This document shows positions 1 through 64,000 of a stretch of 64,000 nucleotides of DNA, in pieces (positions within the stretch are counted from its first letter, which is position 1; the number at the start of each line of letters is the position of its first letter). The translations under genes were made by a program, and so were the position numbers. Below the pieces are notes generated by a model, which saw only the letters and a list, made by a program, of their open reading frames with translations, had not been told where the DNA came from and did not search any database. The DNA comes from a virus. The stretch is taken from positions 1 through 64,000 of the IMG/VR virus record IMGVR_UViG_3300021512_000004. One strand, written 5' to 3'.

Positions 1-256
1 TGGCGTCATACAGGGCGTATCCTGACATGGCCCCGGCTACCGCCAAACAAACTATAATAGACCCATTTATCACCCCCTGCCTGACATCCCTCAAGTCCTG
101 ATGCAGCTCTGCTAAAAGGTCAGACAGTTCCTTTGTAGTGGTCTCACTGACTTTCTCACTGTGAGCTCTATTTGAGCTGATTTTTACCTCCACTTCTTTA
201 CGAAGGTCCTCTATCTTAGTGTAGACCTCATTAATGGCTTCTTGTTCGACTGGCAT
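1..256 (-). CDS. Partial ORF: coiled-coil protein with a C-terminal transmembrane segment (holin-like candidate), runs off the window
   Basis: Manual translation MPVEQEAINEVYTKIEDLRKE...GSIIVCLAVAGAMSGYALYDA; lies after the tail genes. Confidence 0.4.
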   Translation of the reverse strand, partial: MPVEQEAINEVYTKIEDLRKEVEVKISSNRAHSEKVSETTTKELSDLLAELHQDLRDVRQGVINGSIIVCLAVAGAMSGYALYDA

Positions 257-285
257 ACTACCCTTCCAAAGTTATTTGTTGTTGG

Positions 286-606
286 TTATTGTACTTTAAA
301 GGAGGAGTCGTTAAGAATACGGTAGTCATATTCCAACCTCCTGAGAATATTCCCCTCTAAGGTAGAGAGCCGAGAAAGCTCCCTAATTTGCCAGTCCTTT
401 CTAATGTCATTGGGTATATTAGATATCTCATTCATTCTGCCCCTTACCCGATCTAACTCCAGCTCTGCGAAACTCCTAGTAGTGTACCCTTTCAACTGCT
501 CCAATTCTTCTGCTTTAGCATAATAACTGTTGACTGCAGTCAGCATCCCTATCAGGGTCAGCAGGGAGACTCCTCCAGCTATCATTGCGAATATTCTAGA
601 ACTCAT
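286..606 (-). CDS. Hypothetical protein with an N-terminal membrane anchor
   Basis: Hydrophobic N-terminus followed by a helical region; start overlaps the stop of the tail-tip gene. Confidence 0.5.
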   Translation of the reverse strand: MSSRIFAMIAGGVSLLTLIGMLTAVNSYYAKAEELEQLKGYTTRSFAELELDRVRGRMNEISNIPNDIRKDWQIRELSRLSTLEGNILRRLEYDYRILNDSSFKVQ

Positions 607-3053
607 GGAGTAGGAACTCTAGTAAACGAATGAGAGTAAGTCTGAGAAGATTTTAGCCCACTAATGGAGTCCTCACAGTAGATATCTAGTCTGAAGTTAG
701 TACCTTGGGAGCCGTGTTCTATCAACTCATCTGCCTCCGTATAAGTGTACCCCGTTCCAACTTGGTCTACGGAGGTATGCCATAGAAGCCCACCCTTGTA
801 CAACTCAACCACGCAAACTTGATTAGTCTCTAGAGGCTGGGAAGTAGCTGTAGGGCTAACTAAAGGGAGGATGGTCCGGTTACGGAAGAGCCAGTTAATA
901 GTTATGTCTCCAGTGACGGAGGTAGGGGCGATTACGTTATTAACCTGAACGTACCCAGGGGGGTAGAATCTATCGTACCTTTGAGTCAAAGCCTTCCCTC
1001 TGGCAGTTGCGGAGGGAAGGCTTAAGGTCCCTTTAAATGTCCGATCAGCCATCTTTATCTGAACAGCTTCAGTAGAACTCCTCTGGGAGTCCATGTAAGT
1101 GATCTCCTGCAACCACCAAACAGTGGCTCCAGAGTTGTGATCCTCTGGAACAGTATCCAACATCCCTCTATACACGTTATTAAGTTGGTAGGTCCCTCCG
1201 AGATCTGTGAATGTCTCAAAGCACATAAACTCGTCATCCACCAGAATCCAGTGGTAAAAATGATCCAACAAGTCCTCTGAGGTTCCTGCTTGAGCAAAGT
1301 CAATAGGAGGAGGGGAAGTCATTATCAAAGTACCACCTGCGTCCACAGGAGCTGTAGACTTCAAGTAGGATGCAGACAGTGTGGTGGTTTCTAGGTAGGG
1401 AATGGCATCCTCAATTAAAGAGTACTGGCTAGTTCCCGTATCTAAGTAAATGTCGTACTCATAAGAAGACTGCGAAGGAGCCTCAGCCAAGCACATAAGT
1501 AAGTACGGGGATAACCCTGAAGTCTTAGAAAAAACGTAATGGGGGAGTTCATCTAAGCGATATTCCGTAACGTCTACAGGAGGCCCAATAGGGTCAACCC
1601 AGGCTGTCCCTGGGACTGCAGCATACACAGTCTCCCCAACACCAAAAACGTCCTCTAACAGGGTGAGGACCACCTGTCTTGAGTTGATATCCCCCTCCTC
1701 CTTTTCCATTACCCTCATCGGCATGTCATATATCCCGAGTTCTGCCCGAGAGAACTTCACCACGTCTCCAAGATTTACAAAAAACCCCTCTCGATTTGTA
1801 ACTATTTTAGCTGCAGTGATGTTTGACCCCAACTGCAACAATTCCATCATAGCTCTAGATCTCGCCACCTCCTCATCTGTGAACATATCAAGATCTAGGC
1901 GGGAGTGGTTAACATTCCCCTGCTCATAGAGATTCCCCAAATCCTGGGCCTTTACTGTCTTACTCTTAAAGTCACTGTCGATATCTTTATAAGAGGCAAC
2001 AACTACATTAACCGCAGCATCTGGGGCGGTCCTAGTAAAGCTCGTAACCTCTTCGACGTTTGTATCATTGAACTCTCGGGCCGTATTGAAATCATAATCG
2101 TCTCTGAAAAGCTTTAGCTGAGCCTTACCAGTGGCGTAGTCAATTCTCAGGATTCCATCCACATGTCGTAGGATATCCGCTATGAGGTCCCCAGGAGACG
2201 TATCCCTCTGCCACTGAAAGGATATTCCCATGCCATCTGAGTTAAGTTGAGAGGCTACAGACAGGAACTGAGCTTTATCAATTAAAGCATCTGGGACTGT
2301 AGTTACCACAGGGGAGGACAGTTGAAGATTGGTGTACCTCCCGGTAAGCAGCATGTAGATAACTTCCGCAGGATTGGCCTGTCCACCAACATTCTTATAA
2401 CTTGAGCCTAAATAGTTAGGGTAAACCTGAACCCTGAATTTCATCGCTCTGACAATAGGCTGCTCCCCAAGAAGCCCTCCACCCCTTAAACTCCCATTAG
2501 GCCCTTCCCATATAATCTTTGAAACCCCAGCATGTTGGTAAGCCTCCCCGGTCTGGGAGGTCATGTAGGAGTCGGCTGCCTGAGAGGAGGTTCCCTTATA
2601 AAATACGCAATTCCCATGCACTCCTCCCCCTTTTTTCTTACCCCCGTAAAGACCAACATCACTTACTAGGAAGGAATCCCCATCGGCAGTTACGTTACCA
2701 GTCCAAGCTACTTTATCTCCGAAATGAACTTCTGTTATGGAGTCTACCTCGCCCCAGCACAAGGCCAGCTCCATCCCAACGTAGTACTGATAACCAACGG
2801 TGACAGACTTTTTAAATATCATCCCCGCACTCTCTTTGAGCTTCTTCCTGAGGTAGTCCCCGTACCAAGTTACATTTGGACCCTCTACTAAAACGTCCCC
2901 AACAACGACAGGAATAACCCTATCCTCAGACACAGTTGGGAAGTCGAAGTCATCCAAGCCCATCTTCTTGAGGTTGCTGTCTGGAATCTTCCTGGTCAGG
3001 TCTGTTATGATGATAGACACCAGAAACATAATGAACATACCCGTCAACGACAT
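603..3053 (-). CDS. Tail tip / host-specificity protein (GTA/YuA-like tail module)
   Basis: FDFPTVSEDRVIPVVVG..V.GPNVTWYGD, GYQYYVGMELALC, ANPAEVIY and RGMLDTVPEDH..GA motifs; follows the BR0599-type gene. Confidence 0.8.
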   Translation of the reverse strand: MSLTGMFIMFLVSIIITDLTRKIPDSNLKKMGLDDFDFPTVSEDRVIPVVVGDVLVEGPNVTWYGDYLRKKLKESAGMIFKKSVTVGYQYYVGMELALCWGEVDSITEVHFGDKVAWTGNVTADGDSFLVSDVGLYGGKKKGGGVHGNCVFYKGTSSQAADSYMTSQTGEAYQHAGVSKIIWEGPNGSLRGGGLLGEQPIVRAMKFRVQVYPNYLGSSYKNVGGQANPAEVIYMLLTGRYTNLQLSSPVVTTVPDALIDKAQFLSVASQLNSDGMGISFQWQRDTSPGDLIADILRHVDGILRIDYATGKAQLKLFRDDYDFNTAREFNDTNVEEVTSFTRTAPDAAVNVVVASYKDIDSDFKSKTVKAQDLGNLYEQGNVNHSRLDLDMFTDEEVARSRAMMELLQLGSNITAAKIVTNREGFFVNLGDVVKFSRAELGIYDMPMRVMEKEEGDINSRQVVLTLLEDVFGVGETVYAAVPGTAWVDPIGPPVDVTEYRLDELPHYVFSKTSGLSPYLLMCLAEAPSQSSYEYDIYLDTGTSQYSLIEDAIPYLETTTLSASYLKSTAPVDAGGTLIMTSPPPIDFAQAGTSEDLLDHFYHWILVDDEFMCFETFTDLGGTYQLNNVYRGMLDTVPEDHNSGATVWWLQEITYMDSQRSSTEAVQIKMADRTFKGTLSLPSATARGKALTQRYDRFYPPGYVQVNNVIAPTSVTGDITINWLFRNRTILPLVSPTATSQPLETNQVCVVELYKGGLLWHTSVDQVGTGYTYTEADELIEHGSQGTNFRLDIYCEDSISGLKSSQTYSHSFTRVPTP

Positions 3054-3056
3054 ACC

Positions 3057-3857
3057 TTACTCCAGCCCGTCTTTAAATAAATCCTTCTCTGGGACGGTCT
3101 CCCACCCCAGGAACCTCGGAAAGTTGCCAAGAACCTTGCACCGAACAGAGCTTCTGTCGCACCCTGCAGCTATCTGGATAGAATCCCCTATCTGCAACCC
3201 TGCTATCTGCCGATTGATTGTCACAGTAGAGCCGCTCTGAGCCTCTATCAGCCGATAGTCCCTATTGTTAAATATTAGAACCCCTCCAACATAATGATCG
3301 GAAGTGGGGGCTGAGGCTACAGGGGAAGCTGTCACAACCCTCCCGGAAAGGTTATCTATGGTAGTAAAGACAGAGTTAGCGTTGATATCAAGTCCGCAGC
3401 CTCCTCGGTAAACAGTGTGTCCACAAAGAGGTCCAAAATCGTAATGTAATCCCATCCTCTTCATGACCATCAACGTACTTTCGCACTCTATGGTAGCCTT
3501 CCCATCATCTTTCCAGATGACATTAGTAACCACCCCTTGCCAGATACTTAAATAATCGGACGACCCGACATGCCCTGCGAAAATTCTCAAGGAAACGGTT
3601 CTGGGAACAACTACACGGAATAGCAATACAACTGGATGATCATTATCTACTTCAAAAGTCAACTTCCCGCGACTATCCTCAGGATCCTCGGATATCTGTG
3701 CTGATTTCATAGGGCTTGAAGTTAGATACACGTTCCCCACGTAAGTAATCTCTTGATCGGCTGTAGTGAAGTAGTAGTCATCGCCTCCAGAAGAGAAGTT
3801 AAACAGTTGAAAAGGATAGCTGGAGTATGCCTTCAGGTCCTCGGTCTCAAAAGTCAC
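3057..3857 (-). CDS. Tail assembly protein, phage BR0599/DUF2163-type
   Basis: C.HTVY...CG and C-terminal AGCDRS...C...GN...F.G cysteine motifs. Confidence 0.8.
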   Translation of the reverse strand: MTFETEDLKAYSSYPFQLFNFSSGGDDYYFTTADQEITYVGNVYLTSSPMKSAQISEDPEDSRGKLTFEVDNDHPVVLLFRVVVPRTVSLRIFAGHVGSSDYLSIWQGVVTNVIWKDDGKATIECESTLMVMKRMGLHYDFGPLCGHTVYRGGCGLDINANSVFTTIDNLSGRVVTASPVASAPTSDHYVGGVLIFNNRDYRLIEAQSGSTVTINRQIAGLQIGDSIQIAAGCDRSSVRCKVLGNFPRFLGWETVPEKDLFKDGLE

Positions 3858-5569
3858 GGTCTTAGCCCCACAAAATTAATCCTGGCGGTGATTACGTTAA
3901 GGTTCTTCCAAGTGATCTGAACCTCGTCTGAGTTCATTCTAACGTACCTTATTATAGAGACAATCTTTATGTCCTCAGGCTCGACAGCTTGGCCAAGAGG
4001 GGCGTTTATAGATAGAACTATGTTGCCTCCGGTCTCGGAGCTGTTGGTGATCTGCCTTCGGAGGGAAGTACCGTCCCTTAGAACTATGTTAATGTCCCTT
4101 CTGGCAGTGTCCTGCTCCACCATAATAGTGTATCCGTTGTTCTCAACCGTTATTACAGAGGAGGAGGAAGCGATTTGTAGTTTTACTATGAAATCTCTTG
4201 TCCAAGTTGGCAACCAAAACGGAACCATTCTACCTGACCTGCGATTTAGGAACTCCCTAAATTTGGTAATGTTTTCTCTTCCCTCTATAAGCCACTCATA
4301 GGCTGTGACCATGTGTGGGTAGCCTCGCTTGGAGAGGATCTTAAACCCAGACGTTTCGAAGTCCAAGATAGCTGCGTTAGATTCAAACCCGGTTTGCAAT
4401 CCTTTAGCCCAGTTAGGCTCATTCGGATAATACTCCTCGGACAGGTAGGAGTCGGGGAGCGCCAAATCCTCTGGAGAGTATGCAGGGAATGTGGTTGGCT
4501 CAAACTCCCAAGGAATTGTCATCCTGGACACGTCAGAAGTAATGTTTTGCTGTTGAGCTGTCAACCCTCCCCCAATCCTAGCCAACCCCGCTGGACTTAT
4601 TGTACTGTTCTTCCCCCAGTTCCCATCTAAACCAGTCCCTACCGTTACACTGGTCGGAGTCAGACTAACCACTTCCTGAAGCTCAAAACCGTTGCCGTCG
4701 GACAACATAAGAAACCCTCCGACTTGATAAGCATACCCGTAGGTCGGGACCAGGATAACAGTATCCCCAATTAACGCATCTTGAGTTAGCTTGGTAGCGT
4801 CAGTCCAGATAGGGACGGAGAACATCCGCTCTTGCCAGCCGAATATTAGATTGTCCATGTACGCTCTAAAGTTGTCCTGCATAAGATAGGTGTATCGAAG
4901 ATCTAGTCTTGGAAGATACCTAACCCCAGTCCTCTGCTCAGACCCGTCCGCAGCTTCCATAACAACTGTAGCCCACTTGTCTACCTCAACGATGTCCGAT
5001 GACCAGTCGATATTCGAGAAGAAGTTTGTGACCCTGGAACCTAGAACGCTGACGCTGTGAGTTTCTGAGGAGATAACCCACTCATAAAGCGCGGCAATAG
5101 CAGGAGGGCCGGTTGGGCTAATATTGATAGTGTAATCTAAGGACTCCAACGGCTGCATAGTGTACGGAAGTGGGCCGGTTGGGTCTGTAATAGTCAGCCC
5201 AGAGATGTTTATTTTATTTAGAGCTGTGAGTTGTTTTGTTGAAGATAAGTATCCATTCCAAACCTCTACATCCCTTTCCTGGGTAGACAGAAGGTTGCCC
5301 ATCTGCAGAAGGTTAGGGGTAATCAGAATCCTTTCATAGAAGGTGTCTGTAAATTTGTAAACTGCTTGGGCGGTAATAACCTCCCCGGTGGTGTTTACAG
5401 GAGTGTTATCTGTAACGGTAACGCTATCTGCAGAGGGGGCAATCTTTAGATTAGCTACATAGCTGGCTGGCCCATAGGGTTCATAGACTATCGTAGCGGT
5501 GGCGGGGTTCCTGCCCAACGCCTCGGAAGTGATGAAGCCTACAAAACTCTCAGCATTAATTACAGGCAT
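3854..5569 (-). CDS. Tail structural protein (distal tail/hub region)
   Basis: DGSEQR...R..PR and F...R.GR..PFWLPTW motifs typical of this tail module; position in the module. Confidence 0.7.
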   Translation of the reverse strand: MPVINAESFVGFITSEALGRNPATATIVYEPYGPASYVANLKIAPSADSVTVTDNTPVNTTGEVITAQAVYKFTDTFYERILITPNLLQMGNLLSTQERDVEVWNGYLSSTKQLTALNKINISGLTITDPTGPLPYTMQPLESLDYTINISPTGPPAIAALYEWVISSETHSVSVLGSRVTNFFSNIDWSSDIVEVDKWATVVMEAADGSEQRTGVRYLPRLDLRYTYLMQDNFRAYMDNLIFGWQERMFSVPIWTDATKLTQDALIGDTVILVPTYGYAYQVGGFLMLSDGNGFELQEVVSLTPTSVTVGTGLDGNWGKNSTISPAGLARIGGGLTAQQQNITSDVSRMTIPWEFEPTTFPAYSPEDLALPDSYLSEEYYPNEPNWAKGLQTGFESNAAILDFETSGFKILSKRGYPHMVTAYEWLIEGRENITKFREFLNRRSGRMVPFWLPTWTRDFIVKLQIASSSSVITVENNGYTIMVEQDTARRDINIVLRDGTSLRRQITNSSETGGNIVLSINAPLGQAVEPEDIKIVSIIRYVRMNSDEVQITWKNLNVITARINFVGLRP

Positions 5570-5572
5570 CTT

Positions 5573-6466
5573 CTACACACTCTCATCGTAAGTTATGCCA
5601 TACCTTCCAGAATCCCATACAGGGTCTGTCTTAGAGTACCACGGGAAAACTCTCCAGTTGGTTAGGACTATAGCCTCATCGTCTATATATAAGTTATCTA
5701 CTCGGTTCATCCCTTTGATTCTGCCAAGGGGGATGTACTCTCCAACTGGGCTGACGGCATAAATAAGGATCGGGAGCAGGAGTCCTTGAGAGTTCAGTAC
5801 GTCTGGGATAACGTCCCACAAAGGCTCGTGATAAGCTTCGTGAGAGGTACCTCTACACGTTCCCCACGAACCTGGGACATAGACCTTACCACAAGATAGC
5901 CAGGTTGGAGTTCCGTCAACGTCTGCCCTTATTATGTTCTTTGAGTAGTTTGAAGTATGTATGCTTGTGGTCCCGGAAAAAAATAGACTGTGGTAAGAGG
6001 ACCACGGAACCGCCTCACTCCCCCCCTCCGTGTAATGACCGTAAACATACTCCCCGCCAACATAGCTTCCGAATTTTTCCACCTCTCCAATACCGAAGTG
6101 GACATAGTTAAGGGCGTCCTTTTTAACAACTACGTGTAGGTAGTTTGCTCCAAGGTAGAACCAGTAATTCAGAACTCCGGCCACAACCCGGTTAACCGTA
6201 GTGTGGTGAGTTCCCCAAGAGTCCTCAGGCTGCGACCCCCAGTTAGATCCTCCAGAGTATGAGGTGGACATAGACAAACGCCAGCCGTCAGAGGTCTCCA
6301 TAAGGTTATAGAACTTCCAATTCTTTCTAAGGTTCAGGACATGATACCCGCTGCCGCCAGGGTCCGGCCCGCTATACCTGACTGTGTACCCATTAGAGGC
6401 CGCAAATACCCCCAATGAATCCAGAAGTGTGGATTTATCTGCTACCGCTCCAGTTTGTTTAGGCAT
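5573..6466 (-). CDS. Virion tail protein, paralog 3 of a tandem trio
   Basis: Shares HFG.G.(L/V)(E/D)K.GSY.GGEY and W.(V/C)FP motifs with the next two genes. Confidence 0.65.
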   Translation of the reverse strand: MPKQTGAVADKSTLLDSLGVFAASNGYTVRYSGPDPGGSGYHVLNLRKNWKFYNLMETSDGWRLSMSTSYSGGSNWGSQPEDSWGTHHTTVNRVVAGVLNYWFYLGANYLHVVVKKDALNYVHFGIGEVEKFGSYVGGEYVYGHYTEGGSEAVPWSSYHSLFFSGTTSIHTSNYSKNIIRADVDGTPTWLSCGKVYVPGSWGTCRGTSHEAYHEPLWDVIPDVLNSQGLLLPILIYAVSPVGEYIPLGRIKGMNRVDNLYIDDEAIVLTNWRVFPWYSKTDPVWDSGRYGITYDESV

Positions 6467-7410
6467 TATACGCTCTCATCGTGGGCTACTCCGTTGTCGG
6501 ATGGGTAGGAGCGGTTGTAGGCGGCACTCTCCCCTGGAATGGCAGTTAAAGGAAAGCATCTCCAATTAGTAGCTATCACTTGCTCTTTTAGAGGAGCTTG
6601 ATCTGCCCCCATCCTCATCCCCTTAAGGCCCGGTATGTACCCAACAGGAGAAAGGTAGGCCGTGGTGCCGGGGTAAACCAGCAGCATCACCGGAGGCATA
6701 GTGTATTTGGACGTAGTTATTGTTGGATTCCTGGAACCGGAGTTCTCAAATACTGAGAAAACTCCAGAAGGTCCGATGGTTCCCTGCCCCCCAGAGATTG
6801 AAGTATTTATTATCCTGCTGTAAGAGGGGGTGCCAGTTAGATCGGTACGAACAACGGTAGCATATGCGTCGTAGGTAGTTTTATTAGTTCCGATAATATT
6901 TGCAGTAGTAGCAAAGTCATAACTTCTGCTTTGTGGCAAGTAGAAAGAGTGGCTAAGACAGTATTCCCCCCCAGTGTAGCTGCCTATCTTATCCAACTCC
7001 CCGAAGCCGAAGTGTTTATACCCTGGCCCCTCTATCTCAAAAGCTCCGTTAAAGTAATTTGGCCCGATGTAGAACCAGTACTTCCTTGGGGTAACGGGAG
7101 TGTCTATATAATTGACGGCTGTGGGGATGGTGGGGTAGGAACTTCCAGGCTGATCTGCTATCCCAGCCCCTGGAGTGTACCCTGTGGCCAAAGCAAAATA
7201 GAAAATCTCATACGTCCCTAAGGCATGGCCTGCATACCCTCCTATGATATTAAAGTACTTCCCTCCCTTCTCCAAGCTGAGATGATCGTAGGCTGTACTT
7301 GTTGCATACACTCCATAGTAATTAACAGTGTACCCATTAGCCGCAGCAAATGTCCGCATCTGTGACAGCAGGTCTTTAGCGTTGGTATAAGTTCCAGTTT
7401 GTTTAGGCAT
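6466..7410 (-). CDS. Virion tail protein, paralog 2 of a tandem trio
   Basis: Same MPKQTG start as paralog 3; HFGFGELDKIGSYTGGEY; both end in DESV. Confidence 0.65.
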   Translation of the reverse strand: MPKQTGTYTNAKDLLSQMRTFAAANGYTVNYYGVYATSTAYDHLSLEKGGKYFNIIGGYAGHALGTYEIFYFALATGYTPGAGIADQPGSSYPTIPTAVNYIDTPVTPRKYWFYIGPNYFNGAFEIEGPGYKHFGFGELDKIGSYTGGEYCLSHSFYLPQSRSYDFATTANIIGTNKTTYDAYATVVRTDLTGTPSYSRIINTSISGGQGTIGPSGVFSVFENSGSRNPTITTSKYTMPPVMLLVYPGTTAYLSPVGYIPGLKGMRMGADQAPLKEQVIATNWRCFPLTAIPGESAAYNRSYPSDNGVAHDESV

Positions 7411-8350
7411 TTTCGTTGTACGCCACCGCGAAATTTTGTGAACTCCACCCTACCCCGTTCTTAGCGATAAGAGGAAATACTTTCCAGTCATCATACACGA
7501 CATCCTCAGGAGCAAGGTTTTCTATGTCTATATTTAACATTCCTTTAACTTGTCCTATTGGGTAATTGTAATATACGGGGTCATCCGGGTTGACCTTCTT
7601 CTGGGCGTACACAATTATAGGGAACATGTGCTCCCTACCACTATCCGCGCTAGGGCCATCATCCCATAAACCTACATACAGTCCGTTTATATAATTGGGG
7701 TGGACGTAGGTGTAACACATGGTCCCTCTGGCAGAATAGTTGGCAGCATAATGTCCCCCAATCATGAGGTAGTTTGGGGACATCCCATCAAAGTCAGCCC
7801 TAACGGCTCCACTTATTCCGTTGTACCTAGTCCCCCAAATTGAAGTAAACATCAGGTTGTTATCTTCCCTGAATACGTTACTTCTCCAACCGGATGACAA
7901 GTAATGCCCATAGACATACTCCCCGCCAACATAGCTTCCAAACTTCTCAAGAACTCCGCATCCAAAGTGACTGTACACCTTAGACTCAACCTCATGTATA
8001 ACATGAACATAGTCTGAAGTGATATAGGTCCAGTAACTTGGGATACCGGACGACCTTACATCTGATACAGTGGTATTTATCCCGGCTATCTTTGAGTCAT
8101 CAGGGTGAGTCCCCCAATCAGCCCCAGAAGAGTATGCTGTGGATATCGACAGCCATATCTGCTCTAGTGATGGGACAGCCATAAAGTTAAAGAACTTCCC
8201 CCCTCCAGAGATATTGAGGGTGGTGTTTGCAACATTGGAAGGGTCTGGGCCAAAATAATTAACCGTCCAGGATCCTTGAGCCAATACGGCTGAACTAACC
8301 TTATTGAGGAGGTCTGGTCCGTCAAGAGCTTCACCAGTGGAAGTTGCCAT
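7403..8350 (-). CDS. Virion tail protein, paralog 1 of a tandem trio
   Basis: HFGCGVLEKFGSYVGGEYVYGHY, with DNA identity to paralog 3 over this motif. Confidence 0.65.
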   Translation of the reverse strand: MATSTGEALDGPDLLNKVSSAVLAQGSWTVNYFGPDPSNVANTTLNISGGGKFFNFMAVPSLEQIWLSISTAYSSGADWGTHPDDSKIAGINTTVSDVRSSGIPSYWTYITSDYVHVIHEVESKVYSHFGCGVLEKFGSYVGGEYVYGHYLSSGWRSNVFREDNNLMFTSIWGTRYNGISGAVRADFDGMSPNYLMIGGHYAANYSARGTMCYTYVHPNYINGLYVGLWDDGPSADSGREHMFPIIVYAQKKVNPDDPVYYNYPIGQVKGMLNIDIENLAPEDVVYDDWKVFPLIAKNGVGWSSQNFAVAYNENA

Positions 8351-8352
8351 AC

Positions 8353-9246
8353 CTACTCCATCTTTATGGCTGCGAAATCCGCTGCCCCTGTTCTTGCAAT
8401 ACCCTGAAACACTGTATAGTTTTCCGCAGTGATAATGAAAGTGTTTTCTGAAGCTTGACTACCACGACCTGACACCCAAAACACCCCAGGAAGCTCCCCA
8501 TAAATGTTACCACCGAAGCCATTACTGTGTAGGACCGCTGGCATCGTTAGGTATGACCCGTCCAAATTAGGACCCCAGGAGGATATCCCGGATTCCCCTG
8601 TCCACGGCCAACAGTTATGGTCATTCTGAGCATTGCCTCCTGAGCGATTCTGGATTTCTTGCCAAGTGTGATCTATCCTGAGCAGAAACGCAGCTTGGTT
8701 CCCAGGCTCCCAAAAAGCTCTTAACTCTGTTGAAGTGGAGGAGGCTAAGGTAGTTTCAGTAGCGGTATTCGCCGCTATATACATCGGATATGGGTACTCC
8801 CCAGATGTGGCGTAGGGGAGAAACAACCCGCAGTAGCAGCCCATGAAAGATCCGTTAACATTAAGCATGATAATAAATCTACGACCGTCGGCTACAAACC
8901 AGTAGGGGGTGGCATTGTCCCACACTGGAGAGAATGTCTCATTGCTGGCGTTTGGCTGCAGCTCAAAGGCCAGCCCCCCGTCGAAGGACTCAGCACCTCG
9001 AAAGCCTAGATTCCAATACCCTGTTGGAATATCTACAGTCTGACGAAGGTTTACAAAGATATTGTCTAACCCTCCAAGACCTGGACCCTCAAGGTACAGT
9101 TCCTTAGCGTCTGCGGTCGCAACATATTTATTCTCTGTCCAGTCTTCACCAGCACCTACAAGGGTGGCATTGCTGGTGATGAATGTTCTGAATTGAGCAA
9201 ACAAGTCATCAAAATCTGTAGCTGTCCCTGTAACAGAAGCAGTCAT
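8353..9246 (-). CDS. Virion tail protein
   Basis: YWFVADGRRFI, Y.G.FLPY....YPYPMY and YGELPGVFWVSG motifs; directly after the tape measure gene. Confidence 0.7.
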   Translation of the reverse strand: MTASVTGTATDFDDLFAQFRTFITSNATLVGAGEDWTENKYVATADAKELYLEGPGLGGLDNIFVNLRQTVDIPTGYWNLGFRGAESFDGGLAFELQPNASNETFSPVWDNATPYWFVADGRRFIIMLNVNGSFMGCYCGLFLPYATSGEYPYPMYIAANTATETTLASSTSTELRAFWEPGNQAAFLLRIDHTWQEIQNRSGGNAQNDHNCWPWTGESGISSWGPNLDGSYLTMPAVLHSNGFGGNIYGELPGVFWVSGRGSQASENTFIITAENYTVFQGIARTGAADFAAIKME

Positions 9247-9259
9247 ACTTACTTCCTCC

Positions 9260-12200
9260 TTACCCTAAAATGGTCTGAAAAGATTTTTTATTGGCCTTCA
9301 CATGGTTCAAGATTATTCTGGCCCCTTCTGAAGAGGACAACGCTGCATCAAGAACTGAAGGTCCGTCAACTGCGTTTATTATACGAGTTTCTCCTTGGTT
9401 TACTACCGGGGCAGGCATAGAAGGCATCGTCATTGGCTTGGCCGCAGTAGCGGACTGCTGCATTCCTCCGGCGGCAAAGGCGGCTATCTTACCTGAGTTC
9501 AAAGTGTGAATGAAGTTGTCCCCTAATAGTTCGGTCGCCTTAGCATTCAATACAGCCTCCCCGTTTGATAGTCTGACCGGCTGTTTATTCCCCCCCTTCC
9601 CTACTATCGTTCCGAACACTGAGTCAGAGGTCCCGGTTCCTGGCCCTTTAATTATCCCTCCGGTGGCCATCCTAACCACCCCTCCGGTAGCGGCTTTTAC
9701 TACCCCTCCGGTCGCAGCCCCTCCAAACGCCAAAGACATCCCCAGACTTTGCAACATCTGATTTACTCCGGCCTTTATTAAGGTAGTAGCAATATCTTTA
9801 GCCAGAGAGTTGAATATCCCCTTCATAGAGTCTCCGAAAGACTCCCCGTCAAGGATTGCTCCAGCAAGAGCATCCCCAACCTCGTCCATAGCCACTACTA
9901 CACTATCAGAGAGGTGTTCTGCCACCTTGCTCATGTCACTATCAAGACCTTTCAGCCTCTCTGACAGTATCTCTGGGTCCAACCCTTCGAAGATATCAGG
10001 GATCGCTCCAAGCTCCTCCTGAGCGGCCCTTGCCAGCTCCGCAAGCTCATTATCTAGGGTCACTATCTCCTGACTCAACCTTTCTACGTCTACGCTGGCC
10101 TTCTCTATTAGGTCGGCACTACCTCCAGAGTCAACAACCTTTTGATACTCGTCTCTCTGCTTAGTGGAGGCTTCCTTCTCAAGTTCAGCAGCCTGACGTT
10201 GATTTTCAATATCCTGAATCTGAGTTTCTGGGGGGACTACTCCATACTTCTTAAATTTAGCTAGCTTATCTGAGCCTCCGTCGGATGTCTGCGGGGCTGT
10301 GCGAAGGAGTCTTGCCTTCTCTAACAGGACTTCGGATACCTTGTTGAGGGCTTTCTTAAACCGATCAAACACCGAGTCAGAGGAGAGTATCCTATCTTTG
10401 TCAGCCTGAAGTTGGGCCAGAGCCTCGTCCTTAGACATCCCTCTGACAAGATTTAACGCAGACTCCTGCTCCGCCGCCTCGAGAAGTTGGCGCTCAAGCT
10501 CCTTGAGGTTGGCAGAAAGGTTATCAAACCCTTCAGAGGCTGTTCTCGCCTGAAGTTCCTTAATCCTGGCGTCAGCGATCTTAACCGCAGCCTTATGAAC
10601 TCTCTCCGACAACTTCTGCTCTGCTTTAGCCCTGTCCTCCAAAGCATCCTCAGTGAATTGCGCAAGTTTGGCAGACTCCTGACTGTACTTTTCCTTCAGT
10701 CGGTTGATAGTTCCAAGATTTTTGGAACTCTTATCATCCTGCTGACCTTGGAGATCTCGTCTAATATTCTCTAATACTTTTTCCTGCTCTTTCTTTTGCA
10801 GGGAGAGTCTTTTAGATATTAGGTCGTTGTCGTCAGTCTTGGCAAGATCCTCCAGAGAACTTCTTTCCTTGCCTCTGAGCCCTCTATTTATCTCTTTTGT
10901 CAGCCTGCTGATCTCGGTCTTAGCCTTGGGATCAGACAGAAGCCTTTCAGCATCCTTGATTGCTTGCTTATCGGCAAACGCAGAAGCCTGGAAGGATCTC
11001 CAAAGCTCCATGATCTTTACAATAGACTCTATGGCAGGAGGGAGGGATAGCTTTCCGTCTACTACCTCCGCCTGCTCAACCTTCTTCCGCAAAGCTGGAA
11101 TGTCTCCCCCAGCCTTCCTTACCTGGGCGACCTGACTAGATAAGCTCCCAGCCTCATTAGACTTTAAGACTTTGTTAAGGTCCTCCCCGCCTTGAGCAGA
11201 TTCAAACTGACCTATGGCAGAAAGGGTCTCCTGTCTTTGGGACTCTATTAGTTTCTCGGCCTGTTCCGAGGCTGTTGATACTATGTCCCCAAGGTATTTA
11301 TTTACTTTGGCTATAGGGCTCTTAAGCAGAGCCTGCCCAATAACCTCAGCTCCCACAGCATCCCCGGACAGTTCGGATATCCTTTCAGCTTGAGCCTCTG
11401 CCCACACCTGTAATAAGCTATCAGGGTCAGTAAAGTCAGCATCCTTAACTGCGGCTAGAAGAGCTTGTTTTACTACTTGATCCCCAACTCCCTTTGTTCC
11501 AGCAAGGGTTAGAATCTTCTTGAAGGTTTCCTTCTGTAGATTCTGCTTTACTGCGTCCCTAACCGCTATCAACTCTGGGCTCAGGGCTTGGATAGATTCC
11601 TTAATAGAGGTTATGTAGGCTGCGATAGCCTTAATTCTTTCATCTCTTGAAAGGGTGGAGGTGCCGTCTATAAGGTCAGAGATTTGTTGGGAGCTGGCCC
11701 CAACTTCTATTGTTTTGAGTGCTTGTAGGAGCTTGGGATTTTGAAACACCTGGCTAGCATCTGACAGATCTATCCCGCCTTCTATCGCCCGGTCTACCTC
11801 TTCAACTGCTTTCTCGCTCATCAGCTGAAGTTCGACAATTACCCCAGAGATAGCTCCGTCCATCCCGGAAGTAAGGTTCGACAACCTGCTTAAGGATTGA
11901 TCCAGATCAGCTAAAGTCTTTCCAGACAGGGCTGTAGAGGCCCCTGTTATCTTAGGAAGTAAAACTTTACCTCTCACTTCAAGACTGGCTGAGGAGTACT
12001 CTTCCACCGCTGCTAGGATTGTCTTTTGAGCTTCTTGTGACAGGGAGTCGAAGTCGGTTATGACCGCCCTTATCCCGGCAGAGAAGTCCCTCTGAGCTTC
12101 CTGAATCTTCAGGACTCCGGAAGCGGCATTCCCTTTACCTTTGGAAGAGTCTAGATCAAACTCATCAACCCCTCTCAGCACTTCCTGGAGGTTGCCTTCC

Positions 12201-15200
12201 GCATCTTCCAACTGCCCTCTGGCCGCATCTACCTTATCAGCAGATACCTGCATAGCTGTTCTATTGGCCTGGAATAGGCTTGCAGCCAATTGAACAACAG
12301 AGAAGATGCCTAATACTATGCCTAGCGGCCCGAGTCCGGCCAAGAACCTTGGAAGAGCCCTGGCAAACAATTTGACGGCCTGTGCGCCTTTACCTTGAGC
12401 TGCTCTTTTCGCCCCGCCTTTCATCAAACTAGAAGCGGAAGACAGTTTAGGCTTCGCCTTCCCCCCTGTAGCAGATCCCGCCAACCCTAACAATCCTAAA
12501 GCCGTTACGAATTCGGAACTACCTACACCTTCCTCCTGAAAAGCTAGACTCCCCGCACTCCCTGCAACTGCTCCAGAAACTATCCCTACTACCTTCCCAA
12601 TAACTCCTTTACTCAGGAATCCTCCAGCCACCGCTCCGACTGCACCAGGAGCAAACGTCCCCGCGAACCCTTCTTCCCCTGCGAGTTTTAAGGATTTATC
12701 TAACTCCACCAATCCGGAGATGGCCTCAGTAAGGACATCCACGAACCCTTCTAAAGAGCGAACCCCTCCTCCAAATACCTCATCTCCAAAAGCGGTGAAA
12801 GCGGCTCCTAAGTTAGATAAGCTGTTGGCCAGAGACTTCATTTGAATCTCAGAACCTTCCGCAGCAGCCTGACCGAAAGTTATCCGCTGCTCAGCCTCGC
12901 TTAGATTGTCAAGATTCTTGATCAGGGCGGTGATGGCATTGGTAGCCCTAACATTAAATGACCTTCCGAACAGTGCCTGGGCATCGTCGGCAAAGCCAAT
13001 TCTTTTCAGCTCCTGTAACACAGACAACAGAGGGTTCTCTGCGTGTCGGAACTGAGCAAACATGCTTTTGATAGTGGCTTTGGACAGATTTTCGCCAAGC
13101 TGTTTGTACCGAGTTTCCAGAGCCCCAATCGCTTTATTGCTGGGAGTGAATAGCTCGGTGATTGCCTGACGTAAGCCGGTAGCAACAGTAGAAGGTTTGA
13201 TGCCTGCGTTTCTCAGCGTAGTAGCGGCTGCCAAGTATTGCTCTGAAGTAAGGTTATAGGAGTCAGCAATCTGAGAGCTTAAGGACAAGATCGTTTTCAG
13301 ATCCCCTGCAGTAAGCTTGGAGATGTTGATGGCCTTGGTCAGTTGGTTTGCAAGGTCAATCTCATCCATGTCTTTAAAGACATTTCTCATGGTGGTCAGG
13401 AGGTCAGCTGCAAGCTCTAACCCGCTATCAGTAGCGGCTGCAAACTGAGCAACAGACTCCAACACCTTTGGAATATTGTCAGCTTCCACCCCGGCCTGGG
13501 CCAGTACCCTAGCAGTTCTTGCAATTTCATCCGTAGTAAACTTGGTGGTAATAGCGACCCTTTTAATGGACGCTTCGATACCTACCATGCCCTTATCCGT
13601 AACCCCGGCTACAGCTTGCAGGGAGTACAGTTCCTTATCTAAAGATACCAGACCTCTGGCCAGTGCGTTGACGGCCCCTAGAACCTGATACAATGCTCCA
13701 TACCCAAGAGCAAACCTAAAGAACTGCCTAATAAGCAGAGACCCTTGACCTAGGTGGGTGTTTAGCTCTTTGTGGGCTCCAGCAACATCCTTAACCCCTT
13801 TGGCCTGGGTCTTCGCCCCCTCAGCTGCCTTCTTAGTCGCAGTCGCCCTTTGAGCCTGAAGCTGTTTCACTTTCCTTTCTGACTCGGCTAAGGATTTGAG
13901 ACGCGCATCTAGAGCCGTGACGGCTATTTGATATTTTCCTGACTCGTGAGTAAGCCGCTTTACGACCTTAATGTTGTCCCCTGCAGCGAGAGACCTGGCC
14001 TTCAAATCTGCAATATTGTCCTTAGCAAACTGCTTGAGTCTTTTAGCCGCTGCAGGATCCTGGACTCTACCTGCCTGTCCCTGCTTACCAAGATCCGCTA
14101 CACTGCTCACTCCTAAGTTTTTCAGAAGGTTTGAAGGGGATTGTGGATCACTGGCCGACCCCCGAGCAAAGGAGAGTCTGGACTCCCTCCTAACTCTAAG
14201 CTTTGCCTCTACTAAGGATTTCCTTTCTACAGCTGCTCTCTGCTTCTTTAGGGCTACTTCTTTCTTAAGCTGTGCGGCAGCTTTAGTTTCCTGCTTCTGC
14301 AGAACTCTTCTTACTGCAGCAACCTTCTCCAACTGTCTATTATTCTTGAGGATCTGCTCAGAATAGTCGTGAGTCTCCTTCCCAAGCCTAGTATTTTCCT
14401 TGAGTAGTGCAGACTGTTCAGCATCTAAAGCTGACTTCGCCTTACTAACTAAATTGGGTGGCAGTGTTCCTGATCTTGCAGAAGAGGCAAGGGCTCCGAC
14501 ATCCCCTGAGCCAAAGACAGTTTGCCTTTGAGAGGCTCTGCCTTGAGAGGACTTTAAGTATGCTGCGTCCCTAGTCGCTCTGGAGGAAATCCCCTTGCGA
14601 GCCTCAATATTTTGATCTTGAGTTCTTCGGATCTTTGAAGTTATGCTGGACAGTTCAGAGGTGTCTTTAGAGAACTGCTTGTTAAACCCTATCAGCCCTG
14701 CCTTAAGATCCTCAAGCCCTGGGACGTTCCTAAGTCCGTGGATAGCCTCGGAGATCGCACTTTTCGTTGCCTCTTGAGCAGTAACCTGCCGGGTAACCCC
14801 GCTCCTTTGGAGAGGTCCCATACCTTCTAGGCGTTTTCTGGAGATCCTCTGATCCCCAATTCCAACCAGGCTCTGAGCCCTGCGAGCGTGAGCCCCACCA
14901 AGGCCCTTATTGGCTCTGACAACTTCATTGGTTCTACGGGCAACTGCTTTCAGCGCCTCTGCTTGTTGATACAGGGCGTCCGTTCTGGACTTAACCTTAG
15001 AGGTAAACGACTCTAGTTGGGACTTTGAAAGCCCTTCTGTAGACTTCTTCCCAACCTCTTCTATTGCAGCTATTCCGGCTTGAGCCTGCTTCTGGAATCC
15101 TTTTATAGCCGAGTCTAACGACTTAATAGACTTTCGTTTGTCTGCAGGAGACTGGAAGTCTCCTCTGGCTATTTTTTCGAGTTGCTTAACGGCATCAGAG

Positions 15201-15262
15201 GTGTCAAAGACCACCTTAGCTGGAAGGGTTAGGACATCTCCTGAGCTGCTCTTGGTGGCCAT
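9260..15262 (-). CDS. Tail tape measure protein
   Basis: 2000 aa, Ala-rich and helical; TP901-like core (TKFTTDEIA..LAQAG, LRNAGIKPSTVATGLR); C-terminal ATGG..GPGTGTSDS..RLSNGE. Confidence 0.92.
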   Translation of the reverse strand: MATKSSSGDVLTLPAKVVFDTSDAVKQLEKIARGDFQSPADKRKSIKSLDSAIKGFQKQAQAGIAAIEEVGKKSTEGLSKSQLESFTSKVKSRTDALYQQAEALKAVARRTNEVVRANKGLGGAHARRAQSLVGIGDQRISRKRLEGMGPLQRSGVTRQVTAQEATKSAISEAIHGLRNVPGLEDLKAGLIGFNKQFSKDTSELSSITSKIRRTQDQNIEARKGISSRATRDAAYLKSSQGRASQRQTVFGSGDVGALASSARSGTLPPNLVSKAKSALDAEQSALLKENTRLGKETHDYSEQILKNNRQLEKVAAVRRVLQKQETKAAAQLKKEVALKKQRAAVERKSLVEAKLRVRRESRLSFARGSASDPQSPSNLLKNLGVSSVADLGKQGQAGRVQDPAAAKRLKQFAKDNIADLKARSLAAGDNIKVVKRLTHESGKYQIAVTALDARLKSLAESERKVKQLQAQRATATKKAAEGAKTQAKGVKDVAGAHKELNTHLGQGSLLIRQFFRFALGYGALYQVLGAVNALARGLVSLDKELYSLQAVAGVTDKGMVGIEASIKRVAITTKFTTDEIARTARVLAQAGVEADNIPKVLESVAQFAAATDSGLELAADLLTTMRNVFKDMDEIDLANQLTKAINISKLTAGDLKTILSLSSQIADSYNLTSEQYLAAATTLRNAGIKPSTVATGLRQAITELFTPSNKAIGALETRYKQLGENLSKATIKSMFAQFRHAENPLLSVLQELKRIGFADDAQALFGRSFNVRATNAITALIKNLDNLSEAEQRITFGQAAAEGSEIQMKSLANSLSNLGAAFTAFGDEVFGGGVRSLEGFVDVLTEAISGLVELDKSLKLAGEEGFAGTFAPGAVGAVAGGFLSKGVIGKVVGIVSGAVAGSAGSLAFQEEGVGSSEFVTALGLLGLAGSATGGKAKPKLSSASSLMKGGAKRAAQGKGAQAVKLFARALPRFLAGLGPLGIVLGIFSVVQLAASLFQANRTAMQVSADKVDAARGQLEDAEGNLQEVLRGVDEFDLDSSKGKGNAASGVLKIQEAQRDFSAGIRAVITDFDSLSQEAQKTILAAVEEYSSASLEVRGKVLLPKITGASTALSGKTLADLDQSLSRLSNLTSGMDGAISGVIVELQLMSEKAVEEVDRAIEGGIDLSDASQVFQNPKLLQALKTIEVGASSQQISDLIDGTSTLSRDERIKAIAAYITSIKESIQALSPELIAVRDAVKQNLQKETFKKILTLAGTKGVGDQVVKQALLAAVKDADFTDPDSLLQVWAEAQAERISELSGDAVGAEVIGQALLKSPIAKVNKYLGDIVSTASEQAEKLIESQRQETLSAIGQFESAQGGEDLNKVLKSNEAGSLSSQVAQVRKAGGDIPALRKKVEQAEVVDGKLSLPPAIESIVKIMELWRSFQASAFADKQAIKDAERLLSDPKAKTEISRLTKEINRGLRGKERSSLEDLAKTDDNDLISKRLSLQKKEQEKVLENIRRDLQGQQDDKSSKNLGTINRLKEKYSQESAKLAQFTEDALEDRAKAEQKLSERVHKAAVKIADARIKELQARTASEGFDNLSANLKELERQLLEAAEQESALNLVRGMSKDEALAQLQADKDRILSSDSVFDRFKKALNKVSEVLLEKARLLRTAPQTSDGGSDKLAKFKKYGVVPPETQIQDIENQRQAAELEKEASTKQRDEYQKVVDSGGSADLIEKASVDVERLSQEIVTLDNELAELARAAQEELGAIPDIFEGLDPEILSERLKGLDSDMSKVAEHLSDSVVVAMDEVGDALAGAILDGESFGDSMKGIFNSLAKDIATTLIKAGVNQMLQSLGMSLAFGGAATGGVVKAATGGVVRMATGGIIKGPGTGTSDSVFGTIVGKGGNKQPVRLSNGEAVLNAKATELLGDNFIHTLNSGKIAAFAAGGMQQSATAAKPMTMPSMPAPVVNQGETRIINAVDGPSVLDAALSSSEGARIILNHVKANKKSFQTILG

Positions 15263-15315
15263 ATTTATCCTGAAAGTTATTTATCTAGGGTGGTGGAATG
15301 ATACCGCACAGCCCC

Positions 15316-15909
15316 CTAAAAACCTACAGATTTAGCCGCAGCTGCCATTTTGGAGAAAGACGCAGCATCCGTGACTTCATGGGTATTAGCATCGGTGGCA
15401 GGGGGGAGGTTTGACTTACTGTCTGAATAGCCTCCGCCGAAACCAAACAAACAGGCTTCGTATCTTTGGGTTAGAGTCTGCCACAAGAATCTATATTTTA
15501 AGGAGATGGATAGGTCTACAGCTTGGACAGGGGTGTTGCAGTAGTGGTGGGAAGCTTTGTCAAAATCGTACTCATAAACATAAAGCAAAGACTCCTGCAG
15601 GGTGAGTCCTTTTGTGAACTCTGCTAATTGAGTTCCAAGCCCCGGCTTTGGGTCAGGTTTCTTCTGCTTATTAACTTCCTCAGAAAGCTTTTTCTTCTCT
15701 TTAGAAACTTCATTAAGGGCCGCAGAGACGGATTGTAGAAACTCCTCAGAGTATGGTGGAGGGTGTCCGCAAGCTTTCAGTACTGGAAGTAGCGCCTCCT
15801 TGAGAGAACATCCTGGACTCTCTTCCACACTCCGCTCCAACAACTCCATAAACAGGTAGGTTATCGGGAACTCTTCCTTGTGGGAGTAGTGATAGAATAA
15901 AGTACTCAT
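15316..15909 (-). CDS. Probable tail assembly chaperone
   Basis: Position between the tail tube and tape measure genes only. Confidence 0.45.
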   Translation of the reverse strand: MSTLFYHYSHKEEFPITYLFMELLERSVEESPGCSLKEALLPVLKACGHPPPYSEEFLQSVSAALNEVSKEKKKLSEEVNKQKKPDPKPGLGTQLAEFTKGLTLQESLLYVYEYDFDKASHHYCNTPVQAVDLSISLKYRFLWQTLTQRYEACLFGFGGGYSDSKSNLPPATDANTHEVTDAASFSKMAAAAKSVGF

Positions 15910-15915
15910 TACTGT

Positions 15916-15958
15916 AATTGGTCGGGAGCGGAGTGAAAGATCCCGCTCCCGACCAATT
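15916..15958. repeat. Intergenic hairpin with a 16-bp stem after the tail tube gene
   Basis: AATTGGTCGGGAGCGG...CCGCTCCCGACCAATT; no U-tract on the minus strand. Confidence 0.7.
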
Positions 15959-15960
15959 CC

Positions 15961-16779
15961 TTAAGCGTCAGCGCCGTTAGCGTACATGCCAATCGGGTGG
16001 GACGGGATAACAGATGCCAAGTGAACCAAAGCTCCGCCAGCCCCGTAATCTGCAGCAGAAGGCTCCAGGAGGCTGAGAGTTAGCTCCGTAGAGGCAAAGT
16101 CCTCAGCGTTATTGGCAACTTCAAGGCCAGAACTTACAGACGCCTTCCAGAAGTGCCACACGGTTGGGCGGCCTGTTGAGTTCTCCTTCTGAATGACGGT
16201 AATCGCCATATAGTTGGTTTGTGAAACATCCCCAACAGGGAGCTGGTGGGATATGAAGTAAGGTGAGCCGTCTGCCAGGCCATAAGTGACAGGAGTTCCT
16301 GCATTCAAGGTCAGGGCGTCTACTGAGATACTGTCAATCAGACACACTGTCATCTTCTCAGGCTCGCCAGCAGGCCATGTGGTGATATAATCCCCGGCAG
16401 TGATAGACGCACCTTCGCCGGTAGCAACATTGATAAGAACTGCGGCAGCTGCAACAATTCCATCCACTGTACCTGAGAAGTCTGTTGGAGCAGTTCCACT
16501 AGAACCCTCCCCAGACAACATGCGAATGTTACGTCTTGAATACTCCCGCATAGTTGCGGTCAGTTCCGCAGTTTGCCGAATGATAGCTGAGTCAACCAAT
16601 TTTCGAGGAAAGCCGCCTTCCAGTGTGGCAGACTCCTGAGCTATGTTGACGGTAACTTGATCCAAAAGGCCAGCTGAGTGATCAGCTTGGGTCAGACTCA
16701 TTGCTAAAGTCTGGGGGCCGAAGCGCATCTCTGCAGTGCCGATGGGAAATTTGTTGGTAATCGCTGAACCTAAAGCCAT
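15961..16779 (-). CDS. Major tail (tube) protein
   Basis: Size, Ala/Ser/Thr-rich beta composition and position before the chaperone and tape measure genes. Confidence 0.7.
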   Translation of the reverse strand: MALGSAITNKFPIGTAEMRFGPQTLAMSLTQADHSAGLLDQVTVNIAQESATLEGGFPRKLVDSAIIRQTAELTATMREYSRRNIRMLSGEGSSGTAPTDFSGTVDGIVAAAAVLINVATGEGASITAGDYITTWPAGEPEKMTVCLIDSISVDALTLNAGTPVTYGLADGSPYFISHQLPVGDVSQTNYMAITVIQKENSTGRPTVWHFWKASVSSGLEVANNAEDFASTELTLSLLEPSAADYGAGGALVHLASVIPSHPIGMYANGADA

Positions 16780-16793
16780 GATAAATACTCCAT

Positions 16794-17528
16794 CTACTTA
16801 TTTTTAAAAATTTCGGCAACGAGATTTGTGCCAAGTTTTGCTGAGAGTGCAGCTATAAACGGACGAGAGCCTTTTTTAGCGTACTGCTCAACCCATAAAA
16901 CCCTCATAATAGAGGGAGTTTTGCTCTCTCCGAAAGGAGCAGTTCCCTGCCCCTTAATAGGAGTACCTCTGAAGAAAGATTTTACAATTAAGTTATCGAA
17001 AGGGCGAGGTAATTTATTTGCCGTCGATATATTTATATCATACTTGAAGGACCCTTTCCGAGTAACCCCTTTGAATTCGTGAGTGACGACGACGCTTGCC
17101 TTGTCTAAGGATACTACAGGCTTTACCACGTTCCACAGCTTTCCAGAATCCCTCCAGAACGATGTTGGAGTACTAGAAGTAATCTTTTTCCTTGTAAGGG
17201 TGGAGGCGGCTAAAGCAGGCCACACAGGAGATAGTGGTAGATCCCCTTTGGTTGCTGAGATGCTCAGCATGTCTAAATTGGAGGCAGCCCCTGGAACCCC
17301 TCTTAGAGTTTTCCTAACCCCTCTAAATAAGGCAACATAGTAATCGTCCGCCAATTTACGGATAGTCTTCTTCCTATGGCCAAGGATGGAGGCAGCACTT
17401 CTTCTGGATGCAGCAGACTCATAAATCCTTAGAGCTATGAAGTTCTCCACTCCTTTTTTTGCCTTGAGCTTTCCATACCTTACTCGGCTAGTCAAATGAA
17501 CCTCTGCACTCTGGAGGTTATAGACCAA
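16794..17528 (-). CDS. Neck / tail-completion protein (basic)
   Basis: Position; W..LA.ST..RK and RPFI motifs seen in phage neck proteins. Confidence 0.5.
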   Translation of the reverse strand: MVYNLQSAEVHLTSRVRYGKLKAKKGVENFIALRIYESAASRRSAASILGHRKKTIRKLADDYYVALFRGVRKTLRGVPGAASNLDMLSISATKGDLPLSPVWPALAASTLTRKKITSSTPTSFWRDSGKLWNVVKPVVSLDKASVVVTHEFKGVTRKGSFKYDINISTANKLPRPFDNLIVKSFFRGTPIKGQGTAPFGESKTPSIMRVLWVEQYAKKGSRPFIAALSAKLGTNLVAEIFKNK

Positions 17529-17986
17529 AACCTTATCCCGGCAACGTGGTCAAATACCTGAGGATCCAAGGAGATCCCAGTAACGTATAGACTACCTCTA
17601 CCTTCTATGGCCGAATGCCCTCTGTAGTCCCCTAAAGGGATAGTTTTCCCCTTCTCAAAGAGATTATGGATCTCTGCAGACAGGTCTGATAGTTTGTAAT
17701 TTCCAACATCTGATACCGTTCTAGCTCCGGCAAGAAATGTGGCTGTGTATAGTGGATCGTGAGGAGAAGGTTGCACTGACTCAAAGGACCACACAATGAC
17801 TGGGTTCTTAGCCTTCAGGATGGAGTCTACCTGCGTCACATCGTCCATCTCAACTCCCTTGATACGTCTCCAGTCGCCTCCTCTAGCCCTCAAGGTATCG
17901 ACCAAATCCAACATCACTTTATCAAGGGTGGACTTAACCAGTATCGCTACTTCACTCACTGCCAACCGCCTTGCCTTTGGCTCCAA
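17492..17986 (-). CDS. Probable tail terminator / neck protein
   Basis: Position and size in the head-tail joining block. Confidence 0.45.
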   Translation of the reverse strand: MEPKARRLAVSEVAILVKSTLDKVMLDLVDTLRARGGDWRRIKGVEMDDVTQVDSILKAKNPVIVWSFESVQPSPHDPLYTATFLAGARTVSDVGNYKLSDLSAEIHNLFEKGKTIPLGDYRGHSAIEGRGSLYVTGISLDPQVFDHVAGIRFWSITSRVQRFI

Positions 17987-18554
17987 TCAGATCAAGGGTG
18001 TCGTAAACTTCATCCACGTTATACCTAAAACCATTTTCGAGAACTATGTAACAGTCTGAGTCTACTGGCGCTTCCTTAGGGAACGTGATATTTACCCTAG
18101 AGTACTCAACCTCTTCAAACTTTCTGGCAGAAGTAGCGGAGTACCTTTCTATATCTACCCAAAACTTCCCTAAGACTTCAACCCCAGACGATTGCCTAGC
18201 CCCTGAGGACCTTTCCAAATAAGACTGCTTACACAATTTCACCTTATGGGGGGCGGCCCTAACAAGGTAAAACCTGCCATAGGAATCCCCTGCCCAGGCG
18301 TCCTGATTGCTGCTTTCCAGAAGGAATACGGTATCAACCGACTCCAACTTATACGCTGGGTACCCTTCCGGCAATGTGTCGTCCCCGGAGAGGTGCAGTA
18401 TTCTTTTCTTTTGGCCAAAAGTTCTTTCGGTTATGAACCTATCAAAAGTAGACAGTCTGGCTTTAACACCAACACTAACCCACTTCTCTCTGTCGGAGTT
18501 CCATCCGTATACTTGTAGATCACAAAACTTGCCGATGGCTCTCCCTAAATTCAT
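17952..18554 (-). CDS. Probable head closure protein
   Basis: Position in the head-tail joining block. Confidence 0.45.
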   Translation of the reverse strand: MNLGRAIGKFCDLQVYGWNSDREKWVSVGVKARLSTFDRFITERTFGQKKRILHLSGDDTLPEGYPAYKLESVDTVFLLESSNQDAWAGDSYGRFYLVRAAPHKVKLCKQSYLERSSGARQSSGVEVLGKFWVDIERYSATSARKFEEVEYSRVNITFPKEAPVDSDCYIVLENGFRYNVDEVYDTLDLIGAKGKAVGSE

Positions 18555-19033
18555 TACTGTCCCGTAACCGCGTCTATGTCTGGAGAGGACACTCCCAACG
18601 GGGAGATCACTTCAGACGACCCGCTCCCTCCAAGGATAGCTGCGCTTAAGAGGTTCTTATACTTAGCCGCCCTGGAGGAAGCGAAGGAGACTATTTTATC
18701 TGGGTCATAGTTGGAGAACCTTTCAATCTTCGCCTTTCCGTCTGAAGTAGACTTTGGGAAAAGAAGAGGTCTAGCCGCTATCTCCTTGGCACAGAACCAC
18801 CTTGAGTACAGGAGGAGGTGGGACCTGTTAGCCTTTTGGTCAGATGTGGCCAAGGCCGCCTTCCCTTCGGAGTCAACGGTAGAGTGGGTAGGAAGCCACG
18901 AATCAAGGTCAGATATCAGCTCCAGATCCATCCCCGAATCCACTATGATTCTGTCTGGGCAGTCTGATTCGTCAATCCCTAAACAAGCCCTGATAGAGGC
19001 TGTTCCGGTGTAACCTACGACCGAATTTTGCAC
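18554..19033 (-). CDS. Probable head-tail adaptor
   Basis: Position after the capsid genes; (I/V)RA.LG N-terminus and SDGKA..ERF motif. Confidence 0.5.
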   Translation of the reverse strand: MQNSVVGYTGTASIRACLGIDESDCPDRIIVDSGMDLELISDLDSWLPTHSTVDSEGKAALATSDQKANRSHLLLYSRWFCAKEIAARPLLFPKSTSDGKAKIERFSNYDPDKIVSFASSRAAKYKNLLSAAILGGSGSSEVISPLGVSSPDIDAVTGQ

Positions 19034-19035
19034 AA

Positions 19036-19266
19036 CTAGCCCCTAATTACCAAGAGTCCTGCGGATAGTTGAACATCTAGCCAGGAGCCTTCCTTGCACT
19101 TACTGATATCAAGTAAGGTAGGAACCTTGCTGAAAGAGATGCCACGAGCAGAGTCAAATAAACTCCCATTGACCTTATCGGAGGTAGTGATGACACTCTC
19201 CCCTCTAGGGTATTTAGTCTTCTTGCTGCCGGGGGAGGCTACCTTGTTTTGTGTCTGTAAAGCCAT
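19036..19266 (-). CDS. Small hypothetical virion-module protein
   Basis: GAGG RBS upstream; in the operon. Confidence 0.5.
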   Translation of the reverse strand: MALQTQNKVASPGSKKTKYPRGESVITTSDKVNGSLFDSARGISFSKVPTLLDISKCKEGSWLDVQLSAGLLVIRG

Positions 19267-19296
19267 AATACATACCTCTCAAATTAAGAAAAACAT

Positions 19297-19325
19297 GAGG
19301 AAGGGGTTAAGGGAACCCCTTCCTC
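19297..19325 (-). terminator. Probable intrinsic terminator after the major capsid gene
   Basis: GAGGAAGGGGTT/AACCCCTTCCTC stem followed on the minus strand by a T-rich tract. Confidence 0.6.
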
Positions 19326-19332
19326 GAAGGAC

Positions 19333-20532
19333 CTACACGGTCAGGGTCATAACGTCAAAAGCGTCAGTGTACAGCTTATGAGACAGCTCGCCATAATCCA
19401 CACGGAAGCCAGTAGCTCGACGCAGAAGGAAGTTCTCTATCGCGCTGTAGTTAGCCGATATGTTGACTACCTTGCGAATAGCGAACCGACTATCAAGCCC
19501 GACAATCGTATTGGCGGGAATTACTCCGTCCTCTACAATCAACACTCGAGGAGCTTGGATAGACAGGTTATCCACTGTCATATCAATCGGGAACTCGCCG
19601 CCAGGAACAAACACAGTATCTCGACGTGGCTTGCCAGTACGAGCTTCAACAGCCAGAGCGGTATCAAGCGTCATAATAGTACGGTTGATATTTCTCTTCC
19701 GGTAATTAAGTCTCAGGTACTTAAGCCAAGCTTCGTGAGTAATAACCCCGGCAGCAACAATGCTGGAATCAAGAGTATCTGCCTGGAAAGTCGCAAGAGC
19801 TACTTCACCACGATCCACGTCACCAGCAACGATTCCAGAGATGTGCTCCTCAACCATACGAACACGCTCACCGCGAGCTTGAGCAGTCATAGCCAAAGAC
19901 ACAAGATCCAAGGTAGACGTGCTTTGAGCTTGATCAGAGATCATCAGGCCGATAGATTTGGTAGTGATGGTCTTACTAACTTCGCTGACAGTGATGCTCA
20001 CCATCGCGTCTGGCTCTGCCAATTGCGAGATAGGGTTGCTGGAGTTAGACTCTGGAGCCGTAACATTGATGATCGGTTGCTCAAACTTCGGACCAGAAAT
20101 CGTAGCCGTCTGGGCAATCATGCTTTCCCAACCAGAGAGGAAGTCATCGTGAGAGTTGCGAAGTTCACTTTCGATAGTTCGCATGATGATTTCAGGGAAC
20201 AGCAATCGACCTGACGCAGTGTTATTACCGCTGCCGTCATTTCGAGTGATTGCTCCAACCTGGATGCCGTCCTGGGCAACTGCCTTCATAGTAGGAGGCT
20301 TAATTCCTGTGGCAACGTCTTCACCAAGATACATCCCTGCACTGGCCATAAACTGACCAATAACAGTTCCGTACTTGCCTTCGTCAGTTTTGTTACCGTG
20401 CTGCTGAGTAAGGTACTGAGTCAGAGATAAGCCGTTATCCGCTGCAACCTGATACTCTTTAATATTGAAGGCCACCTCTTGCGCGTTTCCTTCGGAGTCT
20501 CGCAGCTTAAATACACTTTCGTTCTCGTTCAT
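19333..20532 (-). CDS. Major capsid protein
   Basis: 399 aa; follows the protease and decoration genes; followed by a terminator. Confidence 0.8.
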   Translation of the reverse strand: MNENESVFKLRDSEGNAQEVAFNIKEYQVAADNGLSLTQYLTQQHGNKTDEGKYGTVIGQFMASAGMYLGEDVATGIKPPTMKAVAQDGIQVGAITRNDGSGNNTASGRLLFPEIIMRTIESELRNSHDDFLSGWESMIAQTATISGPKFEQPIINVTAPESNSSNPISQLAEPDAMVSITVSEVSKTITTKSIGLMISDQAQSTSTLDLVSLAMTAQARGERVRMVEEHISGIVAGDVDRGEVALATFQADTLDSSIVAAGVITHEAWLKYLRLNYRKRNINRTIMTLDTALAVEARTGKPRRDTVFVPGGEFPIDMTVDNLSIQAPRVLIVEDGVIPANTIVGLDSRFAIRKVVNISANYSAIENFLLRRATGFRVDYGELSHKLYTDAFDVMTLTV

Positions 20533-20574
20533 AATAATGTCTGCCTTTTTAAAATTTAAGGGTAAGCTGCTAAG

Positions 20575-21021
20575 TTACACGCGCTCAATAATGATCGTAT
20601 CGCCAGAAGCTCCAGTCCCTGTAACAATGCGAACAATTCTCCAACGGAAGATTGTTGGAGAGCCTTCTTTAACCTTGGCTGCTCCTGCAGTACCTACTGC
20701 GGCCTGAGTGTCACCAACTGCATAGTTTCCTACAGTGACATTACCTACTTGAGCCGCTCCAACTTCCACCTCGACTCGACCATCCCGTTGGACTCCCCCA
20801 AAAGAAAATCCGGCATTGACTGTGTTGGGTTCTACAGAGGTCACAAACCCTTCGAGTTCATTGCCTCCTACCGCCAAAACATAGTTCTGGGCAGTTCCCA
20901 TCTTAACAGCTTTACCTACATCTCCAGTAATCCAGCCTTCGCCTGCGGCAGCGCCTAACGCAGCATCAGTGATGTCAGCAAAAGGGGAGTTAACTTTTAC
21001 ACCAAAATTGAAAGTACTCAT
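20575..21021 (-). CDS. Head decoration / capsid cement protein
   Basis: Small Gly/Ala/Val-rich protein between the protease and capsid genes; D.GKAVK motif. Confidence 0.65.
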   Translation of the reverse strand: MSTFNFGVKVNSPFADITDAALGAAAGEGWITGDVGKAVKMGTAQNYVLAVGGNELEGFVTSVEPNTVNAGFSFGGVQRDGRVEVEVGAAQVGNVTVGNYAVGDTQAAVGTAGAAKVKEGSPTIFRWRIVRIVTGTGASGDTIIIERV

Positions 21022-21041
21022 CTCTATTTCCTTTATTTAAT

Positions 21042-22529
21042 TTACTGAAGAGTCAGCTTACGGTTTGCATTCTCTACCGCGTGGTTTACTACAGACTTCT
21101 CTCCCTTCGAGTCCGCATCGCTTGGAACCTCAGCAGAAGCTCCTGCACGGTACTTAGCATTAAATATGCTGTGTACTCTGTTGTACTGGGAAATGACCAA
21201 AGAAACGTCCATTCCGTCCATCTTGGATACCATGCCTCCAAGGGGGAGCTGCATCCGGTTCGTGACGTCAATAACTATCTTGGTAAGTGCTACCTCCGTA
21301 GACTTCGCCTTAGTCAACTCAGACTGTGAAGCTGTCAGGTCGGCCTTGCTTTGTGCCAATTCAGTAGATAGCGAAGTTACCTTATCGAGCAAGGTTTCCA
21401 AAGTCTTATCAGGGGCAGCTTGAAGCGTAACTCCTTCCTCGACTTTGCCTTCAACTTCCTTAGCAGCTTCTTTACCTTCTTCTGCGGCAGCTTCAACTTT
21501 AGGGGCTTCTTTACCCTCCTCGGTTTCTGTGATCATTTTCGGATCAGCCAAAACCTCAGCTTCTGGAGCTCCAGAAGCGATGGCTGCTACTGCTTCCTTA
21601 GTTAGAACTTTTTTCTTCATATCAAACTCACTCAAGTTAATGTGTTGGTTGACCTCAAGACCTTCCACGTTGTTCTTGTGCTTACTGGAGATATGCTCAA
21701 CTACTCTGTCAAACGTATCTATTGAATCCACAAGACCTACAGGAACTGCCTCAGCCCCTATAAATACCCTGCCTTCTGCGGCAGTGGCTATTAAAGCTGG
21801 AATAGGGATACCTCGGTAGTCTGATACAGTCTCTAGGAATACATTATAAATGGAATCCATTTGGGCCTCTATCTGCTCACGGGCTTTACCATCCAACTTC
21901 TCATAAGGGGTTCCAAGACTCTTGTACTCCCCTTTACGAATAACTGTAACCTCTACTCCATCTTTCTTCAACCTCTCAGCATAACTGGCGTGAGTGGTTA
22001 TCACCCCGATGGAGCCTACTGTAGCCAACTTACCTGCGAATATTTCCTTGGAGCTTGACCCAAGCCAGTACCCTCCAGAGGCCATAACGGTGTCAGTGAA
22101 AGCATAAACGGGACAGAGGCTGTCATTCACCTCTCGAATGAAATCCGCAGCCCCGGAAACTCCCGACGCACTTCCCCCAGGCGTCCCCAGAAGCAGCAGG
22201 ACTGCTGACACTTCTGGGTGCTCTATCGCAGAGAAGACCGCATTTCTTATCTCCTCATAACTCACTACCCCAAAATACCGATTCCATCTATTGTTCTCAG
22301 TCACTAAAGGGCCGGAGATGCTGACTATTCCTACATTATTGTGGCGGGAGACCATGTATCCCATATCCCCAAACCCGTCTTGATCTTCATCTTCATCTTG
22401 AGGCCCGTATGAGGTGGATATAATGGCCTCAAGATCTTTTGGGGATGTCTCATTTACCTTAGTGAGGATATCTTGGTAAGTTTTAAAACTTCCCTCATCC
22501 CCTAACCAGATAGTGTGGTCGTTTTTCAC
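21042..22529 (-). CDS. S49 (SppA-like) prohead protease with a C-terminal scaffold region
   Basis: TPGGSASG, ASGGYWLGS, VGSIGVI and GEYKSLG motifs; charged coiled-coil C-terminus. Confidence 0.88.
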   Translation of the reverse strand: MKNDHTIWLGDEGSFKTYQDILTKVNETSPKDLEAIISTSYGPQDEDEDQDGFGDMGYMVSRHNNVGIVSISGPLVTENNRWNRYFGVVSYEEIRNAVFSAIEHPEVSAVLLLLGTPGGSASGVSGAADFIREVNDSLCPVYAFTDTVMASGGYWLGSSSKEIFAGKLATVGSIGVITTHASYAERLKKDGVEVTVIRKGEYKSLGTPYEKLDGKAREQIEAQMDSIYNVFLETVSDYRGIPIPALIATAAEGRVFIGAEAVPVGLVDSIDTFDRVVEHISSKHKNNVEGLEVNQHINLSEFDMKKKVLTKEAVAAIASGAPEAEVLADPKMITETEEGKEAPKVEAAAEEGKEAAKEVEGKVEEGVTLQAAPDKTLETLLDKVTSLSTELAQSKADLTASQSELTKAKSTEVALTKIVIDVTNRMQLPLGGMVSKMDGMDVSLVISQYNRVHSIFNAKYRAGASAEVPSDADSKGEKSVVNHAVENANRKLTLQ

Positions 22530-23980
22530 TGACTTTCTCCTCCAGCTTTATTCGGTTGGTCGGACTGAAGAGCCCTACCCTGTGGGTCAGAATTTGGGGA
22601 CACTTTATCCACGTCTATTCCTTTCTGACCTCTCATAAAAAATGTTCCACTCAAAGGTGGAGCTCCTTCTGGCCTTGGTCCGGTTCCCAGCATGTCTGCA
22701 GCTTGAGAGTCGGAAATAAATCCTTCAGATAAAAGTGTCAGTATCCGCGCCTGCTTCATGGTCTTGAAGGCTTCTAGCTCATCCTCAGGCCGGAGATTAA
22801 TAGGTGCGAATCTAAACCTAACGTAAACGTCAGAACCGAACAACCTTACTGCCAAGGTCATCAGTCTTGATAGGTTCTCCTCAACTGGGCGCTGGATACC
22901 TCTGGCCACTTTCAGAAACACCAGGCTCTCAGTGTTAGACAAGCTCTGAGAGCCGTTTATTCTTAACCCGAGGATTGATGGGGATATCTTCAAAGAGGTT
23001 GCCAACTGTCCTGATAGGGCGTTCATTAAGGGGACGTAATCTGCTTTCTCTCCCTCAGCCTTAACTAGGTCAACCTTACAACTATCGTAGGATACAATAG
23101 AATCCTCAGGAGCTAAGTTCTTCACCTCATCCTCAACAGTAGACCTTATCTGTTCCAGCCATACTTGGAGCTTTTCTGGATCTCCTTTTACATCGTCAGG
23201 AGCTGCAGCTACCACCTTCTCGGAGTCCAGAGTGAAAGTCAGCCTTCCATGACCTTGCCTGCGAACCGCTCTTCTCATCTCCTCAATAAACTCTCCAAAA
23301 TGGAAAGTAGAGGACAAGGAGGCGGACATCATGGTGGTGGCGTAAGCCTTGTTAGCGTGTTTATGTAGCTCAGAGATAAACATGGTCGCTAGATCAAGTG
23401 AGATCTGGTCGCCAGTGGCTGACTCTTGTTGAGGATACTTGGTACCATCCCCTCTCGAGACCCAGGACAAGGTGTCATAAGGGATGACGTTAACTCTATC
23501 TGGAAGTCTGGACTTGTTCAGAACCAGCTCTTGAGCTAACGCCCCAGTAGTGATGACCTCCAGGAGGGAGGTTTCCAAAATACCTGCAATGGATCGCTTG
23601 TCAGCAAACCCTTTAGAATAATCGTGCAAGGTGTCTAGGCTGGCCATAACAGATCTGGCCGTTTGAGTGCCTTCCTCGCTAAACTGGTGAGTAGTGGTGT
23701 CGTAGGCTTTCACAGAGAAATCGTTATTGGCAACCTCAACAAAGGAGAATATCGCCGCAGACAGGGTTCCATCTTGTCTATCCAAAGCTCGAATAGCCGC
23801 AATGTCATCGTTCCTGGCTCTGAGAGCTGTTATAGATGAGTTCAGGGACTGCAAACTCTCCCTAGGAATAGCATCTCCCTTCCCAGTTGCAGAAGCTGAA
23901 GTGTCGGCTACGGCTTTTGTCGGAACCTTCCTTGGGAGGGTGATTCCAATCCCTGAGGCTGCATTAGATTTGTTTGCCAT
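22526..23980 (-). CDS. Portal protein
   Basis: 484 aa, between the terminase and protease genes. Confidence 0.75.
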   Translation of the reverse strand: MANKSNAASGIGITLPRKVPTKAVADTSASATGKGDAIPRESLQSLNSSITALRARNDDIAAIRALDRQDGTLSAAIFSFVEVANNDFSVKAYDTTTHQFSEEGTQTARSVMASLDTLHDYSKGFADKRSIAGILETSLLEVITTGALAQELVLNKSRLPDRVNVIPYDTLSWVSRGDGTKYPQQESATGDQISLDLATMFISELHKHANKAYATTMMSASLSSTFHFGEFIEEMRRAVRRQGHGRLTFTLDSEKVVAAAPDDVKGDPEKLQVWLEQIRSTVEDEVKNLAPEDSIVSYDSCKVDLVKAEGEKADYVPLMNALSGQLATSLKISPSILGLRINGSQSLSNTESLVFLKVARGIQRPVEENLSRLMTLAVRLFGSDVYVRFRFAPINLRPEDELEAFKTMKQARILTLLSEGFISDSQAADMLGTGPRPEGAPPLSGTFFMRGQKGIDVDKVSPNSDPQGRALQSDQPNKAGGESQ

Positions 23981-23995
23981 TAAACGTAACCCATA

Positions 23996-25765
23996 TTAAC
24001 TGAACCCGTACCGACTTACGGCTGGCTGATCAGAGGACATATCCTTCATCTTTACCTTGCCCACCATAGGAAGGCAAGGTACTGCATTATTAATCAAACC
24101 CTCTGAGCAAGCTACCTTCTTAGCAATGGTAGCAAAAAGTAGAGAGTGTGCGTAGTGGTCATCGCCAGTATTTGTCCAATAACTAACTAATTCCCCTATA
24201 TTATTTTTTTGATCTATCCTCTTCATGGACTTAACATGGTCAAGAATGGTCTTGAATTCTGGGCCATCCCCTATAGTAACCCTCTTGGAGTTTACATCCT
24301 TAACAAGATCATCAAAACATCCGGTTCTGTAGGACTTACACACCTGAGACTCTACATCAAACTGAGTGTTTTTTAAATTCCTGCCTGCGGTCCGAGTATA
24401 ATAATTGGCCCAAACAATTCCAACTGGGCAGGCGTCTATGAGGAACGCTGCCACACTGAAATCTGGAGCCGCGTCCACAACCCCGGCAACACACCCAAAA
24501 TTCTTCATGAGTTGAAGAACCCGAGTACCTAAATAATTCTTACCGTCCTGTCGAATACGCTCTGCGTAGATCACTCTCCCGCCGCTGATACCTGGCAATG
24601 TCAAGACAGTGAACCAACTGGTCTTACCTACGTCCAGACCAAAGACCGTATTGCCTGCTTGAACCGTAGTCTCTCCGTCCAAAGGTTTGCTCAGGGATGG
24701 GAATGTGGAGCCCTCCTTTATCGGGCCTTCTAAGAAAGAAGTCTCAGCGTCAGAGAAAGGGAGGCCGACTTTAAAATTAACCCAGTCTTTCTTCCTATCA
24801 TAATCTTGGATCTGCGCTAGAGTTCTTCTAATCGGGTTTATCTCTGGAACATCCAACGGGCTTACCTGATAACCTCTGAACAGCTTATTCGGAGCCTCAT
24901 GCACCCATGCTCGCTCCTTTGGGTTGAGCCAGTGCTTAGCGTCTATGGGGTTTGTACAGACATCACATCGGATGAACGCCTTGGATATGTCTACTCTCGG
25001 ATCCTCGAGATCTTCCTTATCAAAGGTGTGCAGGGTTCCGTCATATCCAGGGATCTCCACAAAATCCATAAAGTTGGGGGATACTTGGTCCAGACAGTGA
25101 GGGCATCTGACCGTGTACTTCCCTCGGCTTGAGGAGCTGTATGCCTTATTTATCCCAAACCCTTCTACAGTAGGGGTAGAGAATAGCCTCTCAAAATACT
25201 CCCCCTCCTTGGCGTGACCAAGACGTGAGTTGTAGGTAGTCAAAACCTCCTGATTACAGAAGTCTACCTCGTCCTTAAACAGTCCTTGCGCCGGTACAGA
25301 GATTGCGGACTGTTGTCCATAAGTTCCACTCACATACAAAAAGGACTGCCCTATCTGCTTCATCTCTGCGGAGTCATTCTTAGAGCTTGCTGCAGAGCTT
25401 AGGGTTGGACTGTCCTGCATCACCGGGTCAATTCTACCTTTGGTAAACTTCTTAGCGATGCCTGCTGTTGGTAGGACGTAGATCAGAGTGAATTTCTTTA
25501 ATAGGTACAGGAGGGCTAAGGCCAGTCGAAGCTGTAGTTCAGAAGCTCCAACCTGAGAGCATTTCTGAACGCAGAGCTGAGCTGCTGTATCGGAAACAAC
25601 GTCTATCTGGTATTCGTGGCCGTCGAACGTCCACAATTTTCCGGCATCCGTAGGGTGTGCGGTGTTCTTCTCCAGCCATTGTGGGATCTTGCTCAGGTCT
25701 GTGGTGTTTGATGACTGTATTCTGAGTCTGTCCAGATAGAGCCTGTAGTCTTTATGTAATGACAC
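23996..25765 (-). CDS. terL: Terminase large subunit (lambda GpA-like)
   Basis: Walker A-like KCSQVGASE, Walker B FKDEVD, STPT, CPHC/CDVC zinc motif, GLDVG nuclease aspartate and DDHYAHS. Confidence 0.88.
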   Translation of the reverse strand: MSLHKDYRLYLDRLRIQSSNTTDLSKIPQWLEKNTAHPTDAGKLWTFDGHEYQIDVVSDTAAQLCVQKCSQVGASELQLRLALALLYLLKKFTLIYVLPTAGIAKKFTKGRIDPVMQDSPTLSSAASSKNDSAEMKQIGQSFLYVSGTYGQQSAISVPAQGLFKDEVDFCNQEVLTTYNSRLGHAKEGEYFERLFSTPTVEGFGINKAYSSSSRGKYTVRCPHCLDQVSPNFMDFVEIPGYDGTLHTFDKEDLEDPRVDISKAFIRCDVCTNPIDAKHWLNPKERAWVHEAPNKLFRGYQVSPLDVPEINPIRRTLAQIQDYDRKKDWVNFKVGLPFSDAETSFLEGPIKEGSTFPSLSKPLDGETTVQAGNTVFGLDVGKTSWFTVLTLPGISGGRVIYAERIRQDGKNYLGTRVLQLMKNFGCVAGVVDAAPDFSVAAFLIDACPVGIVWANYYTRTAGRNLKNTQFDVESQVCKSYRTGCFDDLVKDVNSKRVTIGDGPEFKTILDHVKSMKRIDQKNNIGELVSYWTNTGDDHYAHSLLFATIAKKVACSEGLINNAVPCLPMVGKVKMKDMSSDQPAVSRYGFS

Positions 25766-25811
25766 AATCTACTTCCACCAACTCTACGTCTGAGACTCTG
25801 ACCAACTGATC

Positions 25812-25848
25812 TAAAGATGTAGAGGAGGATACCCTCTCTACATCTTTA
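25812..25848. repeat. Hairpin upstream of terL
   Basis: TAAAGATGTAGAG...CTCTACATCTTTA stem. Confidence 0.6.
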
Positions 25849-25905
25849 ACTGAGTTAGACTCCTCGACCAACGAAGAGTGTCCGACGAGTTGATCAAGTT
25901 CCATC

Positions 25906-26229
25906 CTAACTCCTATCTAAACCGCGAATTGGCGTTTTCCACTTAGCGTTGCCTTTGGAACTTGATAAGGTAACGACAGCGTACAGCTGCTGTTCATCGC
26001 TGACGGGGAGGGTCCCAGGTAGAGTGTATCTATAGGTTCCCGGTAGATTAGACACTTCCGCTAAGGTAACTGGCCACGAAATAGAGGTAAGCGGAGTGTC
26101 GCTCTCATCATAAACTGTAGCTAAGATGACGGCTCCGCTTATTATCTTGTTAGTAACTTGGTCACGGATATCTCCGGCCTGGAGCACCATGTCGTTCCCA
26201 ACAAGAAAAACCTGTATCTGGTCATCCAC
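25906..26229 (-). CDS. Hypothetical Ig-like virion protein
   Basis: Beta-rich, G.YRY motif; in the late operon. Confidence 0.45.
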   Translation of the reverse strand: MDDQIQVFLVGNDMVLQAGDIRDQVTNKIISGAVILATVYDESDTPLTSISWPVTLAEVSNLPGTYRYTLPGTLPVSDEQQLYAVVTLSSSKGNAKWKTPIRGLDRS

Positions 26230-26231
26230 GA

Positions 26232-26507
26232 TTAGGACGCCTGTGAGTTCTTCTGTACCACCGCGTCTGGTTGAATCGTCTTAGTTGCAGCCCCCAATGA
26301 GCCGTCACCATTGACAATCCGGGAACCTGGGATTCTCTCCCCTTGCTCTCCAGTGTCAAAATCTTTAGCCCACCCTAACCCTATCCACTTATCGGCAATA
26401 GCCTTAGGAAGCGTAGAAACGTCCCCTTCGTAAAAGGGCTCAGGATATCCAGGCTCTTTAATGGTTTCTTCTGTTACCTGTACTCGCCTTCGGTCGGTCA
26501 TTTTCAC
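26232..26507 (-). CDS. Hypothetical protein
   Basis: ORF in the operon with an RBS. Confidence 0.5.
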   Translation of the reverse strand: MKMTDRRRVQVTEETIKEPGYPEPFYEGDVSTLPKAIADKWIGLGWAKDFDTGEQGERIPGSRIVNGDGSLGAATKTIQPDAVVQKNSQAS

Positions 26508-26512
26508 TTCCT

Positions 26513-26884
26513 CTAGGTTGGGTCGCCAATTTCGTGAGCATGAGCGCCTACATCAACAGTACCGCCAGAAGTAAGGGCTTGACTTGTGCAAGTAGTTACT
26601 CGCCGCAGAGAGGTGTCTCCGCTGTTAGCAATAGCAACGTGATCGGCAGTTCCAGAGGCGTCGATAGCCAGCCCTGTCTTTGCTGCCAAAGTTGACTTAC
26701 GGCCACTTGTGTCGCCGTTTGCCGTAGTAAAATCTGTTGCTGGAACCAAAGTGTCGATAGCCAGTTTGAACGTGGTAATCGCTTCGGTATAGGTGGTAGG
26801 TTGGCCAGCACATACGCACAGCCTGTCACCCTCCCCTAAATCTAATTGTGCATCAATAATTGAATCTGCTAACGCCTTAGCCAT
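26513..26884 (-). CDS. Probable virion structural protein
   Basis: Ala/Thr-rich; NGDTSGRK and SGTADHVA motifs common in phage virion proteins. Confidence 0.55.
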   Translation of the reverse strand: MAKALADSIIDAQLDLGEGDRLCVCAGQPTTYTEAITTFKLAIDTLVPATDFTTANGDTSGRKSTLAAKTGLAIDASGTADHVAIANSGDTSLRRVTTCTSQALTSGGTVDVGAHAHEIGDPT

Positions 26885-26895
26885 CTACCCAATCC

Positions 26896-29229
26896 TCAGT
26901 TAATTGTTACTTTCCCAGTTATCACTTCTTCAATAATAACACTACCTTCAACTTTCGTATAGAGTACCAACCTTCCTGAAATCCTTCCTAAGACTGCTCC
27001 CCCCAAACCTATAATCTCTAATATCTGACTTTGGGTGAGAGACTCCACGGCTAGAACCCCGTATTCAGTTAAAGCCGGGGAGTCAATTACCTGTAGCTGC
27101 CCAACGTCCGCTACGGATATAGCTGCGGATACAGACAAAGTAATCTGCTCCAACTCTTGAGATTGAAGTAGGGCGTCTACGAGTAATACGTTATTTTGCA
27201 CTAGCAGAGGGGCGTCTAAGGACTGGGATTGAGTCATAGTATCCCCAACCAATACCCCAGACACCAGCAATATAGACTCATCTAAGGACTGGGATTGCAG
27301 TATCTGATCTGAAGATAAAACACTATGGGTAGTCAGTGTTGGGAGGCTAATCTCTTGCTGCTGACCCATCCCGTGAATCGTTATCTGCGCCACTCCGCCG
27401 ATAGTTGGGGAGCTGTACGTCTGGCCTTGGGAGGACCCTTCCGGGGTTATCTGTCCATGCTGCTGAAGGGTTGGGGAACCATACCCCTGACCCTGTTGCA
27501 CTGCCTGAGCAATAATAGACGCAGCTATTGATAAGCTAACCCCCTGTAGAGACTGAGACTGGTTTAATCCTCCTGGGTAAACGATGTTCTTCTGAGTTAA
27601 AGTCGGAGGGCCTATCGACTGTAGTTGGCCAATAGTTTCCGCAGTTAATATATGAGCCTGAGTTAAAGTCGGAGGGCCTATCGACTGTAGTTGGCCAATA
27701 GTTTCCGCAGAGATAACACTGTGCTGGGTGATTACCGGGGAGTCAAAGGAATGCAATTGCTCAATAGAATTCGGAGTGACATTACTCCCCTGCGTCAAAG
27801 TGATATTACTTAGGATCTGGGATTGGCTAATCAAATTTGAAAAAATGCTATTAGCCTGAGTTAAAACCGGACTGCCAAATGACTGGGATTGGTTGAGAGG
27901 CTGTAGGACTAGGGCAACCCCTGCTACAAAATCAACTGTAAACGTAGGTGCAGCAACTACCGCAGATGCGCTCGTTACAAGAGCTGTGGCCGGTATAGTC
28001 GCTGTGATCGTTTCCTGCGCTGTTATGTCATACGCTGCCCCTGCCGTAAGAGTGATTGTGACAACTGTGTCGCTTGTGCGTGCAACCGATGTTACAACTT
28101 CTTTATCTCTTACCTCGTTATTCCAGCCGAGTGTTTCTGTCTGTGCTGAATCGAGGCCATCAATAACATTCTGCCTCTGCGCGTCAAATGTCGCACCTGC
28201 CGCAACCCATGTGTCGCCGGTTAGCGTCAAGATGATTGTCTTGCCACCAGTGACAATATCGCTTTCTGAGATGCTAGATGTTGCTGTGCCGGTTAATGCT
28301 GCGCTGCTACCGGTAGCAGCATACTGGTCGAATCCTATATCCCAAGGCGCTGCTCGAGTATCCCCATCGACATCATCCGAAAACGGATAATCTGGATCGG
28401 AGCTTAAATCTGTGCCATACCCTATCGCCCCTGCATCCGTTGATGCCAGATGGTAATCATCGTTAGCTGCATCCTCGAAAGTGAACGTCTGGTTTATTCT
28501 GTTGCCTGTGCCACCAGCATCATCTGCTGTGGCATCGGCAGACGCGCAATAAGCCACATTATTGCTTACATGCAAATTAAAATCTGTGCCGTTTCCTGCG
28601 CCAAGACAGTTTTTATAATACACTGTATCCGGTACGTATAGCACATTGGACGCAAAGCCGGTACCACTACAGTCAACCGCTGTACAGGAGTGCAAATGCG
28701 AGCTTAACCTCGCAGCAGTACTCCAGAGCATGAATCCAACAGAGCACTCGTATGCCAAGCAGTTTCTAAGATAGTGTTTAAACGAAACACTGGAAAAACT
28801 TTCAAACCCATGCCGACCCCCCTTACAGATACAGGATTCAACTTTAACTGAACTCGCACCTCCCAGCGTTATTCCGGTACCGTTAGAATCTGTATTGATA
28901 ACATCCAGACCTTCCAGCACCATATAGTCAGCATGCAAGCCAATTAGCGGAACCCATGCCAAACCTTTTTGTATAAAGAACCCAGTTTGCGGGATGCCTG
29001 TATGCCTTTCCGTCACTGGCGTCATAACTCTGATATATCGTGTAGCGTCAGTCGTCCACCCAGCGACATTTACGCTATCTACCAGACCCCCAGGCCAGTC
29101 GTTATAACACTCCAATACCTCCTGCTCATCCAGCGCAACGAGATCTCTCTGCTCTCCAGCCTCCCACGCTGACATCGTGGTGTAGTCACCACCACTGGAT
29201 CTGAGCGTGTGTGTTACAAGAGTTGCCAT
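26896..29229 (-). CDS. Fibre/spike-like virion protein with a beta-helix-like N-terminal domain and about 22-aa Gln-rich repeats
   Basis: GDYTT..AWE start, DYHL...D.GA...G..WDIGFDQ motif, repeated Q.Q....P.LTQ units. Confidence 0.65.
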   Translation of the reverse strand: MATLVTHTLRSSGGDYTTMSAWEAGEQRDLVALDEQEVLECYNDWPGGLVDSVNVAGWTTDATRYIRVMTPVTERHTGIPQTGFFIQKGLAWVPLIGLHADYMVLEGLDVINTDSNGTGITLGGASSVKVESCICKGGRHGFESFSSVSFKHYLRNCLAYECSVGFMLWSTAARLSSHLHSCTAVDCSGTGFASNVLYVPDTVYYKNCLGAGNGTDFNLHVSNNVAYCASADATADDAGGTGNRINQTFTFEDAANDDYHLASTDAGAIGYGTDLSSDPDYPFSDDVDGDTRAAPWDIGFDQYAATGSSAALTGTATSSISESDIVTGGKTIILTLTGDTWVAAGATFDAQRQNVIDGLDSAQTETLGWNNEVRDKEVVTSVARTSDTVVTITLTAGAAYDITAQETITATIPATALVTSASAVVAAPTFTVDFVAGVALVLQPLNQSQSFGSPVLTQANSIFSNLISQSQILSNITLTQGSNVTPNSIEQLHSFDSPVITQHSVISAETIGQLQSIGPPTLTQAHILTAETIGQLQSIGPPTLTQKNIVYPGGLNQSQSLQGVSLSIAASIIAQAVQQGQGYGSPTLQQHGQITPEGSSQGQTYSSPTIGGVAQITIHGMGQQQEISLPTLTTHSVLSSDQILQSQSLDESILLVSGVLVGDTMTQSQSLDAPLLVQNNVLLVDALLQSQELEQITLSVSAAISVADVGQLQVIDSPALTEYGVLAVESLTQSQILEIIGLGGAVLGRISGRLVLYTKVEGSVIIEEVITGKVTIN
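27592..27710. repeat. Exact 53-bp tandem duplication with a 66-bp period inside the fibre gene
   Basis: 27592-27644 is identical to 27658-27710. Confidence 0.9.
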
Positions 29230-29233
29230 CGTC

Positions 29234-29524
29234 CTAGCTGATTACCGCAGTTTTGCCAGTAAATGCGAGTATCTTGTTGTATAGCGCCGTTTTAATCGGG
29301 GCGTAAACATCTGTACCAGCAATTGTGCTGGCGTCAACAATAGCCCCAGAAAAGTCAGGGCCAGTCAGTGTTAGCATGCCCTCGCCCACTTTCGCATCAT
29401 CCGAATCCAATTTGTCATAACTGACGTGGATTTCCTCCCGCGTCAGATCAATCGTAAAATCTGTAATTTTGTACTTGCTTGCCGTAGTCGCGATCACTTC
29501 CTCGGTATCTAATTGTGCTGGCAT
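29234..29524 (-). CDS. Hypothetical protein
   Basis: ORF in the operon. Confidence 0.55.
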   Translation of the reverse strand: MPAQLDTEEVIATTASKYKITDFTIDLTREEIHVSYDKLDSDDAKVGEGMLTLTGPDFSGAIVDASTIAGTDVYAPIKTALYNKILAFTGKTAVIS

Positions 29525-29880
29525 CAGGATATCCTCTTATCTAAGATTTGGTTTGTATCATCAAGGTTAATCTTATGTCGCCTGCGGGTTTTTACAGGGC
29601 GTTCACGCTGGCTCAACAGTCGCTTTAGTTTGGGCAGCTTTAATGCAGACCTTGGCACACTCTCTCGCAAACTGAGATTGTCCTCGCTACAGAGATAGTG
29701 ATAATCTTCTGGTGGCCCTGGTAAGTCTACAACTCGAAAAGCGGGTGGACCTTCTTTATTACCAAACACATGACCATCAGGCAACACCGTAACTACATCC
29801 CCCCGCTTATATGAGCCAGCAATGTCCTTGCTGATGTCAGAATTAATATAGTCTTGAGCTTTAACTAAAAGCCTTGCCAT
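29524..29880 (-). CDS. Hypothetical phage protein
   Basis: YKRGDVV.V.PDGH.FG.KE motif; ORF in the operon. Confidence 0.55.
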   Translation of the reverse strand: MARLLVKAQDYINSDISKDIAGSYKRGDVVTVLPDGHVFGNKEGPPAFRVVDLPGPPEDYHYLCSEDNLSLRESVPRSALKLPKLKRLLSQRERPVKTRRRHKINLDDTNQILDKRIS

Positions 29881-30071
29881 CTTTAATCGCCCTTATTTAG
29901 CCCTGCTCATGCCAGCTACGCCAGCTGTCACTCGGCAGTTTTTGTCTATAGTCAACTCAGCAGATCGCATGACCCTGACCGATGTAATCGTGACCTCGCA
30001 CTCGGGCGTCTTGTACTCGTATCGAGCAAAGCCCGAGAGCAGCGCAACTACCAGAATGATTGCTGCACTTG

Positions 30072-30365
30072 TCATTTAATTATCCGTTTTTTAGTAATTG
30101 TTTTGCCGCGCTTATGGCGCTCCCACAAAACTGTTTTCACTCCATGCTGCCTCATTTCTGCGTCAAAATCAGGCCAAGCATTTTTTGGAATATCGCCTAA
30201 TGTTGCGCTAACTGTTGCACTACCCCCAGATATTACAATGGAAGCAATGAGTACAGGTTCCCGCATCTCCTCGACAAGGGGCACTGCAACTTCAGCATCT
30301 TCGTTAAAGACTCTGAGATTGAAGGCCCCAGTGATGGGGTCAAGCCTAACCTTGCCGCAGGCCAT
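30072..30365 (-). CDS. Hypothetical protein
   Basis: ORF in the operon; start uncertain. Confidence 0.4.
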   Translation of the reverse strand: MACGKVRLDPITGAFNLRVFNEDAEVAVPLVEEMREPVLIASIVISGGSATVSATLGDIPKNAWPDFDAEMRQHGVKTVLWERHKRGKTITKKRIIK

Positions 30366-30969
30366 GACTTACTGTCTCCACAATGATCGGACCAAAGAAA
30401 TCTATCTCCGTAAAAATCCCACTGTGACCTAGGGCAGCTACAGAGAAGTCGTGAGCTGTGCAGATATTTACCACTCCCTCACAATCTCCAAGATAGCCAT
30501 ACCTGCCCATCTCCCCCCAAGGTCTGGCTCTGCTTGCGAACCATGTTAACCGCCTAAGCCACTTAGACCAAGTAACAACTTTGTCTTGTTCATTATGGAA
30601 GACTGTAACGCTGGGTACATTTTGGGCGGGGTGTTCGTCTCTCTTCAGGGCTGGGTTGAGGCAAGTCGCTACATCTGCTGGCATACTCCAACGATTTGCA
30701 GCAATCCTCATAATGGTACACCCGTTGGAATGCCCAACTACCGCTACTTTCCGGCCATCTGCCTTATATTCCTTGACGATTCTAGCTAGTTTTTTGGCTA
30801 GAGTCCCATTTCTTAACCTGACCTTTCTAAGGCTGGCATACCCGTAATTGAAATTCCTAACAAAGAACCCACCCTCTTGGAAATGCTTTGTTAACTTCCC
30901 TACAGAGTTGTCTGGATCTGTCACGTTGAAGCCGTGAATCAAAATAACTACTGGTTTATTTGTCATCAA
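30346..30969 (-). CDS. Alpha/beta hydrolase (lipase/esterase-like)
   Basis: ILIHGF oxyanion motif, GHSNG nucleophile elbow, D..V and GHS acid and histidine. Confidence 0.8.
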   Translation of the reverse strand: MMTNKPVVILIHGFNVTDPDNSVGKLTKHFQEGGFFVRNFNYGYASLRKVRLRNGTLAKKLARIVKEYKADGRKVAVVGHSNGCTIMRIAANRWSMPADVATCLNPALKRDEHPAQNVPSVTVFHNEQDKVVTWSKWLRRLTWFASRARPWGEMGRYGYLGDCEGVVNICTAHDFSVAALGHSGIFTEIDFFGPIIVETVSHGLRQG

Positions 30970-31376
30970 GCATATCCAAGGAACTCAAAATGAAACAAGT
31001 CATTAAATGTTTGGTCATCCATGTTGCCGTCGGAATCCCAGTCGCCCCCCCACCTAATGAGGTAGCCAAGTTCGCTGGCAATGGCCTCAACCTGTCCAGC
31101 GAAGCGGTAGAAATACTTATGGTCTTTAGGATAGCCTATTCCAGGAATATAGGGTCTGGCATCCACTGCGTCTGAAGGAACTGCGTTGTGCTTGCCGTCT
31201 GGCCAATCCAGCTTGGAAGTGCCACTTACGAAGCACTCATGTTGATCGTGGCGATTCCTATGACCCTCTATTACTGCGTGATCAAACCCCCTTCTTAGCA
31301 CCTCCCTAAACAACTTCTGCAGCTCTGGACGAGCGGTAGACAATCTTCGGTCAGAGGTTCGGCTATACGATGGCAT
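30966..31376 (-). CDS. Endolysin, M15 family (L-Ala-D-Glu peptidase-like)
   Basis: EGHR...Q, KHN..PSDAVD, RWGGDW and D..HFE motifs. Confidence 0.88.
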   Translation of the reverse strand: MPSYSRTSDRRLSTARPELQKLFREVLRRGFDHAVIEGHRNRHDQHECFVSGTSKLDWPDGKHNAVPSDAVDARPYIPGIGYPKDHKYFYRFAGQVEAIASELGYLIRWGGDWDSDGNMDDQTFNDLFHFEFLGYA

Positions 31377-31731
31377 GGGTCACTCTCTGAATCACTTGAA
31401 GTTTTCCTATCTGTACAGTCTCTGACCCACCGGGATCTGACACCGTGGAAATCCATAGGATGTCATAGCTGTATTCCCCAGGCTCAATCCCTGCAGTCTG
31501 AGCTGGAGTTGGACGTATGTACGCCACCCCAATCTCGGAGTCAGCATCAACCGGGACAGTTATTTCGATTTGTAGGTCTGCCTCGGAATCCGGCAGTGTG
31601 GGGTCTTTCTTGATGGTCAGATAGAGCTTATCGCCCCCAATAGCGATGGGGCTGTCGTTCTTATCTGAAACGGTTACCCTGTACTTTGGGCTATTCCCCT
31701 GAACCAAAGGGCCGAGATCTTCAATCCGCAA
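31363..31731 (-). CDS. Ig-like / BppU-like structural protein
   Basis: G......P.QT.....G.Y.YDI pattern. Confidence 0.5.
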   Translation of the reverse strand: MRIEDLGPLVQGNSPKYRVTVSDKNDSPIAIGGDKLYLTIKKDPTLPDSEADLQIEITVPVDADSEIGVAYIRPTPAQTAGIEPGEYSYDILWISTVSDPGGSETVQIGKLQVIQRVTHAIV

Positions 31732-31784
31732 GTTGACAACCTCTCACTTGTAATTAGCGTGGCAATCCGTCTAGAGGGGAAAGC

Positions 31785-32303
31785 TTAACACTTTGATAGG
31801 CGAGCTTCCAGCAGTGTTAGGAACTTCTCAGTCAAGTCTTCCCCTTCGCTGAGATCTTGTAAAATCTCCAAAGTAGTGGCCTCAACTGCCCTATATCTGT
31901 CCATAGTCATTAGCTTTTCATGATACTTCATCAGCGTTGCAATTAGTTGGGAAGAGGATGTTACCACCTCCTTCAGCTCTCTAGGCGATACCCCCTCTTT
32001 CACCCTGCCTGTGGACAAAAGAACCGTCTTTCTCATCGCCCTAACTGCGGATATCTGAGCAGCTATCTCTACTTTCAGGTCAAAGTTCTCGTCATAAACA
32101 AGATCCTCAGAGTCTGACCTGAAATACCCCAGAAAATTTAACTTCTCAATAACTTTATCTGCCAGATCCTCATCAATCTCAGGCAGGATCTCATCACAAA
32201 ACCGCCTAACCTCATGCCTTAGGTCAGACTCAGTTAACGGTAGACCTCCCTTTAAGGCGTTCTTAGTTATGTCAGACTCAAACTCATGGATTCCAGAGGT
32301 CAT
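31785..32303 (-). CDS. Hypothetical helical protein, terminase small subunit candidate
   Basis: Likely ATG at 32303 overlaps the upstream stop (ATGA); at the start of the late module. Confidence 0.35.
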   Translation of the reverse strand: MTSGIHEFESDITKNALKGGLPLTESDLRHEVRRFCDEILPEIDEDLADKVIEKLNFLGYFRSDSEDLVYDENFDLKVEIAAQISAVRAMRKTVLLSTGRVKEGVSPRELKEVVTSSSQLIATLMKYHEKLMTMDRYRAVEATTLEILQDLSEGEDLTEKFLTLLEARLSKC

Positions 32304-32650
32304 AGGGAGTCCGCCTTTGTCTTTAAATCCCTCTGATTCTTCCAGTAAGCGTAGGGAGCGGCTCCCAGCAGGATGGCCCACAGGAGAGGTGTAAACACGC
32401 TCAAGACGAACAGTGTGGCCGCTATTGATGCTATCAGGTAGATGCTCTGAGAAAACAGCCTGAGCCAACATAATAGCCATGCTTTGAACACTTTATAAGT
32501 CAAGGGAAAGAACCCTTGGTGCATTTGAAACTGTGATAGAGTCCCTTCCAGTTTCGGAGCTTCACTGAATAGACCTTGCCAAAGCCTTGCATACGAGGAC
32601 TTCACTACAAAAAGATAAAATCTGATAAGGTCCATCATCCCATTCTCCAT
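32300..32650 (-). CDS. Membrane protein with 2 predicted TM segments
   Basis: Hydrophobic C-terminal half. Confidence 0.45.
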   Translation of the reverse strand: MENGMMDLIRFYLFVVKSSYARLWQGLFSEAPKLEGTLSQFQMHQGFFPLTYKVFKAWLLCWLRLFSQSIYLIASIAATLFVLSVFTPLLWAILLGAAPYAYWKNQRDLKTKADSL

Positions 32651-32898
32651 AGAATTTCAGTTATTAGGTTTGAAAGTTTGATCTTGGGGTGCAAGTATTT
32701 TACTCCAGACGGAAACCACCTCCCATCTACCCTAACTCGATATAGGTTTTTATGACTTTGAACCTTTTTCCCAGTCATAGAATTAAGGTATTCTCCCAGA
32801 GGGAACTCCTCCGCCATGAAGACTTCAATCTTTTTATTTTCCTCAGCATTTCTACTTTTAAGCAGAAGGCTGTAGACAGGTTTTCGCACTTCTGACAT
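32635..32898 (-). CDS. Hypothetical protein
   Basis: GAGG RBS; YRVRVDGRW motif. Confidence 0.55.
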   Translation of the reverse strand: MSEVRKPVYSLLLKSRNAEENKKIEVFMAEEFPLGEYLNSMTGKKVQSHKNLYRVRVDGRWFPSGVKYLHPKIKLSNLITEILWRMG

Positions 32899-32917
32899 CT
32901 TTAACCTCTAAAACTTT

Positions 32918-32977
32918 TTGTGGTCGGTAGTTTACCCTTGCCCCTCCACTGGGGCAAGGGTAAACTACCGACCACAA
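32918..32977. repeat. Perfect inverted repeat, 27-bp arms with a 6-nt loop
   Basis: TTGTGGTCGGTAGTTTACCCTTGCCCC-TCCACT-GGGGCAAGGGTAAACTACCGACCACAA. Confidence 0.9.
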
Positions 32978-33284
32978 CAAACTCAGGGAGTTCCAATTTG
33001 ACAAACTTAAGAAACATCTACGCCAAGTTAAGCCAAATGCAGGGACAGTTGGGGGAGGGCTTTAGACTCTCAATATCGCTAGACCCCAGATTAGACAACA
33101 GCTTGTGCCTACTAGCTGAAGATTTGATGATCCGAGATAACTTCTACAGGGTCACTCTCCACCCTACTGAACTGGCCAAGATGATTGACGATACCGCTGC
33201 AGTTAATCAGTTTATTGTGCAGGTGAAGCAGAAACATCTTCATATTAATACCTCTCGAAATCGTTGATCGGAGTTATATTGTCA

Positions 33285-34247
33285 ATGGCTAGAAAAGCAA
33301 CCAATAAGCTATTACAAAAAGCAAAGAAATCAAAGAGTGATGAGTTTTATACCCAGCTTTGCGATATTGAAAGTGAATTGCAACATTACAGAACACACTT
33401 TAAAGATAAGATCGTCTTTTGTAATTGCGACGATCCTGGAATAAGTAATTTCTTTAAGTATTTTTCGGCAAATTTTAAAGAATTAGGTCTAAAGAAACTA
33501 ATAGCGGCTTGTTACAGAGAACAAACAATAGATTTGTTTAACACAGCAGAATATAAAAATGGTTTCTTCTTTGAATATACAGGTAAAGAGGAAGAAACTG
33601 ACATTTCCTGCTTTAATGGGGATGGTGATTTTCGTAGTTCAGAAAGCATTGAACTATTAAAACAGTCCGATATTGTTGTTACGAATCCACCATTTTCATT
33701 ATTTAGAGAATATGTTGAACCACTCGTTAAGTATGATAAGAAATTTTTAATAATTGGGAATGTTAATGCGATAACTTATAAAGAAATTTTCAAGCTGATC
33801 AAGGAGAATAAAGCGTGGCTGGGAATTAATCTTGGCAGAGGCGTTTCTGGTTTTATTGTCCCTGAGCATTATGAACTCTATGGGACAGAGACTCGTATTG
33901 ATGATTCAGGAAACAGGATAGTTTCTCCAAATAATTGCTTATGGCTAACTAACTTGGATACTTTCAAAAGACACGAGGACATCCCTCTTACAAAGAAATA
34001 TTTTGGTAACGAAAATGACTATCCTAAGTATGACAATTATGATGGAATCAATGTCAATAAAACGAAAGACATACCATCTGACTACAGTGGTGCCATGGGG
34101 GTTCCGATAACATTTCTTCATAAATTTAACCCTGATCAATTTGAAATTATTAAATTCAGAAAAGGGGACGATGAAAAAGATTTATCTATAAACGGAAAAT
34201 GTCCTTATTTTAGAATTCTAATTAGAAGTAAACGAATCTCCTCCTGA
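33285..34247 (+). CDS. Adenine-specific DNA methyltransferase, EcoRI-methylase family (orphan)
   Basis: AKK.K.DEFYT...IE.EL..Y, FCNCDDP..SNF, GDGDFRS.E and DIVVTNPPFSLFREY motifs; GGAG RBS; visibly AT-rich. Confidence 0.9.
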   Translation: MARKATNKLLQKAKKSKSDEFYTQLCDIESELQHYRTHFKDKIVFCNCDDPGISNFFKYFSANFKELGLKKLIAACYREQTIDLFNTAEYKNGFFFEYTGKEEETDISCFNGDGDFRSSESIELLKQSDIVVTNPPFSLFREYVEPLVKYDKKFLIIGNVNAITYKEIFKLIKENKAWLGINLGRGVSGFIVPEHYELYGTETRIDDSGNRIVSPNNCLWLTNLDTFKRHEDIPLTKKYFGNENDYPKYDNYDGINVNKTKDIPSDYSGAMGVPITFLHKFNPDQFEIIKFRKGDDEKDLSINGKCPYFRILIRSKRISS

Positions 34248-34361
34248 GGACCTCAATTTACTGGAAACGTATAATCTGGCAGCCGAGGGTTAGGGTACTC
34301 AGCCGCCAATCCCACTAAATCTAAATGTTTCATATACGCCTATAGAACTACGGGTAATGAG

Positions 34362-35129
34362 TCAGTGTGCTTTAATGCACTTCATTATCTCGTAAGCGAT
34401 CTGTGGCACTATGGCGTTTCCTAGTCCTCTACGTCTGTCCAACCTATTGGGTATCCCATGTGGGCTTCCCATAAAGATGGGTTCACTCTGTCCTGCCACT
34501 GAAAAGGCTTCCCCGTTAAAAAGCACACGACTTGACTCAGCCCCTTTTGAACTGCCCTCCCCGTTTCCTTGTGGTACCACCTCTCGTTGCAAGTCAGAGG
34601 GGGCGCTCCTCTCTTGTCCACAATGGGGATATTTTTCCAATTCGGCTCTTGTGCGCTCAGCGTAGGCAACAATCCAAAGCCTCTCCCTCGCATGGTCCTG
34701 TTGAAGAGCTCCAGCCGGAATAATAAGCGGCCTTGTGGCGTAGCCTTCACTCTCCAAATCAGTAAGCACTTTGTCGAGGCCCATGTATTCGTGGTCAGTA
34801 ACATTTTCGCAAATAACCCAAGAGGGTCGCGCTTGCTTAATAACTCTAAGCATTTCCGGCCAGAGGTGGCGGTCATCCTCCGTGCCTTTTTGCTTCCCGG
34901 CTCTACTAAATGGCTGGCACGGATACCCTCCTGTGATGATGTCGATTCCTTCATATTCACTCCCGTCCAATTCTTTAATATCGTGGTGTATTGGTACGCC
35001 AGGAAAGTTCTTCCGCAGCACTTTGCGAGGGAACTCTTCTATCTCGCAAAACCCCACAGTTTCAATCCCAGCCCATCTCGCGGAGAGGGCAAAGCCGCCA
35101 ATCCCGCTAAATAAATCTAAATGTTTCAT
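34362..35129 (-). CDS. DNA (cytosine-5) methyltransferase, main polypeptide
   Basis: DLFSGIGG (I), GGYPCQPFS (IV), ENV (VI), H.RERLW (VIII) and LGNAIVPQ (X) motifs. Confidence 0.92.
   Translation of the reverse strand: MKHLDLFSGIGGFALSARWAGIETVGFCEIEEFPRKVLRKNFPGVPIHHDIKELDGSEYEGIDIITGGYPCQPFSRAGKQKGTEDDRHLWPEMLRVIKQARPSWVICENVTDHEYMGLDKVLTDLESEGYATRPLIIPAGALQQDHARERLWIVAYAERTRAELEKYPHCGQERSAPSDLQREVVPQGNGEGSSKGAESSRVLFNGEAFSVAGQSEPIFMGSPHGIPNRLDRRRGLGNAIVPQIAYEIMKCIKAH
34421..34960 (-). CDS. Probable second subunit of the C5 MTase in an alternative frame (target-recognition region plus motif IX)
   Basis: GLLPTL and RVNPSLWEAHMGYPIGWT resemble motif IX, which is absent from the main frame. 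Confidence 0.6.
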   Translation of the reverse strand: MNMKESTSSQEGIRASHLVEPGSKKARRMTATSGRKCLELLSKRDPLGLFAKMLLTTNTWASTKCLLIWRVKATPQGRLLFRLELFNRTMRGRGFGLLPTLSAQEPNWKNIPIVDKRGAPPLTCNERWYHKETGRAVQKGLSQVVCFLTGKPFQWQDRVNPSLWEAHMGYPIGWTDVED

Positions 35130-35143
35130 ATATACCTATAGAA

Positions 35144-35446
35144 CTACGGGCCGGGGCAGTCGCAGTGGGCGAAATCATCCCCGCAGACGTGGCAGATAAG
35201 GTTGAAGCCGCAGGTGTCTGCAGAGAGGTGGTCCTCATACAACTTTCCGCAGTCAGCACACTTACATTTGCTGGCATAAGATATCTCTGGAGGGTTCACC
35301 CACTCCATGAATTTCTCAGCTAATAGTTGGGCGGGTGTGGCAGGGTTGGGTTGGCCTGGGTCAAGTGGAGGGTCATATAGGACGCTGATATCTAAAGCCC
35401 CTTCGGACTGAGGATCGTCTGATATTGTTATGGTTACGGCGGTCAC
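35144..35446 (-). CDS. Hypothetical protein with a Cys-rich C-terminus
   Basis: CxxC motifs; in the operon. Confidence 0.5.
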   Translation of the reverse strand: MTAVTITISDDPQSEGALDISVLYDPPLDPGQPNPATPAQLLAEKFMEWVNPPEISYASKCKCADCGKLYEDHLSADTCGFNLICHVCGDDFAHCDCPGP

Positions 35447-35787
35447 TCCTCCGCCTCCTTTAGAATCAGTTCAAGCTCTGCCAGACAGTTCCAGGCCGCG
35501 TGGTGCTTATGTGGCAGGCCAGATTCCTGGTCAAGTTGGGTTATGCTTGCGTTGAGTTCATGCCTCCACTTAGCGTCGTTATACCTCTCTATCCCATTTG
35601 GGACAGATATCCATCCCCCTCTAGTGTACTTTTTTGCTCCATAGGTTCCGACTTCCGCTATGGCCAGAAGAGCCCTTGGGAAGTCTTTTATCAAACCTGC
35701 CAGGATTTTGCCGTCGTCTGCCTTTACTCCAAGCTGGTGGAGGTCTTCTTTGCTGTCGTCAGGGCTAGCTGCCTCTGTCAGGGACAT
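35443..35787 (-). CDS. dATP/dGTP diphosphohydrolase-domain protein (DUF5664-like)
   Basis: K.D.GK, GA.KY...W, RY.DA..RH and D.ESGL.H..HAAWN motifs. Confidence 0.8.
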   Translation of the reverse strand: MSLTEAASPDDSKEDLHQLGVKADDGKILAGLIKDFPRALLAIAEVGTYGAKKYTRGGWISVPNGIERYNDAKWRHELNASITQLDQESGLPHKHHAAWNCLAELELILKEAEE

Positions 35788-35799
35788 ATTTCACTCCAT

Positions 35800-36054
35800 T
35801 TAAAAAGTAGTGGGTTGGGCAACGCTGCGAACGGCGCTCATAAACCCCGTTTGTAGCTCATTTTTCGCCTTACTCAACCATCGTTCGCCAGTTGCAATGT
35901 AGTCAGCCCCGTGTCCTGAGTTGTACAAGTCATGCAGGGCGTGATCAAAAACCTTACTCACTTTCTCAGAGACCTCTTTAAATTCGTTCATTAAGTCAAT
36001 CTCTTGCTGGCTTAAATCCCGATACCCTTTTATTTTCTTGTGTTGGTCTTTCAT
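35800..36054 (-). CDS. acb2: Anti-CBASS cyclic-nucleotide sponge Acb2
   Basis: QHKKIKGYRDLSQ.EIDLMN..KE and RWL..AK..LQTGFM...R.VAQP..F match the Acb2 family signature. Confidence 0.88.
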   Translation of the reverse strand: MKDQHKKIKGYRDLSQQEIDLMNEFKEVSEKVSKVFDHALHDLYNSGHGADYIATGERWLSKAKNELQTGFMSAVRSVAQPTTF

Positions 36055-36341
36055 TTTACTCTCCTTAGTTTTCTTACATCGCCATAAAAACGATTACTGA
36101 ACTTGAACGGAGTACCATCTTTCTTTATCTTGTAGACTCGGATACTGAACCTATCCCCGCAGGGTTGGCTGTCTATAGACGCGACTAAGTAGTTCTCACA
36201 CTCCCCTGAAAGCCTATCTCCAACTGAAAAAGGGCATAGTTCCTCGGCTAAATCTTGCTCTGCAGCTGCCAACAGCCTACGATCTGCTGTAAGCCTGTCT
36301 TTGAGAGCTCTGATCTCTAGTTTTTGAGTTTCAATGTTCAA
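36051..36341 (-). CDS. Hypothetical protein
   Basis: CPF.VGD and KKDGT motifs; in the operon. Confidence 0.55.
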   Translation of the reverse strand: MNIETQKLEIRALKDRLTADRRLLAAAEQDLAEELCPFSVGDRLSGECENYLVASIDSQPCGDRFSIRVYKIKKDGTPFKFSNRFYGDVRKLRRVK

Positions 36342-36622
36342 TTTATTTCCCTGGTAATTAGATGGTCTATTGCTATTTTAGCAAGGCTCAACGCCTTTTC
36401 CTCATCGACATTGTTAAAACCTATTTCCGCCTTATCCCAACCCTCTTCACTATCTTGGAAGGATATAGCAATAGAGCTGACCCCAAGCCCCGGAGGCATA
36501 AAATAAAATCGAATTTCTGGGACACACTCTTCCGGACTGCTATCAAGTTTAACTAAAACTTGCCCCACTTCAGTTTCATATAATTTTGCAAACATTTTAA
36601 ACCTCTTTAGACGTACTTCCAT
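36338..36622 (-). CDS. Hypothetical protein
   Basis: ORF in the operon; probably starts at MFAKL. Confidence 0.5.
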   Translation of the reverse strand: MEVRLKRFKMFAKLYETEVGQVLVKLDSSPEECVPEIRFYFMPPGLGVSSIAISFQDSEEGWDKAEIGFNNVDEEKALSLAKIAIDHLITREIN

Positions 36623-36807
36623 CGTCTGGACGACACTTCTTTTTCAGCTTTCCAATATAAACAACGACTGTTGCTAATAGGTATTTAGCTAAGAGTCTTG
36701 AATCAGGCATTGATAGCGAGATAGCGACGAATACCGCTCCAACTACTATTGCTGCTAAACAGCAGATGATGAATAGGGCTTCCATAAATGGAAGTCCCCC
36801 TTATTGC

Positions 36808-37269
36808 CTAATACTTAGAGCAACTTCTAGCAGGGCCGCCGGTTCTGGTTTCCTTTACTTGAGGTTTCTTGGGCAGTTTTTTGATTACTAACTGCTGTTC
36901 ATCAACCCACCAGCTATCAGGGCTGACGTTAGTCATGCCAAGTTTAGACTCAATGAAGATTCTGGAGCAGCCGTTCAGGTAAACAGCTCTACCAGTGGCT
37001 GTGCCTTTCTGCCCTCGTATAGGGTCGTCAACTATAGCCCCAAGAGGAACGGTTTGTGCAGGGGCAGGCATGGGCTCCATAACTGGCGGAGCGTCTGTAA
37101 CCTTCAGCTGGGGGTCGTCCACCATTCTGCCCTCCGGCACCTTCCCGTCTTTGTCAACTTGAGGCTGAACAAAGTAGCGGTCACATCCGTACAGGTAGGA
37201 GGCTCTGTTCTCTGCTATTCCTTCAAGTCCTGTTACTTGGTCTATTACGAAACTTCCTAATTTAATCAT
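36808..37269 (-). CDS. Hypothetical protein with two tandem copies of a small domain
   Basis: LG..V.D...G..G.A..RA.YL.GC.R.F occurs twice. Confidence 0.65.
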   Translation of the reverse strand: MIKLGSFVIDQVTGLEGIAENRASYLYGCDRYFVQPQVDKDGKVPEGRMVDDPQLKVTDAPPVMEPMPAPAQTVPLGAIVDDPIRGQKGTATGRAVYLNGCSRIFIESKLGMTNVSPDSWWVDEQQLVIKKLPKKPQVKETRTGGPARSCSKY

Positions 37270-37332
37270 TTGTTTGTGTCCTGTTTTGGGTTTTGTTGGA
37301 TTCTGATCGGAGCCGGGCAGTTAAACTTGCAG

Positions 37333-37500
37333 TTATGGCGGAACATTTTGACTCTTCTCATAAGCGCAGTCAGCGCACATACATGCTCTTTTGTTGCCAG
37401 TAAACTCTTTCTTGCATCTGTAGCACAGGTTGGAGTAGTTTCCTGGGGCCCAGCCGCGCCTCTTAGGGCGAAGGTCTCTGTCTACTTTATCGTCAGTCAA
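37333..37500 (-). CDS. Small Zn-finger-like protein (not in the ORF track)
   Basis: Manual translation from TTG: MTDDKVDRDLRPKRRGWAPGNYSNLCYRCKKEFTGNKRACMCADCAYEKSQNVPP; GAGG RBS. Confidence 0.55.
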   Translation of the reverse strand: MTDDKVDRDLRPKRRGWAPGNYSNLCYRCKKEFTGNKRACMCADCAYEKSQNVPP

Positions 37501-37674
37501 TTTCTTTGCCTCTACTTTAAAGGGGTAGTTTGCCTTGGAAATGAGGCAAAGTCAAGAGTCTGGTGTGGGTAATACACCTGGGAGTTGAAAAGGGGCCGGG
37601 TAGGTGGAGGGGGTAGTATATATAGGTGAAATAAAGCCCAAAATAAAAGTCGTGGTGGGGGTTTTCTTCAATGA

Positions 37675-37687
37675 AATCAATGACTTA
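37675..37687 (+). promoter_or_regulatory. IHF consensus site
   Basis: AATCAATGACTTA fits WATCAANNNNTTR; an identical inverted copy lies at 40153-40165. Confidence 0.55.
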
Positions 37688-37704
37688 GCACCGCACTATT
37701 AATT

Positions 37705-37733
37705 TTGACAATAGTATGAGATGAGCGTATAGT
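37705..37733 (+). promoter_or_regulatory. Strong sigma70 promoter for the rightward early region
   Basis: TTGACA-17 bp-TATAGT at the strand switch. Confidence 0.75.
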
Positions 37734-37884
37734 ACGCCTATCTTAATTTTTTACAGGAAGCACCATGACCCAGGCCCAGGCTATGCCTACGTTTTTTACC
37801 CCGTCCGTGGACGGGCGTGGGACGCCTACGCCTGAATTTTCCCAACGTGTGAATTCACACAAGCCAAACCGACAAGGTGAAATT

Positions 37885-38646
37885 ATGAAAACTACAAATG
37901 AAATTTCAAAATCAATTGACAATTCAAAAACAGACAAGAAGGCAAGTAAAATGATTGATATTAAAACACTGGAAAAAAGTTTTAAATCTGCCCAACTATC
38001 CGCAATAAAAGAGGGAAAACAAACTCCCCTTTTCAAATCATTGGTAGGATTAGAAAACAGTTATGGAAAAGTTTTAAACTCTGTTAGGGAATACGTATCT
38101 CAAATTGAAAAAACAAAACAGGGCAAGCCATGCCTAGCATCTACCAAAAAATCTATTGCTCAAGTTTTGACCGTCATGGATGCGTACCACCTTTACAGAA
38201 TCGCGCCTCATGGTAGCCAGTCAACCCGCCACGCTCCCAATGGTATCCTTCAAAATGTCAAGCGAGAAGTACAAAAAATATTTTCCAATGACCAATACGC
38301 TGTATTGATCGAAAAACCCAGAGGCAAGGCCCACGCTTTCAAAATGGTAAAATCTTCTCCTGTAGTGGTAGGTATCACTGCCAAGGCTAAGGGCCAGCAA
38401 ATTGTAAGCGTTCCCACTGATATTGATACACCTAGCGCCAAGGCAAAGGGAAAGACAAAAGACAACGCCAAGGCTGAAGGGTTGTCACAGGTAGAACAGG
38501 CGGCGCTAATCAATGAACTAGAGCCGGTCGAATTATCAAACGCTGAAAAGCAGGCCCTAGTGTCTGAACTGGTTAAAAAGGTAGGTATTAAGTTTGCAAT
38601 GGATACCTTGCTAAGTATGGCTGAACAGGAAGCACTAGCCAACTAA
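37885..38646 (+). CDS. Hypothetical Lys-rich early protein
   Basis: AAGGTGA RBS before the ATG at 37885; followed by a terminator. Confidence 0.65.
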   Translation: MKTTNEISKSIDNSKTDKKASKMIDIKTLEKSFKSAQLSAIKEGKQTPLFKSLVGLENSYGKVLNSVREYVSQIEKTKQGKPCLASTKKSIAQVLTVMDAYHLYRIAPHGSQSTRHAPNGILQNVKREVQKIFSNDQYAVLIEKPRGKAHAFKMVKSSPVVVGITAKAKGQQIVSVPTDIDTPSAKAKGKTKDNAKAEGLSQVEQAALINELEPVELSNAEKQALVSELVKKVGIKFAMDTLLSMAEQEALAN

Positions 38647-38664
38647 ACCCAATCCACATAGAAA

Positions 38665-38694
38665 CCAGCGAGGGCTTGGCCCTCGCTGGCTTTT
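38665..38694 (+). terminator. Intrinsic terminator
   Basis: CCAGCGAGGGC-TTG-GCCCTCGCTGG followed by CTTTT. Confidence 0.7.
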
Positions 38695-38822
38695 CCGTGC
38701 GCCTTAATTTTGACTTTGTGCGAATTCACACAGCTTCACTAACCCATTCTATGGGGGAGGGCATACCTTTGCGCCTTAATTTTGAGTTTGTGTGAATTCA
38801 CACAAACTCAGAGGAGAATCTT

Positions 38823-39080
38823 ATGTTAGGAAAGATAACTAGACAAAACTTGATTGATTATGGGTTTGACCTTCAAAAAGAGACACCCATACGAATCCCA
38901 GCCCTAAAAGCCCTAAAAGGCCATTACCCACTAACCAGAGAGCTGATAGGCATGGAATTTTCGACCGTGGCCGAATCTTTGGCAGTAACCTTACTGTATA
39001 AGGCTAGCGAAGCCATGACGGCCATTAGAAAGGCTTATTGTCAGGGTTTGGTTCAAGGTCGAGTAATGGCTTTACTGTGA
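38823..39080 (+). CDS. Hypothetical protein
   Basis: GAGGAG RBS. Confidence 0.6.
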   Translation: MLGKITRQNLIDYGFDLQKETPIRIPALKALKGHYPLTRELIGMEFSTVAESLAVTLLYKASEAMTAIRKAYCQGLVQGRVMALL

Positions 39081-39316
39081 AAGTAGTCATCAGATACTGC
39101 CAACTATACAAGCTTTGGTACATCTGCCACGCAAAAAGCTATCAAAACGCTTTCAGAAATTCCTGTAATGGCTATTCGTCCAGAGATAAGGCGGCAGAAT
39201 TTGCAGAAGGCAAGGGTTGCGTCGTGGTAAAACACGGTTACGACCGCTCACAAGATTTTTGACTTTGACTCTTGTGTGAATTCACACAAGAGTCAAACCA
39301 CTTAAAAGGAATCACC

Positions 39317-39553
39317 ATGAAATACAAAAACGATAAAGAGCTGAAGTTAAGTATCGCCAACAAAGTAAGAGCGTTCCACGCAGGGAGAGATCTGGTCAGA
39401 CAACTGCCCAGGTCGGCCTGGAGACAAGCCGAACATACGGCCCAGCATTCAAAGTTTGGATCAGAATCTATGCACCTTGGCATGTTGTCAGCTATTCGTG
39501 AGGTTCCGGCAAGGTTTGTTGGTAGGGATTTAACCCCTTGTACGGGCCGGTAG
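39317..39553 (+). CDS. Hypothetical protein
   Basis: AAGGA RBS before the ATG at 39317. Confidence 0.55.
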   Translation: MKYKNDKELKLSIANKVRAFHAGRDLVRQLPRSAWRQAEHTAQHSKFGSESMHLGMLSAIREVPARFVGRDLTPCTGR

Positions 39554-40392
39554 GGAGGTTTTGGCAGGGAAGGCTACACTTTACCTTGATTGCGGACAAA
39601 GAGGGCAGGAGCGAGGAGAATAGTGGCAGGGAGCTCGTCTGACAGAAGGAAGGGCTGCGCAGCAAAATACCCCTATTCTTAATACTCTTCTTTACTATAT
39701 ATAATAATAATAATATTAATATATATATAAGTATAAGGAATATCATTCTTAAAGTCATTAAGGGGGTCTTTTTTGAGGGGGGGTCGATCCGGCTAAGAGA
39801 GGTCGCTGTTGTCTTCGTTTTGGCGAGTAAAACAGCCCCAGCCCCTAGCCCGTTCGACCCCATTTTTTGACCAAAACTATTAATAATCGCAAGACTATGT
39901 GGAATAGGTTCAAGACCCTTCCCTTTAGGCTTGCAGGAGCAAGCCTATCAGCCCTGTAAACAAATGTCAATTCAATACTAATACTCAATACTCGACCTGT
40001 AAAACGCATACTAAAAAAGCAAAATTTACGACTATGCCTTAATTTACAAAATACGCACTATTAACCTAACGGGGGAAACTATTAACTTCCTGAAAAACTA
40101 TAAAATCCAGTAGTTGGGAGTATGCACTATGCCTCCTTTTTTTGAAAAAGAGTAAGTCATTGATTATGAAGAATAAAATTTTATGGGAATGGAGGGCTTT
40201 TCTTTTTTGCCTAAGGTGGCGTGGCCACCTTAACATGCCAGATTCCTCCTGTCAATCGCAACAAAACCCTGGCAAACGTACTCACCTGCATAAATATGTT
40301 AATAACTTTGCCGATACAGGCATCATTAACCCTGAAAGATCTCTATAAGGGAGAATAATGCCCGTATCTTTACGTTTAGGGGTAAATATACC

Positions 40393-40460
40393 TATTGTGT
40401 CTCTTATGTCTCTTGTGTGAATTCACACAAAGTCACACAAGAGACATAAGAGACACAATA
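40393..40460. repeat. Inverted repeat with 28-bp arms enclosing a copy of the palindromic motif
   Basis: TATTGTGTCTCTTATGTCTCTTGTGTGA ... TCACACAAGAGACATAAGAGACACAATA. Confidence 0.9.
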
Positions 40461-40483
40461 ATCTCAACTAAGGAGTACCAACA

Positions 40484-40720
40484 ATGTCTAACCACTTCAG
40501 ATACGCAATGTTAACTTCAGACTCATGCGAGTTGTTTTCCAGCTCCAGGAGTGCTCTACACGCCAAACACGCCCTCTTGGAAGACTTACCCTTAGGGTGG
40601 GAGGGGGAAATACCCACCTCCCCCTCCCACCCTAAAAATCAGACTTTCGAGGTGCAGGTCTGGAGAATCACCCCTGCAAATGCCCACCATGAAATGATCA
40701 AAAAATACGAGGTACATTGA
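40484..40720 (+). CDS. Hypothetical protein
   Basis: AAGGAG RBS. Confidence 0.6.
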   Translation: MSNHFRYAMLTSDSCELFSSSRSALHAKHALLEDLPLGWEGEIPTSPSHPKNQTFEVQVWRITPANAHHEMIKKYEVH

Positions 40721-40721
40721 A

Positions 40722-41000
40722 ATGGATATCAATATGAAAGTAAAACTCGACATCTGGGTAAGCTCAGACTCAGACCCAGACTCAGGCCACGTTCACTTTT
40801 TCACCTCTAAGCGAATGGATAAAGACACAGAAAACTGGTACAGGGGTCGAGGCAATATGAAAGTTGGCGAGGCTGTGGTAGACCTGACCGACTACTACGC
40901 CACCTGCGCAGATTCGAAAGCTCAGACTCTTAAGGCGAGAGAGTCCGACCTGAGGAAATTGCTTGAGGATGTTCAACGGCAGATTAGTGAAGAAGCCTAA
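40722..41000 (+). CDS. Hypothetical protein
   Basis: GAGG RBS; in the operon. Confidence 0.55.
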   Translation: MDINMKVKLDIWVSSDSDPDSGHVHFFTSKRMDKDTENWYRGRGNMKVGEAVVDLTDYYATCADSKAQTLKARESDLRKLLEDVQRQISEEA

Positions 41001-41409
41001 ACTCTCAATCTCTGAGCTGAGTGGCAGTCGCAGGAACTGGCAATGCAACCTGTTAATAGGTAGAAAGCCTGTGGCCAAAGTATTTGGCCCCCCTCTGACC
41101 TATCGGCTCAAGTCCTATGCCACGCAGGAACTGGCGGAATCTCTCGGCCCTATGTCTGAGGAGGAGTTTGAGGCGACGCTATCCCGCCTGGTAGAGACAG
41201 AGTTCTTATGGAAGAGGTTTCCCGGCTATCTAAACCGAACAACGGTAGGCCGTCATGGTTTAGGCTATATGGAGTGGAAGCGTCCGAGAGATAAGTTACG
41301 CCAGATCCTCCAGCAAGCCACTCTGTCCAGGCAGTACCCGGGTATTATTTTTTTGAATAATATGCGAGTGGACGTCGCCTTCCAGCACTATCTACAACGG
41401 ATGCTTTGA
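40963..41409 (+). CDS. Hypothetical protein
   Basis: ORF in the operon; start uncertain. Confidence 0.5.
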   Translation: MRMFNGRLVKKPKLSISELSGSRRNWQCNLLIGRKPVAKVFGPPLTYRLKSYATQELAESLGPMSEEEFEATLSRLVETEFLWKRFPGYLNRTTVGRHGLGYMEWKRPRDKLRQILQQATLSRQYPGIIFLNNMRVDVAFQHYLQRML

Positions 41410-41465
41410 CACGGCCTTTGTGTGAATTCACACAAAGTCACACAAATCAAAAGAGGACTAAAACC

Positions 41466-41777
41466 ATGAGTGACTATCTGAAATACACATTGTTAAGTAT
41501 TGACGCATGGCGCAGCGGACAAGGCGGATGGGATTGGAACAATTGGCACAGGCTGGAGGAGGACATCTATATTGCTCCAGACCTGTCTAACCGAGCATTA
41601 ATTAAATTTTTTAGGGATGATCTGAACCTGATCAATGATAAATCAAAGGGCAAAGTGTCCATTGAGGATGACGATTACAATATCATTCTGCAAATTAGGC
41701 AGACTGGCGAACCTATATACGCCCTCTGCTACGGGATGCACGATAGAGAGGAATCAAAAAATGAAATTCATAATTGA
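41466..41777 (+). CDS. Hypothetical protein
   Basis: GAGGA RBS; LSIDAW...GWDWNNW motif. Confidence 0.6.
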   Translation: MSDYLKYTLLSIDAWRSGQGGWDWNNWHRLEEDIYIAPDLSNRALIKFFRDDLNLINDKSKGKVSIEDDDYNIILQIRQTGEPIYALCYGMHDREESKNEIHN

Positions 41778-42471
41778 ATTTAAAGACACCATCCCGTACA
41801 TCTGTCCTGAGTTTTCTAGTGTTGTAGGCGAATCAATTTGGACGTACTTCTGCTTGAATGATTCTGGAGTAACTGCGTTGTATTATGCTGATGAACTAGA
41901 AAGCGCCTTGGACAAGGTTAAACGTAATAAAAATATCGACTTGCGAAAAACGCTAGAAGATTCGGAGGAATACGATAAAAGCTGGATTCTAAACGCTGCG
42001 CACGAAGCGGCAGTGGAAAGCAATGTTTATGACTATATAAAAGCAGCATTCGAGGATATGCGATTTTTTAAGCATTTCGTAGATATAGATGGGAAAGATT
42101 GCGAATTTTACGAGTCAACTGGAGCGCGTTTTAACGTAACAATAGTCAAATGCTTGAAATACAGTTTTGACAAAAATCCAGGCCGTGATGATTGGGAGCA
42201 TCAAGGGCAAACTAAAGGCGAATACTGTTTAGATATGTATCTTGAGGAAGAAGTGGATGAGTATAAAATTGACTCGGGCAATCTATTTAATAATTCGGAA
42301 CCCTGCTACCGAAAGGTAGAGGAGAACATCCACACCTTGCTGATTGACTACACGCTGGGCGAATACACAAACAAGAAAACCAACTATTTCAATAAGTTGA
42401 AAGCATTGATCCGAGCGCACGTGCCGATCTCGTCCAGACCTGCAATTCTTAAAAACATTGTCTACATTTAG
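41761..42471 (+). CDS. Hypothetical acidic protein
   Basis: GAGGA RBS before the ATG at 41761. Confidence 0.6.
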   Translation: MKFIIEFKDTIPYICPEFSSVVGESIWTYFCLNDSGVTALYYADELESALDKVKRNKNIDLRKTLEDSEEYDKSWILNAAHEAAVESNVYDYIKAAFEDMRFFKHFVDIDGKDCEFYESTGARFNVTIVKCLKYSFDKNPGRDDWEHQGQTKGEYCLDMYLEEEVDEYKIDSGNLFNNSEPCYRKVEENIHTLLIDYTLGEYTNKKTNYFNKLKALIRAHVPISSRPAILKNIVYI

Positions 42472-42704
42472 GCTAACCTTTGTGTGAATTCACACAAAGT
42501 AGATAACTAATTAATCAAAGGAACTAACAGGATGAATAATTTACTGACACTGTTGGCTAGTGTCTGGAATGCAGATAATCTGCCAAAAGGAAGGGCCAAG
42601 AAGGATGGTAAGTGCTTGTATTGTGGCAAGCCTCATAATCACAACAATAGTTTTTGCTCGGCCAGTTGCTGCAAAGCATTCAAGACCAATAAAAGGACTA
42701 AATC

Positions 42705-43094
42705 ATGAACAACTACAGCGTAACCTCAGCTCAAACCGCTATCTTTGACAAGTACGGCACGTTCTTCGCCTTCTCTGCGGGGCAGCTGAATAAAGGAAAA
42801 AAGGAGGGAGTGAAGTACGAGAGCGGCCCTGGAGGGATGGTTTCCCCTGTCGGAACAGTTCGAAAAGTTTATCAAGAGTTGGGAGAACTCAATGATAAAA
42901 AGGTGAAGTACGAGTTGGAAAACAACTCAATCAAAGATCTGATATGGGACTCGCTCGCTAACTACGAATGTCAGATAACTGGGGATTGGGACGATGCCGT
43001 GGAAGCTTTGGAGGAGTATGGCATAACGGCTGATCAGGTAAAGGCGGAGTACCCTGCCTATTTCCAGCATTGCTGCGACAACGATTATTTCTAA
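42705..43094 (+). CDS. Conserved hypothetical phage protein
   Basis: FFAFS..Q and LANYECQITGD motifs; AGGA RBS. Confidence 0.65.
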   Translation: MNNYSVTSAQTAIFDKYGTFFAFSAGQLNKGKKEGVKYESGPGGMVSPVGTVRKVYQELGELNDKKVKYELENNSIKDLIWDSLANYECQITGDWDDAVEALEEYGITADQVKAEYPAYFQHCCDNDYF

Positions 43095-43112
43095 GAGAAT
43101 CAAGGAGTTAGG

Positions 43113-43826
43113 ATGATGAACATAGGTGAATACAAGATATCAGTAATGGCAGACCCTGATCCGGTCGATCCTAGGGCGAAGACCCAAATGATCAGCGTTC
43201 ATTTGGCAGACACCCCTCAGGCTAAGTGGGGCTTTCCAATAACTGTGGAAGAGTACCTGTCAGAAGGGAAGGCGTACCAAGAGTTTGACGCAAATTACTA
43301 TCACCTGAAGGTTTATCAGTACCCAGAAGGTTACAGTAAGGCTATCAGTATTGTGTTCCTTCCATTCGCGTCCTCGTTGACAGGGGTCGCCTTCTCCCGC
43401 AAAAAGTACTGGCGGGGCGATTCTGCCTCCAGACTAGCCTATGTCAACATGAAGGAACTTGTAAAACAACTATCCTGCTACATCAAAAAGGAGGTTTATG
43501 GGTATACCGTTTCTCGCCAGGACGCTGACCAATCAAGCCCCCCACTTGCCTCTGAATGGGGTTTTTACGACGAGGATGAGGCAAGACAAGATGCACTGAA
43601 TTTCGGACTGGAGCAGGCGAAATCTAAACATAAAGAGACCAACCCGGAAGGGTGGAACACCTCTACCCTTCCAAAAGATACTACCCAGCTCTACCTGCTC
43701 TCCATAAATGGAGGGTATGAATTAGCATACTGGAACGACGCTGGACAATATTGGGACAGTCCCTACGGCTCAGCCATGCTAAATAGTGAAATTGACGGGT
43801 GGCGCACCCTTCCTGACCATCCGTAA
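43113..43826 (+). CDS. Hypothetical protein
   Basis: AAGGAG RBS; EVYGY..WGFY motif. Confidence 0.6.
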   Translation: MMNIGEYKISVMADPDPVDPRAKTQMISVHLADTPQAKWGFPITVEEYLSEGKAYQEFDANYYHLKVYQYPEGYSKAISIVFLPFASSLTGVAFSRKKYWRGDSASRLAYVNMKELVKQLSCYIKKEVYGYTVSRQDADQSSPPLASEWGFYDEDEARQDALNFGLEQAKSKHKETNPEGWNTSTLPKDTTQLYLLSINGGYELAYWNDAGQYWDSPYGSAMLNSEIDGWRTLPDHP

Positions 43827-43937
43827 TCTTTGTTTGACTTTGTGTGAATTCACACAAGTAAAGAAGTAACTTTTGATTTGCCTTCCGAAAACAGACTCGG
43901 AAGGCAAATCCCAACAAAATCAAGAGGTTAAAACGAA

Positions 43938-44519
43938 ATGCAAATACATGTTAATGACTTAAAAGCAGCTCTACACACTTGCGCGAAAAATGACGTTCGT
44001 TATTACTTAAATGGCGTTCTAATAAAGGCGGAAAACGGCAAGTTGGCTATCGTGTCAACGGATGGAAGCATTCTTTACTACTCCTGTAATCCGGTAGGGG
44101 ATTGTGAAGACTGTGAAATTATCATCCCAAGTGACGCAGTGAAGATGGCCACAACGAGCCTTCTTAAACACCAGGAGTATGTCGAATTCAGCCCTACAGC
44201 CAACACTTTAGGCCAGGTCACATTCAGCCCTGTAGCGGGGGAATATCCATATTACAAGAGTGTAATTCCGAAGCCATATGACATCTCTGAAGACAACAAA
44301 TCAGCAGATAGGTTTGACCCTCGTCTGCTGATGAGGGCGCATAAAGCTCTGGCTGCAAGTAACGGAGCTTCAGCCAACAAATGTCTTCCCTACCCTCTGC
44401 GTCACAACAAATTAAGCCATGGGGCGGCAATTATGCAGGGGAAAGATACCTCAAGATTCGTAATCGTCATGCCATATAAGGCAAAAGACATTAAGCCGTT
44501 TTTAGGTGTGGAGGTTTAG
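43938..44519 (+). CDS. DNA polymerase III beta-clamp-like protein (single module)
   Basis: A.NDVRYYLNGV, VSTDG, G.YP.Y..VIP and VIVMP motifs. Confidence 0.7.
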   Translation: MQIHVNDLKAALHTCAKNDVRYYLNGVLIKAENGKLAIVSTDGSILYYSCNPVGDCEDCEIIIPSDAVKMATTSLLKHQEYVEFSPTANTLGQVTFSPVAGEYPYYKSVIPKPYDISEDNKSADRFDPRLLMRAHKALAASNGASANKCLPYPLRHNKLSHGAAIMQGKDTSRFVIVMPYKAKDIKPFLGVEV

Positions 44520-44521
44520 AT

Positions 44522-44785
44522 ATGAATTTTGCTAAAGAGATAATCAGAAGGGCGTTTTTAGAAGGGTATGAGTGCCGAGTTGATGACGGGGATGGGGTGC
44601 CTAGAAGGTACGAAGACTTTCTCCAAACCTGGGAAGCAGTGACATCAGTGTGCGAAGCTCAGGTGTACATAAACACAGAACGTCGGACTGAAAGAATGTA
44701 TGTAGTTAACAGCGTAAAGCCAGAGGAAACCGCAGCTGACTTCTCCGGTGATGGTTTTATTGAAGCGGTCTGGGATGAACTCTAG
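44522..44785 (+). CDS. Hypothetical protein
   Basis: GGAGG RBS. Confidence 0.55.
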   Translation: MNFAKEIIRRAFLEGYECRVDDGDGVPRRYEDFLQTWEAVTSVCEAQVYINTERRTERMYVVNSVKPEETAADFSGDGFIEAVWDEL

Positions 44786-44799
44786 GAGGGGAAACTACC

Positions 44800-45252
44800 A
44801 TGTGTGAATTCACACAAACAGAGAAAGAAGTAATAAAGCAAGCCATGTCCATTATGGAAAAGGCTCTGAAGACCCACGAATTCCAAGCATCTGACATAGG
44901 GACAGTCAAACAGTTCTGCCAAGCAAAGTTAGTAGACGCTTTGGATGAGCAGTTCTGCTGTCTGTTTCTTAACTCTAAATACGAACTGATGAAATTCGAA
45001 GTTCTATTTAAGGGGACAATTGACTCCTCATCAGTCCACCCAAGGGTAGTAGTACGAAAGGCGCTAGAGTTGAACGCAGCTGCGATAATCTTCTGCCACA
45101 ATCACCCCTCTGGGAACTCAGAGCCAAGTCCAGCAGACCAGGAGATAACTAAGAGGCTGAAGGACATCTTGAAGGTAGTAGATGTTCGATTTCTAGACCA
45201 CATAATAGTGGGAAGCGTGGCTGTATCTATGGCAGAGCTTGGCTTAATTTAA
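44800..45252 (+). CDS. RadC-like JAB-domain protein
   Basis: E.F.CLFLN, LFKGTID...VHPR, HNHPSG..EPS.AD and LDHIIVG motifs. Confidence 0.9.
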   Translation: MCEFTQTEKEVIKQAMSIMEKALKTHEFQASDIGTVKQFCQAKLVDALDEQFCCLFLNSKYELMKFEVLFKGTIDSSSVHPRVVVRKALELNAAAIIFCHNHPSGNSEPSPADQEITKRLKDILKVVDVRFLDHIIVGSVAVSMAELGLI

Positions 45253-45272
45253 TTTAATGTGAGGGGTTAAGC

Positions 45273-46001
45273 ATGAAAAAATCAGTATTAGCAAGAGAAC
45301 AAAAGAAAGAGTTTAGATTCACCAGGCAAACCAAAGAATATGGATTGGTTGATATTATTCTGAACTTAAGATACGACGATGAGGGTGGGAACAGTCACAA
45401 CTCCTTTTCGATAACTGCAGCAGTCCATAAGGGAGGTAAAAATTATTCTGGGCATTCCTTAATTGCCTGTGGAGTTTTTACGAAATTTATCAAACACAAT
45501 CTACCAGACTTCGCCTATCTTTCAAAGTGGCACTGGATGACGAGTGAGGGGCCGCTTCACTACATTGCTAACACGCAGTATCACGCTTCTGACAAGGACT
45601 GCCACGGCTTAAGGAAGGGAGAATATTCTGCTTACGTCATTAAAGTAATGTGCAATATAGGCAAAGAAGAAGAGGAGGTGCAGGTTTATGAGAGTGGGAC
45701 AATGTACACAAACCCGCAGGGAAATGAAAATCTGGAAAGTAGCAACGCTAAGGAACAGTTGAAAGTAGAGGAAATGGTTCAGAGGATAAAGCCAGAACTA
45801 AATCCAAGATTGGTTAAAGTGCCCTTAGAAGGGTCTATTAGCGACGGGAAAGAGGTTGATGTTGAGGCTGCGAGAGACTCCGCTATCTGGCCAGAAGCCT
45901 CCCTGGATCAGTTAAGGGATGAAGGGGCATTGAAAAGGAGACTGCCGCAGCTAATTTCAGACTTTGCCGCAGATATGGGGAAGTTGGGCTTCACTTTCTG
46001 A
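45273..46001 (+). CDS. Hypothetical protein
   Basis: GAGG RBS; KWH.....GP.HY.ANT.YH motif. Confidence 0.6.
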   Translation: MKKSVLAREQKKEFRFTRQTKEYGLVDIILNLRYDDEGGNSHNSFSITAAVHKGGKNYSGHSLIACGVFTKFIKHNLPDFAYLSKWHWMTSEGPLHYIANTQYHASDKDCHGLRKGEYSAYVIKVMCNIGKEEEEVQVYESGTMYTNPQGNENLESSNAKEQLKVEEMVQRIKPELNPRLVKVPLEGSISDGKEVDVEAARDSAIWPEASLDQLRDEGALKRRLPQLISDFAADMGKLGFTF

Positions 46002-46014
46002 AGGAGAAACAAAG

Positions 46015-46311
46015 ATGAAAAACGAACCAGGTCTAGTATGCAAAGAAGACAAATTCTCAGATTTTATATCATTCCTCCTGGCCAAGGATAAGGTCGTAAA
46101 GTCCTTGGTGGAAAGCGGGAATCACGAGGCTGCAGAGAGGGTTCGCAGCAGCTCTGTGTATATTGAGATTGATGGAACTCCCACCAGGATTGGAACTGTT
46201 AGAGGGCTGATGAGCCGAAGCATCAGATCGCTGGAACTACTGCACAACGCCGTTACAGACAGGAGGATTAACCCGGAAAATGGGGCGGTGCTACGCCCAG
46301 TAGAGGACTAA
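46015..46311 (+). CDS. Hypothetical protein
   Basis: AAGGAG RBS before MKNEPG. Confidence 0.55.
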   Translation: MKNEPGLVCKEDKFSDFISFLLAKDKVVKSLVESGNHEAAERVRSSSVYIEIDGTPTRIGTVRGLMSRSIRSLELLHNAVTDRRINPENGAVLRPVED

Positions 46312-46312
46312 C

Positions 46313-46546
46313 TTGAGTCAATCAAAGATCCAATCCTTAGTAGAATCGACAGTAAACGTGTTAGTAGGTTTCTGGGTGGCTGTAGCTTCGCAGGTAGTCA
46401 TATTTCCTTACTTTGGGATACAGACAAGCCTGACCTCAAACTTAGGCATAGCTGCCTGGTTTACTCTAATCAGCATACTGCGAAGCTACCTCCTGAGAAG
46501 GTTTTTTAACGCAAGATTAAAGAGAAAGTACAATGAAACCATTTAA
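46313..46546 (+). CDS. Small conserved phage membrane protein
   Basis: QS..QSL.E...NV.VGF and S..RSY..RR.FN motifs; 2 TM segments. Confidence 0.65.
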   Translation: MSQSKIQSLVESTVNVLVGFWVAVASQVVIFPYFGIQTSLTSNLGIAAWFTLISILRSYLLRRFFNARLKRKYNETI

Positions 46547-46778
46547 ATACAACATAGGTGAAAAGCTCTACATCGGAGGTCTCAGTAAGAAGTATAAATT
46601 GGCAAACCCATTTATTGTTGGTAAGCGCAAAAGGGAGATCATAAAACTCCTGGTTGACGGTGAGATCGTAGAGTCTGAACACCTCCAATACTGCCCTGAC
46701 CCGGATGAATTTGCTCAGGTTTGGTATGGTATGGCGAGGAAGCATTGACAAAAAACGTGGAATCTGGAGCTTATTAAC

Positions 46779-47867
46779 ATGCAAATAAGACTGTTCAAAA
46801 ATCATAACTCGACAATAGGGTACTGGGAGTGCTGGACAACTTCAGAAGGGGTTGTGCATTCAAAATGGGCAACCTCCCTAACCGGGAAGCCCACCTGCTA
46901 TCAATATAGGGCCGAACCTATGAACGTAGGGAAAGCCAACGAAACAACTCCATTGGAGCAGGCCGAAAAAGAACTTTTAAGCGCCGTTAAGCGTAAAAAA
47001 GATAAAGGGTATGTGGATACTATGAAGGAAGCGGAACTGCCCTGTACAAACAGCCTTGGTCTATTGAAGCCTATGTTGGCCACTCCAATTAATAAAATCA
47101 AAGCGGAGAAAATAGATTGGAAAAACGCCTTTGTGCAGCCCAAACTGGACGGTCACAGGGCGCTGTACACAGACGGGATACTTTATAGCCGTACAGGTCA
47201 GGAGTTAAACCTACCCCATGTAGTAAAGGCCATTAAGGCCAGCGGCCTTGGCCACCTTCATTTGGACGGAGAGCTGTACATTCACGGGTACACCTTGCAA
47301 GAGCTAAGCTCCCTAATTAAAAAGCAACAGCATGGGACGCAGCATCTTGAGTATCATATTTACGATATAGTTAACGACAAACCGTTTGTAGACAGATATG
47401 CGGCCATAATATTGGCAGATACCTCCCACTCACACATTAAAGTAGTAGAGACTACAGTTATTACAGATAACTCCGGGTTAGTCACATTACATAAATCCCA
47501 TCTGTCCAATCACTATGAAGGAAGCATCTTACGTATGGGACGTAAAGGCTACCAGGACGGGAAACGCTCACGAAATTTATTAAAACTGAAAGAGTTTCAG
47601 GACGCCGAATTTGAAATCATTGGCGTAGAAAGCGGGAAGCCTCACATAGGAGCAGAGGGTACTTTCCAAGTTCCAATATGGAAATGCGCTGTAGGTAATG
47701 GAGAAACCTTTACGGTTACAGCGCAAGGTAAGAGACACGAAAAACATCAACTGCATGAAGAATCCGCACAGCATATTGGGAAAAAGCTGACCGTAAAGTA
47801 CCACTATTTGAGCAAGTTGGGAGTACCTCAGCTGCCAGTAGCGTTACGCTTTTTTGAGGGGTTGTAA
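46779..47867 (+). CDS. ATP-dependent DNA ligase
   Basis: PMLA, QPKLDGHRA (motif I), LDGELY, YEGSILR, LLKLK and P.LPV motifs. Confidence 0.92.
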   Translation: MQIRLFKNHNSTIGYWECWTTSEGVVHSKWATSLTGKPTCYQYRAEPMNVGKANETTPLEQAEKELLSAVKRKKDKGYVDTMKEAELPCTNSLGLLKPMLATPINKIKAEKIDWKNAFVQPKLDGHRALYTDGILYSRTGQELNLPHVVKAIKASGLGHLHLDGELYIHGYTLQELSSLIKKQQHGTQHLEYHIYDIVNDKPFVDRYAAIILADTSHSHIKVVETTVITDNSGLVTLHKSHLSNHYEGSILRMGRKGYQDGKRSRNLLKLKEFQDAEFEIIGVESGKPHIGAEGTFQVPIWKCAVGNGETFTVTAQGKRHEKHQLHEESAQHIGKKLTVKYHYLSKLGVPQLPVALRFFEGL

Positions 47868-48301
47868 TGGATAAATGGGACGAGCGTTTTTTAGATATGG
47901 CGGAGTTAGTCAGCACATGGTCGAAAGACCCTGCAGCGAAGGTAGGCGCAGTCATTGTAGACGCAAACCAGAGGATAATATCAACAGGCTTTAACGGACT
48001 TGCACGTAATGTTATAGATGCAGCCTCGCGCTATTCAGATAAAGCAATCAAACATCAAATAATATTACATGCAGAAAGTAATGCAATATTATTTGCTCAA
48101 CAATCTTTAGCAGGATGCACCATCTACACATCACCTCTGCCAACCTGCGCCCACTGCTCATCGCAAATCATACAAGTAGGTATCACCAGGGTAGTTTGCC
48201 GCCGATCAGATGTAAGTGATAAATGGGAATTGTCTGCTGAGCTGGCAAGAAATATGTACGAAGAAGCGGGAGTTATTTTCGATGACAACATATCGAGTTA
48301 G
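47867..48301 (+). CDS. dCMP deaminase
   Basis: SKDP...VGAVIV, GFNG, HAESNA and P.CAHC motifs. Confidence 0.92.
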   Translation: MDKWDERFLDMAELVSTWSKDPAAKVGAVIVDANQRIISTGFNGLARNVIDAASRYSDKAIKHQIILHAESNAILFAQQSLAGCTIYTSPLPTCAHCSSQIIQVGITRVVCRRSDVSDKWELSAELARNMYEEAGVIFDDNISS

Positions 48302-49610
48302 TTGGGAAATTGATGTAGAAGCGGATTCCGTAAGCGGAGCCGCATTACAAGCATGGGAAATTATGAAAGATAATTCAGAAGATAATGAGGCCACGATATT
48401 AGGTATTCGTAAACTGGGAGCTAAAGAGGAAACTCTAGTAGACGTTTTAGATCTGAATCTGAAGGAGGGGGAAAATGACTTATGAAGAAGAGATCTTCAA
48501 AGGTGTTCTAATGTTTCGCCATAACCGCCACTCTGCTTGGCAGCAATGCTCGATTGAGAAAATGAGTGAGAGAATAATTAATCTGGAACTTAGTATTAAG
48601 GAGGCCAAGGAAGCAGGGTACATGGAAGGGAAGCGTTACGTGCAAGGCAGGATGAGATGCCTCCTTGGATTAGAAGATTAATTAATGTGTGAATTCACAC
48701 AAAATAAAAGGTGACAGATATGATTAATATTGTACCGGACTCAAAAGACGATAGCTTCATAGAAGCTAAAAACGTAAACCCCAACAATCCCATATTCGCC
48801 ATTAAAGGGGGAAAAGTTGCGGACATGTTGGTTGCAGAAAACAAAGGCTGGATACTTAGAATCGGAGGGGTGAATGGCTCATCAGGATACTTCGAAGACA
48901 TCTCTGATTGTATAGAAGCTGGGGAGGAGTGTGGGTACACCTTCCACCAAGAGGTAGAAGTTAAATAGTGAGGGATTACGACCACGAGGCTGCCAGTGAA
49001 TTTGCTATGTTTGGTGGCTATGGAGATTGGTATTTTCAAACCCCAGAAGAACAAGAGCAAGCTTTGAAGGATCGACTTGCCTTACCCAGCAGCGGAGAAG
49101 AGGCGCAGGAGGCTAAAGCAAGAATACGGAAGAGAATAGCACTGCGAAAATTACAGAATCGAAGGGGGAGGCTACATGAAACTTAGTGAACAATTAAAAC
49201 AAGACCATGAAAGTGGAGATTGTGGGCGTTGGCTGGAGGGTTACGCGGAAAGGGCAAAACAGATGGAAGACATTATTAAAGAACTTTGTGACTGTTTAGA
49301 GGCAACCTACTCAGGCTCACCAGAGGGTAGAGCCTACCTAAGAAAGGTAAGAGACGCCCTATCTGGACAATGCGATTAAGAGGGCTAAGTATGAGAAAGA
49401 GTAAAAACTTTAGGCCTATAACCCTCCAATTTAAATTATGGAGGTTGCGGAAAAAAGCCAGAGGTCATCGTAAGGCTTATTTAAAACTCTCTAACAAGTA
49501 TTCTTGCGGTATTTTGTTACTGAATGGGGTAACTGGAGGGCGGTCTTGTTATCACATAAGAGAGTTAGAGAGAATTGTAAAGCTAATAAAAACTCTTGAG
49601 GAGGTAAGTA

Positions 49611-50210
49611 ATGATTAACTGCACAGAAGAAAGTTTTAAGAAATCAACCAAAGATCACAAGATGCACATCATTAGGGACGAAGGTGTTCACCGGCATATA
49701 CGCTTTAAAAAGCCAAGAACAGTCTGCTACAGCTTTGACTTAATCACCTGGCCAGGACACCTCTGTATTACTGGCGACTGTGGCACCTACGTGTTTCAGA
49801 GAACCGAAGATATGTTCAGTTTCTTCAGGGGCAACCCCCGGCAGAAAGAGAGGCTATATATCAACCCAGGTTACTGGGGAGAGAAGCTGCTCAGTATTGG
49901 AACTAACGCCGGGTACAAAGAGTTTGATGAAGATGTGTTCAAGAAGCGGGTAGCGGATCATTTTGAACAGTGGAAAGAACATAAAGATTTAACATCCAGC
50001 CAATCAAGGAGTCTATGGGAGGCGCTGGAGAGTACAGTTCTGTCCTATATGATGGACGGGGAAGTTCAGGCGTATCAGTCCATCAGTGAATTTGAGTATG
50101 AGGGCTTTCAATTTGAAGATTTCTTTGATGCTGGAGGCACTGAAACATACGCCTTTCATTACTTGTGGTGCCTGTATGCAATTGTATGGGGTATTCAGCA
50201 ATATGATTAG
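49611..50210 (+). CDS. Conserved hypothetical phage protein
   Basis: FDLITWPG.L..TGD.G.YVF, INP.YW.EKL and WCL.AI.WGI motifs. Confidence 0.65.
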   Translation: MINCTEESFKKSTKDHKMHIIRDEGVHRHIRFKKPRTVCYSFDLITWPGHLCITGDCGTYVFQRTEDMFSFFRGNPRQKERLYINPGYWGEKLLSIGTNAGYKEFDEDVFKKRVADHFEQWKEHKDLTSSQSRSLWEALESTVLSYMMDGEVQAYQSISEFEYEGFQFEDFFDAGGTETYAFHYLWCLYAIVWGIQQYD

Positions 50211-50845
50211 AGATTTGACAGACCCAGCCAACACAGTGATCTCAATCAACCTTAAAGATGGGAGATACTTTGAAGAATGTGACCTTACAAGTGATCCGTT
50301 TGGGGTGCCAGGGTTCGTTGCCTTTTGGGTAGGAGAAACCATACTGGTGATCCCACTGTCAACAGTGGTCAGTATGACAATGCAGGTCGGCGTGTAGCCG
50401 CTTGGATCGGAGGGTGGGGATGAAGAAACTAATTATAGGCAACTGTAATAACTGTCCTTTTATACGTGACGAAGAAACACGCTCAGAATTATTATTTGCT
50501 TACATAACAAAAGACCAGAGGGAGAATAAATGAACCTGATAACATATAAATTTGTGATACCGAAAAAAATAAGCGCGTGTCTACCTACAGATAGGAAGCT
50601 GTTAGTCGAGGCAGAAGCCCGAGGATTTTATAATGGAGATACCCCATATAATACCCTGTTTTCTAAACTATTCTTTTCTGGTGGGGAGTTAAACTTCAAG
50701 AGTAATATACCTCCTAAATTTGCAGAGGGGGCCGCCACGTATCTAAAACTATTCATGGGTAGCTTTGAACCAAAACACGAGGAGAAAGAGGCTATCTGCG
50801 CGATGATACTCAGTGAGCTGGTTGACTTACCGACAAAGGATTGAG

Positions 50846-51082
50846 ATGAGAAAAATCACTATACCAGAATGGGCCAGGGAGTTACCTGACTCAGCTAACC
50901 TAACGGCCAAGGATGTACTCTCTATATTTGAGTACTCCCCAAAAACATCTTGGTCTACCTTGGTGAGTAATAAGCTATTACCGCCCCCAGACCGCACGAT
51001 GCCTAGATGCGTAGGCCGATGCCCTATATCGTTTTGGTATCTAGGGACTCTGCGCAATTTAGTTACTAATCATGGAGGTTGA
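50846..51082 (+). CDS. AlpA/excisionase-like HTH protein
   Basis: L.A.DV.....S..T....V....LP.PD.....W pattern. Confidence 0.5.
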   Translation: MRKITIPEWARELPDSANLTAKDVLSIFEYSPKTSWSTLVSNKLLPPPDRTMPRCVGRCPISFWYLGTLRNLVTNHGG

Positions 51083-52082
51083 AATGAACTTAATGACGGC
51101 GCAATCAGAGATAGTCAGGATGAAGCGGGAGCTCGGGGTTAGGAATTTTAAAGCCCTTAATGGCAGTTACTACAGGACAAAGAAAAGTCAAAGGGAGCTG
51201 ATCACCTCCACCTGCGGGAAGAAGATATCCCAAGCTCACTTCCTAAGGGAGTGTGTGCGATTTCAAGGGGTGAAGGATGCCTTCAGAAAAGAGGCCAATT
51301 CTAAAGTCAGAGTAAGACGAAGCTACAGTAAGCCTTTTCGTTATGGAGATCTAAATCAAAGGATCTCAGATGGCAGGTGCGGAATCGCTCAAGCATTGAG
51401 AGCGCGGAAGGCCATTATACGACAAGCTGTTTCTGACAGTATAAAGCACCCTGCGGGACAATCCACTATTAACATTGAAATGGTAGAGACGCCTGAGGAG
51501 GTTTATTACACCTCTCGCACGGAGAAAGGAGAGCAGTACAGCAGTAGATGTACGTTCAGAAAAACAGATTTGATTGTGAATGTTGGCCTACCGCATAAGT
51601 GGTACAGCAGAGTCTATAAAAAAGGATTCTCCACTGTGGACGGACTGTTTAACTTAGACATATCCACACCTCTAAGGAACCAGCCTGAAGGGGTGGAGGT
51701 AAGAGCGGCAAAATTCCTATACCCTGGGAGAGGGTGCTCTTACCACGTAATGGATGGATTTATAGCGTTTGCGGAAGAGTTCTCTTTCCATGGAAAAACC
51801 CTAAAGTCCTCTATTAAAGGTGTGGCAAAGAAAGCCAGAATTTCTGAGTTACTTAAGGCTAGGCCCTCAGAAATTATAGCCAGGGCTTTGAAGTCTTCCG
51901 TGAAAGTAGGGGTGAGGGATTCTTATAAAGCAGGTAATTGTCAGTGGGGGACGTTGGACTTTTGCCGCCGTCACAACTTAGATCCGAAGTCAAAGATACC
52001 CCTGGAGGAGTTAGCGGCCTTGGCTCAAAAAGAGCCCAGGGCAGAGGTACTAACCGTATTAGCTATGAAACTTGCAGATTGA
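51072..52082 (+). CDS. Hypothetical basic protein
   Basis: Long ORF; C-terminal DS..AGNC..GT..F motif. Confidence 0.6.
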   Translation: MEVEMNLMTAQSEIVRMKRELGVRNFKALNGSYYRTKKSQRELITSTCGKKISQAHFLRECVRFQGVKDAFRKEANSKVRVRRSYSKPFRYGDLNQRISDGRCGIAQALRARKAIIRQAVSDSIKHPAGQSTINIEMVETPEEVYYTSRTEKGEQYSSRCTFRKTDLIVNVGLPHKWYSRVYKKGFSTVDGLFNLDISTPLRNQPEGVEVRAAKFLYPGRGCSYHVMDGFIAFAEEFSFHGKTLKSSIKGVAKKARISELLKARPSEIIARALKSSVKVGVRDSYKAGNCQWGTLDFCRRHNLDPKSKIPLEELAALAQKEPRAEVLTVLAMKLAD

Positions 52083-52095
52083 GGGAGTGAGCTAA

Positions 52096-52863
52096 ATGCT
52101 AAATGATATCGCAATACCTAAAAATCTGAATGACTTTATCTCAGCGCGTGACGCGGCAATAGCAGGGTTCTCCCACGCAAAGAGGGCTCTTTACCTAGCA
52201 GAGAAGGCGCTGGACTCTGTGATCTCCTACACCTGGCCTTTGGGATCTAATCCGAAACTTACCAATGAAGAATTTGTCAGGGAAATTGACAGAAGAATGT
52301 GGCGCAAGGCATTCGATCTGACCCGGTTTGCGCAGGTGATGGACAGGGAGGCCAGAGAGAGCTTCAACCAAAGTCTTGACGGCAAACCTCCTGAATTTAC
52401 GGCTGACAATGTTCGGTCTATCTTTTTGTCGGTGTCACAAGAGTCAGACCTGATGTTCAAGCGAGGGCTGGTTAATGTATTCAAGAGAAGAAACTCAGGC
52501 TATAAGACAAATAGCAAAGAGGCGTTTAAGGTTGATCGAAAGATGGTCATGACGTGTATCACCCGACCGAACTATGGTCGAGGGATGCAAATGTCCAGTT
52601 ACGGGGCGGCAGAGATCAACGATATAGACAGGATTTTCAAAACCCTTGACGACAAGAAGCATAATCAAGGGGAGCTTGAAACAGCCCTTAACGCGGCCTG
52701 GAGAGATAAGCCGTATGTTTATGAAGATGACTACTATCAGGTCAAGGGGTTTAAGAACAGCAACGCCCACTTTGTATTCAAGAGGCAAGATCTGCTTGAC
52801 AAGGCAAATTTGCTAATTGCCGAGTATTATGAGGATGGAGCGTTGGCCGATGGTTCTGTGTGA
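52096..52863 (+). CDS. DUF4942-like protein (stand-alone)
   Basis: ID...W, PEFT.DN..S.F, F.RGL.NVF, YKTN and K.FKN.N.H..FKR.DL motifs. Confidence 0.75.
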   Translation: MLNDIAIPKNLNDFISARDAAIAGFSHAKRALYLAEKALDSVISYTWPLGSNPKLTNEEFVREIDRRMWRKAFDLTRFAQVMDREARESFNQSLDGKPPEFTADNVRSIFLSVSQESDLMFKRGLVNVFKRRNSGYKTNSKEAFKVDRKMVMTCITRPNYGRGMQMSSYGAAEINDIDRIFKTLDDKKHNQGELETALNAAWRDKPYVYEDDYYQVKGFKNSNAHFVFKRQDLLDKANLLIAEYYEDGALADGSV

Positions 52864-54012
52864 ATTCACACAAAAAGGAGAGTAAGCATGATTGATAAAG
52901 TAGTAATACAGCAGATTAATAAGTTCAAAGTCACTATAAACGGCAAGACCTATGATAACTTTGAGAAAGTTGACGAGTGGAATGGGATGCTACATTTCAC
53001 TGGGCCTAAAGGGATGATCATTGTCCATAAACCGGAAAATATGTTCGCTACGTTTGCAACTATCTTTGGAGGCAGTGATCAAGAGGTGCAGGAAGAGTTT
53101 GACCTGGCGAAAATATCATCAGACTTACTTAAAGATTCAAGGAATGTGGAGGGAGAAAAATGAGCGGAGGAGATTGGAATCGTATATTCAATGAGGTGGA
53201 AGACGCGGCGGAGAAATTAAAAGCTGAGAGATGCCCTTTGAGGAGGGCTTTCGGAGATCACTTAAGCTTGGTAGCGGAGGCATTACACCAAATAGAACTG
53301 GTTGACGGAGGGGATTCATCGAGTCCAGAGGATACTAACGCTATCAAAAAGGTCTATGGAGACATGGCGGAGTCTGTGGAGTTGGCGGCGTTGCGGGAAG
53401 ATGCAGGAAAACTAATTAAAGAGTTGAGGAGGCTGGGAGGGTGAGGAGTTACAAGGGAAGGTCAATCAGAGACTTAGACAAGAAAGGTAATTATTACTCC
53501 AGACATATTGACGCTATGACGAGGGAGAAGCTTCATGGGAAGGCTGAAATTGCCGCTGAGTTAGCTCATAGGGATATGGTTATAGACACCTTAAAGGTGG
53601 GTAATGTTCAGCTGAATAAGTTCGTGAGTTACCTTTTGTCAGACAGGGAGGACTTGGACGACGAGTTTATTGCCTGCCAGAACAAAGAAGATCTTCTTAA
53701 AGTTATCGACACAGTTTAGAGGTAAGGGATAATGGAAAACAAAGATTTAAGTCTACTTTGGGTAGGGGCTTTCAGGTATTACCTTGGAGGGCAGAACATA
53801 GCAGTACACAGCTTCTGTAGTCTGTTAATGGACGAGATAGATGCCGGGAGGGTTCCAGACAATGCACAATTCGTCATTAAAAAGGGCTTGCTGGAGGCGT
53901 TTGCAGCGGACGATAAGGATCAAATGCGAGGATTTGATTCATCTATTCTTGGACATAAAGTGGATAGAAGTAAGTGGCTGGAAGTTCTTGGGGCGTTGTC
54001 GGGAGGGTAGCA

Positions 54013-54462
54013 ATGAAAGCAGAAGAGTTCGTAGCAGAGAGCAATAAAATAGAGCGGATAACTAGACCCCCGAAGCTTGTCGAGATACAGGAGCACGTAA
54101 TATTCATCAACTTACCTGTTATCACCCTAAAGGATCTACTGCGATTTGTAGAGGTCTACCAACCAAATGCAAGGTTAAGGGATAAGTTCGGGCTAGATGT
54201 CTTAGTAGGGCATCACATGCCCCCTTTAGGCAGCCCAAACATGGGAAATCTGGTGGAGGAATTGCTAGACCAACAGGACGACCTATCAGCTTATGAACTC
54301 CATGTAAGGTACGAAAGCTTACACCCATTTACTGACTGCAATGGACGAAGCGGGAGGGCTTTATGGGCGTGGAAAATGATGCAGACGGTAGGGCATTATA
54401 GCCTTGGATTCCTACATCACTTTTATTATCAGGCACTCGATGCCAGTAGGGTTAACAAATGA
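54013..54462 (+). CDS. Fic-domain protein
   Basis: HPFTDCNGRSGR fits HPFx(D/E)GNGRxxR with Cys in place of Gly. Confidence 0.85.
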   Translation: MKAEEFVAESNKIERITRPPKLVEIQEHVIFINLPVITLKDLLRFVEVYQPNARLRDKFGLDVLVGHHMPPLGSPNMGNLVEELLDQQDDLSAYELHVRYESLHPFTDCNGRSGRALWAWKMMQTVGHYSLGFLHHFYYQALDASRVNK

Positions 54463-54562
54463 CGGACGAAATTATAATTTTCGGAGTTATTCTAATGTGT
54501 ATATTGTTTGCTGGGGATCCAGACTTAATGGATGCAATTATATCTTTAATAGAGTGTAACAA

Positions 54563-55321
54563 ATGAAAAACATACAATTGAAAATACTGAGTCCGCTAGT
54601 AGGAAATGAGTTCCCAATTCCAGCTTACTCAACAGAGGGATCTGCCGGAATGGATCTCAGGGCCTGCATTGAGCAGGAAATGGCTGTCAGTAAAGGAAAA
54701 GCAGTCTTAATCCCTACTGGGGTAGCTATACACATAGAAGACCCTGCATACGCTGCAGTAATCTTACCAAGATCAGGTCTGGGCCATAAGCATGGAGTAG
54801 TCCTTGGCAATCTGGTGGGGCTGATTGACAGTAAAAATCATAGGTAAATTGCTGTCATTAAATTCGGTGAATTGCTGGGAAATCCTTAGAGTTCTTATAC
54901 CAAAGCGGAACTGGAAACGGTAAACGTAACGGTTTGAAAAGTTAAGAAATTGGACAATCAGCAGCCAAGACCCTGAAAAGTGTAAAAGTATGGGTAAGGT
55001 TCAACGACTAGGTGTTGAGTTAGCTAGACGATACTACACCCACGAGCGCCGGACACTTAAATTAAGTGAAGATATAGTCTGAACTTTAGGGAAACTTAAA
55101 GAAACAAGGATAAAGAGCCTTGTGATAACACGATGGATTACCAAGGACAGTTGATGATCTCCTGCTGGAATAGGAGCGATGTGAGCTACATAGTGAAGCC
55201 TGGGGAGCGCATAGCCCAGTTGATCATTGTTCCTGTAGTGCAGGCAGAATTTGAAGTGGTTGAGGAGTTTAGCCAGAGTCAAAGAGGGGAGGGAGGATTT
55301 GGCAGTACTGGAGTTTGTTAA
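54563..55321 (+). CDS. dut: dUTPase split by a group I intron (exon 1 54563-54832, exon 2 55136-55321)
   Basis: The joined product restores motif 3 GLIDS|DYQG; SAGMDL, PRSG, RIAQ and [10 protein letters not shown] are all present. Confidence 0.92.
54833..55135 (+). ncRNA. Group I self-splicing intron, 303 nt, no homing endonuclease ORF
   Basis: Exon 1 ends in U and the intron ends in G; P1 TGACAGT/GCTGTCA with U.G pair; core elements GAATTGCTGGGAAA, AATCAGCAG, GTTCAACGACTA and AAGATATAGTCT. Confidence 0.9.
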
Positions 55322-55342
55322 ATAACTGGAGAGGAGACAAAA

Positions 55343-55693
55343 ATGTTTGAGTACAGTGCAGAGGTTAAACGAGTCGTGGACGGAGACACCTATGACTTAG
55401 TAGTTGATCTAGGCTTCAACATAAAACATACGATCAGAGTACGCCTTGACGGGATAGACACACCAGAGCTATTCCGACCTAGAAACTCAGCGGAGAGAAG
55501 CCACGCGGTTGAGGCTGCTGAGTTTGCGTCGAATCAGGTTCTGTCTAGATCTGTGATACTGCGAACCAAAAAGGACAAGACTGGAAAGTATGGAAGGTAC
55601 ATAGCCTCTATCCACTACGGTAGAAATTTTGAGTATGACTTAACCCAGGAGCTGATTTCCAATGGCTTTAGTAAGAGGGGGGAGTATTTATGA
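55343..55693 (+). CDS. Thermonuclease (SNase-like) family protein
   Basis: VVDGDT, VRL.GIDTPE and GKYGRY motifs. Confidence 0.88.
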   Translation: MFEYSAEVKRVVDGDTYDLVVDLGFNIKHTIRVRLDGIDTPELFRPRNSAERSHAVEAAEFASNQVLSRSVILRTKKDKTGKYGRYIASIHYGRNFEYDLTQELISNGFSKRGEYL

Positions 55694-55959
55694 TCCGAGG
55701 AACAGAAAAAGAAGACATTCAAGCCCTACTAAGACAGGGGATATGTGAAGTAGTATTCACTAAAAAGGACGGATCAGAGCGACAGATGAACTGTACTCTC
55801 GATCAGACGTTCCTGCCATTAGTTGACCAGGAGTCTACTGGAACCGCAACAGGAGAGCATGAAGGATTAGTGACTGTTTGGGATACCGATGCTGAAGGAG
55901 GGAGAAGAATAATTCTTGAGAATATTATTTACGGTCCTAAGCTCCTAACAGGAGAGTAG
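55690..55959 (+). CDS. WYL_2/DUF2693-like SH3-fold protein
   Basis: V.FTKKDGS.R.M.CT and VWD.....R motifs. Confidence 0.7.
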   Translation: MIRGTEKEDIQALLRQGICEVVFTKKDGSERQMNCTLDQTFLPLVDQESTGTATGEHEGLVTVWDTDAEGGRRIILENIIYGPKLLTGE

Positions 55960-56021
55960 GGCCGCTCCCAAAGAGGGGTAGGAGCGGCCCTACTAACATT
56001 GGAACTCCGCAGAGGGGGACA

Positions 56022-56356
56022 AGGCGCTCTGCGGAGTAGAAAGTATACCTTACAGGTTATGTACGTTCAATAGGAGTGGAGTTATGGCAAGCATTTTTGT
56101 AATGACAGACCCTATGTCTGAAGTTTACTACTCGCTGAAGGATAATCGGGTTAGAAAGTTCAACCTTCATGGGAAAACGCTGTATGACGAATATAAAGGG
56201 GTTTCTGCGGAAGGGTGGGAGGATGCGCTAGTAAAGTTCGTGAAACAGCAGCGATTGAATATAGATGGAGGGGAAGGACTTCCCTCATTCGTGTACGGCC
56301 TGATTGATAGAGGACTGCTGGAAGACTAACAGGCGCTCTGCGGAGTAGAAAGTATA
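56022..56356 (+). repeat. 26-bp direct repeat flanking ORF 56084-56329
   Basis: AGGCGCTCTGCGGAGTAGAAAGTATA at 56022-56047 and 56331-56356. Confidence 0.85.
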
Positions 56357-57384
56357 TATCATAAGGTAGGAGGGAGCTAGAGATGAGGTATAAAACTGAA
56401 AATAAGCACATAGATGAGATTAGAAGCGGAGACTACGTGTTACATAATGAGGAGGTGGTAACTGTAGGGCGGAGGGATATAAAACTGAGCGAATTTATGG
56501 GAACAACTCTGTTCGGAGACTGCTATCACTTGGGAACAAAGCCAGTGAAAAAGGTGACAATCCTTGGGAGTGAAAGACTATGAGCATCAAAACAACATGT
56601 CAGAATGGACTGACACTATGATTGAGGACAAGATGGCGGAACCGTTTTTCCGGCACAGTATGTTTAACAATTACACTCTGCCACGTTAGCTGAGTTGCTA
56701 TCAATTACGGAGGGATAATTATGTGCTTGATAACCGACGTGTATGATGCTGGATACGACTGTAGTAAAAAGGAGAAAGGCTATAGCCCAGAAGGTAGCGC
56801 CGCAGTAGCCCTGGCAAAACATGAGATAGCCTGCCTGAAACTTGAAAGCGAGGGTTATTTTGCAAAGATACAAAAGATGAGGGCTACTCTAGAGTTGACG
56901 AAGAGATCTATTATCGACAGGAGGCTTAATATGCCAGAGACAATGGCCGTGATTGAGGAGGCTTTAGCCTCGCAGCGGTCGATTAAGCTACCATTTAATT
57001 TTGGATAAATCCACGGGGGTTGCAGATGAGACTAAAAATTAAACAGAGCCAGAATTTAAAAGAAGGGGAGGTAAGGGTTTGCAAAGGGTTTCTATGGTTG
57101 CCTAAATACCTGGATAGAGAGTGGAGGTGGCTTGAGTTTGCAGAATGGGCACAAATGACAATGCGACTACCCCCACTTGCGGTTGAAGTCGGTTGCTATT
57201 CCCCAGGGCAAACTCCCCTTCAATGGGTGAGTACGGAGTGGAGGTAACCCCCGGGCTGGTTCCTTATAGTTGTAAATTTACTATTTGGAGCGTTAAACGT
57301 AAGGAATTTTACGCAGCTCTAACACCAGATTCAGCTGCGCGCTTGGCGCGTCCGCTGGAATTAATGTTAGATTGCGATTGATTT

Positions 57385-57624
57385 TTGGAGGATGAGAGAG
57401 TGGATAAAGCAAAAGAGATTCGCAGGGGATTTGTTGATATTTGGAAATGGATAGGCTCGCCAGATTGTTGGTTTTTAATAATGGTTACGTTTTGCCTCTG
57501 GTGCATATTTTTAGCTCCAGAATCAGCTATCGCTGGGCTTGCGAATACATTTATTGTTATCGGGCTGGTTATAATTTGGCATTTGGCAAGAATCGCAAAA
57601 TCCTTAGAGGACAAGGCAATCTAA
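57385..57624 (+). CDS. Cassette ORF: small membrane protein with 2 TM segments (may start at GTG 57400)
   Basis: Stop TAA lies within the TAAC of attC2. Confidence 0.6.
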   Translation: MEDERVDKAKEIRRGFVDIWKWIGSPDCWFLIMVTFCLWCIFLAPESAIAGLANTFIVIGLVIIWHLARIAKSLEDKAI

Positions 57625-57671
57625 CAACCAGCATAACGGGTGAGCGGATAATTTAACTGAGGATGGTGAGC

Positions 57672-58067
57672 ATGGAAAACCAGAACGAACAGAAGCAACA
57701 AGAAACCAGCGGTGAAGAAGCGAATCCGGTTGATGTAATTGTTAGTGCTCGCTGCCCGGACTGCGCTGCTCAGCCTGGCATGCTGCACAAGCTGGGCTGT
57801 GATGTTGAAAAATGCCCCGAATGCGGCTGGCAATATATCAGCTGTGACTGCCCCGCCGAAGAGACAACGGCTCCCCGCCTCCTCTGGTCTGGCGAATGGC
57901 CAGGGATAAGGGAGTGCCGCGAATTTGGATGGTATTCAAAATTGGTTTCTGGGCGCGGCTGGGTGAGCTGTGACAAAAGCGAGCCTGGCGCAAGCGAGAG
58001 CCTCAACCGCCTTGCCGTTGACGCCACATGGGATAAAGAAAAAGGGCGCTACATACTAGAGAGCTAA
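57672..58067 (+). CDS. Cassette ORF: Cys-rich (Zn-binding-like) protein starting inside attC2
   Basis: CPDC..H..GCDVE.CP.CG.Q.ISCDC motif; GAGG RBS in the attC loop. Confidence 0.7.
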   Translation: MENQNEQKQQETSGEEANPVDVIVSARCPDCAAQPGMLHKLGCDVEKCPECGWQYISCDCPAEETTAPRLLWSGEWPGIRECREFGWYSKLVSGRGWVSCDKSEPGASESLNRLAVDATWDKEKGRYILES

Positions 58068-58138
58068 CGCTCGCATAAACTGCGGAGCGTCAGCGGAGTC
58101 AGATTTTCATGCGATTGTTATAAATCTGGAGTAGAACG

Positions 58139-58384
58139 ATGGCAACAAACAAATACGATTTGGACACAGCTTACATCGGAAAAAACCTTAAAATATTGCA
58201 GCGGGATATTGAGCAATATACCCCTCAAGAGATGAGGACAGCTTTGAACAAGCTGGCAGACACGTGCCATAACTTTGCTAAGTGCGGTCGCTGTAGCGGC
58301 TACAACACGTCAACGATGCGACACGATGCGGCTCACTGGTTTTGCTATGACTGCGCCGAGAAGTACCCACTAAAAGCCTTATAA
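58139..58384 (+). CDS. Cassette ORF: Zn-ribbon protein
   Basis: GGAG RBS; CGRC and CYDC; stop lies within attC4. Confidence 0.65.
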   Translation: MATNKYDLDTAYIGKNLKILQRDIEQYTPQEMRTALNKLADTCHNFAKCGRCSGYNTSTMRHDAAHWFCYDCAEKYPLKAL

Positions 58385-58458
58385 CGCTCAATTAAACGGT
58401 TGCGTAGCAATCCGGTTTAAATTGCTTGTTATATTTAATATTAATTCGGAGAAAAATC

Positions 58459-58707
58459 ATGAGTGAAATTGAAACAGTTGCAGCGAGTCTCACTATTGAA
58501 ATGAATGTCACATGCCCTAATCCTGACTGCGGGGATTATATAGATTTGCTGCGATCAGAGTATACGAACGGGGTGGATCATAATGAGGACGGGGGTTTGC
58601 TGCGCCAGATGTTCCCTGAAAATCATAGTAATGAAGATTTTGAGTGTGATGATGTCATTTGCACAAAATGCAAAACAATGTTCAATGTGCGCGAGCTGGA
58701 ATGGTAG
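58459..58707 (+). CDS. Cassette ORF: Zn-ribbon protein
   Basis: GGAG RBS; CPNPDC and CTKC. Confidence 0.65.
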   Translation: MSEIETVAASLTIEMNVTCPNPDCGDYIDLLRSEYTNGVDHNEDGGLLRQMFPENHSNEDFECDDVICTKCKTMFNVRELEW

Positions 58708-58767
58708 TAAATATAACACCCTGCATAACGAGTGAGCGTGGACAACAAAATGAATGAGGTGAACACG

Positions 58768-59070
58768 ATGGGCAAGAACGAAGCCACGAAGACAGAACCC
58801 AGCGGCGAAGAAGCGAATCCAGTTGATGCACTTGTTATGCGGCAACTAGATAAAATCACTGGATATTTTCAGCCTAAACGCACGGAAACGCTGCGCGATG
58901 AAGCCCTGCCATTTGTTGGTCGGCTATTAACATTCGAGGCTCTTTGGCTGATAGATAAAGAAGATGGGGGCCCTTACGTCGGACAATGGGCGATGCGCCC
59001 GATTAATGAAGCAGGGGGCTGGTTGCCAATTGGGTGGGTTCCCGAAGAAGACATTAGACCTGCTACATAA
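58768..59070 (+). CDS. Cassette ORF starting inside attC5
   Basis: GAGGTG RBS in the attC loop; N-terminus homologous to the ORF at 57672. Confidence 0.65.
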   Translation: MGKNEATKTEPSGEEANPVDALVMRQLDKITGYFQPKRTETLRDEALPFVGRLLTFEALWLIDKEDGGPYVGQWAMRPINEAGGWLPIGWVPEEDIRPAT

Positions 59071-59152
59071 CACCCGATTCAGCTGCGCGTTTGGCGCGTC
59101 CGCTGGAATTAATGTTAGATTGCTAATTAATTAATTATGGGGCGATAACGAG

Positions 59153-59341
59153 ATGGCCGAAGTGAAGTTCTGGTGTGACAGCGGGGCAAACATCCATTCT
59201 TGCAATACTGAAACAGTTGATACCGTTGATGATTTAGGGTTAGACGAAGGGGAGTGGGAAAAGCTCACTGATGACGAAAGGCACAAGCATGTTAGGGATT
59301 GGGCTAATAACTACATAGAGATGGGGTGGGCAGCAATCTAA
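59153..59341 (+). CDS. Cassette ORF: small acidic protein
   Basis: Stop lies within attC7. Confidence 0.6.
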   Translation: MAEVKFWCDSGANIHSCNTETVDTVDDLGLDEGEWEKLTDDERHKHVRDWANNYIEMGWAAI

Positions 59342-59383
59342 CGCCCACATAAGCGACTTGATGTGATTGTTATAAATGAAACT

Positions 59384-59533
59384 ATGAAAAAGTATATTTG
59401 CGTTAGGTGTTTAACCGTAATGAGCCGGGTTGAGCTTAGAGACGGAGCAAAACTTAAAAAGATTTCTATTGAGTTAAGCCGGAAAATTAAAATGTGCAAG
59501 TCTTGCACATGCCGGACTTTCTATAGTATTTAA
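59384..59533 (+). CDS. Small CxxC...CxxC protein after the last attC
   Basis: Manual translation MKKYICVRCLTV...MCKSCTCRTFYSI. Confidence 0.45.
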   Translation: MKKYICVRCLTVMSRVELRDGAKLKKISIELSRKIKMCKSCTCRTFYSI

Positions 59534-59725
59534 TTTGGGAGCAAGTAAACGTAAGTAAAAAGACAGTTTTGAATGCTCCGAAGGTGAGCGTAGAGATAAC
59601 TATTGTGTATATTGCAATGGGAAATATCGAGGTGTCCAGAGCATTACGACAATCACGAACAATCTAAGAAAGGCGCTACCGTCTTTCAAGGCAACATAAT
59701 TAGATTGTTTTAAAGAGGGTAAAAT

Positions 59726-60013
59726 ATGGGAAAAGTTTTAAAGTTCAAACGAAAGGTTTCATTCTCAAAGGAGAAGATGATCTCTGCAAATCCTAACGTA
59801 AAGGTAAAAGAAGAGGAGATGGAGATTTATCAAGAATTTGGAAAGGTTTACGCAGATGTATTCGTAAAGCCTCATGGGTTCTACTCCGGGGCGTTCTTAT
59901 TAAACGAAAACACCTTGAAGATAGAGGAGATGGTGAGCCTCCTGCCAAGGAGGTTCTTCCTGTCACAGGTCAGGGCAGCCCAGGAAAAGTGTTGGGCGAA
60001 AGATTGGATTTAA
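59726..60013 (+). CDS. Hypothetical protein
   Basis: GAGG RBS. Confidence 0.55.
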   Translation: MGKVLKFKRKVSFSKEKMISANPNVKVKEEEMEIYQEFGKVYADVFVKPHGFYSGAFLLNENTLKIEEMVSLLPRRFFLSQVRAAQEKCWAKDWI

Positions 60014-60041
60014 ATTGCAAGATGTAATAGTATAACCTTTC

Positions 60042-60539
60042 ATGCGAGTATTGGAGATTAACATGGTGGACAAAGTAAACAACCCTTTAACACGGCAAGA
60101 CTTTACAACTGGAACCTTACCTGGGGAGGTAGCCAAAGACGGTGAGGAGATTGGAGGAGTTAGTAGAACTTTGTTAGGGGCGGAAACCATCAAGGCTAAG
60201 GACGTAGCTGAGTTTGAAAGAAAGGAAGAGTTCGAGCCTGTAAGGAAGTCATCACCGTCAAAGATTTTTTACAATCAGTTAGCCGAGTCTTTGAATAAAA
60301 TGAAAGTAGGGGATATACTCTTGTTCCCTCTACCTGAGAACATGCTTGCTCATAACTTAAAGAAAGTTATGAGCAACAGAGGGGCAAGGGACGGAGTAGA
60401 TATCCAGTATGGTAGAGCAAGGAAAGACTTCCAAGGAAGGACTCTACCAATGAAGCTACGACCGATGACAGTAAAGAAGCTGACAGCCTGCATCATCACA
60501 GTGTTCCCATTAGCAGTCAAAAACAAAGTCAAAGAGTAG
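60042..60539 (+). CDS. Hypothetical protein
   Basis: ORF; probably starts at MVDKVN after a GGAG RBS. Confidence 0.55.
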   Translation: MRVLEINMVDKVNNPLTRQDFTTGTLPGEVAKDGEEIGGVSRTLLGAETIKAKDVAEFERKEEFEPVRKSSPSKIFYNQLAESLNKMKVGDILLFPLPENMLAHNLKKVMSNRGARDGVDIQYGRARKDFQGRTLPMKLRPMTVKKLTACIITVFPLAVKNKVKE

Positions 60540-60610
60540 TGTATTTTGTTTACAACCCTTTGACTTTGTTGAACAAAGTGTAGCAGCTACACACTTACAG
60601 GAGGTAAGAA

Positions 60611-60808
60611 GTGAATGAGAATTTAAGGTACATGAAGGAAGTCCGAGCCAGGTACCGATTAACGCATAGAGAGCTGGCAGCTCTGAGTGAATATGGGTTG
60701 GACTCAGTTAAAGGGTGGTTCTCTACGTCTCCAGGAAGGAAGGTAAATGTTCCTGACAGAGCTGTGGCGATAGTTAAGTTGAAGCTGGAGAAAAGAGAAA
60801 GAACCTGA
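60611..60808 (+). CDS. Cro/XRE-like helix-turn-helix regulator
   Basis: R....LTH.ELA.L......SV..W pattern; AGGAGG RBS. Confidence 0.7.
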   Translation: MNENLRYMKEVRARYRLTHRELAALSEYGLDSVKGWFSTSPGRKVNVPDRAVAIVKLKLEKRERT

Positions 60809-60819
60809 AGGGGGAGGCG

Positions 60820-63621
60820 ATGTATCGCTACTATCAGTTGGAAGAAGGAAAGTCAGAGTGGAAGGTAGCCAGAGCCTCTGAGATAGAGGAAAAAATTAGA
60901 GAGGAGAAACCTAAAAGAGTTGCGATATTGGAAGTTTCCGAGCTGGTAACGGACGGGGCAGATAAAAGGTCATACTATTATAAAGGGCCTTTATATTTCG
61001 ATATAGACTGTAAAGATGACCTTGATTTAGCTCTGCAATCAGGGGTTAGTTTAGTCAATAAATTAGTCTCTATGGGAGTACCGCAGCAGGAAGTTCAGAT
61101 ATTTGCCTCAGGAAGTAAGGGGGTCCATGTTCTAGTTGATGAGAGAGTATTCAGCTCTGGGAGAAAGGTCAAAGCCCTGCCTCTAGTTTATAAGCAGATG
61201 GCCAGGGAGCTGTATGTTCCTGGAATGGATTTCGCAGTGTATTCTTGCGGAAGGGGAAATGTGTTTAGGGTTCCCAACATAAAAAGGCCAGACGGGAATT
61301 ATAGGATACCAATCCTGTACGACAAGTTAACTTCCCTAAATGCAGAGAGTTACAGAGAACTTTGCTCTAAGCCTAGTGAGATATCCCACCTCCTGCCAGA
61401 GAACAAAGTAAAAGCCCTGCAGTTAGAAGATATGTTTAACAGGTGCAAAAAGGCGGCGAACTCTAAGCCTGCAGTAGTTGTCACTGTACCTTCCAACCAG
61501 ATGATACAGTTGAGAGACGTGACCCCTCCTTGCATACAGAAGGTGTGCGACTGGAAAGGGCTGAGGGCTGAGGTAAACCTGAACCAAGCAGCTATGCAAG
61601 TAGCAGTTTTCCTAAAGGCTGCCAGTGTCCCAGACTCCCTGTCTTCGGGGATGATAACCAGATTAGCGGAAAACTCCGTAAGCTCGAAGTATGACAACTG
61701 GAAATCTAGGCTAGAGCACATAAAGGGCCAGGTAGAGTACATGAAGGGCTCTGAATATACCTTCGGATGCAACTGCATGAGGTCTCTGCTTCTGAAGCGG
61801 CCCTGTGAAGGGTGTCCCATCGAGAAGGATCAGGCGTTCTCTGAAGAGGCTTCACATGGCGGGTTGATAGAGAAGAATGGTGGGTACTACCTCAGAGGGG
61901 CAGAGAAGGATCGAATGATAACAGACTGGACGATGAAACCTATGGACTCTTTCATCGACATCCCTCAGGACGGATCCAGTCAACCTAGAAGGGTGGGAAC
62001 TCTCTTCGAACTGATACAGAACGACGAAACCATCTGTACCGTTACAGTAGACGAAACCAGCTGGATGTCTCGATCAGGATTCCTCAGGGACACCACGGAG
62101 TCCGGGTATATCCCTCTCCGATCCCCCTGTAGCTACTACGGGCAAGATGCAGACCTACACAAGATCAGAAATCACGTTTTTAGGAAGGAGAGCGACATGG
62201 GAGAAGTCTACCAAGTTTATACTTGTGGGATACACGTTGATAAGGTGAGCCATTCTGACGTATTCACCTACGTTGAGCCTGAAATGTCCATAAATAGTAA
62301 CAGGGTTTCAGGCACTCATAAACTGGCAGGCCGGGTTGTAGCCAGACCTTACTTCGCTGAAGTGGGAGTGTGTAAGGAGGGAGACGAGGCTGCAGACGAG
62401 GCTCTGTTTAATCTGATGGCGATGAATGAACCCCACGTCATGGCGAAGACACTTGGTTGGTTTGTAGCCTGCCATTTGAAAGTCCATCTGACAAAAGTCT
62501 ATCACCAATTCCCCGTCCTGAGTTTGTGGGGAGGGGCGGGATCTGGGAAGTCTATCACTGCAGGTCTAGTTAGTTGGATCAACGGGACAGACTACATGGA
62601 CAGAGATACAGGAGTGAACGTCTCCAACATCACCAACTACGCCTTGCTGGAGTATTCGGCCAGCACAACGACAATCCCAAGGCTGATGGAGGAGTTCAAC
62701 GAGTCTAAGATGTCAGAGAAAGCCTACAACTCTGTTGGGGAAATTCTAAAGGCCAGCTGGAACGGGGAAACTTTGCTGCGGGGTACTTTAGGCAACAAAT
62801 CGGATAAGGGGAGGACGGGGGCAGTGGTTACGGCTATTCCTATCACAGGGCCTCTATGTGTGATGAGCGAGCAAAGGCCGGTTATGCCTGCCATCCAGGA
62901 GAGGTCTTTGGACGTATTCTTATCAAAGCCTGGGAAGAAAGGAAGAAAGCCTTACATGAGGAAGGCTTCTTCTGGAAAGCTCAAGTTAAGGGAGATAGGA
63001 AAGGCACTTATGTTTAAGGCTCTTCAGACGGATATAAAGACAGCGACCAAGTGGTTTGACGAGGTGGATGATAGTTTGTCCGACGAGTTAGACGATAGGC
63101 CGAGATATTGTCAGATGGTGGCAATGATAGGCTTGAGATTTCTGAAGTTAGTGCTAGAGAAAGACCTTAAACTCCCTAAATCCTGTGCAAGATTAGACGA
63201 CCTCATCTACACTCAGCAGTCTTACTTTGACAGATTGGCAGGTGATACTGCCATACTGGGGGCCAGCACTGAGATAGACAGGATATTGGACAAGATGGCC
63301 ATCATGGCGTCCTTGACCACTGTAGGTAACGGGGTTGAGTGGCTTGTGGCAGGAGTTCACTACCTGAAAGGTGGGTCAGAGCTGCTGATAGATCCAACCC
63401 TATGTCACGCCATGTACAAGCAGTTCTGTGCTAGGGAAAGCAGAGAGGTGGTGATTATCAAGGAAGCTGCACAATTCAAGAAACTCCTCAGGGATGAAGC
63501 GTACTTCAAAGAGATTGTTAGGGATCCAAATATATTTGACGGTAGGGAGCTTTATTGCTTGGACCTAGAATCCATGAAGATGCAGGAGATTCCTGTAGAT
63601 AGGTTTGAGGAGTTGACGTAA
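60820..63621 (+). CDS. Primase (AEP-like) and helicase fusion replication protein
   Basis: YFDID and SGSKGVH primase motifs, PPCI and C..C cluster, Walker A GGAGSGKS, Walker B LMEEF. Confidence 0.8.
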   Translation: MYRYYQLEEGKSEWKVARASEIEEKIREEKPKRVAILEVSELVTDGADKRSYYYKGPLYFDIDCKDDLDLALQSGVSLVNKLVSMGVPQQEVQIFASGSKGVHVLVDERVFSSGRKVKALPLVYKQMARELYVPGMDFAVYSCGRGNVFRVPNIKRPDGNYRIPILYDKLTSLNAESYRELCSKPSEISHLLPENKVKALQLEDMFNRCKKAANSKPAVVVTVPSNQMIQLRDVTPPCIQKVCDWKGLRAEVNLNQAAMQVAVFLKAASVPDSLSSGMITRLAENSVSSKYDNWKSRLEHIKGQVEYMKGSEYTFGCNCMRSLLLKRPCEGCPIEKDQAFSEEASHGGLIEKNGGYYLRGAEKDRMITDWTMKPMDSFIDIPQDGSSQPRRVGTLFELIQNDETICTVTVDETSWMSRSGFLRDTTESGYIPLRSPCSYYGQDADLHKIRNHVFRKESDMGEVYQVYTCGIHVDKVSHSDVFTYVEPEMSINSNRVSGTHKLAGRVVARPYFAEVGVCKEGDEAADEALFNLMAMNEPHVMAKTLGWFVACHLKVHLTKVYHQFPVLSLWGGAGSGKSITAGLVSWINGTDYMDRDTGVNVSNITNYALLEYSASTTTIPRLMEEFNESKMSEKAYNSVGEILKASWNGETLLRGTLGNKSDKGRTGAVVTAIPITGPLCVMSEQRPVMPAIQERSLDVFLSKPGKKGRKPYMRKASSGKLKLREIGKALMFKALQTDIKTATKWFDEVDDSLSDELDDRPRYCQMVAMIGLRFLKLVLEKDLKLPKSCARLDDLIYTQQSYFDRLAGDTAILGASTEIDRILDKMAIMASLTTVGNGVEWLVAGVHYLKGGSELLIDPTLCHAMYKQFCARESREVVIIKEAAQFKKLLRDEAYFKEIVRDPNIFDGRELYCLDLESMKMQEIPVDRFEELT

Positions 63622-64000
63622 ATGTACACTCTGGACGACTATTATAAGGCTGCAGGGGTGGAGCACACTATTGCTTTCGCTCCTCACATTGGGATGGATA
63701 AGACACCAAGACCTCATCAGATATCAGGGTTAAATCTCGCCCTGAGAAATGATAAGTTCGGTTTGTTTGATGACCCAGGGACGGGGAAGACTTTGATAGC
63801 CCACGCATTCACAATGTACTGGGTGTCTGAGGGGGAGAAGGTATTAATATGTATGCCCCCAACCCTGCGTTACCAGTATTCAGAGTCGCTGCATGAGGAG
63901 TATCCTGGGTCGGAGAATTACTTCTCTCCTGTCATACTGGACCAAGGACCAAAGAAGAGAGAGCAACTGTACAAAGAATGGAAGGAGGGGAGAGCTCCGG
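63622..64000 (+). CDS. SF2 (SNF2-like) helicase, partial
   Basis: Manual translation PRPHQISGL..FGLFDDPGTGKT..KVLICMP; runs off the window. Confidence 0.75.
   Translation, partial: MYTLDDYYKAAGVEHTIAFAPHIGMDKTPRPHQISGLNLALRNDKFGLFDDPGTGKTLIAHAFTMYWVSEGEKVLICMPPTLRYQYSESLHEEYPGSENYFSPVILDQGPKKREQLYKEWKEGRAP

Follow-up and report, generated by a model that had tools for sequence, protein, structure and literature searches.

A Run of Hairpins and Small Genes in a Phage Early Region

Integrons are considered bacterial devices, and to our knowledge only a handful of phage-borne attC clusters have been reported so far. A 64,000-nt stretch of viral DNA (positions 1 to 64,000 of IMG/VR record IMGVR_UViG_3300021512_000004; here called the window) contains a run of hairpins and small genes that a preliminary description had read as an integron cassette array, and the questions raised by this locus are whether it belongs to the integron family, how its units were joined and which enzyme could have joined them. 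The source record is 74,740 bp long and about 90% complete. Seven attC-type sites were located at 57317–59375 (2.06 kb), all on the + strand, bounding six single-gene units of 271–443 nt. The array occupies a variable portion of the rightward block of early and replication genes in a phage that is probably virulent. Its G+C equals that of the phage DNA around it, and all its genes run the same way as the phage early genes and are provided with ribosome-binding sites. The sites, with their scores in the covariance model R2, are the following:

s0: 57317–57372, + strand, type I site; boxes CTCTAAC (5') and GTTAGAT (3'); 21.4 bits, E 0.013
s1: 57619–57747 (129 nt), + strand, long type II site; 30.1 bits, E 1e-4
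s2: 58062–58123, + strand; 36.9 bits, E 2.6e-6
s3: 58379–58434, + strand; 37.9 bits, E 1.5e-6; not matched by the seeding pattern of R2
s4: 58711–58840 (130 nt), + strand, long type II site, including the start and leader of ORF E; 35.3 bits, E 6e-6
s5: 59065–59120, + strand, type I site; 26.1 bits, E 1e-3
s6: 59336–59375 (40 nt), + strand, minimal site with a 3-nt loop, the last clear site; 33.4 bits, E 1.8e-5
Possible decayed type I site: 59655–59712, + strand, AATCTAAG ... ATTAGATTGTT, both conserved triplets mutated

The Hairpins Belong to the attC Family

The 149 sites used to build R2 came from 64 other viral loci, with no site of this window among them, and the model was used as a surrogate for IntegronFinder's own attC model after validation on attC_aadA1 and on published phage attC sites. 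Its top match was attC_aadA1, a class 1 integron site of plasmid R100, on the strand opposite aadA1 (67.4 bits, E 1e-13), a control whose identity and orientation were verified. In an unfiltered search, all seven sites of the window were matched on the + strand (21.4–37.9 bits, E 1.5e-6 to 0.013), and no further match below E = 1 appeared on either strand of the 64 kb. Since the seeding pattern of R2 was derived from s2 and s6, the scores of these two sites are partly circular, a circularity that does not touch s0, s1, s3, s4, s5 or the controls. R2 recovered sites in two of three phages with IntI1-assayed attC, Tetrasphaera phage TJE1 and Pseudoalteromonas phage H101; in Polaribacter phage P12002L it found none, and the model thus does not cover all attC types. 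Rfam, which has no attC family, gave chance matches only in the array region. A simple structural scanner reported six sites in the 2 kb of the array vs. two in the remaining 72 kb of the genome; 746 kb from 85 other viral loci yielded no site. A chance origin of the sites was excluded by the scanner counts and the R2 search.

Membership of the sites in the attC family is directly established by these matches. The preliminary description had proposed a covariance-model search on both strands; the R2 coordinates placed its seven hairpins where it had put them and bore out the attC architecture that it claimed, and its minus-strand reading of the fourth site proved correct in every letter. It had also set the hairpins between the ORFs; all seven are in place, but the 3' boxes of the two long sites (57619–57747 and 58711–58840) lie inside the next ORFs.

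Integron integrases fold the attC bottom strand and cut it between A and C. The bottom strand of these attC sites is the + strand of the window, which is the sense strand of the genes. On this strand the outer boxes of all seven sites read ..TAAC (5') and GTTA.. (3'), and the full 7-mer boxes agree with the consensus RYYYAAC/GTTRRRY at 5–7 of 7 positions. L helices of 7–9 bp and unpaired spacers of 3–5 nt were recognized in six sites by the scanner and in seven by model alignment. Every L box has, on the + strand, one extra base in its 3' arm (G in s0, s1, s4, s5, and s6, C in s2, and A in s3), at the position of the bulged G on the bottom strand of attC_aadA1. Loops measure from 3 to about 95 nt, giving site lengths of 40, 56, 56, 56, 62, 129, and 130 nt; the length range of functional attC sites is about 57–141 nt, and s6 (40 nt) falls below it. 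The type I site s0 shows 91% identity to s5 and likewise to positions 3532–3588 of locus L163. The long sites s1 and s4 are homologous from TAAC through GTTA, and the variable loop of s1 takes in the beginning of ORF B, with its ribosome-binding site, start codon and some 27 codons.

Folding as DNA gave −13.4 kcal/mol for s0 (z −4.1 vs. shuffles) and a z of −3.8 for s3, and was not better than shuffled sequence for s2, s5, s6, and the two long sites s1 (z +1.0) and s4. Since these five fold no better than shuffles, the array may include several poor substrates and may itself be a fossil. Downstream of s6, the sequence at 59655–59712 forms a stable hairpin (z −5.2) similar to type I boxes; R2 gave no match there, and for this reason we treat it as a mere lead.

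The Units Are Cassettes Joined at TAA|C

Every cassette extends from the C of a ..TAA|C box to the TAA of the box that follows; its attC hairpin opens it at the 5' end, and after this come a ribosome-binding site, a single small gene and a terminal stop codon. Under this delimitation the array is divided as follows:

Cassette A: 57323–57624 (302 nt), + strand; ORF 57385/57400–57624, 79 aa, small membrane-like protein
Cassette B: 57625–58067 (443 nt), + strand; ORF 57663–58067, 134 aa, Cys-rich zinc-ribbon family (CPDC...CREFGW)
Cassette C: 58068–58384 (317 nt), + strand; ORF 58139–58384, 81 aa, zinc-ribbon-like motif at the C terminus
Cassette D: 58385–58716 (332 nt), + strand; ORF 58459–58707, 82 aa, zinc-ribbon-like
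Cassette E: 58717–59070 (354 nt), + strand; ORF 58768–59070, 100 aa
Cassette F: 59071–59341 (271 nt), + strand; ORF 59153–59341, 62 aa, DUF7167/phrog_8831 (phage protein family)
Possible open-ended seventh cassette G: 59342–59667, + strand; ORF 59384–59533, 49 aa, CxxC...CxxC; end without a model match

A TAA stop codon falls exactly at the crossover in five of the six cassettes (in cassette A it makes up the final three bases); the stop of cassette D is a TAG located 7 nt ahead of the box. Outside the 4-nt cores, 34 of 48 positions are complementary between the two ends of the same cassette, vs. 15 of 56, about chance, between the two halves of the same site as it stands in the array. In a permutation test, the value of 34 was reached by 2 of 5040 permutations. 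Cassettes joined at AA|C are recognized by this pairing of ends within cassettes, and not within sites. The pairing is perfect in cassette A (GTTAGATTGC/GCAATCTAA) and in cassette F (11 nt), and covers 7 of 8 positions outside the core in cassette D (14 nt at 93% overall) and 5 of 8 in cassette C. The perfect end pairs quoted in the preliminary description were recovered as inverted repeats (GTTAGATTGC/GCAATCTAAC, GTTATATTTA/TAAATATAAC, and GTTAGATTGCT/AGCAATCTAAC). The circle-form sites of cassettes A, D, and F reached −19.6, −14.1, and −18.8 kcal/mol; their array forms folded less well (−16.7, −10.5, and −9.5 kcal/mol). The boundaries of the cassettes are directly established, and the single-ORF units proposed earlier stand, with ends that show site-specific joining at TAA|C.

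The cargo consists of small proteins. No Pfam or PHROG match was obtained for the proteins of cassettes A and E, and that of cassette C gave a weak Pfam zinc-ribbon match under the cut-off. The family of ORF B is widespread in viral contigs, with relatives encoded by 92 viral loci; no attC-like sites flank its homologues in 80 viral loci. Most of the 22 homologues found for ORF B begin exactly at CPDC, so its 28-aa leader is an add-on. The closest homologue, P0002, has a similar leader. ORF E has the SGEEANPVD leader in common with ORF B, and nothing else. The protein of cassette F was assigned to its phage family with E-values of 4.5e-10 (Pfam) and 5e-24 (PHROG), and a homologue with 56% identity is also a cassette of the same layout in L133/L176. 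The ORF of cassette G has a homologue in L163, likewise with 56% identity. C5 and other DNA methylases were seen as cassette cargo in related arrays.

The Genes Lie on the attC Bottom Strand

Cassettes usually carry their gene on the attC top strand and attC downstream of it, as was found for aadA1 of R100, used here as a control. None of the array genes has this layout: all six are on the bottom strand, and attC consequently stands before, not behind, the gene of each cassette. This inverted orientation is directly observed. In order to count it elsewhere, ORFs ending at a site were used (a version based on the longest ORF was too noisy). Inverted vs. canonical layout was found at 57 vs. 11 sites in the sampled viral contigs, and at 11 vs. 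75 sites in bacterial genomes. We propose that, through the inversion, the strand that recombines would become the non-template strand, and presumably the template of lagging-strand synthesis, without turning the genes against the direction of phage transcription.

The array also has links to other phages. The attC type of s0 and s5 is present at 91% identity in a complete 81.9-kb phage with terminal repeats (G011), in which no homologue of the primase of this phage was found. Homology of that copy extends from TAAC to GTTAGATTGC, and its cassette ends in GCAATATAAC. One attC type and one cargo family are directly established as common to this phage and unrelated phages. A DNA search of the array against 50,697 phage records gave no match, and an exact 18-mer of the type I site gave three matches in viral contigs, all by chance and in coding DNA. 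No attC-like site was present in four viral loci with primase relatives (42% identity) or in 26 metagenome loci with such relatives (best 54–56%). Loci of primase relatives share just the three genes immediately upstream of primase, and among them no relative was near enough to show presence/absence breakpoints at TAA|C.

A broader reading, which we offer tentatively and consider possible as a whole but somewhat short of probable, is that phages hold their own integron-type cassette pool, built in reverse: attC comes first, the gene shares the strand that recombines, and the stop codon coincides with the crossover. Through this pool, small early genes would pass between unrelated phages, which would borrow the integron integrase of the host. 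As parts of the same joint reading, the inversion would silence phage cassettes in bacterial integrons and bacterial cassettes in phages, the recombinogenic strand, being both non-template strand and lagging-strand template, would be most often single-stranded there, and the long sites would provide a ready translation start and leader.

A Probable Enzyme Acting in trans

The preliminary description had noted no integrase with the array and had proposed a search for intI in the rest of the genome. Throughout the 74,740-bp record, neither IntI (TIGR02249) nor a tyrosine recombinase of family PF00589 was found, which directly establishes the absence of the recombinase gene from it. IntI above the cut-off was found in none of 15 array-bearing viral records, and five array-bearing records at least 90% complete were devoid of tyrosine recombinases altogether. 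Neither an attI site nor a Pc promoter was recognizable, attI not being recognizable from sequence alone. Since the whole 74.7-kb record is devoid of IntI and of other tyrosine recombinases, we assign the locus to the CALINs: it is very likely a genuine integron-type cassette array without integrase, assembled by attC recombination with the enzyme provided in trans. The array would have been built by attC × attC recombination of single-stranded folded sites, and possibly by attC × secondary-site recombination too. The enzyme acting in trans would most likely be the integron integrase (IntI) of an integron-bearing host, and the cassettes would come from a pool common to other, unrelated phages. 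The identity of the enzyme, any activity of the array today and the cause of the inverted layout are inferences.

The likeness to attC could instead reflect shared ancestry or substrate geometry, and not use of a host integron, if phages had a cassette system of their own based on a non-IntI recombinase (a small Xer-like tyrosine recombinase of phage or host, or another hairpin-recognizing enzyme). Cargo of phage type and an orientation systematically opposite to that of bacteria are in line with such a system. We nevertheless consider it unlikely: this genome and five near-complete array-bearing phages are without any tyrosine recombinase, the top match of R2 is the canonical IntI1 substrate attC_aadA1, and IntI1 recombined sites from H101, a genome with the same inverted layout (Qi et al., 2023, PMC9892861).

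The hairpins could also be phage regulatory elements (terminators, RNA processing sites or modules similar to promoter-early stem-loops, PeSLs), with the genes between them exchanged through ordinary homologous recombination of similar copies. The sites do lie between early genes, directly upstream of ribosome-binding sites; PeSLs of T4-type phages drive modular shuffling and form mini-circles (PMC2839356, PMC4122927), and attC sites are thought to be weak terminators (Qi et al., 2023, PMC9892861). Weak terminator-like hairpins were found at s0 and s5 only. Most sites, however, have too little sequence in common for homologous exchange, and this explanation accounts neither for the pairing of the gene flanks nor for the close agreement with integron attC sites, down to the triplets of the boxes, the length of the spacers and the position of a bulged G. 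Moreover, another repeat, TGTGTGAATTCACACA, with 11 copies, already fills intergenic positions elsewhere in the early region. Sigma-70 promoter-like sites were not enriched (6 found vs. 8.6 expected, and zero on the + strand inside any site), and the PeSL or promoter reading was rejected on this basis. A regulatory origin is therefore quite improbable. Least credible of all is a fragment of a bacterial chromosomal integron acquired once as a passenger, with no phage role and no later recombination: several sites do fold weakly and Vibrio anguillarum phages carry such fragments (Qi et al., 2023, PMC9892861), but the gene orientation is opposite to that of bacterial arrays, the cargo belongs to phage families (DUF7167/phrog_8831; the CPDC family in 92 viral loci), the G+C equals that of neighboring phage DNA, the genes follow the phage early direction with ribosome-binding sites, and the same attC type is present in another phage.

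Comparison With Known Systems

CALINs are clusters of attC sites lacking an integron integrase (Cury et al., 2016, PMC4889954), a definition that describes the array. The preliminary description went too far in stating that such arrays are normally described in chromosomes and plasmids and not in phage early regions: 17 CALINs have been reported from phages, some of them virulent, and of six assayed phage attC sites, from TJE1, P12002L, and H101, five were recombined by IntI1 (Qi et al., 2023, PMC9892861). Since CALINs in virulent phages were already published, the kind is known, and the locus by itself is a well-supported further example of it. What goes beyond that work are the bottom-strand genes with the stop at the cassette end, and the recurrence of an attC type in an unrelated phage. 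If a large, mirror-oriented phage pool did exist, it would explain part of the fast turnover among small phage early genes, which are candidates for host-takeover and anti-defense functions. Phage evolution would then be tied to the SOS/IntI response of the host, and the pool would offer a natural test case for cassette birth and for the control of recombination by strand exposure (Loot et al., 2017, PMC5371416).

The closest known systems are the phage CALINs, especially that of H101 (PH101), with which the locus has in common an attC array in a virulent-type phage, small genes without known function and no intI (Qi et al., 2023). The annotated genes gp133–135 of H101 are on the same strand as the R2 matches, which is the inverted layout; TJE1 differs in having the canonical orientation. 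The array described here differs from these CALINs in its larger number of sites (seven in 2 kb), in the position of the stop at the crossover in five of six cassettes and in the two sites that encode a common protein leader.

PeSLs of T4-type phages (Arbiol et al., 2010, PMC2839356; Comeau et al., 2014, PMC4122927) are also structured intergenic modules flanking swappable single genes in variable early regions, and their exchanges can yield small circular DNAs. A PeSL, however, combines a strong sigma-70 promoter with a terminator and is exchanged by homologous recombination between copies, whereas the sites of the array have no promoter signal, vary in sequence and fit the attC model. Insertion of cassettes by IntI outside att sites, shown for bacterial genomes (bioRxiv 10.1101/2022.09.11.507474), would be a possible entry route for the first cassette into a phage genome without attI.

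Bacterial integrons, both class 1 (e.g., In2 of R100) and sedentary chromosomal ones, differ from the array in several respects: intI, attI and Pc are absent here, so that it is not a complete integron, the genes are on the bottom strand with attC before them, and the cassettes are very small (271–443 nt) and carry phage-type cargo. The array nevertheless has in common with them the family of sites, the boundaries at G|TT (AA|C on the bottom strand), the chimeric sites formed within the array, one gene per cassette and a variable loop length.

Identification of seven attC-type sites

The seven hairpin sites that the preliminary description had placed at 57317-59375 (s0 to s6) were all present at those positions, and the complementarities that it had quoted for the ends of the intervening units were found to be exact by repeat comparison. 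Between TAAC and GTTA on the + strand, each site has two L arms around a loop, the second arm with one extra base; spacers, of 3-5 nt on the TAAC side, separate the arms from the two cores. Searching for this arrangement with a structural scanner gave six of the seven sites within 2 kb; the rest of the genome (72 kb) had two matches, and 85 other viral loci (746 kb) had none.

Because Rfam holds no attC family, a surrogate covariance model was built. A seeding pattern taken from two window sites (s2 and s6) picked out 73 viral loci, almost all of which had convincing hairpins, and 39 of these loci were used to build model R1. This model yielded 149 sites in 64 viral loci, with a single polarity within every locus, and from these sites, none of them from the window, model R2 was built. 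R2 was searched with no filters over the window and the control locus of plasmid R100, the identity and orientation of the control site attC_aadA1 having been confirmed beforehand. The top match was attC_aadA1 (67.4 bits, E 1e-13), with aadA1 itself on the other strand. The attC covariance-model check proposed in the preliminary description thus gave, with this surrogate, matches to all seven sites on the + strand at 21.4-37.9 bits, scores that are partly circular for s2 and s6, as the source of the seeding pattern, and not so for s0, s1, s3, s4, s5 and the controls. Beyond the seven sites, no match in the 64-kb window fell below E = 1. Among the phages from which IntI1 has been shown to recombine sites (Qi et al., 2023, PMC9892861), R2 also matched Tetrasphaera phage TJE1 (three sites) and Pseudoalteromonas phage H101 (four sites). 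These matches, including those in R100, TJE1 and H101, show that the seven sites are members of the integron attC family and that the window + strand is the attC bottom strand, the recombined one.

The recombinase

The array was described as lacking an integrase, and this held for the whole genome (74.7-kb record), where no IntI and no PF00589 protein was found. IntI was also absent from 15 other array-bearing viral records, and any tyrosine recombinase from five of these records, each at least 90% complete. Therefore, the recombinase must act in trans, or the arrays must be relics. Since the sites match IntI1 substrates and IntI1 assays have been published, a host IntI would be the obvious candidate. 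That a non-IntI recombinase serves the sites is unlikely, and no gene for one was found in this genome.

Cassette boundaries and end pairing

End pairing was determined over the 8 nt outside each TAAC and GTTA core. Across a gene, the GTTA side of one site and the TAAC side of the next were complementary at 34 of 48 positions, a value reached by 2 of 5040 permutations; within one site the two sides were complementary at 15 of 56 positions, about chance. Such across-gene pairing is the classical mark of integron arrays, in which sites are chimeras of two cassettes. Sites s0 and s5 share 91% identity and both precede GTTAGATTGC, and the genes of both end in GCAATCTAA; the sites downstream of these genes are unlike each other. 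The inner hairpin hence moves together with the gene downstream of it, and this unit with its shared ends places the crossover between TAA and C on the + strand, which is the canonical bottom-strand cleavage point. The resulting cassettes are the following:

Cassettes of the array
57323-57624, +, cassette A
57625-58067, +, cassette B
58068-58384, +, cassette C
58385-58716, +, cassette D
58717-59070, +, cassette E
59071-59341, +, cassette F

In five of the six cassettes the last three bases are a TAA stop codon. Predicted folds of the A, D and F sites are more stable in the excised-circle form than in the array form. That the hairpins are regulatory or PeSL-like modules is very improbable: sigma-70 promoter-like sites are not enriched in the array, and regulation would leave both the cassette end pairing and the match to attC unexplained.

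Gene orientation in phage and bacterial arrays

The aadA1 gene of R100 is on the attC top strand, whereas all six genes of the window array lie on the bottom strand. For an orientation census, the same seeding pattern and model were applied to viral contigs and to genomes of bacteria and archaea, and sites were counted at which an ORF of at least 50 aa ends, on one strand only.

Gene orientation relative to attC sites
Viral contigs: sites, bottom strand only 57, top strand only 11; loci, bottom majority 33, top majority 6
Bacterial and archaeal genomes: sites, bottom strand only 11, top strand only 75; loci, bottom majority 5, top majority 48

The site counts differ with p = 8e-20 (Fisher's exact test), in a sample seeded by one attC subtype, with simple gene calls and with possible misassignment of some contigs between "viral" and bacterial, in either direction. 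Bottom-strand genes are not peculiar to this phage. By annotated genes, the sites and gp133-135 of H101 are all on the minus strand, an inverted layout, and TJE1 has the canonical layout. The idea that the array is a passenger fragment of a bacterial integron can hardly be credited, being contradicted by the inverted gene orientation, the phage-type cargo and the phage-like composition.

Separately, a Salinisphaera sp. isolate-assembly contig and an IMG/VR viral record, both of 35,081 bp, share the same attC site coordinates, with bottom-strand genes; Salinisphaera may be the host genus of the phage in that viral record.

The + strand has positive GC skew from 38 to 64 kb, and the cumulative minimum falls near 36-38 kb. 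The gene sense strand is at once the attC bottom strand and the non-template strand in transcription and, if replication goes rightward from about 36-38 kb, would also be the lagging-strand template. Folding and recombination of attC bottom strands increase when these lie on the lagging-strand template, an arrangement opposite to that of most chromosomal integrons (Loot et al., 2017, PMC5371416). Thus, the inversion may combine co-directional genes with a highly recombinogenic array.

Two long sites with a coding leader

Sites s1 and s4 are homologous from TAAC through GTTA, and each contains a ribosome-binding site, a start codon and about 25 codons (..SGEEANPVD..) that run on into two unrelated proteins. 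Most homologues of ORF B, the Cys-rich protein of cassette B, begin right at the first CPDC motif, and the leader is therefore an addition arriving with the site. The DNA of s1 and s4 folds no better than shuffled DNA.

Shared sites and cargo in other phages

G011, a complete phage genome of 81.9 kb that carries terminal repeats, also has the type I site (the s0/s5 kind), at 91% identity; no homologue of the window phage's primase and no tyrosine recombinase was found in G011. There the site heads a third, unrelated gene, in a cassette ending in GCAATATAAC. G011 has 15 attC model matches, all on one strand, in four clusters (74-888, 5231-6086, 57598-61043 and 76001-76730), plus a match at 81837-81888. 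The last match lies at the very end of the record, inside or beside the terminal repeat. In loci L133/L176, too, the DUF7167 gene of cassette F forms a cassette, one that has the same layout and follows an early promoter. A C5 DNA methylase gene of the window phage (34362-35129, minus strand, PF00145) has no attC site beside it; its homologues are cassette cargo in at least L125 (two tandem copies) and lie directly behind a model match in L128, L141 and L147. This fits the methylase cargo reported for phage CALINs (Qi et al., 2023, PMC9892861). The G011 site, cassette F and the methylase cargo are signs of a putative pool common to phages.

At 34300-35150 (-), the first ~40 nt of the C5 methylase gene and ~20 nt upstream are repeated just past the stop codon (CCCGTAGTTCTATAGG..ATGAAACATTTAGATTT..GGGATTGGCGGC), a pattern that loss of a second tandem copy would leave.

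Genome setting of the array

The window covers positions 1 to 64,000 of an IMG/VR record of 74,740 bp, about 90% complete. Structural genes run leftward at 0.6-30 kb, and a rightward block from about 37 kb contains a RadC-like gene, a DNA ligase, an apparently intron-split dUTPase, a nuclease and a 933-aa primase, only 26-27% identical to primases of Vibrio and Pseudomonas phages (81-88 kb). The array sits upstream of the primase, 1.4 kb away, in a stretch where gene content is not conserved even in the closest relatives identified (54-56% identity in the primase).

Other features were observed in these regions:
33264-34247, +, adenine methyltransferase of the EcoRI family (Pfam PF13651, E 4e-130); the DNA here is low in G+C (0.40) and separates the structural from the early module
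37839-52873, +, 16-bp palindrome TGTGTGAATTCACACA, with GAATTC inside, present in eleven copies at gene borders of the rightward early block, ending before the array starts
54804-55101, +, group I intron (Rfam RF00028, 101.9 bits, E 3e-25)
54563-54847 and 55133-55321, ORFs flanking the intron, with products matching dUTPase genes of other viral loci
56022-56047 and 56331-56356, perfect 26-nt direct repeat AGGCGCTCTGCGGAGTAGAAAGTATA, 309 nt apart, flanking a small ORF (56084-56329)

From this arrangement, a self-splicing intron appears to interrupt the dUTPase gene. The EcoRI-family methyltransferase is notable beside eleven GAATTC-bearing palindromes, which could be operators, terminators or related to this methyltransferase.

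Comparison with known systems

The array is a CALIN by the definition of Cury et al. (2016, PMC4889954). CALINs in virulent phages have already been published (Qi et al., 2023, PMC9892861), so the premise of undescribed phage arrays no longer holds. The locus is a variant on this known kind; a literature search found no description of the systematic gene inversion in phage arrays, the stop codon at the crossover, the attC sites coding for a leader or the occurrence of one attC type in unrelated phages. The array is of the same kind as the CALINs of virulent phages, differs from the R100 integron in the attC strand that carries its genes, and shares its inverted layout with H101, unlike TJE1.

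Follow-up and report, generated by a model that had tools for sequence, protein, structure and literature searches.

A probable cluster of seven attC sites with reversed gene polarity in an uncultured hydrothermal-vent phage

An array of seven attC sites in the genome of an uncultured phage from a hydrothermal vent is best explained as a CALIN (an attC cluster without an integrase) of reversed polarity. Phage CALINs are already known as a kind, and the variant found here lies in the reversed polarity of the genes. Both this orientation and its recurrence across phage records are supported by the observations below. We analysed a window of 64,000 nucleotides, positions 1 to 64,000 of the IMG/VR record IMGVR_UViG_3300021512_000004; the record is 74.7 kb long and estimated to be 90% complete, for a genome of ~75 kb. 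The coordinates of the sites (s1 to s7) and of the genes that follow them (c1 to c7) are given in Table 1.

Table 1. Positions of the attC array, its sites and its genes in the window.
Feature	Coordinates	TAAC to GTTA	Strand	Evidence or description
attC array	57317-59376		+	seven imperfect palindromes, TAAC...GTTA
s1	57317-57373	57320-57369	+	R1 23.6 bits plus, 12.4 bits minus; fold; arm alignment
c1	57400-57624		+	predicted small membrane protein, 74 aa; stop is the TAA of the s2 TAAC
s2	57619-57748	57622-57744	+	R1 14.1 bits plus; fold; arm alignment
c2	57672-58067		+	131 aa, zinc-finger-like, CPDC...CREFGW family; stop is the TAA of the s3 TAAC
s3	58062-58124	58065-58120	+	fold; arm alignment; missed by R1
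c3	58139-58384		+	81 aa, CxxC...CxxC motif; no family match; stop is the TAA of the s4 TAAC
s4	58379-58435	58382-58431	+	R1 11.4 bits plus; fold; arm alignment
c4	58459-58707		+	82 aa, zinc-ribbon-like; stop TAG, 7 nt before the s5 TAAC
s5	58711-58842	58714-58837	+	R1 13.1 bits plus; fold; arm alignment
c5	58768-59070		+	~100 aa, no assigned function; stop is the TAA of the s6 TAAC
s6	59065-59121	59068-59117	+	R1 14.0 bits plus; arm alignment
c6	59153-59341		+	62 aa, DUF7167 / phrog_8831; stop is the TAA of the s7 TAAC
s7	59336-59376	59339-59372	+	R1 13.6 bits plus; fold; arm alignment
c7	59384-59533		+	49 aa, CxxC...CxxC; last cassette, no attC after it

The array packs its seven sites into 2.06 kb with no intI nearby, where a CALIN requires at least two close sites. 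It sits in a rightward, promoter-less early or middle operon of the phage. Profile searches of the 74.7-kb record detected neither an integron integrase (TIGR02249) nor a tyrosine recombinase (PF00589). Integron integrase was likewise not found in the viral records G000, G001 and G002, nor tyrosine recombinase in G000 and G002; where the G001 contig ends there is a faint, incomplete match to the latter. A scan of positions 56500 to 60200 yielded no sigma-70-like promoter on the plus strand, phage-specific promoters being beyond the reach of such a scan. Thus, of the parts of a complete integron (intI, attI and Pc beside the array), no integrase or recombinase and no plus-strand promoter was found, and attI is not recognisable by sequence. 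No attC-like fold was seen upstream of s1 or downstream of c7. The only Rfam match was a group I intron; Rfam holds no attC family. No close relative of the region turned up in the phage collection.

All seven sites have the ends (Y)TAAC and GTTA(R/Y), with AAC and GTT invariant, and so match the inverted core boxes RYYYAAC (R'') and GTTRRRY (R'). In s1 the boxes are R' CTCTAAC, the L box ATTCAGC/GCTgGAAT with an extrahelical G, and R'' GTTAGAT, with spacers of 5/4 nt. Two related sites, s2 (130 nt; L box CATAAC/GTTgATG) and s5, are of a long type with 6/5-nt spacers resembling the 6/5 of aadA2. In the loop of s2 lie the c2 ribosome-binding site, its ATG and ~24 leader codons, and in that of s5 the ribosome-binding site, ATG and leader (SGEEANPVD) of c5, whereas the short sites s1, s3, s4, s6 and s7 hold no translation signal. 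In attC sites the unpaired central spacer is longer on the 5' side of the bottom strand; here the spacers are 5/4 nt in s6, as in s1, and symmetric (5/5 or 4/4) in s3, s4 and s7. Among these, s3 (5/5) has an extra C (or TC) in its 3' arm, s4 has the L box ATTAAAC/GTTTaAAT with an extrahelical A, and the 41-nt s7 has the L box CACATAAG/CTTgATGTG with an extrahelical G. Site s3 also had the highest summed contig depth in the metagenome runs X1, X2 and X5.

The initial annotation had placed the extra L-box base in the right arm of the plus strand at every site. Alignment of each 5' arm to the reverse complement of its 3' arm bore this out: one unpaired L'/L'' base lies in the plus-strand 3' arm of 7/7 sites, 3-4 bp inside the unpaired spacer, and is G in s1, s2, s5, s6 and s7, C in s3 and A in s4. 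Together, folds and arm alignments gave the sites a bottom-strand geometry on plus, from R box through spacer, 3 bp and an extrahelical base in the 3' arm to a variable loop. In attC sites the unpaired base, usually G, belongs to L'' of the bottom strand, in its 3' arm (PMC2727003). The class 1 sites that we extracted have this geometry, but on the non-coding strand.

To call the strand we used a covariance model, R1, derived from seven class 1 attC bottom strands only. With filters off, R1 gave 13 matches in a search space of 128 kb; six of the top seven fell within the array, all on plus, a degree of clustering well beyond chance. The last 10.7 kb of the genome gave no match. The sites recovered, all but s3, score 11.4-23.6 bits; a single match on minus, at s1, was 11 bits lower. 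Apart from s1 (E-value 0.001) these matches are individually weak (11-14 bits, E-values 0.26-1.3); s3, missed by the model, and s4 lack the conserved G. The best full-length match in 94 kb of bacterial control loci, 11.5 bits, was about as high as the weakest array site (s4). The sensitivity of R1 is low: held-out class 1 sites scored 13-58 bits on the non-coding strand, with the real site of blaIMP-13 at only 13 bits, and the sites of dfrA1 and dfrA15 were missed. Neither Pseudoalteromonas phage H101 nor Polaribacter phage P12002L gave an R1 match, a result that at such sensitivity is uninformative on the published sites. In phage TJE1 it found three sites (21-30 bits) on the non-coding strand, the canonical arrangement.

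Since R1 places the attC bottom strand on plus, and the class 1 and TJE1 controls give the non-coding strand, the model supports plus, the coding strand, as the recombining strand, a mirror image of bacterial cassettes. At none of the scored sites here was the layout canonical, with the ORF on the top strand and preceding its attC. The proposal that the top strand lies on minus while the ORFs lie on plus therefore stands; a covariance model placing the top strand on plus, the contrary outcome named in the initial annotation, was not obtained. Recombination of the bottom strand is ~1000-fold better than that of the top strand (PMC13108822).

Could the strand call be wrong and the array ordinary, with plus as the top strand, each ORF preceding its attC, and the crossover at G/TT on the right? 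The order along plus, ORF, stop in RYYYAAC, palindrome and GTTRRRY, is indeed textbook-like. We nevertheless consider an ordinary array very improbable. At 7/7 sites the extra base occupies the arm opposite to that expected of a top strand, and R1 favours plus at the sole site with a minus match, while choosing the non-coding strand in every control. Moreover, this arrangement would cut c2 and c5 from their own starts and leave c7 without an attC; s1 lies 70 nt from any upstream ORF; and attC families keep their right box constant, not their left.

The same layout was found in three further phage records, the viral contigs L050 (six sites) and L048 (three) and the published genome MW202573 (five). 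Their 14 sites score 15-42 bits and all lie on the coding strand, with an RNA ligase, an HD nucleotidase and annotated CDS among the genes on that strand, bringing the total to 21 sites in four phages, all on one strand. Most sites of L050 and MW202573 carry both a ribosome-binding site and a start codon within their loop, and their 3' arm is translated. The reversed layout thus recurs across phage records, and phages may keep a cassette pool of their own. These results agree with the idea in the initial annotation of a distinct phage-adapted class in that the genes are of phage type and the layout recurs in three arrays; the idea does not extend to phage arrays in general, as the canonical TJE1 shows. 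The exact s1/s6 core and s2/s5 leader had no match in IMG/VR. Thirty-four loci sharing a 17-mer with s3/s7 were set aside as chance matches, R1 having found no attC-like site there. Relatives of the primase (40-56% identity; 4 viral and 26 metagenome loci) are distant and lack an attC array.

Every ORF with a ribosome-binding site is on plus. There are seven, and they pair one to one with the seven attC sites upstream of them. Only the attC-first reading keeps c2 and c5 whole, because s2 and s5 contain their ribosome-binding sites and starts. Codon-usage log-odds (~0.05 for plus ORFs, ~-0.07 for minus ORFs and 0.20 for long phage genes) did not cleanly separate plus from minus, and codon usage was set aside as strand evidence. 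The gene c1 starts with GTG, 7 nt past GGAGGA, and has no family match in Pfam or PHROGs. For c2 we found 22 homologues with 42-69% identity, in which the conserved domain starts only at about residue 31. P0002, which is among the closest of them, has a similar leader. The c2 family occurs on 92 viral contigs and at 12 bacterial loci; no convincing attC lies near the latter, the only match being one of 11.5 bits, 1 kb downstream, in L139. The product of c6 matches its families at 4.5e-10 (Pfam) and 5.1e-24 (PHROGs), and protein probes of c4 and c6 detected no close relatives in IMG/VR. The distribution of the c2 family and the assignment of c6 support the view that the cassette genes are phage genes.

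Five of the six ORFs that are followed by a site end at the TAA of the next TAAC, as originally described; c4 is the exception. Such agreement in frame has p ~0.018 if the frame is random. However, ordinary cassettes, too, often have a stop within their left TAAC box (dfrA1, aadB), and the array is unusual only through its strand asymmetry. In L050, L048 and MW202573 the stop of most upstream ORFs lies within the following attC, or the frame runs on through the site, and in L050 and MW202573 upstream ORFs end at ATGA overlaps or at GTG-TAG within the 5' arm. A crossover directly after a stop codon, proposed at the outset, thus fails as a general rule in these three phages.

Cleavage of the bottom strand falls between the A and the C in its R' box (PMC2727003), which would place the crossover at TAA/C on the coding strand. 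The limits of identity between the twin sites s1 and s6 fit this placement. They are identical or nearly so (~96% identity) from TAAC through GTTAGATTGC, to 9 nt past GTT, and differ in the four bases just left of TAAC, a pattern repeated in s3/s7 and in one pair of L050. Because the twins diverge just left of TAAC, the exchanged box would be the left one.

Further information on the crossover came from related phages in the runs X1, X2, X3 and X5, the first two from vent samples, which consist of assembled metagenome contigs, not phased genomes; in X2, X3 and X5, uncovered parts of the window were taken as missing only if a contig spanned the boundary or diverged there. X2, public contigs from another study, contains a relative with 97-99% identity in either flank that has none of c1, c2, c3, c5 and c7. 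Since cassette content differs between phages so similar in their flanks, the units appear to have moved recently. X2 keeps c4 with its upstream attC, s4, while the attC after c4 differs; this c4 block (58380-58717), present also in X3 and X5, fits a crossover at TAA/C in X2. The c6 block of X2 (59113-59342) points instead to the right-hand GTT box. It lacks the interior of either attC, starts at TG/TTAGA and is preceded by a chimeric attC, s4-like but ending in the s6-type GTTAGATTGC, which requires either crossing over in the right-hand GTT box or ordinary homologous recombination and not a bottom-strand AA/C event. More generally, contigs in four runs carry the same attC families beside many different neighbours on both sides. 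Breakpoints occur at both AAC and GTT boxes, and many loose ends diverge right after GTTA. These loose ends and the start of the c6 block would also suit the ordinary array with its crossover at G/TT.

These breakpoints also raise the question of whether the hairpins are simply module junctions for general or phage-encoded homologous recombination, their likeness to attC being ancestral or convergent. Breakpoints at both boxes, the c6 block without attC interiors, and attC families beside so many neighbours are in line with such exchange, as is the lack of an integron integrase or recombinase in the viral records searched, the faint match in G001 aside. The 55 nt that s1 and s6 share would be long enough for it, and gene swapping through short homologies has been proposed for conserved boundary sequences and T4-type promoter stem-loops. 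Homology alone, however, leaves unexplained why 21 sites in four phages have the one-strand geometry of integrase substrates (an extrahelical base, mostly G, 3 bp from the spacer, which is asymmetric except in s3, s4 and s7), and the stem-loops here, unlike T4-type elements, have no sigma-70-like promoter. In addition, IntI1 recombined 5/6 tested phage attC sites of such a kind in a study of phage CALINs (PMC9892861). We therefore regard homologous exchange as the sole process as unlikely, though deserving of some weight.

Because the structured strand is the mRNA-sense strand, the hairpins may alternatively act now mainly at the RNA level, as translation-start platforms, stop-restart couplers or mRNA-stabilising or processing hairpins, with recombination rare or extinct. 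The start signals in the loops of s2, s5 and most sites of L050 and MW202573, with the 3' arm translated, the ATGA and GTG-TAG endings in the latter two phages, and the absence of sigma-70-like promoters from the array are all compatible with such functions. The recent movement of units and the short sites devoid of translation signals speak against them, and the integrase-specific features would be left unexplained. A mainly RNA-level role thus seems improbable to us, although both roles could coexist.

We think it rather probable that the array is a reversed-polarity CALIN whose units are exchanged by a host integron integrase via the bottom strand. A unit would consist of the attC first and then the gene: the C, the remainder of the attC, a ribosome-binding site with its start codon, the ORF, and TAA. 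The host integrase, which we assume to act in trans on folded single-stranded phage DNA, would excise and insert such units by bottom-strand exchange at RYYYAA/C. In this array the exchange point would directly follow the stop of the upstream gene, so that a new gene would be added to the operon in sense. Cassettes of the ordinary bacterial type would be inserted antisense in such an array, and phage units placed in a bacterial integron would lie antisense to Pc; with such opposite polarities, the phage and bacterial cassette pools would be functionally separate. More tentatively, and with rather less than even confidence, we suggest that phages keep their own mirror-image, attC-first cassettes, often with start signals in the attC loop, that host integrases swap them between co-infecting or resident phages, and that cassettes crossing between the pools are silent.

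In integrons the bottom strand recombines, and cassettes consequently enter in sense relative to Pc. If our proposal is true, phages use integrase-type sites and yet express their genes, the phage operon replacing Pc, and the phage and bacterial cassette pools are not freely interchangeable. Phage arrays would then leave bacterial cassettes, which often carry defence genes, unexpressed, and bacterial integrons would do the same to phage cassettes. An attC at the 5' end of the unit could carry translation signals, which bears on how cassettes are born. The arrays would also mark hypervariable accessory genes of phages as counter-defence candidates (RNA ligase, methyltransferase, small zinc-finger proteins), and could be listed by strand-aware attC searches of viral databases.

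Among known systems, T4-type PeSLs and lambdoid boundary sequences share with the array repeated hairpins or short sequences in phage early regions and the shuffling of genes between relatives. PeSLs, as Arbiol et al. are said to have described them in 2010, join an early promoter to a stem-loop. The array has no sigma-70-like promoter on plus in the scanned interval, and its sites match the attC model instead. To our knowledge, PeSLs and boundary sequences have no AAC/GTT core, asymmetric spacer or extrahelical base. Inverted cassettes of chromosomal integrons, such as the toxin-antitoxin cassettes of the Vibrio cholerae superintegron, resemble those described here in having the gene antisense to the canonical orientation. 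They are a minority in otherwise canonical arrays and have their own promoters, whereas here inversion extends to all cassettes, no recognisable promoter accompanies any of them, and transcription enters the array from outside.

The phage CALINs of Qi, Rajabal, Ghaly, Tetu and Gillings (2023, Front Microbiol, PMC9892861) are likewise attC clusters without an integrase, in virulent or uncultured phages, with small accessory genes such as methyltransferases. MW202573, a record from that study, has the same polarity as the present array by our R1 scoring; the available text reports neither coding-strand bottom-strand arrays nor attCs containing the start of the downstream gene. With seven sites, the array is larger than those of that paper's examples, as scored here or as given in its figure legends (~3 sites per phage).

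Finally, canonical integron cassettes, both class 1 and sedentary chromosomal, share with the array the R''/R' cores, L boxes, unpaired central spacer, extrahelical G, variable loop and one small promoter-less gene per unit, and in chromosomal integrons attC families are also homogeneous within an array. The canonical platform supplies IntI, attI and Pc, whereas here no IntI was found and the phage operon provides transcription. A canonical cassette gene occupies the top strand and precedes its attC; here the gene is on the bottom strand and follows its attC.

Seven small plus-strand ORFs (c1-c7) lie between 57317 and 59533, set apart by seven imperfect palindromes (s1-s7, each upstream of its ORF) that begin with TAAC and end with GTTA. 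Folded with DNA parameters, every site forms an outer stem of 5-7 bp, then an internal loop, then an inner stem that carries one bulge and ends in a variable tip. The two sides of the loop measure 6/5 or 5/4 nt at four sites and are of equal length at the other three. When the 5′ arm of each site was aligned with its reverse-complemented 3′ arm, all seven showed one extra base in the 3′ arm on plus, 3-4 bp inward of the internal loop: G in five (s1, s2, s5, s6, s7), C in s3 and A in s4. In five of six cases the ORF stop is the TAA of the next TAAC, the exception being c4, which stops 7 nt earlier. The palindromes, the side of the extra base and the stops had all been described accurately in the initial annotation. 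An imperfect direct repeat of ~25 nt, ATTTGGAGCGTTAAACGTAAGGAA and ATTTGGGAGCAAGTAAACGTAAGTAA, brackets the whole array, its second copy beginning at the c7 stop; it could be a trace of array entry or a shared intergenic motif. Further right lies a perfect 10-bp hairpin (AACAATCTAA ... TTAGATTGTT) with an AAC/GTT core and no spacer or bulge; metagenome contigs of one sequencing run (X1) break near it, at 59657-59659, where contig depth goes up.

The only conserved asymmetry of attC sites is a G in L″ without a partner in L′, and this unpaired G directs strand choice (Bouvier et al. 2009, PMC2727003). To view this asymmetry in known sites, we located attI1 in plasmids and extracted the attC sites of seven class 1 integrons with annotated cassettes. 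Read along the gene, all of them have the extra base in the left arm, as C, and therefore carry the 3′-arm G on the non-coding (bottom) strand. The bottom strand of the aadA2 site, TAAC-GCCGGA-GTTAAGC...GCTTgAAC-GAATT-GTTA, has exactly the geometry that s2 and s5 show on the coding strand, TAAC-AACCAG-CATAAC...GTTgATG-TAATT-GTTA. A covariance model trained on seven class 1 bottom strands (R1) and run on the window with filters off gave its top matches to s1 (23.6 bits), s2 (14.1), s6 (14.0), s7 (13.6) and s5 (13.1), all on plus, followed by a minus-strand echo of s1 (12.4 bits) and by s4 on plus (11.4 bits); s3 was undetected in this search. On held-out class 1 sites every match fell on the non-coding strand (GES-5, 58.5 bits; GES-1, 51.9; an unannotated cassette, 33.5; IMP-13, 13.1). 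The dfrA1 and dfrA15 sites of that set were missed, so the sensitivity of R1 is low. The three sites of Tetrasphaera phage TJE1, a published phage CALIN (attC cluster without an integrase), scored 21-30 bits, also on the non-coding strand. The model thus places the attC bottom strand on plus in the window and on the non-coding strand in the controls, so the claim of reversed cassette polarity passes a test that the initial annotation had named as able to refute it; we regard site anatomy and reversed polarity in the window as solid.

The plus-strand ORFs have features of genes. ORFs c1 to c5 have correctly spaced GGAG-type ribosome-binding sites, c6 matches DUF7167 and phrog_8831, and c2, for which 22 homologues share 42-69% identity, is a member of a conserved cysteine-rich family that occurs in 92 viral contigs. 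The conserved domain of c2 begins near residue 31; its ribosome-binding site, ATG and first ~24 codons lie inside s2, and s5 likewise holds the start region of c5, which is unrelated to c2. Codon usage had no discriminating power as a test of these ORFs as genes (mean log-odds ~0.05 over 57400-59533 versus 0.20 +/- 0.08 in the phage's long genes), and its weaker phage-like character is consistent with accessory or foreign origin. No sigma-70-like promoter was found on plus within the array, and the genes are therefore probably transcribed by read-through from upstream.

The window covers the first 64 kb of an IMG/VR record of 74,740 bp (linear, estimated 90% complete), which public contigs assign to hydrothermal-vent metagenomes. 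Structural genes occupy the minus strand of its left half, and the rightward block of small genes runs up to a gene for a 933-aa primase-like protein. The early region holds a group I intron (Rfam RF00028, 101.9 bits, E 2.8e-25). Searches of the whole record found neither an integron integrase (TIGR02249) nor any type of tyrosine recombinase (PF00589).

Given a bottom strand on plus, strand exchange by the known chemistry would occur within the left box (RYYYAA|C), and the mobile unit would be C, then attC, then ORF, then TAA. Read attC-first, seven attCs pair with seven downstream ORFs without remainder, and only then do c2 and c5 stay joined to their own starts; read canonically, c7 would have no site and s1 would lie 70 nt away from any ORF. 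Members of an attC family agree in the right box and differ in the outer left one: s1 and s6 are identical from TAAC to GTTAGATTGC but preceded by CTC and ACA, and s3/s7 and two sites of another viral locus (L050) show the same pattern. A related phage in contigs from a different study (X2), with 97-99% identity to the window across its two flanks (55800-56968 and 59567-60900), lacks c1, c2, c3, c5 and c7 but retains 58380-58717, a block of s4 and c4 that ends with the C of the following TAAC; beyond it comes a different, s3-like attC. The one-to-one pairing, the intact c2 and c5 starts, the constant right box and this c4 block all fit a left-box unit. Against it, c6 is shared with X2 only from 59113 (TGTTAGA) to 59342, preceded there by an s4-like attC ending in the s6-type GTTAGATTGC, a chimera that requires either homologous recombination or a crossover in the right-hand box. 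Both the enzyme and the exact crossover point are inferences.

These population differences support cassette mobility. Being assembled contigs, the data reveal which sequences and junctions are present but say nothing of their frequencies. The attC families are repeated: summed contig depth climbs steeply at s3 and s4 (in X1, from ~13 to 80 and 48, respectively), and many contigs diverge exactly at the outer site edges. Variability extends beyond the attC array: in the X2 relative ~150 extra bases are inserted at window position 56596, and all sequence between 56968 and the first attC has been replaced.

We scanned 80 viral loci encoding c2 relatives with R1, repeating the scan with filters off, and found further arrays in two, L050 and L048. 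All nine of their sites share the strand of the c2 homologue, and among the further genes on it are those for a YfbR-like HD nucleotidase and an RNA ligase (PF09414, 2.8e-18); no integron integrase was found in either record. A further array, in the published phage record MW202573, lies where all annotated CDS are on plus. The coding-strand location was found in 20 of 20 model-scored sites of four independent phage arrays, TJE1 being canonical, which supports the reversed layout as recurrent among phages. The accompanying proposal, that the crossover falls directly after a stop codon, holds for five of six ORFs of the window phage but not as a class trait. L050 and MW202573 have mostly long-type sites whose loop contains a ribosome-binding site and ATG and whose 3′ arm is translated (for example ...GGLDT), and their upstream ORFs usually end inside the next attC (AAC-GTG-TAG or an ATGA overlap). 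One R′ box of L048, GCCGAAC, contains no stop; the HD-nucleotidase ORF therefore remains open across the attC and joins the c2 homologue in frame, which may be a translational fusion by cassette juxtaposition. Since these upstream ORFs stop inside the attC or read on, crossover after a stop is a trait of the window phage. An attC 5′ arm, AACGTGTAGCTAAGGG(A/G)CTGCGC, is common to three different viral records, MW202573 included; at three of four sites TAAC adjoins it, giving TAA, TAG and TAA in all three frames, so that any upstream frame would be closed. The L174 locus has a single ORF with the 3′ half of a long attC upstream and a 5′ half downstream, the half-site arms GCGCAGTCCC and GGGACTGCGC being complementary to each other.

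Coordinates of arrays and associated features
Feature	Record	Position (strand)	Sites and R1 scores
ORF stops at TAA of next TAAC	window	57624, 58067, 58384, 59070, 59341 (+)	
Bracketing direct repeat	window	57283-57306, 59533-59558	
Perfect hairpin	window	59658-59709	
Group I intron	window	54804-55101 (+)	
Primase-like gene	window	60820-63621	
Array	L050 (65.6-kb record, estimated 100% complete)		six, 15-37 bits
Array	L048 (33-kb provirus)		three, 22-33 bits
Array	MW202573 (Figure 2D, Qi et al. 2023)	(+)	five, 16-42 bits
R′ box without stop	L048	site at 2436	
Putative fusion ORF	L048	1903-2892 (+)	
Shared 5′ arm	L050	3897-3925, 4303-4331	
Shared 5′ arm	L178	1282-1310	
Shared 5′ arm	L174	13208-13235 (-)	
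ORF between half-sites	L174	13230-13530 (-)	

Phage CALINs are already published, and IntI1 recombined five of six phage sites tested (PMC9892861); that paper regards the arrays as typical. In the literature searched, we found no earlier description of phage arrays whose coding strand is the attC bottom strand, nor of attCs carrying the start of the downstream gene.

Follow-up and report, generated by a model that had tools for sequence, protein, structure and literature searches.

The window analysed here comprises the first 64 kb of an IMG/VR phage record of 74,740 bases, the completeness of which is estimated at ca. 90%. The structural genes of this phage lie on the minus strand, and the last gene of its rightward early and replication region encodes a primase-like protein of 933 aa. 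Between positions 57320 and 59375 there are seven bulged hairpins, all of the form TAAC...GTTA, packed into 2.1 kb, each of them separating two small plus-strand ORFs. The stop codon of the upstream ORF is found at the TAAC, or just before it, in all seven cases, and five of the seven cassettes have a ribosome-binding site and ATG of their own located 3' of the hairpin. A scan for bulged hairpins anchored by AAC and GTT recovered five of the seven sites above the score threshold, together with three further matches in the other 72 kb; shuffled genomes, used as a control, gave from one to five matches per whole genome.

Along the plus strand, the first site is short (s1, 57320-57372; pfold, i.e., the predicted probability of R-box pairing, 0.97) and precedes a membrane-protein ORF of 74-79 aa that ends at 57624. 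The second one (s2, 57619-57748, pfold 0.05) is long, with the left core ATCTAAC and the right core GTTAGTG (57741-57747), and within it begins the gene for protein A (131 aa, 57672-58067). Protein A terminates at the TAA of the short site s3 (58065-58123); s3 precedes an ORF at 58139-58384 and has a competing hairpin more stable than its attC fold (pfold 0.004). Another short site, s4 (58382-58434, pfold 0.95), with three bulged bases in its right arm, precedes the ORF at 58459-58707. The second long site, s5 (58711-58841, pfold 0.0002-0.01), has its TAAC at 58714-58717 and its right core, GTTATGC, at 58834-58840; it is a homologue of s2 and contains the beginning of protein B (58768-59070, 100 aa when read from the ATG in the loop). 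The stop codon of protein B is the TAA of the short site s6 (59068-59120), which is followed by the ORF 59153-59341 (DUF7167, phrog_8831), and the array closes with a miniature site (s7, 59339-59375, pfold 0.74) in front of the ORF 59384-59533.

The R boxes pair as CTAACAA/TTGTTAG in s2 (7 bp) and as ATAACA/TGTTAT in s5 (6 bp), and the arm alignments place a bulge after three to six L-box pairs, always on the same arm, in all seven sites. From core box to core box s2 and s5 measure 130 and 131 nt, respectively (123 and 124 nt from TAAC to GTTA), which is within the published range of attC lengths of 57-141 bp (Nivina 2016), and s7 (34-41 nt) falls below it. Four of the short sites (s1, s4, s6, and s7) are predicted to form an R stem and a bulged L stem with an unpaired spacer between them, with pfold values of 0.74-0.97; the aadA1 attC gave 0.83-0.92. 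Neither of the long sites is predicted to fold in this way. Their centre, ca. 90 nt, is unstructured, unlike that of their short neighbours, with fold z-scores of +1.8 (s2) and +1.1 (s5).

No match to the integron integrase (TIGR02249) or to the tyrosine recombinases (PF00589) was detected in the 74.7-kb record (ca. 90% complete), and the pair of intI and attI that stands beside the array in a complete integron is likewise absent from it. HUH/Y1 transposases, considered as another class of hairpin enzyme, were ruled out, as the phage record encodes none. A sigma-70 scan of the array revealed no plus-strand promoter, so that GTTATAAAT, which could have been taken for a -10 box, is unsupported as such. 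The Rfam search of positions 56000-60500 gave no relevant match (Rfam contains no attC family), and a blastn comparison of the array with cultured phages yielded none at all. Around the primase gene of the relatives L083-L086 (42% primase identity) there was no cluster of at least three hairpins of this kind. We consider that the array is probably a CALIN, a cluster of integron-type attC sites, here seven, that lacks an integrase.

Ribosome-binding sites and start codons in the long loops

The two long sites are related to each other, with 74% identity over 126 nt (E 2e-13; 74% over 80 nt in the ungapped alignment), and each is the sole match of the other in the 74,740-base genome. What they have in common is the left arm, a module formed by GAGG and an ATG, and the right arm, and the homology stops 1-3 nt from GTTA. 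In s2 the Shine-Dalgarno motif GAGGA (57659-57663) is followed after 8 nt by the ATG at 57672-57674; in s5 the motif GAGGTG (58756-58761) precedes the ATG at 58768-58770, and the GAGG is 8 nt before the ATG in both. Another in-frame ATG, at 57663, upstream of the one at 57672, overlaps the Shine-Dalgarno motif of s2. From the ATGs at 57672 and 58768 the reading frame crosses the right arm and the GTT without interruption, giving MENQ...VDVIV-SARCPDC and MGKN...VDALV-MRQLDK, respectively, and the bodies that follow are unrelated (BLASTP E 4.2). All these features had been pointed out in a preliminary description of this DNA and were reproduced here.

In protein A, residues 1-24 come from the loop and right arm of s2, the GTT being codon 24. 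The body, from about residue 26, is a cysteine-rich domain (CPDC...CDVExCPxCG) of which phages, prophages and metagenomes have yielded hundreds of sequences. Between the GTT and the invariant Cys28 neither ATG nor GTG nor TTG occurs, and a start at the next Met would lose two invariant cysteines, Cys28 and Cys31. The ATG at 57672 is hence the only plausible start of protein A and, judging from the reading frame, is almost certainly the one used in vivo. The proposal that an attC loop provides the translation start is thus well supported for this protein. In phages, free-standing homologues of body A have a Shine-Dalgarno motif of their own, and their start is located 2-10 codons upstream of the Cys. 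The AlphaFold model of A has pLDDT values of 50-60 for residues 1-25 and above 90 for the rest, so the leader is probably a disordered extension outside the fold; Foldseek found no PDB match for this model. By tblastn, protein A matched only distant proteins of mycobacteriophages and Arthrobacter phages, from residue 27 onwards. The best 30 bacterial loci with body A were scanned as well, and no attC array, hence no bacterial integron source, was found among them.

A Shine-Dalgarno motif and an ATG inside the loop of a long attC were also found in the IMG/VR phage L004 and in two other relatives, L090 and L091, all of them phage or metagenome contigs, the last with up to three consecutive cassettes that have the start in the loop. 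The frame is kept even where the distance from the GTT to the Cys is 16 nt rather than 12 nt. The s2/s5 leader family is known from only two copies and one close relative, P0055, which was the sole match in a protein search with a 40-aa query; IMG/VR had no match to either of two DNA patterns written for the GEEANPVD leader. A first metagenome scan, with a single protein as query, gave no match. A second leader family, VAGPDGSxLSxGL, is common to a homologue of body A (P0018) and to a Lar-like protein of L091, in which the Pfam Lar match begins only at residue 17, and the homology between the two ends at GTTAG. The preliminary description was therefore right in that one attC family, with its leader, precedes two unrelated bodies, and the second family behaves likewise. 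To read the shared leader as belonging to an attC family is the simplest reading of a common N-terminus on unrelated bodies.

Orientation of the sites and cassette boundaries

Polarity was read from the bulged bases in the arm alignments, and not from the IntegronFinder or HattCI models, with the aadA1 attC of plasmid R100 and three attC sites located in the Tetrasphaera phage TJE1 as controls. The 60-nt aadA1 attC was found at 100% identity in R100, directly behind aadA1 and opposite intI1, and on the aadA1 coding strand it is the left arm that has two extra bases, separated by 6 bp (GTT[C]AAGCCG[A]CGCCGC). The three TJE1 sites also have left-arm bulges and are situated at the 3' ends of genes. 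In s1-s7, without exception, it is the right coding-strand arm that carries the extra base or bases, and the left (R''-L'') arm, where the extrahelical bases of a canonical cassette lie, has them in none of the seven. Right-arm bulges were found too in L004 (three sites), L090 (one), and L091 (four). One of the L004 sites, L004c, is a near-perfect mirror of the aadA1 attC; like s1 and s6 it shares with aadA1 a pair of bulges at a distance of 6 bp, and s2 and s5 have one bulged G each. In s2 the arms align as TAACAA and CAT-AAC, the extra base of the right arm being the bulged G of GTT[G]ATG.

The extrahelical bases set the choice of strand, and the bottom strand is cleaved at AAC (Nivina 2016). 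Taken together with the right-arm bulges, this implies that the coding strand has here the layout of a bottom strand, with the crossover expected at TAA|C in the left core, i.e., at 57624|57625 in s2, where the TAA (57622-57624) is the stop of the upstream ORF, and at 58716|58717 in s5. If so, each attC would form one cassette with the gene that follows, and ordinary integrase recombination would not transfer leaders from one body to another. At this point the interpretation of the preliminary description is not supported as stated. The leader would not be portable by normal recombination, since the attC stays with the gene behind, and the attC of a preceding cassette would not lend its start to the next one, as the right-arm bulges of all seven sites are the mirror image of those of aadA1 and TJE1.

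There are two independent traces that agree with the mirrored polarity. Homologues of body A are alike up to the motif ..RFIL.AN, in which GCTAAC encodes Ala-Asn, after which their tails are unrelated and have the appearance of translated left arms of attC sites. Besides, the distance from the attC to the first Cys of body A is fixed at 12 or 16 nt, even in very divergent relatives.

The explanation that we prefer, to which we give a probability of roughly 65%, is a mirror-oriented CALIN with translation starts in the loops of cassettes 2 and 5. Each cassette would consist of an attC followed by its own gene, and the left-core crossover, AA|C, would fall right behind the TAA stop of each gene. 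The ribosome-binding site and the ATG of cassettes 2 and 5 would come from the variable loop of the long attC, and translation would proceed through L' and R' of the right arm into the body, adding a disordered N-terminal extension of ca. 24 residues, with no role for the peptide past starting translation. That genes start inside the attC in front of them would be a consequence of cassettes built back to front. The likeness of s2 and s5 would come from one attC family, either by common origin or by copying between sites of the same array, and each body would have been joined to an attC with a start module at the birth of the cassette, or else the site would have been overwritten later from its neighbour. 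The odd lack of structure in the s2 and s5 loops can be understood if the same stretch of DNA is under three constraints, as recombination hairpin, translation start region and coding sequence.

Competing explanations for the shared leaders

The sites might instead have the canonical polarity, belonging to the upstream genes with the crossover at G|TT, in which case A and B would be start-less genes that borrow an upstream start as aacA4 does. The upstream stops lie within TAAC, as in many canonical cassettes, and there is the precedent of aacA4 in class 1 integrons (PMC8876359), but the bulges mirror those of aadA1 and TJE1 in all seven sites, the attC keeps its fixed 12 or 16 nt from body A in divergent relatives and the tails of the A homologues diverge past AAC, all of which makes this very improbable. 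Somewhat less improbable, albeit still unlikely, is that exchange takes place also at the right core, G|TT, for instance through rare use of the non-preferred strand, moving bodies behind attC leaders, with the frame kept by selection. Some attC families of mirror-oriented phage arrays would then have evolved into expression heads, made up of a ribosome-binding site, an ATG and an in-frame arm, behind which start-less or 5'-trimmed bodies are put by occasional G|TT exchange. The homology of s2 and s5 that stops next to GTTA before unrelated bodies would fit well, and so would the native ATG of B directly after the GTT and the second leader family, which ends at GTTAG on two different proteins; low-frequency recombination of the non-preferred strand has indeed been reported (Nivina 2016). 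On the other hand, in every site the bulged bases point to the other strand as the preferred one, and s1 and s6, which are 91% identical, continue to be identical up to 9 nt past G|TT, so that at least their breakpoint is not at the crossover. Moreover, R' is the end of the attC anyway, and homology that ends there fits either model.

The mirrored CALIN that we favour can also be questioned as to whether s2 and s5 work, or ever worked, as recombination sites. They could be coding 5' regions between attC-like half sites, fixed in the phage, and the low pfold values and unstructured centres, the lower recombination from double-stranded DNA described for long loops (Nivina 2016) and the lack of an integrase in the phage record would be in agreement. 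We regard this as possible but not as the better bet, because the layout of R box, spacer, L box and bulge is the same as in the five neighbours, the sites are placed at cassette junctions, the outer pair of the R box differs on both sides between s2 (C-G) and s5 (A-T), and long sites of the same design fold well in relatives (pfold 0.97 for L004b and 0.85 for L090). A putative compensatory pair, CGGAT/ATCCG in one site and TGGA/TCCA in the other, was dropped, as it hinged on a register shift in the alignment. By the folding predictions, s2 and s5 may be decayed recombination sites that perhaps still work as translation starts.

For protein B one has to weigh in addition that the leader may be a by-product, with translation starting at the ATG at 58837-58839, immediately after the GTT, or with a neutral extension, s5 having copied s2-type sequence within the array. 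The former is the family start, used in 16 of 17 homologues, and distant phage homologues have ordinary starts. In P0055 (a 94% relative) six of the 23 leader residues are changed and none of the 77 of the body (p = 8e-5); an open, in-frame stretch of 23 codons would arise without selection with a chance that we estimate at about 1 in 10, and s2 has in s5 (74% DNA identity) a closer match than in the leaders of the orthologous A cassettes. However, the ATG at 58837 has no Shine-Dalgarno motif, the GAGGTG is 8 nt before the one at 58768, and the leader frame is open in P0055 as well, so we find it less likely that the leader is a by-product and, from these sequence features, the loop ATG is probably used in vivo. 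Since the leader diverges much faster than the body, it looks dispensable and a functional N-terminal tag is unlikely: protein B is probably made with the extension, with a peptide that does not seem to be under selection as a tag. The loop start is then probable for B but functionally doubtful. Of the portable start with N-terminal tag that had been proposed, the Shine-Dalgarno motif and ATG in the loop hold for this protein and the role as a tag is unlikely. A translation start downstream of the GTT is implausible from the sequence for A, and for B the start of the family lies precisely there. Neither tblastn nor a genome scan with protein B gave any match.

Comparison with known integron systems

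Integrase-less attC clusters have been described in virulent phages, and phage attC sites, those of TJE1 among them, recombined with attI1 under IntI1 (Qi et al. 2023, PMC9892861). Like the TJE1 CALIN, the present array has attC hairpins between small phage ORFs and no phage integrase; unlike it, where the attC is behind the gene and the bulges are in the left arm, the sites are mirrored and in front, and two of them are also coding, with the start in the loop. The similarities with the aadA1 cassette (In2, R100) are the AAC...GTT cores, the unpaired spacer, the bulged L box and the stop at or near the core. The differences are the gene on the opposite strand relative to the polarity of the attC, the absence of intI, attI and Pc, and the loop, which here is a translation start region whereas aadA1-type cassettes have a short or structured terminal loop. 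Borrowed starts are known from aacA4/aac(6')-Ib fusions and from fused cassettes (reviewed in PMC8876359). As in the aacA4 fusions, the N-terminus comes from recombination-site or neighbouring DNA and not from the ancestral 5' end of the gene, but there the start is outside the cassette and depends on the context, while here, given the mirrored polarity, it would be in the attC of the cassette itself.

The literature that we searched mentions neither attC loops from which a cassette gene takes its ribosome-binding site, start codon and N-terminus nor phage attC arrays in mirror orientation. Usually, an attC is regarded as structural DNA that lies behind a gene and has no coding function. The annotation rules of ACID allow ORF and attC to overlap by up to 15 bp, so that genes beginning ca. 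75 nt inside an attC would be missed or given a wrong start. If phage cassette arrays can be the mirror image of bacterial ones, the design of searches is affected too. How cassettes originate has not been settled in integron biology, and the junction between attC and body, which in B coincides exactly with the family ATG and in A immediately precedes the first conserved Cys, could be a direct trace of cassette assembly. Should the attC families be expression heads, the less likely alternative considered above, the recombination site would also create expressed cassettes and chimeric proteins, which would represent a testable route to cassette birth.

A parallel to the long sites themselves is found in sedentary chromosomal integrons. 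Within one chromosomal integron the attC sites are as a rule alike, and the Vibrio cholerae repeats are ca. 120-130 bp long. The s2 and s5 sites have a similar length and are also homologous copies beside unrelated genes in one array. The long loops of chromosomal attC sites form branched structures (Nivina 2016), unlike those of s2 and s5, which are unstructured and A-rich and code for a ribosome-binding site, an ATG and ca. 12 codons. Weak structure in such a loop is also what would be expected of a translation start region.

The Cys-rich body of protein A

Protein A (57672-58067, plus strand, 131 aa) draws its leader from the loop and right arm of s2, the second of the seven attC-like sites in the array, and continues into a body (57744-58064) that belongs to a family widespread in phages, prophages and metagenomes. 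In the alignment of this family 19 columns are invariant, including seven occupied by Cys, and a WPGxxECREFGW motif is also conserved. The body of protein A itself falls into no Pfam family, and a Foldseek search with its AlphaFold model (predicted with a mean pLDDT of 87) gave no PDB match.

Reading frames that enter the attC sites

The core-box stop is absent in many homologues of this body (C-termini of P0003-P0018 in alignment A1; 2850-2892 of the IMG/VR phage L004). There AAC is read as Asn and the frame goes on into the next attC, giving tails of 1-30 residues that are unrelated to one another. C-terminal tails, like the N-terminal leaders, can therefore be site-encoded. In the metagenome contig L091 the TGA stop of cassette ORF2 overlaps the ATG ATG of the body within the attC loop (880-930, GGAATGATGG). 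This attC codes for the final 12 residues of the ORF2 protein, the upstream one, as well as for the beginning of the protein downstream, and the two look translationally coupled. In L004, a GC-rich phage, a YfbR-like HD-domain gene without a stop runs through a long attC into the body, forming a 350-aa open frame (1840-2892), and the loop of this attC also carries a Shine-Dalgarno motif and an ATG of its own.

Other hairpins and direct repeats

The left half (58065-58097) of the short attC s3 (58065-58123) folds into its own 13-bp hairpin, GCTAACGCTCGCA...TGCGGAGCGTCAGC, whose stability exceeds that of the attC fold; it brings the predicted probability of R box pairing down to 0.004. An extra TAAC...GTTA hairpin candidate (43867-43953, score 19-21), in the early region and distant from the array, may be due to chance, since shuffled genomes gave 1-5 such matches.

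An imperfect direct repeat lies on both sides of the array, ATTTGGAGCGTTAAACGTAAG at the left (57290-57313) and ATTTGGGAGCAAGTAAACGTAAG at the right (59533-59558). It could be a trace of the recombination that carried the array into the phage or, alternatively, there could be an attI-like remnant at the right, which would be the attI-proximal end of the array. Upstream of the array, a perfect 26-nt direct repeat (56022-56047 and 56331-56356, copies 309 nt apart) encloses an ORF at 56084-56329.
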